This document shows, piece after piece, positions 1 to 64,000 of a DNA stretch of 64,000 nt (positions are counted from its first letter, which is position 1; each line of letters starts with the position of its first letter). Below the pieces are notes generated by a model. That model had not been told where the DNA came from. It made no database searches and saw nothing but the letters and a program-made list of their open reading frames with translations. Where the stretch lies: the NCBI GenBank assembly GCA_051294375.1, contig CM119271.1:16714470-16778469 (forward strand), written 5' to 3'. The stretch comes from Paraspadella gotoi (lineage: Eukaryota; Animalia; Chaetognatha). A program made the position numbers and the translations under genes.

Positions 1-1749
1 GAACATTTTGATCTATATTCACATAATTAGATATATTTATATTCTCAAATGTATTCGTATTACGCCCACTCTAAAGTCAATTTTTAGTAAGTAGACATAG
101 GTACATAGTACTCATTCCATCATGAGAGCACATGAACACACACTCTCTCATAAATAAGTGTTTTCTCTTTAGATATTTATACTATTTTCTGCACAAATTC
201 ATCATAAAAGTTGATTGAATATTCACAATAAACTCACTCAGTCGGTGTCTATAATCTCTCAAAAAGAGCTCTCTAGTCATAGTTAAAGTTAAGCTCAATA
301 TCACACATATTAATCCATTCTATATTACATTGCTTCCAAACGTGAGTGATACTGGAGTATTAAGTGTGGAGGTAATATAATATATTGCTTAATAATCTAG
401 CTTATTTAATATGATTTTCTAGTATTACCCACTCTCACACTCACTCAGGAGTTGCCTCATTATAGATAGCTTGTCAGTCTATTTGATATATTGTAATAAT
501 ACTTTTGTCTTGTTCGCACTGCTCATCGATATACGAATCTCGCTGTTTATATGAATGAGTGCACAAATACACAAGTGGATATGATATTCTGGATTCTCGT
601 GTTATCACTCGATTTTAATTCTGGAGTATTACCTAGTAGAGCAAAAATATACAAATAATTATAGCACTCAAGTATTGGGAGTCGTTCTCACACCACTGTT
701 CAGCGATATAGGCTTACAAGAGACCATGTGCGTTACGTGAGCGGTCTCTCACCATATGTCGAGATATTTGTGTCGATGACTTTGAGTTTGTAAGTATTTT
801 TCGCCGAGCTCGCGTGGATAATGTGTTAGAGTGTGAATCGCAAGTCACACGGAATATCTCCGTTGTGTTCTCTTTGTCTCCTCGTGCTACACTCACTCTC
901 TCATCGTGCGTGCGATCTCGTACTCGATGCGTGACTCTTCTCTCTCTCTCTCTCTCTGCATTCTCATTGCTCTCTATCTATCTCTTTTCTACTCTCTTCT
1001 TTATCTCTCTATATATTCCTCAATCTATACTAGACGTATGTAGTTCTGTTTGCGTCTGCAGTCTTTCTCTGCTACTACGTCATCATCCCTCTTCTCTCTC
1101 TCTCGTCTTCCTCGACTTCTCCTCTTTGGTGTCGCTTGCTGTTTCTCTCTCTCTCTCTCTCCGTTCTCTCGCTCGCTGCCTCTACTTTCTTTGTCTGTCT
1201 CTCTCTCTCCTCTTCTGCTCTTTCTCTCCTGTTCATATACTGGCTCTCTGCGGGTCGTTTCACTGTCGTGCGTGGTGCTCTGTCTTTCTTTCTTCGTCTC
1301 GGGTTCTCTTTCTCTCGTCCTCTCTCCTCCCTGTCGTCTCTCTATCCTCTCGTTGTTCTCTTCCCGGTGGTTTTCCGGCTACTTCTCTTCTCTCTCTCCA
1401 CACAGTCCCGGCGTGATTACTATATAGATTAGTCCTCACTCACATCTAGGATTTGTCGCTCAGTCATGATTCTGATAGACACGAGTACGATCCCTACAGT
1501 GAGTACAGCAATACAAACTTGACACTCACATACGACGTAGATGTAAGTGCGTATAGTGAGTTCTATTATAAATGCTAACGATTTTTGTCCATATTGACTC
1601 AGTGACTTTATGGTCGGGTGTGCTTGTGAGCGTGCGTGTGGCGCGTGGGGGTCCAGTGGTGTGAGCGAGCGCGGGTCGCGAGTGAGTGAGGTGAGTGTGG
1701 CGGCGAGCGTGAGTGCCGAGCCGACATGACTTTGCGCGTGGCCCGTCCT

Positions 1750-4700
1750 CTCACTCTCTTCTACTCGTCTTGAGGGCCGCGCCACGCCCACCGTCCAGAG
1801 AAGAGATAATATGGCAGAGTTGTGAGAACTTGTGGTCTCGTGCGTATATGAGTGCGCCTTCGAGTAGCTCGATGAGATCGATGTGCGTTCTGGCTTAGGA
1901 CCGATTCCAATGCGACAGAGACACATAGTGAATACTGTCAATGTGAAGCGTGCTGAAGTAGCGACTCGTGAAATTCGTATCTCGGTTGATTAGCGAATTC
2001 TCTGATCTCTCACTCATATCACTTCATGCTGGCAGAAGGATGTGGGGATTCGCGAGACTTGATTCTGAGTGTATGCGTGATTGCGATTGACATATATCGT
2101 CCACCCATTTTAGCTCTTTAATGTGATCAGATCACATATGATGATGTGCATTTTTTGCGATAAATTGTACGTTCGACTCGCAAGAGACGGATTTTATCGT
2201 GATTCTTGATTTTTAGTGTTGACCTTGATTAATGCTGAGACACAAAGTTGAAAATTCTTCAATAATGTTGTGCGACCATCAAATTGCTTCTCGGTGGTGT
2301 TATTGATCGCAGACTATGAGTGTATACCACGGAATGAAGTCGAAAATCACTAGCATAGAACACCAGTGAGGTGTATGTATGGCCTCTCCAACCGATTGCT
2401 GGGTCTAGAATCTCATCTTGATTAATATTTTCATTAGCCTCGATCTCGATATATTGTAGTATATGGATTATTCTGTGCAGCTAGTCTGTAAAGAGAAACA
2501 TTGAGAATTAGCAGATACATGATGGTGTAGGGGAGACCATAACGATGGAACGGTCTGCATAGGAGACGAGGGCGTTCTTTTGCCCCCGCGCGACCAACAG
2601 CGGCCGTCGCGGTGCCCCTTACGGCAGAGCCAGAAGACGCGCTGCAAATTAGAGAGGAAGAGGTGGCGGGGGAGAGGGAGGGATGATTGGTCGGGGATTG
2701 CCGGGGATTGGCCGGGGAAGATGGTAAGAAGAAGAAGGGAAGTTGATGGTAGGAATTCTTTCTTTCAACTAATGTTTGAGCAAACAATGTCGGATCTGCC
2801 ACGGATCATTAGCGGTAATTAGATTAATTATATTAATTTGATTCTGAAATGTTTGTGTTTTTTAGCGTCTTTTTGTCAAGAACCACTACAAAGGCAATTG
2901 ACGACGACGACAATTAATTCCGATAACGATTTGATTGATTGAATAATTTAATTAAGAGATAAATAAATGATGAATAACTAATTTATAGATATTAATAATT
3001 GATTGATTGAATAAATAAATAAATAATTGATTAATTGACTTGATTAATTAATTATTGATTGTAATTTAATTGACTAATTGATTAATTAACTGTAGAGGAT
3101 CAATTATAATGTATTGTTATGTGTTTAGTTGACAGAAACTGTTCAATATAAGCAGTCCCTGAGCTTTTGGATCAGGCGTAACACCATGTAACAGGCAGGT
3201 TAAGCGCCCCGTCCCTTCTTAACTGTCGTTGGCGACCACCGGGCTAGAACCCCTCCAGCACAATGGCCGCTGATGAACGGTTGGGGATTTTTGTCCACCA
3301 TAACTGATTTAATTATTGATTAATTATACATCTTGTATTGTATATTTATATAAAAAGAAATGAAGCATAGATCAATTAGTGAAACAGGTTGTTTTGTTTT
3401 TTCCATATAAACTCTATTGCTCACCCAGACGATTTCCATTCGAAACTTGATTTCCAGTTCTTAATCACAATTACTTTCCTACTCACATTAAAAATATTTC
3501 AAGTCAATATTTAACCAAAAAATTTAAAAAATTTCCAAATTTAAGATTAAATGGGTGTTTAGGGAAATAAACAGAATAAAAAAAAAAAGACCCCAATGTT
3601 CCCCTTTAATCAACCTGCAAAATCGGAGGTTTCTGGATGCCCCATTGGCCTGAGAGACCAATCTATTACTAGCGATCCGGAGTCTGAAGAAGTCACGATA
3701 GTAAAAGAATGATCCCGATTGAGACTAAACCGAAAAGAAGTCACCCTATGACGCCTGCGTAAAGAAGTCATTTAGGGCGGAACCACATCTTCTTCGGGGG
3801 ACCAGGCAAGATAGAGCGATGTGAAGCTGTGATTTGTGATTTGTGGGTGATGAGTAGTTCGTAGTGTGAACTGTGTATGAAGAATTGCTTCAATCAGATT
3901 ATTACGAATTCATGGCATTCATAATTAATTAAATGCTATCCTTGCTCTACTTGGGTTTAAGACCTCCATCATCTCTTACATAATGATTATGAAATCAGCA
4001 GGGCCTAGGTCCCTGCAAGCTTTTCAATCATAGACTCTCGTCACAGTTCTCGTTATTCCACTCTCTGAATGCCTGCTTTTCCCTATCAATGAAGATGATA
4101 TAATATTTCAAGGAAAACTCCCTTCAAGTATTGATTGGCGTATAAGTGTAATGTTACTCGGCACTTGCTCAAAATACTAAAGTTATTAGAAATGTTATGT
4201 TAATTTGCCTGAGTAAAATTGGAATGTGAATATCTCAAGGCCAGAGAACGTTGGGACAGTTATAAAGGGAATATATAATGAAAAGAGGAGTCTGACAGAT
4301 TTAGAGAGTTTGAAATTGACAGAGAGACTACGACGACTTACTTTTATATGTATCAAGTATGAAATAATAATAATGATCTAATACTTAATACTTTCGTACA
4401 ATAAAAACATTCTTTGAAACTTTACACAGCTTCATTGATTGGAAAGCCAGGTACTCTGGGAGAGAATAAATCGTGAGGGAGTCTTGATTGAAAACTTGCA
4501 GGGACCTGCAATGTCATTATCTTGTAAGAGTGATGGAGGCCTTTAACCCCCAAAGCCTGTCCAAAGTCAGGGGAAAGATAGCTTATTTATTGAATGAATG
4601 TATAATTTTTAATTTTGTATAATGATTACTTATTTCAGCGTATTTAAATCAGAAGAAGGGAGAGAAAGAGAAAGAAAGACAGGATGGAGAAGAAAGAAGA

Positions 4701-5853
4701 GAATGAATAAAGAGATAGACAGATAGGATAGACAGATAGTAAGAATTGAGAAGAAAGAAGAGGAAATGAATAAAGAGATAGACTGATAGTAAAAATGATA
4801 GTTTTGAGATAGAGCAAGAAACGAGTTATGGTTTATGTCTCAGAGAGAAATTTTCTTCAATTCTTCTTTTGCTTTGAAGCCGGAGACAATTTTAAGGGAA
4901 GACGCAATTTCCGTCATTATTTTTATTATGCTTCTTCGTCGTCGTCGTTGTTGTCGTCGTCGTCGTCATTCTTGCCGTTATAATCATTGTCGAATGGTGG
5001 ACTAAAATCCACCAACCGTCCAGCAGCCATTGTTCGCAGGGCAAGTTCATCGCCTCCTCAACGGGTGTTCTTAGCCCGCGTCGTTCTCTGCAGTAAGACG
5101 CGGACGGGCGCGCTCTAACCCGCCCTGTTTTACAGCCTGATCCAAGGCAGACTGCTTATATTGAACGTTCCTGTCACCTAACTCATAACACATTATTACT
5201 GTCTATTCAGAAGTAATTCACGATATTTGTATGCAAGATTGCAGTATCTTTGTCGTTTTTGTCATTGTCATGTTATTGGAGTCAACGTCATTGTAATCAT
5301 TATTGTCATCGAAATTATAATCATCGTCATCGTCATTGAAACAGGCCATGTCGTAGACGTCTTAGTCATTGAAACAGGCCATGTCTTCGAAAGAAAACAA
5401 CGACGACGACGACGACGACGACGAAGCTGCTAACGCGGACCTAAATTTTGCCAACAAAAACCGTCGTGTGAATTTTCATTAGACTGATTGATTGATTGAT
5501 TGATTGATTAGACTGATCTTACCATTTATCATAATCAACCCAAACAAAAGTTTTCCGAAACATCTTTTCTATGCGCAGGCGATCTAGAAGGGAAGACAGG
5601 ATTAGCAGAAAGAAAAGAGAGCACAGACAGAAGAGAGATGAGAAGACAGAGAGAAGAGAGAGAGACAAGAAGAAGAGAGAAACAGGAGACGGAAGCGGGC
5701 GCGGCAACTCGCAAAATGGAGGCTAATAGAGTTCCGCGTGCGACTGGAAATGCGTTCGCAGCTGGGCCGGATGGGCCGGCCGTAGAGCAGGAGCACAGTG
5801 AACACGGTGGCCAGCAATTAGTTCCAGCAAACGTTCGTAGTAGCCTTAGTACG
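1750..5853 (-). CDS. Probable class A (rhodopsin-like) peptide GPCR, FMRFamide-receptor-like; frames broken by indels
   Basis: Motifs appear in the correct order across shifting frames: KATTNV..LLATVFTVLLLYG (TM2, exon from ctacag|5853), AKER..CRPFH (ERY..CxP after TM3, exon from ttgcag|2641), VIFDFIPWYTLIV (TM5), EIRISR..TVFTMC (TM6), NSAILSLLW (TM7). Sequence quality is poor and the TM1 exon was not located. Confidence 0.42.
2772..3560. mobile_element. Family B copy with nested family C
   Basis: gtttgagcaaacaatgtcggatctgcc start; shared core cagacgatttccattcgaaacttgatttccag. Confidence 0.6.
3150..3226 (-). ncRNA. Type-P5 twister ribozyme, family C
   Basis: Minus strand: CAGT-TAA-GAAGG-GA-CGGG-GCGCT-TAA-CCT-GC-[P3]-G-CCTGA-TCCA-AAA-GC-TCAGG-G-ACTG. 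Confidence 0.65.
4518..4580 (+). ncRNA. Type-P5 twister ribozyme, family A (slightly degenerate)
   Basis: tatcttgtaagagtgatggaggcctttaacccccaaagcctgtccaaagtcaggggaaagata; P2 and T2 altered. Confidence 0.62.
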
Positions 5854-8595
5854 CTGTAGGCAGAAGAGGAGAGAGGATAAGAGGAGATAAGAGGAGGATG
5901 AAGAGGAGGATGAAGCTTGTACTTGAAAAGCGAAAACGTAAATTTTACAAATTGCAAAATAGGTTTTTTTGGGAGAAAGATCGTGTTCAGATCCAAGAAC
6001 TCTTGGTTTTCATATCATAAACCAGAAAAGAACCGATAGTTTCGCCATCATGCACCCGTTCTACTCATCATTTTCCTCACTCATCCTCACCCTACTCCCG
6101 GAGATCCAGGCTCAGTCCAAGGTTAGGTATTTTCATTCACGCGCTTTTCCTCTCTTCCTCTCTCTCATCCGTCCCTCTCCTCAGTCTCTGTTACCATTTT
6201 TTTTACCGCCAATTAGCGCTTACATTATATTCTCCTTTCCCACCATTTTCCCGCCTTATTACCTTACCGATAAGATTTCAGTCAGGACTTTACCGACCTT
6301 AGTTAGGAGTGGCGCCCATGACGGTCGCTCGACACCCTTAACCACGAAAACCCGCCTTTAAAGTCCCTAGTGCTCGTTACACCCACTCTAAAACAAAAAA
6401 GAAATAACTTGCCTAGAGACCAAAAAAACAATAAAATATAACCTACCGTCTTTTTCTACTCACCATACATTTCTCGCTCCTGGCCATTTTTTTTTCGCCG
6501 CATCCGTGAGCATAATTTTTATTTCTGCGCCCTGCGATTACATCTTTATCTCCGCCCTTGACTAATTTCTGGAATACCAAAATTTATTTATCGTCTTCAT
6601 CGACAATCCTTTTCACTTCTCATCTCTCTCTGACTTGACTACGTTTGTTCACCTTTCCTATAAACCTTTCCCGTAGTTGTTTTTACCAAAAAAAAAGAAC
6701 CCTGTGAAATTAACCGTGACATTATCATAAACATTCTAAGAAAAATCTTTTCTGTCTAAGTAAACAAACAAAAAGGAGACAAACACAACATAAACATTCA
6801 ACCTTAAAATAAAACTAAGACTTAACCTAAGAACCCTCCCCGAACCCCCTCACTAAAAGCAACTGCTCGACGGCGATAAGTTACTTCTTTCACTTTTCGG
6901 TTACACCGCTATCTCGGAAGAAATCATAAATTCACTGAGACGAATTCTGACACCGACCTGTTTGAAAAAAGAGAAAAGGAAGATCAACTTTGTCACGAAA
7001 AGAACTTAAGAACAATAAAAACAAAAACTTTTTAAAAAATCACAACAAACCCTAACAAAGTTAATAACATTGAAACAAAAAAAATAAAAGAAAACAAAAC
7101 TCTTGTTTAACTAAATATTAACTTTGAAGATTTCCATTCGTACTTTTCTACGAATCTTCGTCATTCAATATCTTTCTTTCAATAATTTCTCTCTCCCTAT
7201 TTAACCTGACTCAAATTCTTTCGCCTCATCTCTCCTGAATGGATTGCGATAATGCTTGCACCTTCTCGAGTTATTCGCTTCATGAGCTAACGGTAGTACG
7301 CACGCGCGCAGAAGCCTGAGGTCCGCGCTATCTGAAGTGACTCCTGACGCACCAAGACACACGCGCGCCATGCGTTGGTAACCTTAGACGCTAGTCGCGA
7401 ATCGCTGATCTCTTCGTCATTATCTAGCCCCAACTGCTTTGTGCAGATCGATTCATACGCCACGTCATGGAAGGCACCCGAGTCTCTGAATCCCTCGAAT
7501 AACTGAAGCGGAAGTACATAGCTAACTTCTACTCACTTTCGCATGAACGCCGGGAGATTGCAAATGTCCTCAAGTGAGCTCCGATAAACATGAGCAGACA
7601 CCAATCTAACCCGCTTCCCTCCCCCCTTTGATTCCACATACAAATTTATCCTATGCGTGTCACATCTCCAATACCTCTGGCGACGTGAGTTTCCCAATTC
7701 TTGACTCGTTAGAACGCCCGGAATCTGTATACTCAAAGTAGATCACGATGGTATGCGACGTAGCTCTTTTTCAAATACAGCCGTTCCTGCCTCGAGTGCA
7801 ATGGTAAGCTCGTCGTTGATCAGGTGTGATAGAGCACATAAGACTCTGCGCCAATACGTACACTCTCTCTAATCTCTCTCATTTTTNNNNNNNNNNNNNN
7901 NNNNNNNNNNNAACTGGAAGAGAAGGCCAAATTCGATTTCTCCGTCGACCGACTCCTCCATTTCTCCGCCTCGTCAGCCGCCGCCAGCCGCCGCCAGCCG
8001 CCGCAAGCCGCCGCCGACGACATCCCTTGCTTTCCCTTCTTAACTCAGACTTTTTCCTTTTTCTTTTGTCATTCGCGCCTGGATTGCATTCTTTTCCCAG
8101 AGCGCCCCATTTATGTTGCTTTATCCCGGAATTTAATTTTAAAATTATTATTTAACCTAAATATATTCTCAAATTTATAACCCGAATCCCTGACCCAAAA
8201 CACCAAACCCTAAGCCTAATTTCTAACCCTAACCCTTAACCTTAAACCCTAATCATTAACCCTAATCCTTAGCCTAAATTACTCGACTAATCCATAACCT
8301 AACCTCTAACCCTAATCTCCAACCAAATCTTTAATTGAAAAAAATTAATCCAATTTTCTGAGAAAATAAGGCCCTTTTTTACAGTCGGAGTTCATATTGA
8401 TATTTATTTGATAATTGTTTATTATAACGTCATTTTTTGTTGTTTTTTTTTTGTTTATTTCTTCAGCGACACTCTTCCCTTGAGATGTCCCCGATTCTGC
8501 AGACTCCTTCGTCGGTTGAGGTCAGACCGACAATCGCTGCTTCGTAGATTGTTATGGCTCCTTTTATGCCGGCGTTTCCCTTTGGAAGGATGAGG

Positions 8596-8699
<104 letters not shown>

Positions 8700-9157
8700 G
8701 AGAGAGATAAAGAGAGGGAATGTCGCCTTAGAAACGAAGGTAAGGTGAAAAGGATTTGGGTGAGTAGGTTAACTCAATTGACTGAAAATTTATGGCATCA
8801 TTCCATCTCTCTTTCTTTTTTTTACTTTTTTCTTTAGTTCTTTTTTTCTCTTTCTTTCTTCTTTTATTTCAACCAGTCAATCTTCATAAATCCGATCGTA
8901 GTAAAGAGAGAATAAGAACCAAATAAAAAAAATTAAGTTTAATAGATACATGAAATTAGTACACCAAATATAAAAATTATCCATTTATTTAATAAATGAA
9001 CTATCTGACTTTGGTGACCTGACTTTGGTGGTTTAAGGCCTTCAACACTCTTACAAGAAAATAACTTTTCCGGACTCTGCATGGCGAAGTTTCAAAGTAT
9101 AGAAATCGATTCAAAGTAAAAATGTTCACAGTCGTGAAATTAGTAGCTCAGTAATTA

Positions 9158-9192
<35 letters not shown>

Positions 9193-10059
9193 NNNNNNNN
9201 NNNNNNNNNNNNNNNNNNNNNNNNNNNNNNNNNNNNNNNNNNNNNNNNNNNNNNNNNNNNNNNNNNNNNNNNNNNNNNNNNNNNNNNNNNNNNNNNNNNN
9301 NNNNNNNNNNNNNNNNNNNNNNNNNNNNNNNNNNNNNNNNNNNGTCACTCCATCAAACTCACTCATTCAACTCTAATCACTCCATCAAACTCACTCCATA
9401 AACTCTACTCACCCCATCAACTCACAACAGCCAATCAGGATTTACAGCAGCATCGTTCATAACGAAGCGATAACAAAGTTGAAATTGCACTTACCTGAGG
9501 TAAGGCGATCCGAATGGTAGGAGAGGCAAAAGACAAAACGGGAAAAAGTAATTTATCGATTTATTATTTTTTATTATTATAGTTTAAAATTCATCGAAGT
9601 TGATTATAATTACCAATATACTTTTTAAGATAACGATGTAATACTAAAAATGATTATAAAAACCAATTCAATTTTGGTCTGAAGATTAAAAAAAGTCTTT
9701 TTTTCCAAGCTGCGCTATCATTCGGATTAAGTTTCGATGTATGAAATTAGTAAGTATATTTTTTTATACTTATTGAAGGATAACTAAACAATTTTATTGT
9801 TGAAAAAACCCAAACACAGTTTGTGGGCTCTTTGTATCTATTTATTTTTTATAAATGAGACAGATTAGACAAATGAACAGTTTCGAGACGATTTAATAAT
9901 TCCTTCAATGAAGTCGCCAGTAGCGACTCTAGCGGGAAAAAGTTAAATAACTCTTGAGACAAAAGAGCAACCGAGTTTAGAGACGAAATAAAAGAATCAA
10001 TTATTAAATCGAAATCATGAATTCATTTTTGATGATATTCCCCTTTGAAAACGAGGCGC

Positions 10060-10096
<37 letters not shown>

Positions 10097-10796
10097 NNNN
10101 NNNNNNNNNNNNNNNNNNNNNNNNNNNNNNNNNNNNNNNNNNNNNNNNNNNNNNNNNNNNNNNNNNNNNNNNNNNNNNNNNNNNNNNNNNNNNNNNNNNN
10201 NNNNNNNNNNNNNNNNNNNNNNNNNNNNNNNNNNNNNNNNNNNNNNNNNNNNNNNNNNNNNNNNNNNNNNNNNNNNNNNNNNNNNNNNNNNNNNNNNNNN
10301 NNNNNNNNNNNNNNNNNNNNNNNNNNNNNNNNNNNNNNNNNNNNNNNNNNNNNNNNNNNNNNNNNNNNNNNNNNNNNNNNNNNNNNNNNNNNNNNNNNNN
10401 NNNNNNNNNNNNNNNNNNNNNNNNNNNNNNNNNNNNNNNNNNNNNNNNNNNNNNNNNNNNNNNNNNNNNNNNNNNNNNNNNNNNNNNNNNNNNNNNNNNN
10501 NNNNNNNNNNNNNNNNNNNNNNNNNNNNNNNNNNNNNNNNNNNNNNNNNNNNNNNNNNNNNNNNNNNNNNNNNNNNNNNNNNNNNNNNNNNNNNNNNNNN
10601 NNNNNNNNNNNNNNNNNNNNNNNNNNNNNNNNNNNNNNNNNNNNNNNNNNNNNNNNNNNNNNNNNNNNNNNNNNNNNNNNNNNNNNNNNNNNNNNNNNNN
10701 NNNNNNNNNNNNNNNNNNNNNNNNNNNNNNNNNNNNNNNNNNNNNNNNNNNNNNNNNNNNNNNNNNNNNNNNNNNNNNNNNNNNNNNNNNNNNNNN

Positions 10797-10832
<36 letters not shown>

Positions 10833-11148
10833 TAATTTTCACACTGATAAAAACTATAAAAAAAGACCCCAAAATGTTTTCAGCTTCTTTAACGAAATTT
10901 TTTTTCCGTTTAAATAATTTTCGAATTTAGAAACAAAATGACGTCGATGTTTTTATTTTTGGGACTAAAGATGTCGCTTTATGTTTAACGTTTCAACTGA
11001 ACCTCTACACATTAGGGCACTATTTTCCTAAAGCGTTCCATTTCTGTTCCTACTCCTATTTTAAACATTAAATCTAACTCTAATATTTTACCAAATGCTG
11101 AACCCGATTCCTTATTCCCTTATTCCTTTATCCTAATATTTAATGTTA

Positions 11149-11311
11149 ATCAGGCTGTAACACCGTGTTACAGGCGGGTTAAGCGCCCCGTCCCTCTTAA
11201 CTGTTAAGCGACCACCGGGCTAGAACCCTGGACCTATGGGTTGGGAGGAAACTGACTTGCTTCCTGCTTCAATGGCCGCTGATGAACTGTTGGTGGATTT
11301 TTAATTCACCA
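11149..11311 (-). mobile_element. Interspersed repeat family C (multi-hairpin; twister truncated at P4)
   Basis: Related copies at 3100-3300, 4997-5200, 55539-55679 and 60400-60542; shared terminal hairpin GGTGGA..TCCACC. Confidence 0.75.
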
Positions 11312-11427
11312 TAATTTAATCCTTCGCCCTAAATTGGGAAACAAGAAGATTTGTTAGATAAAAATATTTTTAATTGTTTTAATAAATAAATCGATGAAAA
11401 TCTTTTCTTTTCATTGTGTTTGAGTAA

Positions 11428-11570
11428 TAGAGAAAACAACATTTTTATTTTAGAGAAAAATAGATATATTTCCACTCTGTTTTAAGACTTCAAAAACGCT
11501 TTTGAATACTCAAAACAGAGTCGAAATATATCTGTTTTTCTCTTAAATAAAAATATTTTCGTTTTCTCTT
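11428..11570. mobile_element. AT-rich foldback / MITE-like palindrome
   Basis: gaaaaatagatatatttccactctgtttt pairs with aaaacagagtcgaaatatatctgtttttc. Confidence 0.65.
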
Positions 11571-11789
11571 ATGAATAAATCTTAACAAACTGTTTTAGAA
11601 TAAAATATAATTTTAACCAAACAAAAAAAAAAAGATTGTGTAATACAATTTAATTTTAAAAAAAGTTTTTATAAATTTTTTTTTTTATTTTGATCTGCCC
11701 TAACGTCAAAGTCTCTTCAATTTTTAACTCGGAAAAGAAAAAAACTCAGATAAAAATTAAATTAAAAGAAAAAAAACATTTTTCTTTTC

Positions 11790-12200
11790 CTTCTACTAAC
11801 ACCGAGTTTTCCTTCAATCTATCTAACCTCTCCCATTTATCACTGAGTCACCCTTCTATCACTGAATCTCTCATTTACCACTGAGTCTCTCCCCAAGCAA
11901 TGAGTCGCCCTTCCATTATCACCTCTCCATTCTATCACTGAGTCTAACCTCTATCACTAAGTCTATATTTTATCACCAAGTCTCTTTACAGGTATCGAGT
12001 ATTTTATTATCACTTTCTTCATCACTTCTCCCTTATATCATTGAGTCTCTCCTATCATTGCGTCATTCTTTTATCACTGAGTATCTTTTATTATTGAGTA
12101 TCTCTCTCCAAGCATCGAGTTTCTTTCTATCACCGAGTCTTCTTTCCATCACCGAGTCTTCTTTCTATCACCGAGTCTTTTTTCTACCACCATCTCACAG
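11790..12200 (+). repeat. Degenerate ~21-bp minisatellite (TCTATCACTGAGTCTCTC..)
   Basis: Repeated atcactgagtc/atcaccgagtc. Confidence 0.75.
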
Positions 12201-13214
12201 TCTCACAAGATGTCATTTTTTTTCCCGGAAAACACGAATTCAGGGATTCAGTTTGTGAACGCCTCGCTTACCTTTTGATGTTGAAACGGACCGATCCAAT
12301 TTCACAAATTCGTTTCGACGAAAGGACTGTTCTCTTTCTCTATCTCACAGTCTCTCTCTCTCTCTCCAAAATCAAAATCAAATCTCTCTTCCTCTCTCAC
12401 TCTCTCTCTCTTTCCCTCTCCCCCCTCTTTCTCTCTTCCCCTCTCTCTCTCTCACACACTCTCGTCTCCTTTTTGAAAACCCTTTAAAAGGTCTTTCTTT
12501 TTTCCCCAGGGTTTTTTTTTTTGCCACCGAAAATTTGTAAGGTTTTAAGAATAAAATTGTGCCTAACGGGCCGAGCTCACAGATGGGGTTCCACAGACTC
12601 GGATAACACTCCCTCGACCTGCGGGGGAGGGGAAGGGGAGGAGGGGTGGCGAGGGGTGGTAAGAGAATGTTGTAAATGGGTCAGGGTAAAAAAGCAATAT
12701 GGGACTGAGAGGGTAAAAATTGTAAAGTAAAATTAGGGAAAATTAAAAATTAGGGAGGAAACCTGATAATGGGGGGAGATTTATTCAAAAAGGAAAAAGG
12801 TAAGAGAAATGGAAGGAAAAAAGGCTCATAAAAAATCAAACTATATCTTCCAAATTAATTTAACTTAATTTTTTAGATTAAATATAATTTTTTTAAATAA
12901 TCATTAGATTAAGGATTATGGATTAAGTTAGAGATTGCGGCAAAATTTTTTTAGAAAAAATTATAAAAAGATTAGGGTAAATTATTAAAATTTAAATTAG
13001 CTTTAAGAAAAAAAGTTTTCATTTTTATATTTACATACTATTATTGTGGTTTTATGAGCAAAATTTAGCAAGTCACATTGCAATTACAATAAAAACGAAA
13101 TGTCGTAACAATTTTACAATTTAATTTATGCAGAATCTTCATTTTATTTTAAAGAATTCCATCGAAATCCATTGAATTTCTTTAAATTCCATAAAAATTC
13201 CATCAAATTCCATC

Positions 13215-13701
13215 TCAACTTCCACCTCGCTTCCTCATTTCCCTCATTTCCACGACGCCATATTCCTCGTTAAGTTCCACGGCGTCGTTATCGTGATCTC
13301 TCTTGCCGGCGCCAACTCCTGCGATTCCCATTTTACCGGCGCCACTTCCGGCGGCGCCAGCCACGCCCCCAAGCGTCTGTGCCATCACCGTTCATTTCGT
13401 CTCGGGCGTCGTCCAAATAACTAAGGCGGCGACGGCTTGAACGCCAGCTCCGTGCTGGGAAAAGCCAGAGGCGCCACGCGGATCTGTAACGAAGCGAACG
13501 ACGCCAGGCAGAGGGCCAGACATCCAGCGCCTGCGCAGACCCGGATGGAAACGTCGCGGCGGACATGACGCGGATCACACCGGTAACAGGTTCGGCGCCA
13601 ACAGAGAAGAATCGATCTGGAGTCTATGGCCGAGGCCGTGGCGAACCGGATGAAGCAAGTGGGTAATCGGCTCCTCGGCCTTTCGGATAGGGCGTTGTGA
13701 A
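13215..13701. other. GC-rich exon-like island, no intact frame
   Basis: Plus-strand Pro/Ser-rich pieces (LPAPTPAIPILPAPLPAAPATP; RIDLESMAEAVANRMKQVGNRLLGLSDRAL*) in shifting frames; strand uncertain. Confidence 0.3.
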
Positions 13702-14031
13702 AATATAAAAATTTTATTATTTTATATAAAAAGATTTATTTAAACATTTTGATAGCTTTTTTTGTAAATTTTGAGCTCTTTCTTAATTCTTAACATTTTA
13801 CTTTACTAATTACTTTGCTATTTTTTTTTCTTTTTTTCAATTATTTATTAATAGTTAATTGTTATTATTAAAATTTCAGTATACAAAAATCTTTTAAACT
13901 GTTATACATTAAGAAAAATATTATTTTCTTTCTCCCTGTCTCTTTCTTTCTCTCTCTTTCTTGCTCTTCCCAATTGATCATTTCACTTCTTTTAAAAAAT
14001 TAATTCAATCTGTCTTTACCCTTGGCCTATT

Positions 14032-14138
14032 GTTACCACTGATCACTATTACCACTGATTACCACTGATCACCACTGATTACCACTGATCACCACTGATC
14101 ACCACTGATCACCACTGATCACTGTTACCACTGATCAG
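14032..14138 (+). repeat. 10-bp tandem repeat ACCACTGATC
   Basis: Read directly from the sequence. Confidence 0.9.
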
Positions 14139-14170
14139 TGTTCTTTCTAAATTCTGTATTGGAAACTTTG

Positions 14171-14203
<33 letters not shown>

Positions 14204-15209
14204 CCTTTCTTTAAATGAAAAATTTTTAAATAATTCACAAAACATTTTGGCGCTGATGAAGGCTCGAATTCAAACAGAAACGTGTTCGTCTTTTAATAAT
14301 AAATTCTTATTATAAATAATTAAACTATCTTATAATGATAAATTTAAAAAAAATATTTTTTAAAAAAATTATTATATATTTTTCAAATTTTTCTTTTCAA
14401 TTAAAAAATTCTGGTTTTAAAAGTAAAACAATTTTATTTTAAGATTTTAGCTCATTATAATTTATACTAGGTTTTTTAAATAAATCTTTAAAAAAAATTT
14501 TGATTTGGTCAAATTTTATTATTTTCACAACACTCTAATTCCTCTTGTACTCCGAGGGATGTAGACGATGAGAACGTTGGCCGACGATCACGTGATAAAC
14601 GAAGATTGATGCGACGACGACGACGCTGAAGCGACTCCACGAGCCTTTCCACGTCCATGGAGGTGGAAAGGCGACGAGGAGTTGGAGCGAGTATGGTTCG
14701 GAAGACGTCAGGTTGGAGAAAGAATAAAGAGAGAATTGGTTCGCCTTTGTTTCGTTTTTTTTTTAAATTGTTTTGGATGTTTCAGGGTATTTTCATTGTA
14801 AAAGACTTTGTACTAAAATCACATCCCCATGTAGAAAATCTGAACTGGGTCGTCTTAAGAAATTATTATTAAAAAAATTAAAATTAGTTTTTTAAAGAAA
14901 TAAACCGATTTTTTAGTGCTCTCTCTCTCTCTCTCTCCTCCTCTCTCCTCTCTGCAATCTCTCTCTCATGGCTATACTCAGGAAGCTCGATCAGCGCAGC
15001 GTCGGGAGCAGCCGCGCGCCGGCGACGGCTCTCCCTGCCTTCGACTAAACTTGCTCGGCTATTACTCCTCTTCTCTCCTCCCCTATCTCCCGGACAAGTG
15101 CGACGGCAGAGTCGATCGATCGGTAGCTGCACGACTACTTAGTATTTTTCTCTCTTACCCCATCACCACCGAGGCTTTCTCTCTGCCTCGAGCGAATCGA
15201 TCTATGAGT

Positions 15210-15602
15210 TCGCACGCGATTCCGGGATCTCTTTATAAAAATGTTTTGTTTTCTATCTCATTTTAAAACGCAACAAAACGAAATCTTTAATAATAATTAT
15301 GATTATAAATTTTTATCGTTATATCTATTCTTTTTAACAATTTTATTTAATTAGTGAATGTTTTTTTTGTTTTATTATCTTTAACCTTTACTGTACCTTA
15401 ATCCAATACTGAATTTTTTTTCTACACAATAATTCAATACTTATATAAATTAAAAAAATCACTAATAAATAAAGATTTTAAAGAATAATAATATAACAAT
15501 AAAATTTACAATAATAATTTAATTTGATAAAAGACTTCGTTTTTTGTTTAAAATTGAGAGACGAAACAAATATTTTTATAAAGAGGTCCCGGCTCGCGCG
15601 AA
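15210..15602. repeat. Imperfect ~390-bp palindrome
   Basis: ccgggatctctttataaaaat mirrored by atttttataaagaggtcccgg. Confidence 0.7.
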
Positions 15603-17062
15603 GGTCGAGAGAGAGTTACTCTTTAAACTATAAATAACATGTACCCGGGCGGCGTAAAATTATATATGAAACAATGTGAATGTCAAATGATTAAATAAAA
15701 GTATGAGTATCTGCATTGCCTGTTAATTTTTCTTTCAAAGAAATTATCCTCGGGGAGCCGTCTCTTCCCATTTCCTTTTTTTTCAATTAATTTATTAAGA
15801 AAACCCTTGACCTCTTCATTTCCCAACTCCAGAATGCCAAAATATTTTTACATCACCTAAACATTTAATTATTTTAATTCTTATAAATTTCATGTGTGAT
15901 TACCGGAGAGTACAAATTTAAAAAAAAATGTCTAGCACAGTTTTTGTCTGGAAAAGTTAGTTAGTTCGCATCTGTTTGAGAGGTCGCCGAGGGATACAGA
16001 GTGGTATTAGGCAGAGCTGAAACAAAGCCATACAAAACAGTTAGGTTGTCTGGAAGTCTGCTATTTTGTCAGCTCATTCTTCATTAATTCATTTAATATA
16101 TTTTACTAAATTATTTCTATATTTTTATTTTTCTTTCTTTCTCTTTTTTTTATATATATATTATTATATTTATATGTATATATATATACGTATATATATA
16201 TATCATATAATATTTTTCTTCTTAAATATATAATATCTTTGTTGGTTTTTTTTTCTCTGCTATTTTATATATATATATTTATATGTATTATATATATATA
16301 TTTTTATTTTTTTGGTGTTGTTCTTTTTGATCACACAAAATGAAACAGAAACGAAAGATACAAACCGATAACTGAGCTTATATTTTATTATAAATATTAA
16401 AAAAAGAAATCTTTATCATAAGGTTGAATATGTTATGAAAAAAATTGTTATTGTTTTAGTTTATGTATAATAACATTCTAAGATAGAAATAAAAAGTGAG
16501 ATAAGCAAAATGTTTACATTAGAGAGAAAAAAGATAGGAAGATAAAAGAGCGAAAAGCAAGAGAAAAGTAATAAATGAGAGAGAGAGAGAGAGGAGAGAG
16601 AGAGAAGAGAGAGAGAAGAGAGAGAGAAATCCGGGGCTCCGGATCCGCTCGGATTTCGAACCGGAAGAAGCCCGACTGCACCCTCGAAGGAGAAAAATCT
16701 CCTGATTCCGCGCGGACTGAAGAAGCCCGAGAGGAGAAGTGAGTAGTCGACAGCCGCTCGCGCCGCTCCGGTCTACGGCTGCGTACGGGAGAGCGTGAGT
16801 ATCTGGACTCTCTCTCTCTATCTCTCTCTCTCTCCTCTCTCAAATCTCTCTCTCTAATCTCTCCTTCATCCTCTCTGTACTATCAAGCCAATTTCTCAAA
16901 GGGGCATGAAACAGGTCGCGAAAAAAAATCTGAGCAAATAATTCGAATCGAGATTAAAATATCAGAAAGTGAAAAAAGGCATTTTTGGTCGCGAAAACAA
17001 GAAGTAGAATCATTTCCGGCAAAATTGGTTTAATTGGAGAGTATGAGAGAGAGAGAGAGAGA

Positions 17063-17110
<48 letters not shown>

Positions 17111-18224
17111 AGAGGGAGAGAGGAGAGCATACCTGACGCGGACCCCGACCGACCGACAACCGGACCAAAAAGTCAAAGCTTCGCTCGTACTCGGGGCGCA
17201 ACTAAAAAAAAGTTGCTCTCAAACTTTTATGCTAAAATTGATTACTAGCAAATCACATTTTTTCATTATAGGGAAATTGCGTTTTTTTGAATTTTCATTA
17301 AATATTATTCTAATTAAATATTAATATTATATTACTATTTCTCACTGATTCCCTCTTCGCTCGTCTCCTTAAAAACGAAAAAAGCAATTTTCTTCACGAC
17401 TCTCGTTCAGAGCGAGAGAGGGACGAATCTCCAACCATAATGTGGGATTCAAATGGCAGAGAGAGATAGAGAGAGAGAGAGAAAACGAAATAAAAGAGAT
17501 GGGGAAGGCTTGGTTAGGAAGGAGAAAGAGAGAGAGATAAAGAGAAAAAGAAAGAGAGAATAAGAAAGAGAGAGAGACGCACAGACAGGGAGAGAGAGAC
17601 GTCTCCTTATATCATCCCACTTACGGTCAGATGAGCAAAAATGATAGTCGGGCGCTTGAGAGAAAAGAGAAGGAAGAAAGAAGAAAGGATTTTGTAGTTA
17701 AGCTCAGAGAATGATAAGAGGACTTAGGCGCAATTGGGGAGACGGAGATGAAGGAGGAAGAGGGAGAGGGGGAGGTGAGAGGAGAGAAAGGGAGAAGGAA
17801 TGGATCAGGGATGTGTGAGCAGAGGAGAGGAGGAGGAAGAAGAAAGAAAGGAGAATGGATGAGTGGATGATCAGGGATGGAATGAGAGTAGAACGGAGAA
17901 GGAGAAGGGGGGAGGGAGAAAGAGAAGGGGGGAGGGAGGAAAGGAGAAGGGGAGGAGGGGGAAGAGAAGAAGATAGATGGAGAGTTGTATTTAGGGTGAG
18001 AGAGAAAAAAGGGATGATAAAGGAAGGTGTAAGCTTATGATGGAGAGAAAGAGTGAAAGTGAAAGAGTGAAGTGAAAAGGTGAGGGAGAGAAAGAGTTTG
18101 TGAGATCTTTTTTAAACAGAGTCAGTGAGAAACGAAAACATGGCGACTGTTTTTTTTCGGAAATCGAAGAGGAAAAGAAAAAAGAAGATGGAGAAAAATT
18201 GAGGAGATACGAGAGAAGAAGAAA

Positions 18225-18520
18225 AGAAGGAGGAACAGAATGAGAGGAAGAAGAAAAGAGGAGAACAGCGAATGGAGAGAAAGAAAAAAGAAAGAGAACA
18301 GAATGAGAGGATGAAGAAAAGAAGGAGAACAAAATGAGAGTAAGAAGAAAGAAAGAGAACAGAATGAGAGGAAAAAGAAGAAGGAGAACAATATGAGAAC
18401 AAAATGAGAGTAAAAAGAAAAGAAAGAGAACAGAATGAGAGGAAGAAGAAAAGTAGGAGAACAATATGAGAACAAAATGAGAGTAAGAAGAAAAGAAGGA
18501 GACAAAATGGAGAAAAAAAA
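18225..18520 (+). repeat. Purine-rich ~30-bp minisatellite (GAACAGAATGAGAGGAAGAAGAAAAGAAGGA-like)
   Basis: Repeated gaacagaatgagag blocks. Confidence 0.8.
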
Positions 18521-18667
18521 CAAAAGAAAAACAAGAAAAAGAGGCTGCGAAGAAAGTTGAGAAAGGACCACATTTTTTCAAAAAGGGTGGCATTTCAGCT
18601 TAAACTTGAGAACAAGTTTTTAAATTAAGTTCTGTTACGTATTTGGTTAAAGAATTTTATAAGATCA

Positions 18668-18830
18668 GGATTAGGGATTAGGTTTTAAGATTAAGGATTA
18701 GGTTTTAAGATTAAGAATTAGGTTTTAAGATTAGGTTTTAAGATTAGGAATTAGGTTTTAAGATTAGGTTTTAAGATTAGGGATTAGGTTTTAAGATTAG
18801 GGGATAAGGTAACCGTTAGGAATTAGGTTA
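18668..18830 (+). repeat. ATTAGGTTTTAAG / ATTAGGG tandem array (telomere-like motif inside a repeat)
   Basis: Read directly; related TAACCC-rich tracts at 8170-8330 and 19800-19920 follow a shared ttttcccagagcgccc head. Confidence 0.7.
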
Positions 18831-19942
18831 GAGTGAGTTTTTAGCAAGAGGTGATTAAATTAACTAATTTATATAAGATTTAGCTTAAATATTAATGTTA
18901 AAATTAAGTTCAGGGATTATGAGATGAAATGAAGCGTTTTCGGAAAATAGTACAGAAGGAATACAAAGAAAGAACAAAGACGTTAGTAAAAAGGTAAAAG
19001 AAGAGGAGGGAGCAGAAGCGACATCTCTTGTCAGACAAATCGAGTAAGTTTTGGGTGAGTGAAGACGACGCTTTCCGTCATCCGGAGTAAGTGAGAGAGT
19101 AAGTCGGGCGGGAAAGCGATTTCACTGACGAGGAAAGTAAAGTAGGACAAAGGATGACCAATTAGGACAAAGTTTTGTGTCAATCAGAAGGATAATGTCA
19201 ATTTGAAGTTTCGTCAGTCGTATTGTAGTTAAAATCTGTTAGATGGAAGTGTCCAAACGACAGACATTGAGTCAAATTAGACTTAGACCAATCAAATACC
19301 AGTGTCAAATTTGATTTAAACTTATCAAACGTTACCCATAAAATTTTACTTTAACCAAGAATTTCCGTTTGAAAATTATTTGTCGTCATTAGAATCAAAC
19401 CGTCTTAATCAGATACCGATATTTGATTGGTCCAAGTCGTTTAACCAATCAAGCTTAGCCATTTATCCTGAGCTCTCTCTCGCTTTCGGACGCCGTCGTT
19501 CCAACCAATCGGATGAGAATCTTGGAAAGAATTTCTACAAATTGCTTTCTTGCAATCTCTCAGGATTCGACTCAAGGCAAAGGTTGATGGCAAAAACTGA
19601 TGTCAATAACCTCGTTGTCATCATTGAAAGTCATAGAGATGACGTCGTTTGAATTCCTTTTGATGGCGTCAGCGCTGTGATCGATGTCATTTTTTTCAAG
19701 GATCGTCAGTTCATTTGTACTCATTTTACAGAATGGAAGATATTATTCGGGCCCTCTTTTCCCAGAGCGCCCGATTTCTGTTCCTTTATCTTGGAATCTA
19801 ATTTTAACCTTAATGTTTAGTTTAAATATATTCTTGAACCTGTAACCTACCCCTTAACCTTTATCACTTACCCTAATCCCAAACCTTATCCATAATCCTG
19901 GACCCTAATCCTTATCCTATCGAGCAACTCCATCCCGTTTTC

Positions 19943-20230
19943 TTAATAAAATTTTTTGAGGACTTTGGCTTTGTATCCAAGAGCTCTATCCTCCATGAAA
20001 AGCCGCCCATTCACTGTTAAATGACTGGCAACAATTTTTCTTCTCTCCATTTTTTTCTTAACTGGCTTACGGTCTTCCAACAGTTCGTCCAAGGTTTCCA
20101 GTTGCTTCAAATTTGTTGACAACTCTGCAGATGGCTGTAGGAGAGAAATGAAGCTGTTTGGCAATCCTATATCTTGAGCTCAACAATTGCAGCTTTCTTT
20201 TTGGGGTTTAGCTGTTTTGAAGTTTCCATG
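19943..20230 (-). CDS. Possible coding exon of an unidentified gene (one frameshift)
   Basis: METSKQLNPKKKAAIVEL then QDIGLPNSFISLLQPSAELSTNLKQLETLDELLEDRKPVKKKMERRKIVASHLTVNGRLFMEDRALGYK; non-repetitive and protein-like, no recognised domain. Confidence 0.3.
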
Positions 20231-20539
20231 GTAAAAAAATAATAAAAAATAATAAAATAAATAATCATAAATAATAAAATAATACAATAATAAAAAACAA
20301 AGATGGATAAAAAAATTTATTTCGCAAAAAAAAATGGTAAGACAAAATTTTTATCTTTTTTTTTATTCTAGCACTGCTACTATAATATTTAGCCTAAAAA
20401 ACTCGTCATGGGCTCGAATGAATGGTATTTGTCATATGAGCCAAAGATTTAATTAATAGGACGACAAACAAGCGAGATAGTAGGGAGTTAAAAGTTTAAA
20501 CTTTTTTTAGAGCAGATCTGTATAAATAAATATTAAAAA

Positions 20540-20660
20540 TTTAATTACTAGTGCTTCGAGCCATTTTAGTAAATTTTGTTCATTGAAAATTTTCTCAGAA
20601 ATGTATGAAATTTAATTTGGAAAGGTTCCCAAATCAAATTTCGGACCCACCCCTTTGACA
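20540..20660 (+). repeat. Interspersed repeat family E (second copy ~45575-45697)
   Basis: agtgcttc.agccattttag...cagaaatgtatgaa...gttcccaaatcaaa...cccacccc.ttgac at both places. Confidence 0.75.
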
Positions 20661-20872
20661 TAGATTGGCCCTACTATAACGCTTTACAAAATAGTAAGAC
20701 AAAATCAATCATGATATATTTATTTACAGTCACTTTGAAGGAACAGGAATAAGAAAATCACTTTAATCACCAAAGGAATAAAACTTTCACTATTAATATG
20801 CGTTTATGTCTCTCGAAAGAAAAAAAAGGAAAATGAAATTCTTTGTTAAAATTTTAATGCGTGATATATTTA

Positions 20873-20974
20873 CTACCAAATTATATTTTTACTAAATCCG
20901 ATGTAAATTGACCAGTAGAATGCGGACCAACCGATGTAAAGCGCGGGGATGAGAATACGCGACAGGACATCGAC
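20873..20974 (-). CDS. GlyR-like exon 9 (M4, stop)
   Basis: VDVLSRILIPALYIGWSAFYWSIYIGFSKNIIW*; cttcag| acceptor, TAG at 20875-20873. Confidence 0.93.
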   Translation of the reverse strand, partial: VDVLSRILIPALYIGWSAFYWSIYIGFSKNIIW

Positions 20975-23900
20975 CTGAAGAATATCAAATCGTACAATAA
21001 CTTATAAATAATAACTAATTATTTTTTTAATAACTTTTAAAATCAACCTTGTTTGCGCATCCTTTCCAATTGCAGTAACTGCGTTTCCTTCTCGACCCCG
21101 GTTCAATTTTTTCTTCCTATTTTCAAAACATTATAATTTAATTTAAAATTTATTTAATTTTGATTTGAGGTTTAAATAAATAATAAATGTCTTGAAATTA
21201 AAAAATAATATATTTATCAGAAATTCTACAATTCACAAAAATCATATTTTTTTGGTTCACATCCTCTCACCTCTTTTTCATCTTCGTCTCCCTTGTGATA
21301 AAGCCAAAGGACATAAGCGGTTTCCAACATCGACAAGACAATGAAAACCAGGGATACGACCATCCAGATATCCATGGCAACCATGTAAGCTACCTGAATG
21401 GGACAAAATTTAGATTTAGTGTTTATGCTTTAATTTAAGAATAAGTCCTTTCGCTATCCTAATATTTAATCAATCTTGAACAAATGTCACGACCAATCAA
21501 TCACATTCAATCATAATTTCAATGAAATAAAATACACCCACAATTAAGATCGAATCGAGCTAAATGAAATAAATTTCGAATAATCAAACAATCAATAACA
21601 ATCATTGACGATCAATCACAAACAATCACACTCAACCATGATAAATTTGAACTAATCACAATCAATCACCACCAATGACAATCAACCACATATTATAACA
21701 ATGAATGACAATCAATAACTATCGTTCACAATCAATCACCACCAATCAAAATCAATCAATCAATCAATCAACCAACGCTCCTCTTCACAAAAAACCTTAG
21801 GCGACGCCTCCTTGGCGGCGTTCATGAACCCGATGGACGAGACCAAGCAAAGAGCGCCGTGAATGACCCTCGCCGGCGCCGCTGAGGGACTCAACCAGAA
21901 TCCCAGCCAAGACAACGCCGTCGAGGCAAAAGAAGGAGCGAAGACGTTGAAGAGAAAAAATCCGATTTCTCTTTTGAAAGTGAATTTGGCGCCGATGCAG
22001 GTAAAGCGGCCTGGAACAGGTGCAGGGACAGGTGTAGGGAGACGCGTAGGGATGGGGGCAGGAACAGGTGACGGGACAGGTGCAGGGACAGGTGCAGGGA
22101 CAGGTGCAGAGACGATGGAGGGGATGGGAGACAATCACTGTTCCAATCAATTATTCAAATACTCAATTATTCATGTTATGAAATTGGTACAACCAATATA
22201 AAAATTATCCATTCATTTAATAAATAAGCTATCTTGCCCCTGACTTTGGACAGGCTTTGGTGGTTTAAGGCCTCCATCACTCTTACAAGATAATGACATA
22301 GCAGGTCCCTGCAAGCTTTCAATCAAGACTCTCTCACAGTCTCGCCTATTCACTCCCAGATTACCTGGCTTCCCTATCAATGAAGTGGAAAATATTTCAA
22401 AGAATGTTTCAATTGTATGAAAAGACCACTCCCTTAAGTATTAGATCGGGGAATACTTATTGTACTCCGCACTAGCATCAAAATACAAGTCAAGTCATCA
22501 AAATACATGTCATTGTATAATATACAATATACAATATTGGAACAGTGATTGTCTCCCATCCCCTCCATCGTCTCTGCACCTGTCCCTTCACCTGTCCCGT
22601 CACCTGTTCCTGCACCCATCCCTACGCATCTCCCTACACCTGTCCTTGCACCTGTATATTATATTATAATATATTATACAATGTATATTATGTTATGTCA
22701 TGTCCATAACTCCTTATAAAAGTTACAAGATTACTTGTTTTACAAAGAAAAATCTTTTTGAAATATCAGAAAATAAATTTATTATTAGTTATCATGGGAA
22801 AAGTTTTTTGAGGGTAGATAAATGGCTGAGATACCAAGTGTCTTTCTTTTTATTTTTTTTAGAGAATGGCGATAGTTAATTAACTATTAAAGTTGATGTT
22901 AAAGTTAATGTTAATTAAATTTAAGGTTAAAGTTGTAAAGTTGTTGTTGTTGTTGTTGTTCAGACCGCTAGGTCATATATACGTAATGAGGGTCTTGTCA
23001 CAGTTATAAATTTGGTTCTTGTCGCGGGTCATTGCAACAAGTTCACTTAGTCTACCCGGATGAAACCTTCAGTCGTAACTCAGTGGCTCATTGAAGGCGG
23101 AACAAGGTAAAAACTAAGAGTTCTGTCATATTAATAACGTTAGAGCATCCCTGTGGGATAACGAAATTTAAAAAAAAATTAAGATTTTATGTATAGTTAA
23201 TAACATAGAAGCATTTAAAGTTCATCGTATTACTATAAATCATGAAAATTTTATATTTCAAATTCAAAATTTTTAAAAACGGATTCGGGTAGAGCTTGAA
23301 AAAATAAATAAAAAATATTATTACAAGAATTCACAATTTTTATGTTTTATTGGTTAAAATTAGCAAAAACTATAAAAATTATGGTATGATGATGATGATG
23401 ATGATTTTTATTTGACCCACTTATCATCGAAATATTGAAAAACGCATTATACTTTGTGGGCTATCTGAATCCGTTCTAAAAATAAAATTTAAAAAAAAAA
23501 AATTTTATTGCCTATGCATTTATAAATATTTAAATACTTCAATGTTATACAGTGCTTCACTAGTTATAAAAGTGATTGTAAATATTTATTAAGTATATGA
23601 TGGACAAATGAATTTTATACGACAGAATTTCTAATGATAAAAAGGGATCAAATTTAACCCGCCTTATTTAGTAATACCATCAGCTAATGACCATAACGTA
23701 ACAGGATCGATCCCCAATTGTACCGCGATCGATCCCCAATGGTACCGAGATCGATCCCCAATTGTACTACGTTCGATCCCCAATTGTACCATGATCGATC
23801 CCCAATTGTACCGAGATCGATCCCCAATTGTACCAAGATAGATCCCCAATTTTAACGAGATCGATCCCAATTGTACCGCGAACAATCCCCAATTGTACCA

Positions 23901-26177
23901 AGATCAATCCCCAATTGTACCACGTTCGATCCTCAATGGTACCACAATCGATCCCCAATTGTACCGTGATCGATCACAAATTGTACCGAGATCGATCCCT
24001 ATTTGTACCAAGATCGATCCCCAATTGTACCAAGATCGATCCTTAATTGTACCGCGATCCATTCCCGATGGTACCGCGATCGATCCCCAATGGTACCAAG
24101 ATCGATCCCTAATTGTACCGAGATCGATCCTCAATTGTACCGAGATCGATCCCTAATTGTACCAAGATTGATCCCCAATTGTACCGTGATCGATCCCCAA
24201 TTTTACCGTGATCAATCCCCAATGGTACCGGGATCGATCCCCAATTGTACCATGTTCGATCCCCAATGGTACTGCGATCGATCACCAATTGTAGCGCAAT
24301 TGATCCCCAATGGTACCGCGATCGATCCTCAATAGTACCGAGATTGATCCCCAATTGTACCACGTTCGATCCCCAATGGTACCGCGATCGATCCCCAATT
24401 GTACTGCGATCGATCAGCAATTGTACCAAGATCGATCCCCAATTTTACCGTGATCGATCCCCAATGGTACCGAGATCGATTCCCAATTGTACCGCGACCG
24501 ATACCCAATTGTACCGATATCGATCCCCAATGGTACCTACCCTACCTAAGCGTGAGGACACCCATTAACCACATTTGGGTTGAGGATAAACCCTCCGGTC
24601 GCAATTTCTTTCTTTTTTTTATTAACATAAACATTAACAAAAAACAGATTACGTCTTCTTGAACTCCTCCTGGTCCTGGGCTTGAAACCAGGCCGGGTGA
24701 ACTCTTTACAATGCCGACTACGTTTATAAGGTAATAAATACCCACATTTAAATTCATCTATACTAATTTGTACCTGTAGTATTGTAGCTCTTAGTACATT
24801 CTATTGTTTCAACATTGTCCAGCACGTGAGATGGGAAAGTCGTTTCTTCACGTACTTGCACAGGGTCTTCATCCGGGAATCGAAACACAACGTCATCCAT
24901 GTTGTAACCGTAAGATTCCATTTCAATTCCACATTTCTGTTACATTAAACGGTTTTGTCAGTTGAAGAATCACAGGTATATAATCAAAAGTATAATTTTG
25001 TTATAATTTATGTGAGATTTTACTTGTGAGTCAAATGGAAACATTGACAATTCCATTGAGCAAGATAAAGTCAAGGTGAACCTTTGACTGAGCAAAACTT
25101 CTCCGGTTCCTTTGATTCGAATGTATGTGTTTGGCTAATTAACAAAATTAACAAAATATGGAAATTCAAAAAAGCATCTTCAGTTTGCTATAAAATTTTT
25201 TAAAACAATAAAATTTTCAGAACGATTTTTTACATGGGTAACAATTTTCATACCATTTTCATACCTCCCTCTATTTTTTCCTATAAATTTCACAAAGAAA
25301 CCTGAGTGATTTTGTGAAGATTTCCTCGTTTTTCGTTTGAGAAAAACAAATCTGAATACCAGATTTTGTCCACGGATTTTGGAGGAACAATTATTGGTTT
25401 TGGATGCGTGTGTTCCAGCCTAGCGTCAACCCATTTTTGCCTAGAGAAAATTAGTTAATATATAACTAAAAACTTAAAATTTTAATTGCATATCTGTAGT
25501 CATTTGGTTAAATAAAACTCGTTTGTAAACAAAAACAAACTGGTTTAGTTCTAAAATTCTAACTAAAATTATTAAATTCTAATCTAACTCTCGAAAGTCC
25601 TAATGAGAAACTAAATCTGATCCGAATACTAACCTCGCACTTAATTTAAGTTTTGAATTAAATTCAATTATAATTTGAATTTATAAAAAGGTTTAAGTTA
25701 AAAGACCTCAAGAAAATGTCCATAGTGAATTCCATATTCGATTCTGAGATTGAATTCATGGAAGAAATAAAGAAATTGATGTTGACCGTGACTGGACGCG
25801 ATCCTTCGTTTGGACGAACACGAGCGTCGTAGATGCGCGGGTCTTGAACGTCAAAAATACGAGGCGAGGATTTAATTTTTATTTTATTTTATATCATATT
25901 AAATTTTTATTGGGTGAACGATTTTATTAAGCTAAAAAAATCATTGATCGGTTTTTGAAAGATTCATCAAAACAACCGTTGGATGAATTTATAGATTTGT
26001 TTATTTGTTTATTTATTTGTTTATTTGTTTACTTTTCATTAATTAAATTATTTATTATTTATTGACGACCATTGTGAACATACCGAGAATAGAATTCATG
26101 ATCTTTGTCGATTTTGATATTGAGGCTTCGCTCGGAGACGAAACAAAAAAGAAAACGAGAAAAAACAGCGGCGTCAT
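20873..26177 (-). CDS. Glycine-receptor-like Cys-loop ligand-gated anion channel subunit, 9 exons, 383 aa
   Basis: Exons 26177-26084, 25842-25707, 25440-25302, 25134-25024, 24936-24774, 22010-21796, 21393-21271, 21116-21048, 20974-20873. All introns are GT-AG with matching phases; total 1152 nt with no internal stop. Protein has a signal peptide (MTPLFFLVFFFVSSPSEA), YDARVRPN, DIFLRQKW, WYSDLFFSNEK, Cys-loop CSMELSMFPFDSQKC, second disulfide CTKSYNTTGRFTC, M1, the PAR anion motif, M3 (AMDIWM) and M4 (DVLSRILIP...FYW). Collinear with vertebrate GlyR alpha as recalled. Confidence 0.95.
21048..21116 (-). CDS. GlyR-like exon 8 (short M3-M4 loop)
   Basis: EEKIEPGSRRKRSYCNWKGCANK; aaatag| acceptor, |gttgat donor, phase 0/0. 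Confidence 0.75.
21271..21393 (-). CDS. GlyR-like exon 7 (M3)
   Basis: VAYMVAMDIWMVVSLVFIVLSMLETAYVLWLYHKGDEDEKE; attcag| acceptor, |gtgaga donor. Confidence 0.95.
21796..22010 (-). CDS. GlyR-like exon 6 (M1-M2)
   Basis: GRFTCIGAKFTFKREIGFFLFNVFAPSFASTALSWLGFWLSPSAAPARVIHGALCLVSSIGFMNAAKEASPK; 215 nt, with boundaries at the positions recalled for the vertebrate GlyR M1-M2 exon. Confidence 0.95.
22183..22460 (-). mobile_element. Interspersed repeat family A (~280 bp, twister-bearing, SINE/retrozyme-like)
   Basis: Related copies at ~3930-4130, 4375-4600, 8955-9060, 47820-48025; partial copies at 52820-52930 and 54400-54500. Confidence 0.8.
22230..22292 (-). ncRNA. Type-P5 twister ribozyme, family A (intact)
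   Basis: Minus strand: TATCTTGT-AA-GAGT-GA-TGGA-GGCCT-TAA-ACC-AC-CAAA-G-CCTG-TCCA-AA-GT-CAGG-G-GCAAGATA. P5 8 bp, P4 4 bp, T1 TGGA/TCCA, T2 AC/GT, conserved UAA and GA; predicted cut 22267/22266. Confidence 0.8.
23198..23548. mobile_element. Diverged foldback / MITE-like element in GlyR intron 5
   Basis: taacatagaagcatttaaa / tttaaatacttcaatgtta and aacggattcgggtag / ctatctgaatccgtt. Confidence 0.55.
23704..24538 (+). repeat. 22-bp minisatellite GATCGATCCCCAATTGTACCGA, ~38 units, in GlyR intron 5 (mirror 38500-39330)
   Basis: Unit read directly from the sequence. Confidence 0.95.
24774..24936 (-). CDS. GlyR-like exon 5 (loops B/F/C)
   Basis: KCGIEMESYGYNMDDVVFRFPDEDPVQVREETTFPSHVLDNVETIECTKSYNTTG; taacag| acceptor, |gtacaa donor. 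Confidence 0.95.
25024..25134 (-). CDS. GlyR-like exon 4 (loop E, first half of Cys-loop)
   Basis: PNTYIRIKGTGEVLLSQRFTLTLSCSMELSMFPFDSQ; aattag| acceptor, |gtaaaa donor. Confidence 0.95.
25302..25440 (-). CDS. GlyR-like exon 3 (loops D/A)
   Basis: QKWVDARLEHTHPKPIIVPPKSVDKIWYSDLFFSNEKRGNLHKITQ; ctctag| acceptor, |gtttct donor. Confidence 0.93.
25707..25842 (-). CDS. GlyR-like exon 2
   Basis: DPRIYDARVRPNEGSRPVTVNINFFISSMNSISESNMEFTMDIFLR; ttcaag| acceptor, |gtcttt donor. Confidence 0.92.
26084..26177 (-). CDS. GlyR-like exon 1 (signal peptide)
   Basis: ATG at 26177, MTPLFFLVFFFVSSPSEASISKSTKIMNSIL, donor G|gtatgt. Confidence 0.85.
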
Positions 26178-26540
26178 TACGAAACAGTTTTGATCTTAAA
26201 ATTTAATGATTAAAAAAAATTAAAACATATTTTATTATTATCTGTTGTCAGGTAGCGCAGATGCATTTATATATAGCGATGTAATTTTTTTATGATAAAA
26301 AAAGGCATTTTTAAAGTGAAGTCATTTAAGATATACATTTCTCCATTCACTTAATTGAAAATGAATGTTTGCCGATAAAAATATTTAGACGGGCGACCGA
26401 GTTATTAAAAATTAACAACAAGAACAATCAGTTACTTAATTTGATTCAGTTATACTTTTTCACCATTGTCATACATGTAAAACAGCAATTGTAACAGAAG
26501 TAGTGATGTGATACACAAATTGGCAAAGACTATTTCTCTT

Positions 26541-26661
<121 letters not shown>

Positions 26662-26854
26662 CGATGTCTTAACTCGATTTCTTTGACAACGGAAATTTGA
26701 TTAGACTTTTAACATAAGCGACGAGAATGACCGGTTTCTTCATGAAAGTAGATTTTGTAGTTATGGGAAAGTAGAGTCATTTTTTTAGATAAAATTGGCT
26801 AATATAAATACAAAAATTGATACATCTCACTGTTTCTTTTGCTGTTCTCTCTCT

Positions 26855-26945
<91 letters not shown>

Positions 26946-27186
26946 CTCCTCTCTCTTTTCTCTCTCTCTCTTTCTCTCACTCGTCCCCCTTTGCCTCTCA
27001 CCCTATCGACTAAAGTAAATCTACTCAAGAAACTGTAATCTCATTTACATATTGCAGTAGTTAATCATGTTTTTATAATTCAAATCAAGTCACGGCCTTT
27101 CGTTGACTTTTTGTTAACCTTTTGATCTCCTAAATTCCGATTCGATTTTAGGAAAATTTGAATCACAAAAATCTTATTGTTTGTTG

Positions 27187-27265
<79 letters not shown>

Positions 27266-27389
27266 GGTTTAAGTTTAACACTCCAGCAACCGTTTACGCT
27301 CGGACAAAACGACTTCAGTAGGGTGACAGGTGGACAGGGTGACAGGGAACCTGGGTGAGATGAGTTTGGGGGGCTGAGGTTTAAGAAAA

Positions 27390-27450
<61 letters not shown>

Positions 27451-28761
27451 GATAAGAAAATAAATAAAATAATTGGGATAAGATTTAGAGAGAGACCTAA
27501 AGATAGTTGATAGGCGAGAAAGAGAAAGAGGCATATCTTATAATTTTTATATACAAACTAAATATGATCTTAAACTTATAAACTAATAAAATAATAGTTC
27601 CAAACCTTCATTGTAGGAATATCTAGAACTCCAAACGATGGAATAGAATGGAATCGAATGAAATCGCATGGAACCGTATTAACTTAATTTTAAACCTAAT
27701 CTTAATCTAAAAAAATTAACCTAATTTCAATTTTAAGATAAAATGGGGCGTTCTGAGAAAATAAGGCCGAAACGGCTTTCTCCCAATTTATTTTTTTTTT
27801 ATTCTTTGTCTCTCGAAATTCTTTCTTCGAGAAAATTGCGTCACGCAGCCGCCGAAGCTGCCGCTGTTCAGCCGCTGCAGCTGCCAATGTAGCCGCAGCC
27901 GCCGCCTCAGAAGCCGTCAGAGCAGCCGTCACAGCAGCCGTCACAGCAATGGCAACGGACAACCTTTGGGGCGACTGTCACCGTTGTTGTTGTTGTTGTT
28001 GTTGTTTTTGTTGTTTTTGTTGTTTTTGTTTTTGTTGTTGTTTTTTTCGTTAGAAAAAGAGAAGAAGAGAAGAAGAAGAAAAGATAAGAAGAAGAAGAAC
28101 AACAACAACATCGACGACGACGACAACAACGACGACAACAAGGACGACGACGACGGCTGCAGCTTAAATCCTTCGTTGTCGCCTCCTGGCGGAAGAACTT
28201 TTGACCCAAACCGAATTATTGCGTCGCGGGAACAAAAGGGAAATAGTCGACGACGACGACGACGATGATGACGACGATGACGACGAAGGACAATAATGAC
28301 GACAATTAAGACGAAAAAGATATCGATGAAGAAATGACAGACAACGATGTAAGTGATGACAATGATGAAAACGCTGACAACGACGACGACGACGACAAAG
28401 TCAACAATGATGAAACGACGACGACGATGACGACAACGACAAAAAAGACATTGAATTAGGAGAGAGCAAAATCTCTTCTCTCTTTCCCTCTAAACCAATC
28501 AGCGCTCAAAATCCCTTGACCAATCATTTTCTATTTATAATTACATCTCCTTCCTTCACCAATCAATGAAAAAAAAATGCGCTCCCAGTCACGGGTTCGA
28601 ACCCGGTCCAAGGTTTGAACCCGGTCCAGGGTTCGTAACCGATTCCTTTGTCCGCCGAGGATATCCGCCTGACTCATGAAGCATAACTGACCTCGTGTTG
28701 ACCTTAAGGCAAAGCCGTGATGATGCTTGGCCGCTGGAGGGAAGAGAGAGAGAGAGAAGAA

Positions 28762-28827
<66 letters not shown>

Positions 28828-29377
28828 GGAAAAGAGAGAAGATACAAGATACAATGAAAGAAGTGTCGCTTGAAAAAAAAAGGAAAAAAAGACATGAAAA
28901 TGAAAAATATGAAAAAATAATAAAAAAGAAAAAAAAGAAAAGAAAAGAAAGGAAAGGAAGAGACAAAAATAGAAAAGAAAAGAAAACGAAGAAAATGGAA
29001 AATTCCAAAAAGAAGAAACAGCCTCAAGAGATAAATGATTGGCTTGAGTAACATTTCTTTTTTCTTTCAAATGCGAATTGGATGATGAATATAAAGTGAA
29101 TGGTTTAATGAGATGGAGGATTGGGTGAGTAGTTAACGGTTAAACAAAAAACTGATGATTCATTCATAAATAATTGATTGATAGATAGATTGAATAATTT
29201 GTTTAATGATTGACTTATTAAATGATAACTTGACTAATTCAAAGACTGATTTATCTGTTTTTATTGATTGGTTGATTGTTTGTATGATTTATTAGTTATT
29301 TATTATTCAATAGATCGANNNNNNNNNNNNNNNNNNNNNNNNNTCGCTTAATTCATTTTTGGGTAGATTGGTTGGAC

Positions 29378-31040
29378 AGGGGGGAGAAAGTAAGTCTAGG
29401 GCAGGGGGAAAAGTGGGCGAGGGCAGGGGGGAAAATGGGCTTAATGGCAGGGGGGAAAGTTTTGGCAAGGGCAAGGGGGAAGTGGGTTAAGGGGAGGGGG
29501 GGAGAAGTGGGCAAGGTCAGGCGGAGAAGTGGGTAAGGGAGGGGAGGAAGTGGGCTAGGGCAGGGGAGGAAAGTGGGCAGGGTAGGGGGAAAGTGGGCTA
29601 GGGCAAGGGAAGAAGTGGGCTAAGGCAGGGTGAGGAAGAGGGCTAGGGCAGGGGAAAAGTGGGCTAGGGCAGGGGGAAAAGTCGGCTAAGGGCAGAGAGA
29701 AGAATGGGTAAGGGCAGGGGAGTTAAGTGGGCTAGGGCCAGGGGGAGAAGTTCGGTAAGGGCATGGGAGGAAGTGGGCTAGGACAGGGGGAAAGTTTTGG
29801 CAAGGGCAGGGGGAAGTGGGCTAGGGCAGGGGGAAAAGTGGGTAAGGGCAGGGAGGAAGTGGGGCTAGGAGCAAGAGGAGAAATGGGCTAGGGCAGAAGA
29901 GGAAGTGGGGCTGAGCAGAGGAGGAGTGGGCTAGGGCAGAGGAGGAAGTGGGCTAGAAGCAGAGAGGAAGTGGGCTAGGCAGAGGAAGGAAAGTGGGCTA
30001 GAGCAGAGGAGGAAGTGGGCTAGAGCAGAGGAGGAAGTGGGCTAAGCAGAAGGAGGAAGTTTGGCTAGGCAGAGGAGGAAGTGGGCTAAGAGCAAGAGGA
30101 GGAAGTGGCTAGGGCAGAGGAGAAGTGGGCTAGAGCCAAAAAAAAAAAGAAGGGAGGATGTGGGTCTAGGGCAAGAGAGGAAGTTGGGCTAGGGCAAAGG
30201 AGGAAGTGGGCTAAGGGAGAGGAGGAAGTGGGGGGCTAGGGCAAAGAGAAGGAAGTGGGCTAAGAGGCAGAGGAGAAAGTGGGCTGGGCAGAGGAGGAAG
30301 TGGGCTAGGGCAGAGGAGAAGTGGGGCTAGGGCAAGAGAGGAAGCTGGCTAGCAGAGAGGAAGTGGGCTAAGGGCAGAAGGAAGGAAGTGTGCTAGAGCA
30401 GAGAGGAAGTGGGCTAGGGCCAGAAGAGGAAGTGGAGATGAGGGCAAGGCAGAGCGAAGTGGCTAGAAGCAGAGGAGGAAGTGGGCTAGGGCAAGGAGGA
30501 ATGGGCTGAGCAAAGGAGGAAGTGCGGCATAGGGCAAAGAGGAGAGTGGGCTAGGCAGAGGAGAAGTGGAGCAGGAAGGTAGAGCGGCGAGGAGGCAGGA
30601 AGTTGGCAGAAGAGAAAGGCTAGGGCAGAGGAGGAAGCTGGCATGAGAGAGGAACCAGAGAGAGGAAGTGGCTAGGGCAGAAGAAGGGTAAGCTAGGAGA
30701 CTGGCATGCAGGGAGGGAAGGGGCTAGGGCAGAGAGGATGAAGTGGCTAGTGCCTAGGAGAAGGGCTAAGCAGAGGAGGAAAGTGGGCTAGGCAGAGGAG
30801 GAATGGGCTAGGGCAGAGGAAGGAAGTGGCCAGAGGCAGAGGAGGAAGTGGTAGGCAGCGAGGAGAAGTGGGCTAGGGGCAAGGGAAGGAAGGGCTAGGG
30901 CCGAAGAAAGAAGTGGGCTAGAAGCAGAGGAAGGAAAGGGCTAGGCGTGGGGCTAGGCAGAGGAGAAAGTGGGCTAGGGCAGAGGAGAAGTGGAGGCGAG
31001 GAGCAAAGGGCAAGTGGGCAGGAGAGGGAGAGTGGGACTG
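29378..31040 (+). repeat. ~22-bp G-rich minisatellite GGGCTAGGGCAGAGGAGGAAGT (mirror 32080-33695)
   Basis: Unit read directly; G-tracts are longer at the left end. Confidence 0.95.
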
Positions 31041-34000
31041 GGGTATGCGGTTAAAGCGAAGGGAAGATTTCGCTCCAAACAAACAGAGATGAGAAAGGAT
31101 TTCAGGGAAACAAGAAATTTTTTCCACAACGGCGGCACTGCCCACACAAGAGAGATGAGGGAGAGAGAGAAGACAAAGAGGAGAAGGCGAAGAAAAGAGA
31201 GAGAGAGAGAGAGTGAGAGAAGAGAGAGGCAAGAGAGAGAGAGAAAGAAGTGAAGAGAAAGAGCGGAGAAATAGATATGAGAGAAAAGGAATTAAGAAGA
31301 GAGAGAGGAGAACGATAGAGAAGAAGAGAGAGAGAGGAGAGGAGAGAGAGAAGAGAGAATCAGGTTGCTTTCTCTTTTATTTTTTTTTTCCATCTCTCTC
31401 CTTTCCATTATTCGTATTAGGCGGGAAAATCTCTTAAAAAAATCAGTGAGCATAATGATGCTGGTTTTTGGTTGTCAGCCATTTTTCTCCTTTTTCTTAG
31501 CTCCTTTTTTTCCTCCTCCTCCTCCCTCCTCCTCCTCCTCCTCCCCTCTTTTATTCCTGGCTAGGGCAGAGGAGGAAGTGGGCTAGGGCAGAGGAGGACG
31601 GTTTCTAAGCGAAGGGAAGATTCGACAAACAAACAGAGATGAGAAAGGATTTCAGGGAAACAGTTTTTCCATTACGCGGCCACACAGAGAGAGAGGGAGA
31701 GAAGCAACCTGATTCTCTCTTCTCTCTCTCTCTCTCCTCTCTCTCTTCTTCTCTTCTCCTTTTATCGTTCTTCTCTCTCTTCTCTTCTTTAAAAATTTTT
31801 CCTTTTTCTCTCTCTTCTATTTCTCCACTCTTTCCTCTCTCACTTTCTTTCTTCTCTCTCTCTCTGGCCTCTCCTCTCTCTTTCTCATCTCTCTCTCTCT
31901 CTCTCTCTCTTTCTTCCCTCTCCTCTTTATTCTTTCTCTCTCCCTCATCTCTCTGTGTGTGGAAGAGTGCGCGCCCGTGATGGCAAAAAAACTTGTCTTG
32001 TTTCCCTGAAATCCTTTCTCATCTCTTGTTTGTTTGGAGCGAAAATCTTCCCTCGCTTTAGAAACCGTCATTGTATCCCTTCCTCTTGCAGTCCCACTTC
32101 CTCCTCTGCTCCTAGCCCACTTCCTCTTCTGCCCTAGCCCAATTCCTCCTCTGCCCTAGCCCACTTTCTCCTCTGCCTAGGCCTACTTTCCTTCCTCTGC
32201 TTTCTAGCCACTTCCTTCTTCTGCCCTAGCCACTTCCTCCTGCTGCCCTAGCCCACTTTCCTCGGCTGCCCTAGCCCACTTCCTCTCTGCCCTAGGCCCA
32301 CTTCCTTCCTCTGCCCTAGCCCACTCCTCCTCCTGCCCTAGCCCACTTCCTCCTCTGCATCTAGGCCCACTTCCTCCTTCTGCCCTAGCCCCATTCCTCC
32401 TCTGCTCTAGCCCACTTCCTCTTTTTGCCCTAGCCACTTCCTCCTCTGCCCTATGCCACTTCCTCCTCTGCCCTAGCCCCACTTCCTCCTCTGCCCTAGC
32501 CCACTTCTCCTCTGCCCTAGCCCACTTCCTCTTTGCCCTATGCCCACTTCCTCCTTTCTGCTCTGCGCCCACTTCCTCCTCTGCCCTAGCCCACTTCCTC
32601 CTCTGCTTCTAGCCCACTTCCTCCTCTTGCCCTAGCCCACTTCCTCCTCTGCCCTAGCCCACTTCCTCTCTGCTCTAGCCCACTTCCTTCCTTCTGCCCT
32701 TAGCCCACTTCCTCTCTGCTAGCCAGCTTCCTCTCTTGCCCTAGCCCCACTTCTCCTCTGCCCTAGCCCACTTCCTCCTCTGCCCAGCCCACTTTCTCCT
32801 CTGCCTCTTAGCCCACTTCCTTCTCTTTGCCCTAGCCCCCCACTTCCTCCTCTCCCTTAGCCCACTTCCTCCTTTGCCCTAGCCCAACTTCCTCTCTTGC
32901 CCTAGACCCACATCCTCCCTTCTTTTTTTTTTTGGCTCTAGCCCACTTCTCCTCTGCCCTAGCCACTTCCTCCTCTTGCTCTTAGCCCACTTCCTCCTCT
33001 GCCTAGCCAAACTTCCTCCTTCTGCTTAGCCCACTTCCTCCTCTGCTCTAGCCCACTTCCTCCTCTGCTCTAGCCCACTTTCCTTCCTCTGCCTAGCCCA
33101 CTTCCTCTCTGCTTCTAGCCCACTTCCTCCTCTGCCCTAGCCCACTCCTCCTCTGCTCAGCCCCACTTCCTCTTCTGCCCTAGCCCATTTCTCCTCTTGC
33201 TCCTAGCCCCACTTCCTCCCTGCCCTTACCCACTTTTCCCCCTGCCCTAGCCCACTTCCCCCTGCCCTTGCCAAAACTTTCCCCCTGTCCTAGCCCACTT
33301 CCTCCCATGCCCTTACCGAACTTCTCCCCCTGGCCCTAGCCCACTTAACTCCCCTGCCCTTACCCATTCTTCTCTCTGCCCTTAGCCGACTTTTCCCCCT
33401 GCCCTAGCCCACTTTTCCCCTGCCCTAGCCCTCTTCCTCACCCTGCCTTAGCCCACTTCTTCCCTTGCCCTAGCCCACTTTCCCCCTACCCTGCCCACTT
33501 TCCTCCCCTGCCCTAGCCCACTTCCTCCCCTCCCTTACCCACTTCTCCGCCTGACCTTGCCCACTTCTCCCCCCCTCCCCTTAACCCACTTCCCCCTTGC
33601 CCTTGCCAAAACTTTCCCCCCTGCCATTAAGCCCATTTTCCCCCCTGCCCTCGCCCACTTTTCCCCCTGCCCTAGACTTACTTTCTCCCCCCTGTCCAAC
33701 CAATCTACCCAAAAATGAATTAAGCGATCGATCTATTGAATAATAAATAACTAATAAATCATTACAAACAATCAACAGATCAATTAAAAAACAGATAAAT
33801 CAGTCTTTGAATTTAGAAGCTTATCATTTAATAAGTCAATCATTAAACAAATTATTCAATCTATCTATCAATCAATTATTTAGAATGGGATCATCAGTTT
33901 TTTGTTTAACCGTTAACTACTCACCCAATCTCCATCTCATAAACCATTTCACTTTATATTCATCATCCCAATTCGCATTTGATAAGAAAAAAGAAATGTT

Positions 34001-34213
34001 ACTCAAGCCAATCATTTATTCTTTTGAGGCTGCTTTCTCTTTTTGGAATTTTCCATTTTCTTCGTTTTCTTTTTCTTTACTATTTTTGTCTCTTCCTTTC
34101 TTTCTTTCTTTTCTTTTTTTTCTTTTTTATTATTTTTTCATATTTTTCATTTTCATGTTTCTTTTTTTTCCTTTTTTTTTCAAGCGACACTTCTTTCATT
34201 GTATCTTGTATCT

Positions 34214-34298
<85 letters not shown>

Positions 34299-35633
34299 TC
34301 CCTCCAGCGGCCAAAGCATCATCACGGCTTTGCCTTAAGGTCAACACGAGGTCAGTTATGCTTTCATGAGTCAGGCGGAATATCCTCGGCGGACAAAGGA
34401 ATCGGTACGAAAACCCTGGACCGGCTCTTCAAACCCTTGGACGGGTTCGAACCCGTGGGACTGGAAGGCGCATTTTTTTCATTGTTTGGTGAAGGAAGGA
34501 GATGTAATTATAAAATAGAAAATGATTGGTCAAGGATTTTGAGATGGCTGTTGGTATAGAGCGGAAAGAGAGAAGAGATTTTGCTCTCTCCTTAATTCAA
34601 TGTCTTTTTGTCGTTGTCGTCATCGTCGTCGTCGTTTTCATCATTGGTTGACTTTGTCGTTCGTCGTTCGTCGTTGTCAGCGTTTTCATCATTGTCACAC
34701 TTTACATCGTTTGTTCTGTTCATTTCTTCATCGATATCTGTTTTAGTCTTAATTGTCGTCATTATTAGTCCTTCGTCATCATCGTCGGTCGACTTCGTTC
34801 TCAGCTTCGTCGTCATCATCGTCGTGTCGTCGTCGACTATTTCCCTTTTGTTCCGCGACGCAATAATTCGGTTTGGGTCAAAATGTTCTTCCGCCAGGAG
34901 GCGACAACGAAGCGATTTAAGCTGCAGCCGTCGTCGTCGTCCTTGTTGTCGTCGTTGTTTCGTGTCGGTCGATGTTGTTGTTTGTTCTTCTTCTTTCTTA
35001 TCTTTTCTTCTTTCTTCTTCTTCTTCTTCTTTTTCTAACGAAAAAAAACAACAACAAAAACAAAAACAACAACGGTGACAGTCGCCCAAGGTTGTCCGTT
35101 GCCATTGCTGTGTACGGCTGCTGTGACGGCTGCTCTGACGGCTTCTGAGGCGGCGCTGCGGCTACATTGGCATCTGCGGCGGCTGAACAAGCGGCAGCTT
35201 CGGCGGCTGCGTTGACGCATTTTCTCGCCCTAGAAAGAATTCGAGAGACAAAGAATAAAAAAAAAATAAAATTGGGAGAAAGCCGTTTCGGCCTTATTCT
35301 TTCTCAGGAAGCCCCCATTTTAAATCTTAAATTTGAAATTAGGTTAATTTTTTTAGATTAAGATTAGGTTTTAAAATTAAGTTTAATACGGTTCCATGCG
35401 ATTTCATTTCGATTCCATTCTTTCCATCGTTTGGAGTTCTAGAATTCCTACATATTGAAGGTTTGGAACTATTATTTTATTAGTTTTATCAGTTTAAGAT
35501 CATAATTTTAGTTTGTATATAAATTATAAGATATGCCTCTTTCTCTTTCTCGCCCTAATCAACTATTTTTAGGTCTTTCCTAAATCTTATCCCCAATTAT
35601 TTTATTTATTTCTTATCGTTCTCTCTTCTCTCT

Positions 35634-35673
<40 letters not shown>

Positions 35674-35833
35674 TTTTCTAAACCTCAGCCCCCCAAAACT
35701 CATCTCCACCCAGGTTCCTGTCACCCTGTCCACCTGTCACCTACTGAAGTCGTTTTGTCCGAGCGTAAACGCGTGCTTGGAGTGTAAACTTAAACCGTCA
35801 TCTCTCTCTCTCTCTCTCTCTCTCCTCCTCTCT

Positions 35834-35869
<36 letters not shown>

Positions 35870-36415
35870 ACCACAACAAACAATAAGATTTTTGTGATTT
35901 CAAATTTTCCTAAAAAATCCGAATCGAATTTAGGAGATCAAAAAGGTAACAAAAAGTCAACGAAGGCCGTGACTTTGATTTGAATTTATAAAACATGATA
36001 TTAACTACTGCCAATTAGTAAATGAGATTTACAGTTTCTTGAGTAGATTACTTTAGTCGATAGTGTGAGAGCACAAGGACGATGTGAGAGAGGAAAGTAG
36101 AGATAGGAAAGAAGAGAAGAGAAGAGAGAGAGGAGACGAGAGAGACGAGGAGAGAGAGAAGAGAGGAGAAAGAGAGAGAGAAAAGAGAGAGAGAGGGAAA
36201 GCAAAAGAAAACAGTGAGATGTAATCAATTTGTATTTTAAATTAGCCAAAAAAAAATGACTCTACTTTCCTAACTACAAATCTACTTTCATGAAGAAACC
36301 GGTCATTCTCGTCCTTTATGTTTAAAAGTCTAATAAATTTCGTTGTCAAAAGGAAATCGAGTTAAGACATCGACTGAGAGAGAGAGACGAGAGAAGAGAG
36401 AAGAGAGAGAGAAGA

Positions 36416-36450
<35 letters not shown>

Positions 36451-36841
36451 CGAGAGAAAGAGAAAAAGTCTTTGCCAATTTGCTGCTATCACATCACTAC
36501 TTCTCGTTTACAATTGCTGTTTACATGTATGGGACAATTGGTGAAAAGTATAAACTTGAATCAAATTTAAGTAAACTGATTGCTTCTTGTTGTTAATTTT
36601 TAATAACTCGGTCGCCCGCTCTAAATATTTTTATGGCAAACATCATTTTTCAATTAAGCTGAATGGAGAAATGTATATCTTAAATTGACTTTTCACTTTT
36701 AAAAATGCCTTTTTTATCATTAAAAAAAATTACATCGCTATATATAAATGCATCTGCCGCTACCTTGACAAACAGATAATAATAAAATATGTTTTAATTT
36801 GTTTTTAATCATTACATTGTTAAGATCAAAACTGTTTCGTA

Positions 36842-38268
36842 ATGACGCCGCTGTTTTTTTCTCGTTTTTTTTTTGTTTCGTCTCCGAGCGGAAGCCTCAA
36901 TATCAAAATCGACAAAGATCATGAATTCTATTTCTCGCCGTATGTCACATGTCGTCAATAAATAATAAATAATTTAATTAATGAAAAGTAAAACAACAAA
37001 TAAATAACAAATAAACAAATTCTATAAATTCATCCAACGGTTGTTTGATGAATCTTTTCCAAAAACCCGATCAATGATTTTTTTAGCTTAATAAATCGTT
37101 CACCCAATAAAAATTAATTATGATATAAATAAAATAAAAATTAAATTTCTCGCCTCGTATTTTTGACGTTCAAGACCGCGCATCTACGATCGCTCGTGTT
37201 CGTCGCGTCCAAACGAAGATTCGCGTCCAGTCACGGTCAACATTCCAATTTCTTTATTTCTTCATGAATTCAATCTCAGAATCGAATATGGAATTCACTA
37301 TGGACATTTTCTTGAGGTCTTTTTTAACTTAAACCTTTTTATAATTTCCAAATCTATAATTGAATTTTAATTCAAAACTTAAAATTAAGTGCGAGCGTTA
37401 GTATTCGGATCAGATTTAGTTTCTCATTAGGACTTTTCGAGAGTTAGATTAGAATTAAAAAATTTTAGTTAGAATTTTAGAACTAAACCAGTTTGTTTTT
37501 GTTTTACAAACGAGTTTTATTTAACCAAATGACTACAGATATGCAATTAAAATTTTTAAGGTTTTTAGTTTATATATTTAACTAATTTTCTCTAGGCAAA
37601 AATGGTGTGACGCTAGGCTGGAAACACACGCATCAAAAACCAATTAAAGTTGTTCCTTCCAAAATCCGTGCACAAATATGGTATTCAGATTTGTTTTCAA
37701 ACGAAAAACGAGGAAATCTTCACAAAATCACTTCAGGTTTCTTTGGTGAAATTTATAGGGAAAAAATAGAGGGAGGTATGAAATGGTATGAAATTGTTAC
37801 CCATGTAAAATCGTTCTGAAAATTTATTGTTTTAAAAAACTTATAGCAAACTGAAAGATCCTTTTTGAATTTCCATATTTTGTTAATTTTGTTATTAGCC
37901 AAAACACATACATTCGAATCAAAGGAACGGAGAAGTTTTGCTCAGTCAAAAGGTTCACCTTGACTTTATCTTGCTCATGGAATTGTCAATGTTTCCATTT
38001 GGACTCACAAGGTAAAATCTCACATAAATTATTTAACAAAATTATACTTTTGATTATATACCTGTGATTCTTCAACTGACAAAACCGTTTAATGTATACA
38101 GAAATGTTGGAATTGAAATTATCTTTACGGTTACAAACATGGATTGACCGTTGTGTTTCGGATTCCGGATGAAGACCCTGTGCAAGTACGTGAAGAAACG
38201 ACTTTCCCATCTCACGTGCTGGACAATTTGAAAACAATAGAATGTACTAAAGCTTACAATTACTACAG
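36842..38268 (+). pseudogene. Inverted, frameshifted copy of GlyR-like exons 1-5 (probably an assembly artefact)
   Basis: Reverse complement of 24774-26177 including introns, with many 1-nt indels; lacks the transmembrane exons. Confidence 0.85.
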
Positions 38269-41200
38269 GTACAAATTATATAGAATGAATTTAAATGTGG
38301 GTATTTATTACCTATAAAACGTAGTCGGCATGTTGTAAGAGTTCACCCGGCCTGCGTTTCAAGCCAGGACCAGGAGGAGTCAAGAAGACGTAATCTGTTT
38401 TTTGTTAATGTTTTATGTTAATAAAAAAAAGAAAGAAATTGCAGACCGGAGGGTTTATCCTCAACCCAATGTGGTAGGGTGTCTCACGCTTAGGTAGGGT
38501 AGTACCATGGGATCGATACGGTTACAATGGGTATCGTCGCGCGGACAATTGGGGAATCGATCTCGGGTACCATTTGGGGATCGATCACGGTAAATTGGGG
38601 ACTCGATCTTGGTACAATTGCTATCGATCGCAGTACAATGGGATCGATCGCTGTACCATTGGGGATCGAACGTGTACAATTGAGATCAATCTCGGTACAT
38701 TAGGATCGATCGCGGTACATTGGGATCAATTGCGCCTACAATTGGTGATTCGATCGCGTACCATTTGGGGATCGAACATGGTACAATTGGGGATCGATCC
38801 CGGTACCATTGGGGATTTGATTCACGGTAAAATTGGGGATCGATCACGGGTACAATTGGGATCAATCTTAGTTACAATTAGATCGATCTCGGGTACCATT
38901 GAGGATCGATCTCGTACAATTAGGATCGACTTTACCTGAGATCGATCGCGGGTCCATCGGGAATGGATTCGCGGGGTACAATTATAGGATCGATCTTGGT
39001 ACAATTGGGGATCGATCTTTGGTACAAATAGGGATCGATCTCGGTACAATTTTGTGATCGATCACGGTACAATTGGGACGATTGTAGGTACATTGAGGAT
39101 CGACGTGGACAATTTTGGGGTGATCGATCTTTGCGTACAATTGGGGATGTTCGCGTTACAATTGGATCATCTCGGTAAAATTGGGGATCTTATTTGGTTA
39201 CAATTGGGGATCGATCTCGGTACAATTGGGGATCGATCATTGGTACAATTGGGGAGTCGAACGTAGTACAATTGGGGAATCGATCTCGGTACCATTTGGG
39301 GGATCGAGTCGCGGTACAATTTGGGATGATCCTGGTTAGGTTTATTGGTCATTAGCTGATGGTATTACTAAATAAGGCGGGTTAAATTTGATCCTTTATC
39401 ATTAGAAATTCTTGTCCCGGTCCTTTTTTACATCGATTTACTCGGCATGGGAGTGCACAAGATGAGATGTCCGGGATACGTTCCGGACCTTGGGCTACAA
39501 AAAAAGGTGTAATCAAATTTTCCTCTAATGACAGTTTTTTTTATAAATTATTAATTGCTATATATAAATCAATAAAGTAGTAAAAAAAATTTAAAATGTT
39601 TAAATTTTTTTAAAATGAAAAATATCCATGCATCATCCATAATCTATGACAATTACTTTCGTTTGAGGTCTACCTTATTCTATTCTTTAATAGTTTATGT
39701 AATTTAATTTTTCTTTATTAAAATATTATTTTAATTTTTTTTTCAAATAATTTAATTAAAAAAAATTATACTATGACCAAATGATTGAAGAAATTTTATA
39801 TTATAAGGGGATTACCTACCTGAATATAGGCCTTCAATATACATATATTAGTAAGTTTTTATAATGATGTTTTGACATAGAAAATAAAATAATTTATAAA
39901 AATTAATATATGAAAAAATTTTAACTTTTGAATTTTTTTTAGCATAATAAACATTAATTTATTAATTAATTGTTCATGATTGCTTTAATAGCTATGGTCA
40001 GTATGTATCATTCTCAATTTATAATTAATTTTATAACTTTTTTTTATTTTTTAGTAATACTGACTGCTATATTTACTTACTTTTGACAAAATCCAAAATT
40101 ACTGCGTATTTTAAAAATTATGTATGAAACATAACGAAAAATTTTTTTTAAATCACTGCTATTTAATTGTTTGAAACTGATATAATATATCCTTGGACAA
40201 AATTTAAAAAGTTTTAAAACAATCCCAACTAGACATTTTTAAGGTTGTCCAAATGTATTAAATATTTGATATCGGACTGCTTTGTAGGTTTTAAACTTAA
40301 TTTCAGTAGCCTCTTTAATATGACAGAAAAGCAGTATTTTAACAGTTTTTTCTATTTGGAGGTGGGCCATCAAAGTACTAACACATATTAACATCAGTAT
40401 TATTTGTTAAGTATAGTAGATTTCTCTATAGATTTTTATTTTTGAAAACGTTTTACTTTTTTTTCTATAATTTTTCTTGAACGACAAAAACGTTTTTTGA
40501 TTACCGAAAGATGGAATGTAAAAATTAAATAAATAGTACCATATAGTTAGATTGTATGTCTAAGAATAGATGAAAAAAAAAACCTGTTTAAAAATTTGAT
40601 CGGGAAGTTGGAACTAAGGCTTACCAACGGTATCCTTCATGCTGATCGTTTCTCTCCTTATTATTTTTTTTTAATTTAATACATTGAAAGTGGGAAAAAA
40701 AGAAAATTCAGAATTTCAGGTGGCTAAAGGGTAGAGAAAATGTACATAGTGACTGATTATAATTTGACCTTTTTGTCTTGCGTAAATGGGGGCGTAAAGA
40801 AACCTTAAAAAATGCAATCATAAGTCAGTCAATTGAACCCTTTTCACGAATTTTTTTTTTCTTTAATTAAAATGGATGATAATAATAGAATTTAAATTCC
40901 CTTTATTAAGGTTGGTTATATTTAAAAGAAAATTATCAATACAATTCAACACAATGATGTCTTGCTTTTGTCAAATATTGTCAGGCAGTTAAGTTAATTT
41001 AAAAATTTTATTATTGATAAAAGCAGTATATCAGCTTTTTCTTTGCAGTTTAAAGATAATGAAAATGATTATTTTTTTTTCACAGACAAGGAAGGTAGAC
41101 GTCCAACTGTTTATATCAAGCTGAAAACATTTATTATTTTATCAATTTTTATATTTAAAAAAAATTTTATCAAGGCTACTACAAATTTTTTGGCTTGTTT

Positions 41201-42367
41201 TTTACTTTAACTGAAAATACAAGCAAATTTTATAAAGTAGAGAAAATTTTAATGGTAATAAAAATGTAATTCAGACTTTCCTCTTTTAATTTACAAAAGA
41301 AAAACAAAATTTTATATGCCTTCATTGATTTTGTAATGCAAAAAACTGATTATACTTTTAACTCGTATTTTAAATAAAAACTTGTGTAAAGATTTATGGA
41401 TAAAATTTTAACAAAACTGTTCTAGAAATATGTTCATGGATTAGGGCTTTAATTTGATACCACCACCCACCCTTGCTACCTCTTTTTTTTTCAAAAGGAT
41501 ATTCAAGAAAATAACTTTTTTTTTATTACTTTGCATCTTTGCAGTTTTTTTTAAACCAACCTAACTTTTGGCCTAAAATGTCTATGTTTGGATTTTGTTT
41601 TAAACTTTTTTTAAATTTTTGTTTCCAAGATTAATTTATATTCAGTTCAAACAATTAAATAGCTTTGTGATAAAAAAAGTTTTGTCTGTTTATTCTCTTC
41701 TCTTNNNNNNNNNNNNNNNNNNNNNNNNNAGAGAGAGAGAGAAATCGTGCTTCTCTTTTTTTTCCTCTCTCTCCTTCCATTTTCGTTTGGCGGGAAAATC
41801 TCTTAAATCATGAGCATCTGTTTGGTTGTCAGCCATTTTTCTCCTTTTTCTTGCTCTTTCTCCTCCTCCTCCTCCTCCTCCTCCTCCTCCTCCCCTCTTT
41901 TCCTCTCCATTTTCTTTTTATTTTCTCTTAAGTCTTTTTCCCTCAAACCCAATTCACTGACTCACCGTTTCACCGTCTCACTGAATCCGTTTCGGCTTTT
42001 CATCCATATCCGCTTATTTTATATCTGCCTGTCTGTCTGTTGTGGATCTCTCAGTCTGTCAGTCCATCTTCTATCACAACCTTTATTTTCACTCCCTCTC
42101 TCTTTCACCATCCTTCATTTTCTTCTCTTTCTCTCTCTCTCGCTCTTTTTCCATCTCTACGCGAAAAAAATAAAGATATTTATATATTTTCGAAAGATAG
42201 TTTTTTTCCAGATTTTAAACAAATCGTTCGAATTTTATTGAAGCCAAAAAAAAGAGAAATGAAAATCTGAGATAAAACGGATTCTTTGGCGAGGAAGCCT
42301 TTTGCCACGGTGGGACTCTTAATGCTACGTTTGATTTGCTACGGGCCACAACTGAAACACCCTAGGG

Positions 42368-42391
42368 CCGCACATGTCGCGGAATACTAGT
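42368..42391 (+). mobile_element. Helitron-like 3' terminus
   Basis: GC hairpin CCGC-ACATGTC-GCGG followed by AATA-CTAG|T. Confidence 0.45.
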
Positions 42392-42540
42392 ATATACCGA
42401 GATTATATATTATATATTGGCTTGGATAGTAGAGTGATGTGAAAATGATAAAATTTTAGAAAATTAAAAAATTTAGCATATAAACATGAACATAAAACCA
42501 ATAAAAATATTTTGGTAAATTTATTTTTTAATTTTTACAT

Positions 42541-42930
42541 TAGTGGTTACCAGTGAGCTTATTTATATATATAGTAGTTTATAATAGGCTAAAATTTCAA
42601 AATATAAATTTTTAAAATTTTAAGATCGAATTTGATTCCTTGCAAAAAGTTATTATAAAAAGTACAATTCTTTTTTAAAAATCTCTTTATTAAGTTAGTT
42701 AAAAATGTAAAAACTATATTTAAGACGCCGATTTTAAATTTCCAGCTTAAAATATAGTTTTTTGTAATTTTAACCTACTTAATGACATAATTTTTGAAAA
42801 GATTTATACTTTCTTTATTAACTTTACAGAGGAATCTGAATCTGTTCTCAGAATTAAAAAAAAAACATTTTGAAATTTTGACATTATATAAGGTAGTACT
42901 ATATACAAAATAAGCTGACTGGGCTACTAT
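42541..42930. mobile_element. Diverged foldback / MITE-like palindrome
   Basis: ccagtgagcttattt / aaataagctgactgg outer arms; aaaaactatatttaag / cttaaaatatagttttt inner arms. Confidence 0.65.
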
Positions 42931-43877
42931 ATTTATAAAAAAGAAAAATAATTACAGATTAGTATTCACTAATATGATAGTTTTCAAGATATAACTGCTA
43001 AATTTTGATTCCAAACTATCACTTCACCCTATTGGATAGCCTACTTGGCTCACGCCGGTTAAGAGAAGGAGGGGGAGAAAGGAGAGAGAGAAAGAGAGAG
43101 AGAGAGGAAGGGAGAGAGAGAGAGGGAGGGAGAGAGAGAGACAGACGAAACTTATCGACGCTTCGGTCGCGACAAAACATTAAAAAGAGAAAAAAAGAGA
43201 CAGAAAAATTGGAGAGAAAAAAAGTTGTTCATTTGTCCGTAAAAAATTGGGTCATAATCGCGTGAAATTGTTTGGGTTGTTTTTTATTTTCGGGGCGACG
43301 GAGAAGCGCGGAGGGGTGGCCTTCTATTTTTTGACACAAAAGATCCACAGACCTCCCTCCATTAAAAAAAAGACACAAACAAAAGGATAAAAGGGAAAAA
43401 AGGAGAGAAAAAAGTAGTTTTAAAAAATTGCGCCATTTATGAGGAGAACTGCGGAGGAAAATTAAAGGAAAGAGTTTGAAAGAAAAAAGTTTGGAACGGG
43501 AGGAAAGAGAGGGAGTTAGAAAGGGGAGAGAGAGGAAAGAGAGGGAGAGAGAAAAGGGAAAGAGAGAGAAAAGGGAGAGAGAGGAAAGAGAGGGAGAGAG
43601 AAAAGGGAGAGAGAGAGAGAAAAGGGAGAGAGAGGAAAGGGAGAGAGAGAGGAAAGGGAGAGAGAGGAAAGGAAAGGAAAAGAAAATAAAAGAAGGGAAA
43701 GTAAAGTAAAGTAAAGTACAGTAAAGTATAGTAAAGTAAATGAAAATGGAAAAAAAAATAAGTTTTTCCTTCCAAGGGTTTGTGAGCGAAACAGAGAGAA
43801 ACCATTAAAGTCGTTTTTGTGAAATGCCAAAGTTGAGAAAAATAGTGAAAGGAAAACAAAGCGAAAAAGCCGTTCGG

Positions 43878-43929
<52 letters not shown>

Positions 43930-46402
43930 GACCATCTCTCATTAACCAAGCTTCAACGAGGAAACTGTCTGTTTACGAAAATATTTTCCCCCTATGAATG
44001 GATGGGTTGGTGAAACTGTGTTCTCGTAATATTGTATCTTGTGCTTATAGTATTTTCAATAATTACAAGAACTTTGTGTTGTATTGATGCTCTCTATCTC
44101 CAAAAGACAATATTGACATCCCTCTCCCCATTACATTATTAAATATTATATAAATAATTAACTCTAATACTTGTCTAATTTAGTCTAATATACATTCTAG
44201 TAAAACAATTAATTTTACAATTTTCATTATAAAGAATAATTAGGTATTTCCAAGTTAAAAAGTGAAATGTTCAGGGAATAGTTAGGAAATTGTAGGCTGA
44301 AGCCATCCTAATAGGCAAAGTTTACTTAAAGTTAAACACTAATTTTTGAAAATTTAATTTGAATCAATTTTTTTTATTTAAAAGTGCATCACAGAGGAAT
44401 GGAACCCGGAAACAGAGGAAAGGATTAAGGAAGAGGATTCCGGAAGAGGAATCTTAAATGAGTGAATCCACTCACGACGTCGACTTGGCTGTGAAAAGTC
44501 ACCACTTCTAAAATGTTCACGTTGAAACCAAGAATAGCGGTTGCCGACCAAATTCAAATTTTAATGGGAACAGCATTAAAATAATCCATTATTGGTATTA
44601 ATTATTTTGTTAAAATATTTTTTAGCAAAAATTTTCCGTACCATGAGTAATTCGCTAATTAAAATCATTATATTGTCCAAATTTTTTTTTGATATTGTAA
44701 AATGTAATTACAACTTTTAACAAATTTTAATGTTTTATTATTGAAATGTAGTAAAAACTGCTAAAATCATCATCTGATGATGATAATTTTTTAAGGTTTT
44801 TCCTAATTTTAATCCACTGTAGAAAATGTTTATTATTTTCTTTGCCTCGAGGTTCGCGCGTTTGATTCGTCGGCCGTAGGTTAAACTGGCTTTAAACATG
44901 GAGCAAGGATTTATAAATCTCAAATGTTGTAAATGTTGAATAAATGACGTGAATAAGTTTAAATAAACTTATATAGTATATAATATTGTTGAGGTTATTA
45001 AATGGCGAAATTAATGTAGTAAATTATATTCATGTAGAAAATCCTTGGATTCGGTAAAAACTCCGGTTCCATTCAGCCGATCTTTTCCAGAGAAACGATT
45101 ATGATCGAATAACAAGTGACGAGGTTTTCGGCTAAAAGAAAGTTACAAGAAAGCGACGAGAACGGTGAAAAGACTGGTCTGAAAAGGTTAACTAAATGAC
45201 CAGGAAAAAGTGTCCTGAAGCAAGGTCACCAAATCTTTCACCCCCGTCCAAAATTGTTTTACATTTTTCTTCAAAGTAAGTGAATTTTGCCTAATTAAAT
45301 TTTTACTAAGCGCAAAACGAATTTCGCCACTCTATCAACAAAATAGTGCATTTGCAATTGCGAAAATATCTCTTGCTGTAAAACTAAATGACCAGGAAAA
45401 ATGACCGGACGCAAGGACACAAAATCTTTCACCCACTTATCATTAAAATATTTTTTTAAAAATTATACTTTGCTGAGACAACTTTCCCCAAAAATACAAA
45501 ATTCAAAAAATTGTTTTGGAATTTCCTATCTATAGATAGGAAATTCCAAAACAATTTTAAATTAATTAATAAAAAAATTATTACAAGTGCTTCTAGCCAT
45601 TTTAGAAAATTTTGGTCCTTTGAAAGTTTTCCCAGAAATGTATGAAGTTTCATTTGGGAATGTTCCCAAATCAAACTTCTGGCCCACCCCATTGACGAAG
45701 AAGACACAAATTGAAATGAATCTTATAGTGATGATATAATATCTATAATTAAAAAAACTAGATATTAATATAACCAGGAGACCAAACAAACATGCTTCTT
45801 TCATTAATAGATATATATTTTTAGATTTAGCTAATTAAAAATTAAAAATAAGATTATGAAATAGAAAAAAGAATCAAATAAGTATTTTAGAATAAAAAAG
45901 CTCAAAAACCATCTTATTGGAAACGGATCCACCAAAGTCTAAACTCATTTATTCCCAAAATTTTCTTTTCATTTTACTTTTTTTTTTATTAATGTTGCAC
46001 CAAAGAAAAAAAAGAAAAAAATAGATGCATGAATATTTTTTTTTCCTCTTTCGATATAACAACCTTGTTTCCTAGGTCTCTTCTCTTTTTTCAGCCCCGA
46101 AATCCGTAACCGATTTCCTTTAGAGAACTACGTTACGATCTCGAGAGAATTCGAGTTCCAATCGATAGAAAAAACCGAGAGATTCAAGGATGTAATTTTC
46201 TTTTTCCTTTTATGTCGACCGCCCCGTCAATGGTTATCGTCGTTTTCGTCGTTTTCGTCGTCGTCGTCGTCGTCGTTCGTGATCGTTTGACGTTGTTGTC
46301 GTTGTTGTTGTCTTTAAGTCGTTATGTGTCACGAACATTTGCGATAATCCCCTTTCCCGATCATAAATAACTATGATTAGATTTGGAATAATAATAATAA
46401 TG

Positions 46403-46502
<100 letters not shown>

Positions 46503-47306
46503 GGATTATGAATGAAATTGAATATAGATTTTAAAATGTAAAAACTTTTAAAATAAAATCCTCCCCTTGACTGTGGTTGACTGGTTGTGGATGTCATTGT
46601 CGTTCTAGTGATAATTGTGGTCGTTGTGGTTTTCAACGTTGTTGTTGTTGTTGTTCTTAATTTCGATATTGCGAGGATTTCTGGCGGAGAAGGAGGAGGA
46701 GGAGGAGGAGGAGGAGGAGGAGGGAGGTAGAGGAGAAAGGACGAGAGCGGAAGCAGAAAATGTGGGAGGATGAAGAACCAAAAAATCAAATACATCATGG
46801 ATTTTTTCAGTTTGAAAAAGAGAAATAGGAATCTAGGTTCTATATTTGATATGAAATAATAGATAGCATTTTTTAGAGAAGAAAATATAAAATGGAAAAA
46901 AAGTGAGAAAAATAAAGATAAAGAAGAAAATAAAGACGAAAAAAGGAGAGAGAAAATAAACTGATATGAAATGAAAATGAGAGTAAATGAAAAATGAGAT
47001 AAAATAAAAAATGAATGGAAACTAAAAAATTATTAATTGAAATAAAAATTGAAAATAAAATAAAAAAAGATAAATGAAAAAAGGGAAAATGAAAATGGAA
47101 CGAAAAATGAAAAAAGTAAAACTAAAAAAAGAAGAAAATGAAAGTAAAGGATAAATTAAAAGATAAATTAAAATAAAAAAGGAAATAAAATAAAAAATGT
47201 TTTTAAAAAAGAGTTGGGGAAGGAGTTTCATTCTCCCGCGATTCAACGAAATCTATTTTCTCGATCGAAAAAATCGAAAAACCGAAGAATTTAGAAACGA
47301 AAATTA

Positions 47307-47320
47307 GTTGCCATGGAAAC
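47307..47320. promoter_or_regulatory. RFX X-box motif GTTGCCATGGAAAC
   Basis: Exact fit to GTTNCCATGGNAAC, at the edge of a GC-richer island. Confidence 0.55.
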
Positions 47321-47819
47321 GGGAAAAGGCCTTGGCGCCGCACGAGAGCGAGGCTGGGAGTCCTCGTCGTTGTTGTTGTTCTCGATCTTGGTATTATTTT
47401 GTCGTTGTTGTCCGGTTGTTGTTGTTGTTGTCGTGGATGTCGTCGTCTTCTTTTTCGATGTCATCGTCTAAGCGTCNNNNNNNNNNGAGAGATAAAGACA
47501 AAGAGACAGAGACAGAGAGAGTGATAGAAAAAGTGAGAGAAAGATAGAGAAAGAAAGACAGAGAGACAGATACAGAGAGAGTGAGAGAAAGAGAGAGTGA
47601 GAGAAAGAGAGAGACAGTGACAGAGAGAAAGAAGGAGACATTCCGCTTAATGGAAGTTTTCTCTTCCAGTGAAAAATATTTCCAAGTTTCCGTCGACTTG
47701 TTGTTGTTGTTGTTGTTGTTGTTAATTTTCGTTTTTTGATTTTGTTGCTTTTAGTTTCAATACTTTGTTTTTTCTTTTCTTTTATACACTTTATATTTTA
47801 TGACTATTTTTAGCTATTA

Positions 47820-48025
47820 AATTAATACAACCAATAAAAAATTATACATTTATTCAATAAACGAGCTATCTTGCCCCTGACTTTGGACAGGCTTTGGTGG
47901 TTTAAAGCCTCCATCACTCTTACAAGATAATGACATAGCAGGTCCCTGCAAGCTTTCAATCAAGACTCTTTCACAGTCTCGTTTATTCACTCCTAGAGTA
48001 CCTGACTTCCCTATTAATGAAGTGG
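47820..48025 (-). mobile_element. Family A copy
   Basis: Near-identical to 22183-22387. Confidence 0.8.
47867..47929 (-). ncRNA. Type-P5 twister ribozyme, family A (intact)
   Basis: Same as 22230-22292 except the linker is GGCTT. Confidence 0.78.
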
Positions 48026-48102
48026 TTTAATATTTATTTATTTATATAATTTATTTTTATTTGCTATTTGTTATTTTTTTTCTAATTTTAAGAGCAGAAA
48101 GA

Positions 48103-48649
48103 AACAAGTTTGAGAAAACAATGTCGGATCTGCCCACGATCATTAGCAATAATTAATTAATAAATTAATAAATAAATTAATAAATTAATTAATTTTTGTC
48201 ACTGACCACAACAAAAGCGACGACGACAATAATGCCGATAACGATTGACTTGATTGATTGATTGATTAAGTAATTAATTAATTGATAAATAAATTGATTG
48301 AATAATTTATTTTTAGATAAATAATTGATTGATTTAATAATTAATTGAGTTATTTATTGACTGATTAATTAATTATTGATTAATTAATTGAATAATTTAT
48401 TAAATAACTGAATAATTACTTGATTAATTAATACATCTTGTATTTACATTTAATATAAAAAGAAAAAGAAGCTTAATCAATTAGTGAAACAGGTGTTTTG
48501 TCTTTTTCCATTTAAACTCATTTCCACTCAGACGATTCCATCGAAACTTGATTTCCAGTTTAATCACACACTTTTCTACGAACATACAAAATTTCATTCC
48601 AATTCATCCATCCAATCACGAGTAATTGGAATTTTTTGCTAAAGGACGA

Positions 48650-48680
<31 letters not shown>

Positions 48681-48840
48681 GACGGACATCTTTTTTGTAT
48701 AAATTATCATACTTCGATTTTCTGACATAATATAGACAATGACAAGATTGAGGGGGCGTACCGACAGGCCGACAGGCGTACCGACAGGCCGACAAAATAA
48801 ATTACAAAGCCGGGATCTGCTGATAAGCAGATCCGACTAA
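48103..48840. mobile_element. Non-autonomous Helentron/DINE-1-like element (family B)
   Basis: Subterminal inverted repeat GTCGGATCTGC (48123) / GCAGATCCGAC (48827) with adjacent palindrome GGATCTGC-TGATAA-GCAGATCC; internal (GACA/GACG)n and (TTAA/TTGA)n tracts. Confidence 0.65.
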
Positions 48841-48926
48841 AAAGACGCCAGCGAAAGTCACAAACAGAAATGGACAACATCAAATCCGTTGAGGAGAGAG
48901 AGAGAAAAAGAGAGAGAGAGGAGAGA

Positions 48927-48988
<62 letters not shown>

Positions 48989-49441
48989 CGGATGATAAAG
49001 AATAGAGCAACGACGCATTCAGAGCGAAAATTAGTTTTTTTTGAAAAACGAATTCTTTGGAAGTATGAAATGAAGTGAAATGAAATGAAATGAAATGAAA
49101 TGAAATGAAATGAAATGAAATGAAATGAAATGAAATGAAAAGAGATGAAAAAATTAACCTAATTACAAGTTTTTGGAAAAATAAGGGCGTCCGTGGCTAA
49201 CTGGATAATTTTTAATAAATTCTTTAATACTTCAGTTGTCAGTTTAAGATGATAGCGACAACGATGACGATGACAAATACTACGATGATGACAACGACGA
49301 AAAAGACGATGACGACGAAGAATCAAGCGCTGAAGTAATAAATCCCTCGACCAACGAAGCTTCACGACGATGGGTGCATAACTAATTCTTGGCAATGGAT
49401 GAAGATTTAGTCTTATTAAAAACTTTTAATCGGCTATAAAC

Positions 49442-49640
<199 letters not shown>

Positions 49641-50048
49641 GGCGCCGCAACAAATGCGATAATGACGTCGTTTGTGACGTCAACGTTAAACCCTAAAAAT
49701 GTCGTCTTCATCGTCGTCGTTTTCGTCGTCGTTGTTATCGTCTTCGTTGTCGTTTTAATCTTCATTGTCGTTATCGTCGTCATTGTCGTCTTTCTAATTT
49801 TATCACCACAATGTCACAAATCACAAATCAATTAATCTCTTTATAAATACAAATGAATCATTGATTGAAATTTAATAAGATAGTTTTTTAGTCGTATCTG
49901 CTTATCAGCAGATTCCGACTTTATAATTCACTTTTGTCGGTCCGTCGGTCCCACCCCAAAATCTTGTCGGTAAATCATTTTTATCATATCAGAAACTCGA
50001 ATTATGATAAATTATGCAAAAAAAATGATGTCTGTGTGTCCGTCCATC

Positions 50049-50573
50049 TGTAGTCGGGTATTGCCTAGGTTCACCCCGCCTAAAAGCATGACACCTGGTT
50101 CCAAGCCCAGGACCCGTTACATGGCTGCTAGAGGGGGTTAAAGAAGTTGCGGATATACACTCTTTAGCCCCACTTAACGCCTTTCCACACTGGAGAGCCC
50201 ATCCTGTCAAGCGTATTCCAACATTCTGATTCCAGGCCCAATGACTTGCTGAAGATTGCTCCCCTCCCTCCACTGGAAGCAGTGCGGGGTGGGTTACAAT
50301 CTGGGGGGCATGTAGTCGGGCATTGATTAGGTTCACCCCGCCTTAATGCATGACACATTCAGACCACAAAGTACTGGGTTCAATCCCAACCTAGTACCTA
50401 CCCTGCGGGAAGCGTGAGGATGGCCGTAAGCCGCCTTGGGGGCGTGGAAAACACTCATGCCTGGTTCCAAGCCCAGGACCCGTTCCATGGCTGCTAGAGG
50501 GGTTTAAAGAAGTTGCGGATAGCACTCTTCTGCCCCACTTAGCCCATCCTGTCGATCGTATTCCAACCTTCTG
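50049..50573 (+). mobile_element. Tandem partial dimer of family D (retrozyme-like, unit ~360 nt)
   Basis: Direct repeats start tgtagtcggg at 50049 and 50311. The first unit lacks ~100 nt including the 5' half of the twister. Diverged fragments at 24534-24601 (+) and 24652-24724 (-). Confidence 0.7.
50405..50483 (+). ncRNA. Type-P5 twister ribozyme, family D (with P3)
   Basis: GCGGG-AA-GCGT-GA-GGAT-GGCCG-TAA-GCC-GC-[P3]-G-CCTGG-TTCC-AA-GC-CCAGG-A-CCCGT; predicted cut 50427/50428. Confidence 0.75.
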
Positions 50574-51083
50574 TACAAATGAAATGAGTTTTAATGGAAA
50601 AAAAAACAAAAAAATATATTTCCTTATTTGAACGCCAATTACTCATAAGTGGACGGGGCGATTGACTTGAAATTTTCTATGTGGGTAGGAAAAGTGTATG
50701 ATTAAACTGGAAATCAAGTTTCGATGGAATCGTCTGAGTGGAAATGAGTTTAAATGGAAAAAACAAAAAACAAGATATATTATGCAAGATGTATTAATTA
50801 ATCAAAAAATTAATCAGTTAATTAATCAATTAATCAATTAATCAATCATTTAATTATTCAATCAATCAATTTATTTAGTTATCTATTAATTAATTTTTCA
50901 ATCAATAAATTTAATTATTTAATCAATAAATCAATCAATCAAGTCAATCGTTATCGGCATTATTGTCGTCGTCGCCATCATCGTCGTCGTTGCTTTTGTC
51001 ATTGTCAGTGACGAAAAGACCTCAAACTTGTTAGTATTAGATTCCATCGGACGATCATCGTCATCATCATCATCGTCATCATC

Positions 51084-51141
<58 letters not shown>

Positions 51142-51448
51142 AAGAGCCCTCATTTTGTTTCCGCGCCCAACAATGAATAAATATAAAAACTGATGAACGA
51201 AAAGCTGAAAAAAGACTCAATTTAAATTTATATTTTATGAAAAGTTGTTTTGTGAATTAGTTTAGCGGATCTTTAAAAAAATATGCTTATTGTTGTTCTT
51301 GATTTCTGAACCGCGAATAGAAATTTCGCGAAGACGTGTGTTATTATCGTGTCAATTTTCATAGTCTCTTTCTTTCTCTCTCTCTCTCTCTTTCTCTCTC
51401 TCTCNNNNNNNNNNNNNNNNNNNNNNNNNCTCTTCCTCTCGTCTCTCG

Positions 51449-51482
<34 letters not shown>

Positions 51483-51544
51483 TTCGTCTCTCTCTCTCTC
51501 TCCTTTTTCTCACTCTTCCTCTCCCTCTCTCCGCGAATTCCTCC

Positions 51545-52556
51545 TCAGTTCCTCGTTTCCCAAGTCGTAGTCAATTCTGCCCGAACTGTAAGTCCGCGGG
51601 GGGCGGGGGGGGCAAAGGGCGACGGCGGTCAGAACTCACCTAGGACGCCGCCCGCGCCGCCGCCCAGCCGCCGCCGCCGCTAACATGCCGCGCCGCAGCC
51701 AGCCTCGTTGCGCGAAAAAGTTTAATTAGGGAATGCAGACCCCGGTCGCGCATATAAATGAGTGCGGCGCTGGGAGTAGAGAGAGAGGCAGGTGCCAAGG
51801 GGATAGCGGCGGGTGCCTGGGAGGAGGTAGGAGATGATGGAGAGAAAGAGAGGCAGGTGCCAGGGAGGAGAAAGCAGGTTGCCAAGGAGATAGTGACAGG
51901 TCCCAGGGAGGAGCGGTAAGACATGAATGGTGAGAAGAGAGCAGGTGACCGAGGAAGAGGAAGGTGCATTGAGAAGTGAAGGTACGATATAGGAAAGAAG
52001 ATGAGGAGGGTAGAAAGAAGGAGGAGGAGGAGGAGGAGGAGGAGGGCGAAAGGTCTGCCCTGTTTCGCTGAAAACGTCCACAGCCGAAAGGGCGATCCTC
52101 TCTCAGTCGTCTCTATATCATCTCTCCCTCTCTCTCTCTCCCGTTATCTATCTCTCTCTCTCCCTCTTTCTCTCCCTTAATTTCTCCCCTCGTCTCTCTC
52201 TCGTCTTTCCCTCTCTCTCCGTCTCTCTCTCGTCTCCGGTCCTCTCTCTCTCATCTCCATCTCTCCGTCATGCTCTAGTCTCTTCCCGTCTAGTCTCTTC
52301 TCCTGGGGGTCTCTGCTCCCTATATCTCTCTCTCTGCCTCCTCTATCTCTCCCTCTCCTTCTCTCTCTCTCCCTCTTTCTCCCTCTCTCTCTCTGGCTCT
52401 CTCTCTCTCGCCTCTCGTCTCTTCTCCCTCTCTCTCCCTCTCTTCTCTACTGCCTCTCTCTAATCTCTCCTCTGCCTCTCTCCCTCTCTCTCTGCCTCTC
52501 TGCCTCTCTCTCTCTCTGCTCTCTGCCTCATCTCCTCTCCTCTCTCTCTCTCTCTC

Positions 52557-52588
<32 letters not shown>

Positions 52589-53929
52589 GACCGCCAAAGA
52601 GACAAACAGCCCAAAGCCACGCCTCTCTCCCCTCTTGTGAGGTCGCAAGGAGTCGGGGTTTACAAGTTGCTCAACTTGAAAGGTTTCACTAAAAATTATT
52701 GTCACTTCTCTTAAACATTTATTTCTAGCTATTTAGTGAATTATTTTTCTTTCTCTCTTGAATTTATGCTTCTGATCCGTCAAATCAATTTTTTTTCATT
52801 GATTAAAATATTAAATATTAAATTATCATTATCTTGCCCCTGACTTTGGGACGTGGTTAAAGCATTTCATATACCTCTTTTCAAGTAGTTAGGACTCTTT
52901 CAATCCTGCTTTGCAAGCTTTTCGATCAATTAATAGGAAGTCTCGAAAATCCAGAAAGATGGAATCAAATGGAATCGAATGGAAACCGCACCGGATGGAA
53001 TCAAGCTTGAAAATAGATTAGTATTTTAAAGTCCGATTGATTATGTGTATACTTTTATTTTGGACACTTGAAACTATTTAATTAATTAATTAATTCTTTC
53101 TTTAACCTTTTCTGGCTGATAATGTCTTAAACTCTTACCAAGGTCCTTGCAGTAGTTTTTTCTTAAACTGACCGGTCGCCCACTCATATTCCTCGCCTCT
53201 TCTCTCTCTCTCTCTCATCTCTCTCGTCTCTCTCTCTTCTTTCCTCGTTTCCCAACTCGCCGCTACCAGCCCGCCGCAGCCAGCTCGTTGCGCGAAAAGT
53301 TAATTAGGGATGCAGACCCGGTCGCGCATATAAATGAGTGCGGCGCTGGGAGAGAGAGAGAGGCAGGTGCCAAGGGGATAGCGGCGGGTGCCTGGGAGGA
53401 GGTAGAGATGATGGAGAGAAGAGAGCAGGTGCCAGGGAGGAGAAAGCAGGTGCCAAGGAGATAGTGACAGGTCCCAGGGAGGAGGTAGACATGATGGTGA
53501 GAAGAGAGCAGGTGCCAGGAAGGAGGTGCATTGAGAAGTGAAGGTACGATATAGAAAGAAGATGAGGAGGAGAAGAAGGAGGAGGAGGAGGAGGAGGAGG
53601 AGGGCGAAAGGTCTCCCTGTTCGCTGAAAACGTCACAGCCGAAAAGGGCGACTCTCTCTCTCTCTCTATATCTCTCTCCCTCTCTCTCTCTCCCGTTATC
53701 TATCTCTCTCTCTCCCTCTTTCTCTCCCTTAATTTCTCCCCTCGTCTCTCTCTCGTCTTTCCCTCTCTCTCCGTCTCTCTCTCGTCTCCGGTCCTCTCTC
53801 TCTCATCTCCATCTCTCCGTCATGCTCTAGTCTCTTCCCGTCTAGTCTCTTCTCCTGGGGGTCTCTGCTCCCTATATCTCTCTCTCTCTTCCTTCTCCTC
53901 TCGCCTCCTCCTTATCTCTCCCTCTCTCT

Positions 53930-53967
<38 letters not shown>

Positions 53968-54742
53968 CTTTCTCTCTGCTCTCTCTACTTCTCTCCTCTC
54001 TCTCTTCTTTCCCTCTCTCTCTCCTCTCTTCTCTATCCTCTCTCTAATCTCTCCTCTCCTCTCTCTCCTCTCTCTCTGCCTCTCTGCCTCTCTCTGCTCT
54101 CTCTCTCTTCCTCTCTCTCTCTCCTCTCTCCTCTCTGCTCTCCTCTCCTTCTCTCTCCCTCTCTCTCTCTCTCTCTCTTGACCGCCAAAGAGACAAACAG
54201 CCCAAAGCCACGCCTCTCTCCCCTTTGAGGTCGCAGGAGTCGGTTTACAAGTTGCTCACATCTTAAAGTTTCACTAAAAATTATTGTCAACTTCTCTTAA
54301 CATTTATTTCTCTATTTAGTGAATTATTTTCTTTCTCTCTTGAATTTATGCTTCTGATCCGTCAATCAATTTTTTTCAATTGATTAAATATTAAATATTA
54401 AATTATCAATTATCTTGCCCCTGACTTTGGACGTGTTAAAGCTTTCATTCCTCTTTCAAGTAGTAGGACTCTTTCAAGCTTTTGCAAGCTTTTCGATCAT
54501 TATAGGAAGTCTCGAAATCCAGAAAGATGGAATCAAATGGAATCGAATGGAACCGCACCGAAATGGAATCAAGCTTGAAAATAGTTATTTAAAGTCCGAT
54601 TGGATTATGTTGTATACTTTTATTTTGACACTTGAAACTATTTAATTAATTAATTAATTTCTTTCTTTACTTTTCTGACTGATAATTCTTAAACTCTACC
54701 AAGGTCCTTGCAAGTAGTTTTTCTTAAACTGACCGGTCGCCA
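51545..54742 (+). repeat. Tandem direct duplication, ~1.5 kb (51545-53180 and 53240-54742)
   Basis: Same sequence twice, differing mostly by indels. Confidence 0.9.
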
Positions 54743-54775
54743 CCTTCCTCCCTCTCTCTCTCTCTCGTCTCTTCT

Positions 54776-54809
<34 letters not shown>

Positions 54810-55538
54810 CTCCTTTATCTCTCTCTCTCTCTCTCTCTTCTTTTCTCTTTCCCACAAAGAAAGTAAAATCACACCTTGTCATCCACCTTTCTCCTCCTCC
54901 TCCTCCTCCTCCTCCTCCCTCCTTTTTTTCCTTTCCTTTCCTTTCCTTTTCCTTTCCTTTCCTCTCCTTTCCTTTCCTTTCCTTTCTTTTCCTCTCCTCC
55001 CTTTTTCTTTCCTCAGATTGATCACCAAACCGGCTGCCGAATTCGTACCCAAGTATTTTTCCATCGCGTCCTTGGGTCCAACCGAATTTTTTTTTATCCC
55101 CAATTCATATCACCAGTTTATATCCCCGTTTTATTCTCATTTTATCTCATCGTTTTTATTATCCGCAACACAAGGACAAAAATGCGTTTAACTCGGGTAA
55201 TTTTTCATCAATTTGGTTAATATTTGGTATAAAATAAGATCTTTAATTTGTACTTGTGAAGTTATATATAAGTTATATATAAGTTATATTATCACATTAA
55301 AGAGCGATCTCATGATTCTAGAAACGAAATCGGATCAACGAGGCATCGGCCAATAAGCAGATGGGCTTCCTTTCGCCTGTTAATTTTACCCTTACCTCCG
55401 ATCCGATGGAACCGTATAAAAGAGAACCCGAAATTGTATTGATTCACTCTGCCCAAAAAAAATGACACCGTTTTGTATTATCGTTTATTTTTCTGAAGAA
55501 ATAAAATCCACTTTGGTTTCGCCTAGAAATCCCTGTAG

Positions 55539-55679
55539 GGTGGACTAAAATCCACCAACCGTTCATCAGCGGTCATTGGTGCCGGAGGAAAGTCATTCGC
55601 CTCCCAACCCAAAGGTGCGCCAAGCAGTTAAGAGGGACGGGGCGCTTAACCCGCCTGTAACACGGTGTTACAGCCTGAT
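55539..55679 (+). mobile_element. Family C copy
   Basis: ggtggactaaaatccacc...aagcagttaagagggacggggcgcttaacccgcctgtaacacggtgttacagcctgat. Confidence 0.75.
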
Positions 55680-56496
55680 TTCTACTGGTACGATTCCATT
55701 GAAACTTGATTTACACTTGATTTCCACTGGTACGATTCCATTGAAACTTGATTTCCAGCATAATCACCTTCTTCTCGATCATATGATCAATTGTCCCGTC
55801 CACACATGAGTAATTGGCGTTAAAAGCCAAGGTCGGACGGACGGACGGACGGATTGACGGCTGGACGGACGAACTGATATCAATTTGATCATAATTCCAA
55901 GATCTGACAAGCTTTTGTGCTGGGACCGACCGATTAAAAACGAAATTCCGATGCAGTGCATGTAATAAATCATGTGATCACCCGGAAATATATGTGAAAA
56001 AAAGTCTGTGGCACAACAGACTTTGGGATTTCCCTTCTTGTGTTTTTACGGTTTTTATGTTCAGGTTTAAGGAAAATGAACTTTTTTGGTGCGGAGGAGA
56101 AAGTAATACGAGGCACAAACTTGTTGGCGTAGAGCCAACGCCATATTGGCAAGAGGCCAACAGGCCAACAGGCCGAATGAACACGTAGAGAAAAGCAGGC
56201 CACGGGGCTGATTGTACAATGAACAAGCATTGCAGAAGGACAAAGCCAATAAAGACAATGAAAACAACAGCTTCAATAAAGAGCACGACGACAATAATAA
56301 CGACGACGACAAGGACGAGGACAACAACGACTACAACGACGACGACGACAACGACAACGACAACGACGACAACGACAACGACGACAACGACAACGACGAC
56401 AACGACGACGACCTCTTAAACTGAAGAATCGTCTCCCTTGTTTTTATCAGGTGATAAAATCTGGAGAAAGAGAAGGGAAAATAATAGGCCGTTCGC

Positions 56497-56838
56497 GCGG
56501 TGCCAGATTGCGGTGCCAGATTGTGAAGTCAGATTGAGGAGCCAGATTGTGAAGTCAGATTGGCAAGCAAGATTTCAGGGCCAGATTGCGGATTCAGATT
56601 ACGGTGCCAGATTGCGGTGCCATATTACGTTGCCAGATTGCGGATTCAGATTACGGTGCCAGATTGCGGTGCAAGATTGCGAAGTAAAATTGTGGAGCTA
56701 GATTGCAGTGGCAGATTGCAAAGCCAGATTGCGGTGCCATATTACGGTGCCAGATTGCAGAGCCAGATTGCAGAGCCATATTGCAGAGCCCGATTGCAGT
56801 CAAAGATTGCGAAGCCATTCTGATTCGGTCAGATTGCT
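56497..56838 (+). repeat. 13-bp minisatellite GCCAGATTGCGGT (mirror 58990-59290)
   Basis: Unit read directly from the sequence. Confidence 0.9.
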
Positions 56839-56995
56839 TCAAATTAAGTCGCNNNNNNNNNNNNNNNNNNNNNNNNNTAAACTGCGGCGCTAAACCTTTG
56901 CGGACCTGAGTTGAGGAAGCGCAGTCCTTTGCATTCATCGTCGTTATTATGATAAACGCAATCTTTGGATGCTGGAGGGCTTGTCTCTGTCGTGA

Positions 56996-57031
<36 letters not shown>

Positions 57032-57480
57032 AGAGAGAAGAGAGAGAGAGAGAGAAGAGAGAAGAGAGCGTCTTGCGCCGCCCTCTTTTAATCTCATTGC
57101 TTCCTCCATTTCTTAAACTCTCTCTACGCTCCTCCCCTCTCTTTCTCTCTTCTCTACAGTCCGCTCTCTCCTCCCTCTCCCTCTCTCTCATCTCCTCCGC
57201 ATTCTGGCTTATTTAAGACTTCAATCGTCTCTTTTTTTTTCCGTTTATTTGTCTCATAAAAATCACTAAAAACATTTGGAATCGGAATTCGACTGGGAAA
57301 GCGCTAGGGTCTCTGCTCTCATCTCTCTCTCTCTCTCTCTCTTCTCCTCCTCTCTCTCTTTCTCTCATCTCTCTCTCTCCTCTCTCTTTCTCTCCTCTCT
57401 CTCTTTCTCTCCCTCTCCCTTCTCTCTCTCCTTCTCTCTTCCTCCTCTTCTCTCCTCTCTCTTTCTCTCTCTCCACTTTT

Positions 57481-57511
<31 letters not shown>

Positions 57512-57761
57512 TCTCCTCATCTCTCCTCTCATTCGATCTCATCCTCTCTCATTCTCTCTCTCTCACTCGCGATTTTTTATGGGTTTATCCGCCCCGGAAA
57601 TCGGTGACCGCCTCCAACGGACCAGATCGACTTTCCGTCACTTTTTTTCCCTTATTTTCTTTTTTTCCTTTTTCTTCCCTTTTGTTTCTTTTATTTCTAT
57701 TTAATTTTTTATTCACAGCTTATTATTCAGTAATTTCACATTGTGAGATGCGTTTCTATGT

Positions 57762-57804
<43 letters not shown>

Positions 57805-58369
57805 GAGGGCTTTAATCAGGTAGATTTAAAACGCTAAAATTCGTTACGCAAAAAGGCCCAATCGTCTAAATCACGTTTTTTCGAGATCCAAATTGGAAAC
57901 GAGAGGAAAGATTTTTTTTCTGCGTTCCTCCAATCAGGAAGAGGCAAAGAGAAGAGGAGGAGGAGGAGAGGAGGAGGAGGAGGAGATAAAGAGAAATTAC
58001 AGAATTAAGAAATAAAAGAAATTTTATGTATAGAACGAATTAAGCATGTATAACTGAAAATGTGACTTATGGTTCAGTTCACTTTATTTTTCGTCCTTTA
58101 CTAAATAGAGGTGACAATGAAGACGATGACGACAAACAGCGAAATGGCCGATAAGGCTTTTATGTTTGGCGGAATAAGAGACAGAGAGAGGGAAGAGAGT
58201 GAACTTGAATCAATTTAAAATTATGCTTAAATGGATTAATTAAATATGAAATATTGCCGTTTGTACTTTCAATCTCAGAAGAGGAAAGATACAATGGAGA
58301 AAGAAAAGCACTAAACAGCCGGCATACCGGCTGTTTTAGTATTTCTCAGATAGAGAGAGAGAGAATGAG

Positions 58370-58441
<72 letters not shown>

Positions 58442-61312
58442 GAGAGAGGAGAGAGAAAAAGAAAGAGAGAAGAAAGAGAGAGAGAGAGATGGAGGAGAGA
58501 GAGACGCCATGCGTTTTCCGCAGTCGAAATGTCGGCGATTCCAAATGTTGTTTTAGTGATTTTTAATGAGACAAATAAACGGAAAAAAAAGAGACGATGA
58601 AGTCTTAAAAAGAGATGGGAGGGAGAGAGAGAGAGGGAGAAGGGAGAAGAGAGGGAATGTAGAGAAGAGAGAAAGAGCAGGGAGGAGGTAGAGGAGAGTA
58701 AGAAAATGGAGGAGAAGCGGCATGAGATAAAAGAGGGCGGGGAAGACAGCTCTCTCGTTCTCTCTCTTCTCCTCTCTCTTCTCTCTCTCCTCTCTCTCTC
58801 TCTCTCTACTCTCTCTCTTCTCGTCTCTTCACAGACAGAGACAAGCGCCTTCCAGCATCAAAAGATGCGTTTATCCATAAATAACGACGATGATGCAAAA
58901 GGACTGCGTTCCTCAACTCAGGTTCCGCAAAGTGTTTAGCGCCGGCAGTTTAGCGACTTAATTTGAAGCCAATCTGAACCGAAATCAGAATGGCTTCGCA
59001 ATCTTTACGGCAATCTGGCTCTGCAATCTGGCTTGCAATCTGACTTCTGCAATCTGGCAGCCGCAAATATGGCATCACAATCTGGCTTTGGCAAATCTGC
59101 CACTGCAATCTAGCTCCACAATTTTACTTCGTAATCTTGCACCGCAATCTGGCACCGTATCTGATCGCAATCCTGGCAACGTAATCTGGCACCGTAGCAA
59201 TCTGCTACCCTAATCTGAATCCGAATCTGGCCCAGAAATCTTGCTTGCCAATCTGACTTCACAAATCTGGCACCGCAATCTGGCACCGCGCGAACGGGCT
59301 ATTAATTTTCGCCCATTTCTCTTTCTCCCAATTTTATCACCTGATAAAAACAAGGGAGACGTTCTTCAAGTTTAAGAGGTCGTCGTCGTTGTCGTGTCGT
59401 CGTTGTCGTTGTCGTTGTTGTCGTAGTTGTCGTTGTCGTCGTTGTGTTGTCGTCGTCGTTGGTCGTTGGGTTTCCCCCGTCGGGTCGTCCCCCCCGTTTT
59501 GGTTCCCGGCCCGGGTCCGTCGGGTGTGTCCGGGGGTCCCCGTTCCCCGTTCCCCGTTTGTCGTCGTTGTCGTCGTCGTCGTTGTTGTTGTCGTCGTTGT
59601 CGTTGTCGTCGTTGTCGTTGTCGTTGTCCGTTGTCGTCGTTGTCGTGCGTCGTTGTCGTCGTCGTCGTTGTTGTTGTCGTCTTGTTGTCGTGGTTGTCGT
59701 TGTCTGTCGTTGTCGTCCGTCGTCGCTGTTGTCGTCGTCGTTGTAGTCGTTGTTGTCTTCGTCTTCGTGCGTCGTCGTTATTATTGTCGCCGTGCTCTTT
59801 ATTGAAGCTGTTGGTTTTCATTGTATTATTGGCTTTGTCCTTCTGCAATGCTTGTTCATTGTAACAAATCAGCCCGCGTGGCCATGCTTTTCTTCTACGC
59901 GTTCATTCCGCCTGTTGGCCTCTTGCGCATATGGCGTTGGCTCTAACGCCAAATAAGTTTGTGCCTCGTATTACTTTCTCTCCGCAAACCAAAAAGTTCA
60001 TTTTCCTTAACCTGAACATAAAACCGTAAACACAAGAAAGGGAAATCCAAAAGTCAAGTTTGTGCCACAGACTTTTTTTAACTTATATCTCCGGGTGATC
60101 ACATGATTTATTACATGCACTGCATCGAATTTCGTTTTTTAATCGGTCGGTCCCACCACAAAAGCTTGTCAGATCTGGAATTATGAATCAAATTGATATC
60201 AGTTCGTCGCGTCCAGCGTCATCCGTCCGTCCGTCCGTCCGACCTTGGCTTTTTAACGCCAATTACTCATGTGTGGACGGGACATATTGATCATATGATC
60301 GAGAAGAAGGTGAATTATGCTGGAAATCAAGTTTCAATGGAAATCGTACCAGTGGAAATCAAGTGTAAATCAAGTTTCAATGGAATCGTACCAGTAGAAA
60401 TCAGGCTTGTAACAACCATGTTAGCAGGCGGGTTAAGCGCCCCCTCCCTCTTAACTGCTAGCGCCCTTTGGGTTGGGAGGCGAATGACTTTCCTACGCAC
60501 CAATGACCGCTTGATGAACGGTTGGTGGATTTTAAGTCCACCTACAGGGATTTCTAGGCGGAAAGCAAAGTGGATTTTATTTCTTCAGAAAAATAAAAGC
60601 GATAATACAAAACGGTTCATTTTTTTGGGCAAGAGTGAAATGCAATACATTTCGGGTTCTCTTTTATACGGTTCCATCGGTAAGGGTAAAATTTACAGGC
60701 GAGGAAGCTCTTCTGCTTTTTGGCCGATGCCTCGTTGATCCGATTCGTTCTAGAATGCATGAGATCGCTTTTTAATGTGATAATATAACTTATGATGAAT
60801 TGGTAGGCAACCAATATATATATATATACTTATATATAACTTCAGAAGTAGCAAAATTAAAAGATCTTATTTTATAGCCAAATATGAACCAAATTGAATG
60901 AAAAATTACCCGAGTTAAACGCAATTTTTGTCCTTGTGTTGCGGATTATAAAAATTGTAAAGCCAGATTGGGATAAAACGATGAATAAAATGAGAATAAA
61001 ACGGTTTGATAAAAACTGCTGATATGTTCTGGGGATAAAAAAAAATTCCGTTGGACCAAAGGACGCGAATGGAAAAATACTTGGGTAGCGAAATTCGGGC
61101 AGCCGGTTTGGTGATCAATGCTGAGGAAAGAAAAAGAGAGGAAAGGAAAGGAAAGGAAGGAAAGGAAGAAAGGAAAGGAAAGGAAAGGAAAGGAAAGGAA
61201 AAGAAAGGAAAAGAAAGGAAAGGAGGAGGAGGAGGAGAGGAGGAGAAAAGGTTGGATGAAGGTGGTGTTTACTTTCTTCGTTTGGGAATAGAAAAGAGAG
61301 AAGAAGTAGAGA

Positions 61313-61369
<57 letters not shown>

Positions 61370-62999
61370 AAAGAGAGAGAGGAGAGAGAGAGAGAGAGGG
61401 AGGTGGCCGACCGGTCAGTTTAAGAACAAGTTTGAGCAACAATGTCGATCTGCCTACGATAATTAATTAATTAATTAATTAATTAATAGATTAATTATTA
61501 ATTAATTAATAGATTAATTATAATTTTTATATTCAGCCTTGTTCATCTCGATGTCTTAAAATTGAGTCAGGACAGTTATTAAATGTTTGTTTACATTTTA
61601 TCAAAACACATATCCTCTATTATCGAGCCAGGCGGGCAAAGCCCGTCCTCGTCTAAGATTTTTTTTCCGGTTTCGCTTTGCGGTATCGCTTTTTGGGCAT
61701 CATGGCTTCTGAAAGTTGTGATATCATAGGGAAGTTGAATTTTCATATATGGCTTCTAATCATCAAAGAATCTTAAAATTCTCATGTTTCATATCAATAT
61801 TGGTATTTGTTTTATTTTTATTTACAAAAAAACGTTTTTAAATTATATGTCGCTCTATCTGCTCTCTTTTTCTCCGTCACTGCTTCTCTAATGATTCGCG
61901 GCTCTGCAGCGTCTGTCAGCTTCTTTCTCACTTCTCCTCTCTCTCCTCTCTCCTCTCTCTCTCTCTCTTTTTTTTTAAGCAAAAAAATTTTTTAGATATA
62001 ATGTGGGTTCAATTCTAATGTAAAAACCGAAATGCCGCGAAACAGGGCGGCAGAACCCGGGTCCTTTGGGTAGAGAATAGGCTCACGCTAACTTGCGGCG
62101 CATAAGTACTGCTGATTCCTTTAACGTATATATTTGGGGGGCGCTGTACGAGCCTTCTCCTTCTCTCTCTTTTAATATTATATATCGGCTTCTTATCCCT
62201 CTTCTCTTTTTCCTCTCTGCAGCGGCTGTCTCTCTCTCTCTCTCTCTTCTTCTCCTCTCTCTGTCTCTTGTCTCTCTCTGGTGTCTGTCCTATCCTGTAC
62301 GATCTTTTGGCGTGATCGTTTGTTTTTTGAATTCTGATTATTTTTTTTCCTTCTAAAACTTTTTATTTTGGCCATTTATTCCGGCGCCTTTTTTTCATAA
62401 AATCCATATTTCATCGAGAGTTTTCGGTGGGAATCTTATTCTCCTTTCTTGATCTCATCTCCTCTCTCTCTCTCTCCTGCGTTCTCTTTTCTCCGTCTCC
62501 TTCTCGAGTCGGAGTCTCTCATCTCTCTCTCTCTCTTTCACTCATTACTACGCTGTTTGTTTTATTGACTAATCATCGCATCACTGAATGACTATCATCA
62601 CAGCAGTGAATGACTATCACGCATCAATAATTGATTATCATCGAATCAATCAATCAATTCCTATTACATCATAAATTAACTATTACATCAATCAATTAGT
62701 ATACCTCAATCATTACTAGTACATCACATCGTTACTCGCATGATTCATTCGTTTTTTTTTCCCGGTTTTTTCATTAATTTTCTATGATAGTGGGCTCTGG
62801 CGCGATCTTGTAGTCTTTTAAAGATTTTTTTATATTTATGTCTCCTTCTCGCCCCCTCTCTTCCTCTCTCACCTCTCTCTCTTTCTCTCTCGAGTCTCTC
62901 TTCTCTCCTCTCTCCGTCTCTTTCTCTGCCTCAAAATTTCATCTCAAATTCTATCATGGGTTAAATAAATAAAAGATTCAAGTAAATGTGACTCAATAT

Positions 63000-63690
63000 T
63001 TCTTTTCATTAAACCATTTCCACTGGTAGTTTCCACTGACTTAATTCAAGCTTCGTCATACTTTTCCCTACCACAACCAAATTTCAACTCAATTATCCAT
63101 CCAATTATGATTAATTGAGTATTATTGGTTAAAATAGTAAAGTATTTTCAGTGAAATTCGACTATGTTTTTTCCTTTACTAATTTCCACTCACACGATTC
63201 CAGTCGAAATTTTATTCACTTAATCACACACTTCCTACCACACCACAAATTTAATTCAATCCAACCAGCCAATACGAGTTATTGGAGCCTTTTTGCTAAA
63301 GATGGGTCGGATGACGGATTGATTGACTATTAATTATTATTGTTAATTATGTTTACTATAATTGATTCTAATTAACTGATTAATTATTTTGATTTTTATA
63401 CATCTGCAGATCATTTAATATAAAGGAAAAGAAGCATAATCAATTAGTAAACAGTTTTGTTTTTTTTCATTAAACTCATTTCCACTCAAACTATCCAGTC
63501 GAACTTGATTTCCTGTTATCACACATTTCCTACCCGCTACAATTCCAGGTCATCAGCCCAATCCTCTCATGAGCATTTGGTGTTCATCATAGTGAATATA
63601 TTTTTTTTGTTTTTTCCATTTTAACTCATTTCCACTCGGACGATTCCATCGAAACTTACATATCCAGCCTCAATTCCACACTACCTATCC
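63000..63690. mobile_element. Family B core, several partial tandem copies (matching left end at 61423-61530)
   Basis: Repeated actcatttccactc..cgattccatcgaaact blocks. Confidence 0.55.
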
Positions 63691-63908
63691 ACACTCTCTC
63701 TCTCTCTCTCTCTCACTCGCGATTTTTTATGGGATTTATCCCCCCGGAAATCGGTGAACCATTCAACGGACCAGATCGACTTTCCGTCACTTTTTTTTCC
63801 TTATTTTTCTTTTTTTCCTTTTTCTTCCTTTTTGTTTCTTTTATTTCTATTTAATTTTTTATTCACAGCTTAATTATTCAGTAATTCACATTGTGAGATG
63901 CGTTTCTA

Positions 63909-63945
<37 letters not shown>

Positions 63946-64000
63946 GAGGGCTTTAATCAGGTAAGATTAAAACGTAAAATTCGTTACGCAAAAAGGCCCA

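Follow-up and report, generated by a model that had tools for sequence, protein, structure and literature searches.

Three families of short non-coding elements (A, C and D) in the genome of the chaetognath Paraspadella gotoi share what is almost certainly a genuine, conserved twister-type fold, of the P5 strand order, in which a 6-nt palindrome substitutes for the P1 stem. We interpret the elements as passengers of Naiads, a group of Penelope-like retroelements, carrying a palindrome-slot P5 twister that is predicted to cleave itself at U|AA, best as a domain-swapped dimer. To this reading as a whole we assign a probability of about 0.5.

Genomic setting and element copies

The 64-kb stretch of animal DNA analyzed here (the window) is rich in repeats, with microsatellites, N gaps and an indel-rich assembly. 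Two long stretches are duplicated as fold-backs (23624-31374 paired with 31697-39412, and 54718-57472 with 58348-61429), probably as artefacts of the assembly. The minus strand carries exons of a gene for a Cys-loop ligand-gated channel, with matches to PF02931 and PF02932. Frame fragments of at least 55 aa numbered 428 before and 151 after filtering for complexity and duplication; Pfam searches of 150 of these 151 gave no match to a reverse transcriptase or GIY-YIG domain, and no transposon protein or transposase was found by Pfam in the window. Rfam scans of the window returned no hammerhead.

The family A core at 22230-22292 (minus strand) consists of the P5 arms, AA, P2' GAGU, the catalytic G at 22278, T1' UGG, the slot AGGCCU (22268-22273, minus strand; a 6-nt palindrome), UAA, P2 ACC, T2 AC/GU, C-AAA-G replacing P3, P4 CCUG/CAGG and L4 U-CCA-AA-GU. 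The twister consensus predicts a cut between U22267 and A22266 of the minus strand. This core lies in an insertion at 22148-22535 (minus strand), with homology to other copies over 22177-22447, which sits in sense orientation within a channel-gene intron and is flanked by a 132-nt inverted repeat (arms 22016-22147 and 22536-22655). A second core at 47867-47929 (minus strand; element 47815-48035) has the slot AGGCUU, with a single C>U change compatible with wobble pairing, while the core at 4518-4580 (plus strand; element 4375-4620) is damaged at 4544 and 4549, giving UUA at the cut site and a mismatch in T2. Relics are present at 3954-4115 (minus strand), ending just past UAA, and, in degenerate form, at 8950-9081 (minus strand; slot AGGCCU kept) and 54411-54460 (minus strand). 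The 5' ends of family A are variable and its 3' end is shared. The family is mostly solo, as are all window copies, tandem-like joints being seen in single contigs only.

In family C, the core at 3153-3225 (minus strand; C3150) carries the catalytic G at 3213, T1' CGG, the slot GGCGCU (3208-3203), T2 GC/GC, a P3 hairpin and P4 CCUGA/UCAGG. Its L4 is damaged in the window, with a T1 mismatch and one extra A, and reads U-CCG-AA-GC in contig loose ends. The whole element (3093-3300, minus strand; 208 nt) has the 5' end TGGTGGAC and lies inside an AT-rich repeat (X), where it is bordered by the 6-bp duplication TAACTG (3087 and 3301); an empty-like site at 48404 confirms the insertion. Two further copies, at 55536-55680 (plus strand; C55622) and 11148-11310 (minus strand; C11150), are incomplete ribozymes that end with the 5' strand of P4, and a degenerate one is found at 4994-5196 (plus strand). 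The stretch at 60399-60542 (minus strand; 60446) was rejected as an independent copy, being the fold-back mirror of C55622. No tandem of C occurs in the window, each copy standing alone.

The single family D core (50405-50483, plus strand) has the catalytic G at 50416, T1 GGA/UCC, T2 GC/GC, a P3 hairpin, P4 CCUGG/CCAGG and a slot at 50421-50426 that reads UGGCCG in the window and CGGCCG in contigs. It belongs to a partial tandem at 50049-50573 (plus strand) with a unit of about 366 nt, in which 50049-50228 is without the 5' half of the ribozyme and the second unit starts at 50311; the 6-bp duplication TCTGTA stands at 50047 and 50570. Upstream of the ribozyme lies a tRNA-like B box (50377-50387, plus strand), and a stretch resembling an A box is present in D contig loose ends and deleted in the window copy. 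ARAGORN found no tRNA here.

The initial annotation had named seven copies in the three families. Each of them contains the motif, whole or partial, but A4518 and C3150 are damaged and C55622 and C11150 are halves. None of the A, C or D element ends falls at the predicted cut.

A twister-type core of the P5 order

Families A, C and D can be parsed in common against the Rfam Twister-P5 consensus: P5, AA, a 4-nt P2', GA, three T1' bases and a 6-nt slot, followed by UAA, a 3-nt P2, T2, a C..G pair closing P3, P4 and a loop of the form U-NNN-AA-GY. The strand order is that of type P5, with the termini in P5 and the segments running P2'-GA-T1'-P1-NAA-P2-T2-P3-P4-L4. The cut-site UAA and the catalytic GA are present in the cores (in A4518, where the cut site is damaged, contigs mend it), as are the 3-bp T1 and 2-bp T2 pseudoknots with L4, both with compensatory changes across the three families. 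P4 has 4-5 bp in every complete copy. P2 has three pairs and a bulge in all three families, against the four pairs expected of type P5, and an intramolecular P1 stem is absent from A, C and D, the P1 slot holding the 6-nt palindrome.

T1 had been annotated as 4 bp long with a 5-nt slot. It has in fact three pairs, since the fourth would use the U of L4 and is not kept across families, and that parse was rejected; moving the register so as to obtain a 4-nt P2 was likewise rejected, as it breaks pairs.

The P5-order twister fold that had been claimed for the three families was recovered in A and D by a generic descriptor that left the P1 slot free at 2-31 nt, did not demand a palindrome and allowed a P2 of 3 or 4 nt. 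It gave three matches in the window (catalytic G at 22278 and 47915 on the minus strand and at 50416 on the plus strand), corresponding to the complete cores A 22230-22292, A 47867-47929 and D 50405-50483. In 200 dinucleotide shuffles the mean was 0.02 matches, with one match in 4 of the 200 and none with a 6-nt palindromic slot, although this test is not fully blind because the 3-nt P2 option entered the descriptor after the copies had been seen.

Comparison with the Rfam models, proposed as a check in the initial annotation, favored the assignment in part. Twister-P5, a model independent of the copies, ranks first on both the A and the D stretch. It matches A at 22239-22281 (minus strand) with 25.8 bits (E 0.0036 in 701 nt, 0.32 window-wide), aligning P1 as AGG/CCU with a 0-nt loop, and D with 15.4 bits (E 0.94), but both scores lie below the gathering threshold of 37.6, and C3150 gave no Rfam twister match. 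As the P1 stem and a 4-bp P2 are lacking and the scores stay below gathering, we file the cores as a twister variant and not as members of RF02684. Minimum free energy (MFE) folding recovered P5 and not the pseudoknotted core; neither MFE folding nor cofolding was used as evidence, the gains in cofolding coming mostly from removal of the loop penalty.

The covariation reported across families also holds, as counted over three independent families only. T1 reads UGG/CCA, GGA/UCC and CGG/CCG, T2 reads AC/GU or GC/GC, the first P2 pair is A-U, G.U or C-G, and the fifth P4 pair is G-C or A-U.

Contig evidence

Public contigs aligned to the copies restore pairing where the window letters break it. 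Of these contigs, 8668 of run X1 cover 3060-4680 and 4521 cover D, with many variants. The depth summed over A exceeds that over its neighbors by about four orders of magnitude; this is not a copy number, and we therefore call the family only abundant. In A4518, positions 4544 and 4549 read A in 98% and 97% of the depth (X1), which restores UAA and T2. In D, 50421 T>C accounts for 95%, 96% and 99% of the depth (X1, X6 and X4) and makes the slot the perfect palindrome CGGCCG, while the contig letters at 50453 and 50458 (98% and 99%, X1) complete an 8-bp P3; a minor change at 50430 (10%) turns G.U into A-U, and the bulged 50413 varies. As the contig letters were judged among the variants listed, no invariance of the slot from copy to copy is claimed. 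The C loop U-CCG-AA-GC, which gives T1 CGG/CCG, comes from 12 loose ends of X6 (agreement 0.95); those of X1 (n = 126) are noisier, with an agreement of 0.70, and 3167 T>C makes up about half of the depth. Family A was also met in runs of the organisms coded B and C (2 and 1 contigs, respectively). No contigs of X13 were found on D, nor of X10 or X12 on C, which is not proof of absence. That X6, X12 and X13 are RNA runs is a guess only.

The palindromic P1 slot

The slots AGGCCU (A), CGGCCG (D) and GGCGCU (C) differ at four of six positions and all pair with themselves, the outer pair being A-U, C-G or G.U and the inner one changing from G-C to C-G. By chance, 1.6% of 6-mers are perfect palindromes, or 5.3% if wobble is included. 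The self-duplexes are predicted at -9.1 (AGGCCU), -10.7 (CGGCCG) and -8.3 kcal/mol (GGCGCU), and a single pair closing a tetraloop within the slot at +4.1 to +5.6 kcal/mol. The initial annotation had described a self-complementary tetramer too short for a hairpin; self-complementarity and the lack of a hairpin both stand, but the palindrome is a 6-mer, the earlier parse being off by one.

P5-order twisters of phages, taken from 25 of the 64 parts of IMG/VR, served as a control. Pairing filters were passed by 66 of 121 loci, representing 64 distinct sites, and at these 64 sites the slots are 12-30 nt long, 63 of them with a hairpin of at least three pairs; the patterns fix P2 as TGCN, so that not all P5 twisters are sampled and the control is uninformative on P2 length. 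In metagenomes, a strict pattern gave no locus and a looser one 21 loci, none with full pairing. A viral scan for a 6-nt slot with a 3-nt P2 gave 121 loci from 4 of the 64 parts, the best with 7 of 10 pairs, and over the whole collection 11 loci, none complete. Among twisters with canonical P2 and slots of 4-10 nt, five viral and four prokaryote loci included no true example; the short-slot scan patterns were narrow. Several candidates from these scans were rejected: L266 and L267, which had looked like P5 forms with a 6-nt slot, are tandem type-P1 duplicates, L264 is a 20-nt slot read in a different register, and the remaining short-slot candidates miss T1 pairing in the short register.

Likeness to Naiad tails

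Naiads were reported to be without a hammerhead ribozyme (Craig et al., PMC8557442). The tails of Naiad_Mgal, Bpla, Mphi, Scon and Mmer in supplement S5 of that paper carry the twister-type core, that is, at least 5 of 54 consensus sequences. It comprises AA-GNGN-GA, a 3-nt P2 strand, T2 AC/GU or CC/GG and P4 CCUG/CAGG or CC(C)G/CGG(G), with three T1 pairs in two of the five tails and two pairs plus U.U in the other three. In these bivalve Naiads, as here, AA-GNGN-GA precedes T1', C..G closes P3, the slot is palindromic and the core stands near the 3' end. The tails differ in having a slot of 20-23 nt made of two palindromes, against a single 6-mer here, in non-coding elements of about 200-500 nt. 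Moreover, at least 14 Naiad records, judged on 30 of the 35 places, show a TGGTGGA-like word close to their 5' start, and family C begins with such a word. The likeness was assessed by eye and across species. The exact A, C and D motifs were not found as ribozymes in supplement S5, the last approximately 600 characters of the crab Naiad_Ppla record hold no twister, and the word twister is absent from the main text of PMC8557442.

As the 150 frame fragments searched gave no match to the reverse transcriptase or the N-terminal GIY-YIG domain of a Naiad ORF, the link to Naiads rests on motifs judged by eye, and since A, C and D are non-coding, they can at most be non-autonomous partners of Naiads and not Naiads themselves. 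Naiads form pseudo-LTRs through partial tandems and show 5' truncation, inverted 5' copies and AT-rich or (TA)n targets. Of these traits, a partial tandem is seen in D and not in the window copies of A and C; A varies at its 5' end, one A copy lies between inverted repeats, and C and D lie in AT-rich repeat with 6-bp duplications. The elements depart from the definition of non-LTR retrozymes, carrying a twister-like fold and no type-I hammerhead in the unit; retrozyme tandem units measure 170-400 nt, and the D unit in its partial tandem about 366 nt. The non-autonomous retroelement context proposed for this DNA is supported by the insertions with 6-bp duplications, the D tandem and the resemblance to Naiad tails, and we consider it fairly likely, from these sequence features, that A, C and D, which are short and abundant inserted elements, are mobilized by Naiads. 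The twister likely fills the role of the hammerhead that Naiads are reported to be without.

Mechanism and alternatives

The conserved core letters make it probable that the fold is catalytically active, and analogy with dimeric hammerheads inclines us to think that cleavage is enhanced by dimerization. Two slot palindromes would pair to form one shared 6-bp P1 helix, each copy contributing its 5' half (P5, P2', GA, T1') to complete the 3' half (UAA, P2, T2, P4, L4) of its partner. Pairing could take place between neighboring units of one partial-tandem transcript or between two RNAs that are abundant. The cut would fall at U|AA by the G/A chemistry of twisters and would yield unit-length RNA, possibly able to circularize, as a presumed intermediate for reverse transcription; isolated intronic copies would cleave only weakly. 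Precedent comes from the minimal type-I hammerheads of Penelope-like elements and of amphibian non-LTR retrozymes, in which a palindromic stem-III loop allows cleavage as dimers (PMC6765202 and PMC7229834, both in part). In the same partial sources these share with the present cores a helix of about one pair plus a palindromic loop, a predicted double ribozyme and short non-autonomous partial tandems; they differ in belonging to an unrelated class in which stem III matters, whereas P1 of twisters is dispensable.

This last point leads to the alternative that stands up best, although we regard it as rather unlikely: an active monomeric twister whose slot is a short linker of one pair and a four-base loop, the palindrome serving to pair templates or to tune the rate. 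P1 is dispensable in the twisters tested, which cleave at near wild-type rate without it (PMC5408937, in part; also PMC11662667), so dimerization may not be needed; imperfections in P1 were without effect among the 1948 natural twisters screened in PMC11662667, and A copies are mostly solo. Hatchet ribozymes also form a palindrome-driven, strand-swapped dimer, albeit in another, bacterial class, and there the palindrome is not required for catalysis (PMC7357161, in part). However, the inner four bases remain self-complementary through the double change GGCC to GCGC, which a loop would not need, and the one-pair hairpin is energetically unfavorable, as given above. Furthermore, the published P1-less constructs had free ends and no covalent 6-nt tether.

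We consider it improbable that the fold, though derived from a twister, no longer cuts alone and acts as a signal for protein binding or dimerization, or cuts only with protein. The short P2 and missing P1 would fit such a loss, as would element ends lying off the predicted cut site; a review relays that altering how many pairs P2 has might disturb the active site (PMC5408937, in part), while P2 imperfections were tolerated in a large twister screen. In a Poseidon Penelope-like element, the hammerhead cut only when protein was present, and insertion in vitro did not require this ribozyme (PMC11167929). Against this, UAA, GA, the AA-GY of L4, T1 and T2 are all kept in three diverged families, and GA and NAA also in the five Naiad tails.

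It is slightly less probable again that the ribozyme is as described and the elements are SINE-like passengers of another class, such as RTE LINEs. The tRNA-like promoter boxes of D, the 6-bp target duplications, the lack of a Naiad protein in the window and the published tie of twisters to RTE Perere-3 of Schistosoma (PMC8501958, in part) are compatible with it. The Schistosoma twisters, however, lie at the 5' end with P1 formed partly from the target duplication (same partial source), whereas the 3-nt P2, the P4 CCUG/CAGG and the palindromes match Naiad tails, and the Naiad 5' motif opens family C. A chance pattern or an artefact of this indel-rich, fold-back-bearing assembly, for which the Rfam scores below threshold might speak, is extremely improbable given 0.02 matches per shuffle, at most 7 of 10 pairs in 121 loose viral matches, and contigs from public runs that hold the families and improve their pairing.

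Relation to known ribozymes and significance

Under the favored reading, that of Naiad passengers with a dimer-enhanced palindrome-slot twister, several known systems come close. Type-P5 twisters (RF02684; PMC5408937 and PMC10085705, both in part) have the same strand order, UAA, GA, T1, T2, P4, L4 and optional P3, but differ in their P1 hairpin, as in the 64 phage slots, and in a 4-nt 5' strand of P2, and A, C and D score below the gathering threshold of that family. The closest published form is the T-variant of the Schistosoma Perere-3 twisters, which likewise belongs to a retroelement and has a weak or absent P1; it is located at the 5' end, its P1 depends on the target duplication, and no palindrome is seen in it (PMC8501958, in part). 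In the literature covered, which includes subscription papers only thinly, we found neither a twister in a Penelope-like element nor a twister that dimerizes through a palindrome. The animal retrozymes reported in the available part of bioRxiv 10.64898/2026.07.22.740005 are non-autonomous derivatives of Penelope-like elements, and twister is unmentioned in that part. The survey of tested twisters in PMC11662667 added bivalves and crustaceans and could include a palindrome-slot form. New here are the minimal slot made of a single 6-mer, its presence in three independent non-autonomous families and the contig support for the palindrome.

We tentatively suggest, as a possibility we would not yet favor, that in Naiads and their thousands of passengers a dimer-gated twister took over from the dimeric hammerhead that other Penelope-like elements carry, the same palindrome trick having arisen by convergence. 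Only tandem or abundant RNA would then be cut, and lone intronic copies would spare the host transcript. If true, a twister form missed by the Rfam threshold would be abundant in an animal genome, and the dimer-gated twister would constitute a concentration-sensing RNA part. Two unrelated ribozyme classes would have converged on palindrome-mediated dimer cleavage within one group of retroelements, and this would explain how Naiads thrive without canonical hammerheads, a gap left by their describers.

Genomic context of the family A copy

The ribozyme copy at 22230-22292, a member of the short non-coding repeat family A, lies in sense orientation within an intron of a gene encoding a Cys-loop ligand-gated ion channel, exon fragments of which are found on the minus strand at 25667-25888, 24766-24939, about 21790-21985, and 21229-21429. 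The A insertion is bordered on both sides by 132-nt inverted repeats (22016-22147 and 22536-22655), which may be either an inverted copy of Penelope type that brought flanking sequence along or a small foldback element that served as target.

On a larger scale, the window contains two long fold-back duplications (23624-31374/31697-39412 and 54718-57472/58348-61429), the arms of which are 83-89% identical and carry many indels; they are probably read or assembly artefacts. Minisatellite arrays with 22-nt and 13-nt units are located at 23559-24600, 29344-31040, and 56472-56850.

Ribozymes in phage contigs and hammerhead-like words in a crab retroelement

In two phage contigs, L266 and L267 (about 60-175), near-identical type-P1 twisters form a tandem pair with a spacing of about 51 nt, both twisters having a weak P1. 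Phage contigs L202 (1-1720), L219, and L220 carry type-P5 twisters in groups of two to four, with spacings of a few hundred bases. By-eye reading of the tail of Naiad_Ppla, a crab Penelope-like retroelement (PMC8557442, supplement S5), revealed no twister; hammerhead-core words in reversed order (GAAA, then CUGANGA) are seen there instead.

Ends and surroundings of families C and D

Two independent copies of family C stop at the same point, directly past the first P4 strand (55680 and 11148), and the junction at 55680 resembles a short word from the AT-rich repeat family X.

In the stretch 50311-50400, the tRNA-like boxes of family D are internal to the unit, such that a leader of ~45 nt is followed by the boxes and directly thereafter by the ribozyme. 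Repeat X (2774-3508, 48108-48629, 50581-50975, 55709-55825, and 63165-63670) surrounds or adjoins the D insertion and the C copies at 3150 and 55622, and possibly constitutes a preferred target of C and D insertions.

What the first reader, a model, noticed from the sequence alone, without database searches (positions are those of the whole stretch)
22011..22655. Sense-strand ribozyme inside a 120-bp RNA clamp at the 3' splice site of the channel's pore exon
Seen: in the minus-strand pre-mRNA the order is arm 22655-22536, intact sense twister (cut 22267/22266), arm 22147-22016, AG acceptor 22012-22011, then the M1-M2 exon. The downstream arm itself supplies the pyrimidine tract. Inference: self-cleavage would sever intron 5, but the duplex would hold both halves together. 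This could permit splicing across a break, act as a kinetic switch, or mask the acceptor. The intronic CPEB3 ribozyme is a known analogy. It could equally be neutral nesting of transposons.
Basis: partly seen in the sequence, partly recalled or inferred. Interest (0 to 1): 0.8.

Follow-up and report, generated by a model that had tools for sequence, protein, structure and literature searches.

The report
Twister retroelement inside chance intron hairpin
A copy of a very abundant 324-base repeat carrying a predicted self-cutting "twister" RNA sits in an ion-channel intron between two mirror-image stretches that likely came from a separate copying accident, so the layout is likely not a splicing device, though the repeat itself looks like a twister version of the self-cutting RNA parasites (retrozymes) known in animals.

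Summary
The layout is real. The arms (22536-22655, 22016-22147) differ by 4 mismatches and one 12-bp unit and appear in short-read contigs of three samples from two studies. The acceptor AG 22012-22011 is used: one contig joins exons 5, 6 and 7. The twister core keeps every catalytic base and both pseudoknots, but scores below Rfam's cut-off, and its P1 is a loop-less palindrome. Cleavage is untested.

The ribozyme is not special to this gene. It belongs to a 324-nt repeat with 5 copies in the window, probably about 10^4 genome-wide, with a fixed 3' end and head-to-tail tandems. The upstream arm looks like a local inverted copy dropped into an AT-rich palindrome. Two other samples hold the repeat here but show no trace of that arm. 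Neutral nesting is the best reading (0.75); a selected clamp is unlikely (0.07).

The more interesting object is the repeat: retrozyme-like, but with a type-P5 twister instead of a hammerhead, possibly cutting as a dimer. Five literature searches found no such family. The scan noted a P5 twister in a mobile element of another genome before.

The parts
24774..24935 (-). Exon 5 of a Cys-loop ligand-gated ion channel gene (donor GT at 24773-24772; upstream edge approximate)
   Evidence: tblastn with relatives; its 3' end is the loose end of the spliced contig
22011..24773 (-). Intron 5, 2763 nt
22536..22655 (-). Upstream arm: inverted copy of the intron's 3' end, 120 nt, inside an AT-rich near-palindrome; likely polymorphic
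   Evidence: junction contigs in X1, X3, X5; not seen in X6, X8; palindrome test
22176..22489 (-). Nearly full monomer (314 of 324 nt) of a high-copy, retrozyme-like interspersed repeat, 38% GC
   Evidence: depth, loose ends and tandem joints; copies; GC
22230..22292 (-). Type-P5 twister-like ribozyme; predicted cut 22267/22266; loop-less palindromic P1 at 22273-22268
   Evidence: family variants
22016..22147 (-). Downstream arm: native intron end made of degenerate 12-nt units; C-rich pyrimidine tract; only YTRAY branch-like motif of the last 200 nt at 22150-22146
   Evidence: nearly invariant in X6 (0 differences) and X8 (1)
22011..22012 (-). 3' splice acceptor AG of intron 5, used in vivo
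   Evidence: spliced contig in X7
21796..22010 (-). Exon 6 (end of the ligand-binding domain, M1, M2)

Best explanation
A sense-strand copy of a very abundant 324-nt repeat with a twister-type core sits near the end of intron 5, and an inverted copy of the intron's own last 130 bases, likely made by a separate local template-switch accident, lies just upstream, so the predicted clamp is likely a neutral by-product and not a splicing device. Shown: both arms, the repeat's boundaries, dispersal and tandems, the core pairings, and splicing at this acceptor in one sample. Inferred: the repeat spreads like an animal non-LTR retrozyme (tandem transcript, twister cut, circle or multimer, reverse transcription from a fixed 3' point with 5' truncation, by a borrowed enzyme). 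Inferred: the lone intronic copy cuts slowly or not at all, because its P1 palindrome cannot close as a hairpin and can mispair with P4, whereas two tandem copies could pair their palindromes, as Penelope-type and amphibian hammerheads do. Inferred: the upstream arm came later and is still segregating.
For: Repeat: summed contig depth over the core is about 3.1e6 against 98 on unique sequence in X1, 4.8e6 against about 180 in X3, 8.6e5 against 13.7 in X5 (the tool warns this is no copy number, so order of magnitude only); 503 contigs in X1 leave the element at 22176-22178 into unlike flanks; depth falls toward the 5' end; head-to-tail joints 22489 to 22176 with 10 letters between, in 8, 5, 2 and 0 contigs of X1, X3, X5, X9. 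Five copies in 64 kb, so sense-strand intronic copies should be common. Within the ribozyme only two places vary in 10% or more of depth: 22281 (the P2 bulge) and 22237 (G.U to A-U in P5), so this copy is the family consensus. The cut lies about 90 nt inside the fixed 3' end, so copies holding a whole ribozyme need an uncut, multimeric or circular template (inference). Arm: its sequence occurs only at these two places in the window; removing it, with the short shared bases kept once, restores a perfect 20-bp palindrome (3 of 551 same-size windows and 2 of 2000 shuffles reach this). X6 and X8 each give one unbroken contig 21783-22200 through the downstream arm into the element, with no second-arm contig, while X5, same study and same depth as X6 (13.7), breaks at 22055 like X1 and X3. 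X7 holds a 1620-nt contig joining exons 5-6-7 with no intron cover at 22023-22158.
Against: Absence of the arm in X6 and X8 is read from low-depth contigs (12-14x); assembly clean-up could have removed the second branch, and I never laid these runs on the upstream site itself. The arms differ at 4 of 120 bases plus an indel while the downstream arm hardly varies among samples, which could mean the arm is old. The genotype of the sample with the spliced contig is unknown, so splicing in an arm carrier is not shown. P1 is dispensable and P1/P2 flaws are well tolerated in natural twisters (PMC5408937, PMC11662667), so the lone copy may well cut; fast intronic ribozymes lower splicing (Fong 2009 as cited in PMC10919898), which would give a clamp something to do. 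The palindrome test is post hoc: a first try with the junction set 2 nt differently gave 14 bp, reached by 14 of 561 windows. No circle, ribozyme end or partner retrotransposon was observed.
Confidence: 0.75

Rival explanations
1. Accidental but not silent: the arm is an unselected allele that changes channel mRNA output in carriers, by hiding the pyrimidine tract and the branch-like A, or by holding a cut intron together.
For: Predicted pairing covers the intron from about -137 to -6; unpaired probability of the last 40 nt drops from 0.33 to 0.08. The only YTRAY motif of the last 200 nt has its A at the duplex's inner end.
Against: No RNA data from a known carrier. Carriers exist in 3 of 5 informative DNA samples from two studies. 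Equilibrium folds ignore co-transcriptional protein binding and unwinding.
Confidence: 0.12
2. Selected clamp: the twister cuts intron 5 and the duplex holds both halves so that splicing or re-ligation proceeds; the arm was kept because it rescues or tunes the channel.
For: The geometry is right: cut 119 nt before the downstream arm and 256 nt before the acceptor; core fully paired; engineered ribozyme-cut intron halves are re-joined in cells (StitchR, passages of PMC13685140).
Against: Samples X6 and X8 seem to carry the ribozyme copy's 3' junction without the arm. The arms show mismatches, not compensatory pairs. The ribozyme equals the family consensus. No conservation data support it.
Confidence: 0.07
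3. The arm arose together with the element's insertion (template jump onto the downstream flank during reverse transcription) and was later deleted on some chromosomes, or the motif is a decayed twister that no longer cuts in any context.
For: The arm lies 46 nt from the element's 5' end; long inverted repeats are deletion-prone (general knowledge). The active fold is not the predicted minimum and the Rfam score is below the cut-off.
Against: The arm is separated from the element by host-like AT-rich sequence that mirrors the far flank (I10). Both pseudoknots carry compensatory changes against the Rfam consensus and the core is nearly invariant across the family.
Confidence: 0.06

Closest known systems
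Metazoan non-LTR retrozymes (Cervera and de la Pena 2020, PMC7229834; passages read)
   Same: Short non-coding monomer in the 150-450 bp range, GC below 45%, tandem and dispersed copies, very high copy number (axolotl about 120,000 motifs), one self-cleaving motif per monomer.
   Different: They carry type I hammerheads; this carries a type-P5 twister and no hammerhead core motif. Circular RNA is shown for them and untested here.
Penelope-associated and amphibian hammerheads that cut as dimers (PMC6765202 section 11; PMC7229834 passages)
   Same: A stem next to the cut is reduced to a short palindrome that cannot close well alone; copies occur in tandem.
   Different: Different ribozyme class; P1 of twister is reported to be dispensable, so dimer dependence is only a hypothesis here.
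Twister ribozyme type P5 (Rfam RF02684; review PMC5408937, passages) and twister variants of Schistosoma Perere-3 / RTE elements (PMC8501958, PMC7761336; passages)
   Same: Same core, two pseudoknots, catalytic G and A; association with non-LTR retroelements.
   Different: Perere-3 variants sit at the 5' end of a coding element with the target duplication beside the cut; here the motif is internal to a non-coding monomer, permuted at P5, with a loop-less P1 and 3-bp P2.
Intronic CPEB3 HDV-like ribozyme (PMC10919898, passages)
   Same: Sense-strand self-cleaving motif in an intron upstream of an exon.
   Different: [quoted passage not shown]
StitchR ribozyme-activated trans-ligation (engineered; PMC13685140 passages citing Lindley 2024, not read)
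   Same: Ribozyme ends inside an intron that a cellular ligase could join before splicing.
   Different: Engineered, two transcripts, no natural clamp; nothing shows it happens at this locus.

Membership tests
Twister ribozyme, type P5 | Stems P2 and P4, termini in P5 | tested here: met
   P5 8/8, P4 4/4, P2 3 pairs with one bulged or mismatched A
Twister ribozyme, type P5 | Two pseudoknots (3 bp L1-L4, 2 bp L2-L4) | tested here: met
   3/3 and 2/2 Watson-Crick, each with a compensatory change against the Rfam consensus
Twister ribozyme, type P5 | Conserved catalytic G and U|AA at the cut | tested here: met
   G22278, A22277, U22267, A22266, A22265
Twister ribozyme, type P5 | Stem P1 closed by a loop | tested here: not met
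   AGG/CCU with zero loop; no monomer hairpin, self-duplex -9.1 kcal/mol. P1 is reported dispensable (PMC5408937)
Twister ribozyme, type P5 | Rfam gathering score 37.6 bits | tested here: not met
   25.8 bits; second copy 25.2 bits
Twister ribozyme, type P5 | Site-specific self-cleavage | not testable with these tools
   No raw RNA reads; contigs cannot show RNA ends
Metazoan non-LTR retrozyme | 150-450 bp low-GC monomer in tandem and dispersed copies | tested here: met
   324 nt, 38% GC, tandem joints and dispersed flanks
Metazoan non-LTR retrozyme | Type I hammerhead in each monomer | tested here: not met
   No hammerhead core motif on either strand; no Rfam hammerhead match. It works like one at most; not filed as a member
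Metazoan non-LTR retrozyme | Expressed as linear and circular RNA monomers | not testable with these tools
   Only contigs were available
Metazoan non-LTR retrozyme | Mobilised by a Penelope-like or LINE partner | not tested
   No genome held; fixed 3' end and 5' fall-off in depth fit reverse transcription
tRNA-type SINE | Pol III A and B boxes | tested here: not met
   No match to simple recalled A/B box patterns on either strand; a crude test
Domesticated intronic ribozyme (CPEB3 type) | Single-locus motif conserved across species | tested here: not met
   Family-consensus copy of a very high-copy repeat; other species not available
Domesticated intronic ribozyme (CPEB3 type) | Blocking the ribozyme changes spliced mRNA | not testable with these tools
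   Needs an experiment
Cys-loop ligand-gated ion channel (host gene) | Homology of ligand-binding and M1-M4 exons | tested here: met
   GlyR E 2e-12; exons 2-9 map to relative P0024

The most novel reading that the evidence does not exclude
A natural 'cut-and-clamp' intron: the twister severs intron 5 in vivo, and a newly arisen, still segregating inverted arm holds the halves so that they are spliced across the break or re-ligated, which rescues or tunes a chloride-channel-like transcript in carriers. Arm-plus and arm-minus animals would then be a ready-made natural experiment on whether intron continuity can be replaced by base pairing.
Probability: 0.07. Interest if true: 0.8.

Novelty: new variant of a known kind. 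Interest (0 to 1): 0.42.

Why it matters
The clamp itself most likely does not matter. The repeat does, moderately: animal retrozymes are described with hammerheads only in the papers I could read, so a high-copy family built on a permuted twister would show that the retrozyme life cycle does not depend on the ribozyme class. If its loop-less palindromic P1 makes cutting depend on a neighbouring copy (my estimate 0.3), twister would have converged on the dimer gate of Penelope-type hammerheads, which would explain how a genome tolerates many sense-strand copies in introns. Both points are cheap to test in vitro. The apparent presence/absence of the arm also offers a natural test of splicing across a cut or masked acceptor.

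Tried and rejected
Whole-genome search: no genome held. Rfam at gathering threshold: nothing; the other weak matches lie on microsatellites and were ignored. The search for homologous proteins with the 72-aa exon against longer proteins: 33 candidates, none significant. Exact scans for the twister core: 0 in metagenome contigs, 0 in viral contigs; these collections hold little animal DNA, so this says nothing on other species. No RNA holder was listed among 9 runs, which is no evidence on expression; X9, guessed RNA, covers intron sequence and was too shallow to score the arm. The empty-site joint of the arm was not among the 15 joints shown (274 not shown). Idea that the arms are a long-read fold-back artefact: rejected, they lack single-base indels and stand in short-read contigs. 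Idea that the downstream arm is coding (it reads in frame as a Pro-rich repeat): rejected, no AG lies in it and the spliced contig enters at 22010. The supplement of PMC11662667, which lists tested twisters from crustaceans and other groups, could not be read; it may already hold this motif. Earlier scan notes by sequence and place: none.

Full report
Observation. On the minus strand the order is arm 22655-22536, twister-like motif, arm 22147-22016, AG 22012-22011, exon. The arms are 120 and 132 nt, with 4 mismatches and one 12-nt unit missing from the upstream arm. The region folds at -358 kcal/mol (z -23; 0 of 20 shuffles). The exon resembles glycine and GABA-A receptor M1-M2 (E 2e-12). Relatives map exons 2-9 on the minus strand and a signal-peptide-like ORF starts at 26177, so intron 5 (24773-22011, 2763 nt) is correctly named. 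The last 125 nt of the intron have no AG and are 75% pyrimidine, 27% U.

Reality in independent data. Nine runs of one organism hold the stretch; I laid 7. X1 may be the assembly's own sample. Contigs cross the upstream arm's outer junction in X1 (22616-22817) and X5 (22616-22795); X3's has only 27 letters inside the arm, too few to count. X3 shows the arm in another way: a 52-nt contig on 22096-22147 at depth 332 against 164-176 beside it, and a loose end at 22147 that equals 22535-22506. So the inverted repeat is real in three samples of two studies. X6 and X8 each give one unbroken contig from 21783 through the downstream arm to 22200, with 0 and 1 differences, and no contig of a second arm. 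X5, same study and the same depth as X6, breaks at 22055, where the shared sequence begins. I infer that the arm is missing or rare in those two samples (about 0.65): the runs are shallow, contigs show presence better than absence, and I did not lay them on the upstream site. In X1 the arm-specific contigs have depth 46-57 against 98, which may mean one chromosome of two, or a library bias against hairpins.

Splicing. X7, recorded as a guessed DNA run, holds a 1620-nt contig at depth 275 that covers 21794-22013 and runs on into exon 5 (24777-24806) and exon 7 (21362-21391), with no cover at 22023-22158. This is a spliced transcript using the stated acceptor. Whether that sample carries the arm is unknown, and contigs drop rare forms.

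The ribozyme. Rfam gives Twister-P5 at 22281-22239, 25.8 bits, under the 37.6 cut-off. Checked by coordinate, P5 has 8 of 8 pairs, P4 4 of 4, the 3-bp and 2-bp pseudoknots are fully Watson-Crick, each with a compensatory change against the Rfam consensus, and the catalytic G and U|AA are present. Two features are unusual. P2 has 3 pairs and a bulged or mismatched A. P1 is the palindrome AGGCCU with no loop: no hairpin alone, -9.1 kcal/mol as a two-molecule duplex. Without pseudoknot terms the active fold (-9.7) lies above a fold (-16.2) in which the palindrome's 5' half pairs with P4. A rough sum for two copies that pair their palindromes is -28.5 against -32.4, so dimer pairing would close about two thirds of the gap. 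Against dimer dependence: P1 is dispensable (PMC5408937, passages), and natural twisters tolerate P1 and P2 flaws while being sensitive at pseudoknots and catalytic bases, with about 94% active (PMC11662667: abstract, passages, sections 33 and 35; supplement unreadable). I put catalytic competence in some context at about 0.8 and fast cutting of this lone copy in vivo at about 0.3.

The repeat. The motif lies in a repeat with five copies in the window (22176-22489, 47815-48035, 4375-4611, 8950-9081, 3954-4115); three keep the P4/L4 core. Summed contig depth on the core exceeds unique depth about 31,000-fold in X1, 27,000-fold in X3 and 63,000-fold in X5. The tool warns that this is no copy number; I take it as order 10^4. 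In X1, 503 contigs leave the element at 22176-22178 into unlike flanks, depth falls toward the 5' end, and 8 contigs join 22489 back to 22176 with 10 letters between (5 in X3, 2 in X5, 0 in X9), giving a 324-nt monomer. Inside the ribozyme only 22281 (the P2 bulge, 13% in X1) and 22237 (G.U to A-U in P5, 23% in X1) vary in 10% or more of depth, so the intronic copy is simply the family consensus. The cut lies about 90 nt inside the fixed 3' end; copies with a whole ribozyme therefore need an uncut, multimeric or circular template (inference). This anatomy matches animal non-LTR retrozymes, 150-450 bp low-GC tandem repeats expressed as circles and probably moved by Penelope-like elements (PMC7229834, passages), except that those carry type I hammerheads. 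Hammerheads with short palindromic stems that cut as dimers are known from Penelope elements and amphibians (PMC6765202, sections 11-12; PMC7229834). Twisters are known at the 5' end of RTE-type elements (PMC8501958 and PMC7761336, passages). Searches returned 2, 12, 17, 2 and 3 papers; I read parts of seven of them (PMC6765202, PMC7229834, PMC7761336, PMC10085705, PMC8501958, PMC11662667, PMC5408937) and saw no twister-based retrozyme and no natural palindromic-P1 twister. The rest I saw only as listings. Roth 2014, Lunse 2017, Fong 2009 and Lindley 2024 were not read.

Origin of the arm. Its sequence occurs only at these two places in the window. Its flanks mirror each other (pair I10). Removing it while keeping the few shared junction bases once restores a perfect 20-bp palindrome (3 of 551 windows, 2 of 2000 shuffles). 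A first try with the junction 2 nt off gave 14 bp (14 of 561), and the final placement was chosen after seeing the palindrome, so the test is post hoc. The pattern fits a template-switch insertion at a hairpin-prone AT-rich site (general knowledge).

What the clamp would do. In a carrier the duplex (-253 kcal/mol) would pair the intron from about -137 to -6; mean unpaired probability of the last 40 nt is 0.08 with and 0.33 without the arm. The cut is 119 nt before the downstream arm and 256 nt before the acceptor, a few seconds at the mammalian rate of 3.5-4.1 kb/min quoted in PMC10919898, so the duplex would usually form before any cut and would bridge a later one. That is physically sound, and engineered ribozyme ends in introns are re-joined in cells (PMC13685140, passages). 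But nothing points to selection: the ribozyme is a consensus repeat copy, five copies per 64 kb make sense-strand intronic copies common, the arms differ by plain mismatches, and the element seems to occur here without the arm. CPEB3's ribozyme is conserved across mammals and sits 9931 nt before its exon (PMC10919898), a different situation.

Verdict. Neutral nesting of a twister-bearing, retrozyme-like repeat and a local inverted duplication, 0.75; unselected allele with an effect on splicing, 0.12; selected clamp, 0.07; other, 0.06. The repeat is a new variant of a known kind, not filed as a retrozyme because it lacks the hammerhead and circles are untested. Interest 0.42.

Noticed in passing
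window 23624-31374 and 31697-39412: A 7.7-kb inverted duplication holding exons 1-5 of the channel gene; 675 gap positions against 186 mismatches and frameshifted exon copies on the plus strand. Looks like an uncorrected fold-back long read, an assembly artefact; not checked with reads.
   Followed up: partly
window 54718-57472 / 58348-61429 (inverted) and 51675-53237 / 53258-54794 (direct): Two more large duplications with the same indel-rich pattern; likely long-read artefacts too.
   Followed up: partly
window 3954-4115 and 4375-4611: Two copies of the twister repeat in opposite orientation about 260 bp apart; the plus-strand copy has changes at the cut and in the 2-bp pseudoknot. May be an inverted-end insertion or two events.
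   Followed up: no
window 47815-48035: Second well-kept copy (91% identical, Twister-P5 25.2 bits); its P1 reads AGGCUU, no longer a perfect palindrome.
   Followed up: partly
window 23058-23333 and 23518-23600: Other high-copy repeats in intron 5 (summed depth 1e4 to 1e5), plus a 22-bp minisatellite at 23705-24537.
   Followed up: no
window 21796-22010: The channel is divergent: identities among the 150 listed representatives are at most 50%. M2 keeps a PAR motif (anion-selective, recalled) but seems to lack the usual 6' Thr and 9' Leu (numbering recalled, not checked).
   Followed up: no
window 21760-22134: The downstream arm reads in frame with exon 6 as a Pro-Ala-Pro-Val repeat, but no acceptor makes it exonic.
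   Followed up: yes
window 22169-22200, run X7: The spliced-RNA run also holds three contigs matching the repeat's 3' end, two of them with flanks from other loci, a weak hint that copies are transcribed.
   Followed up: no
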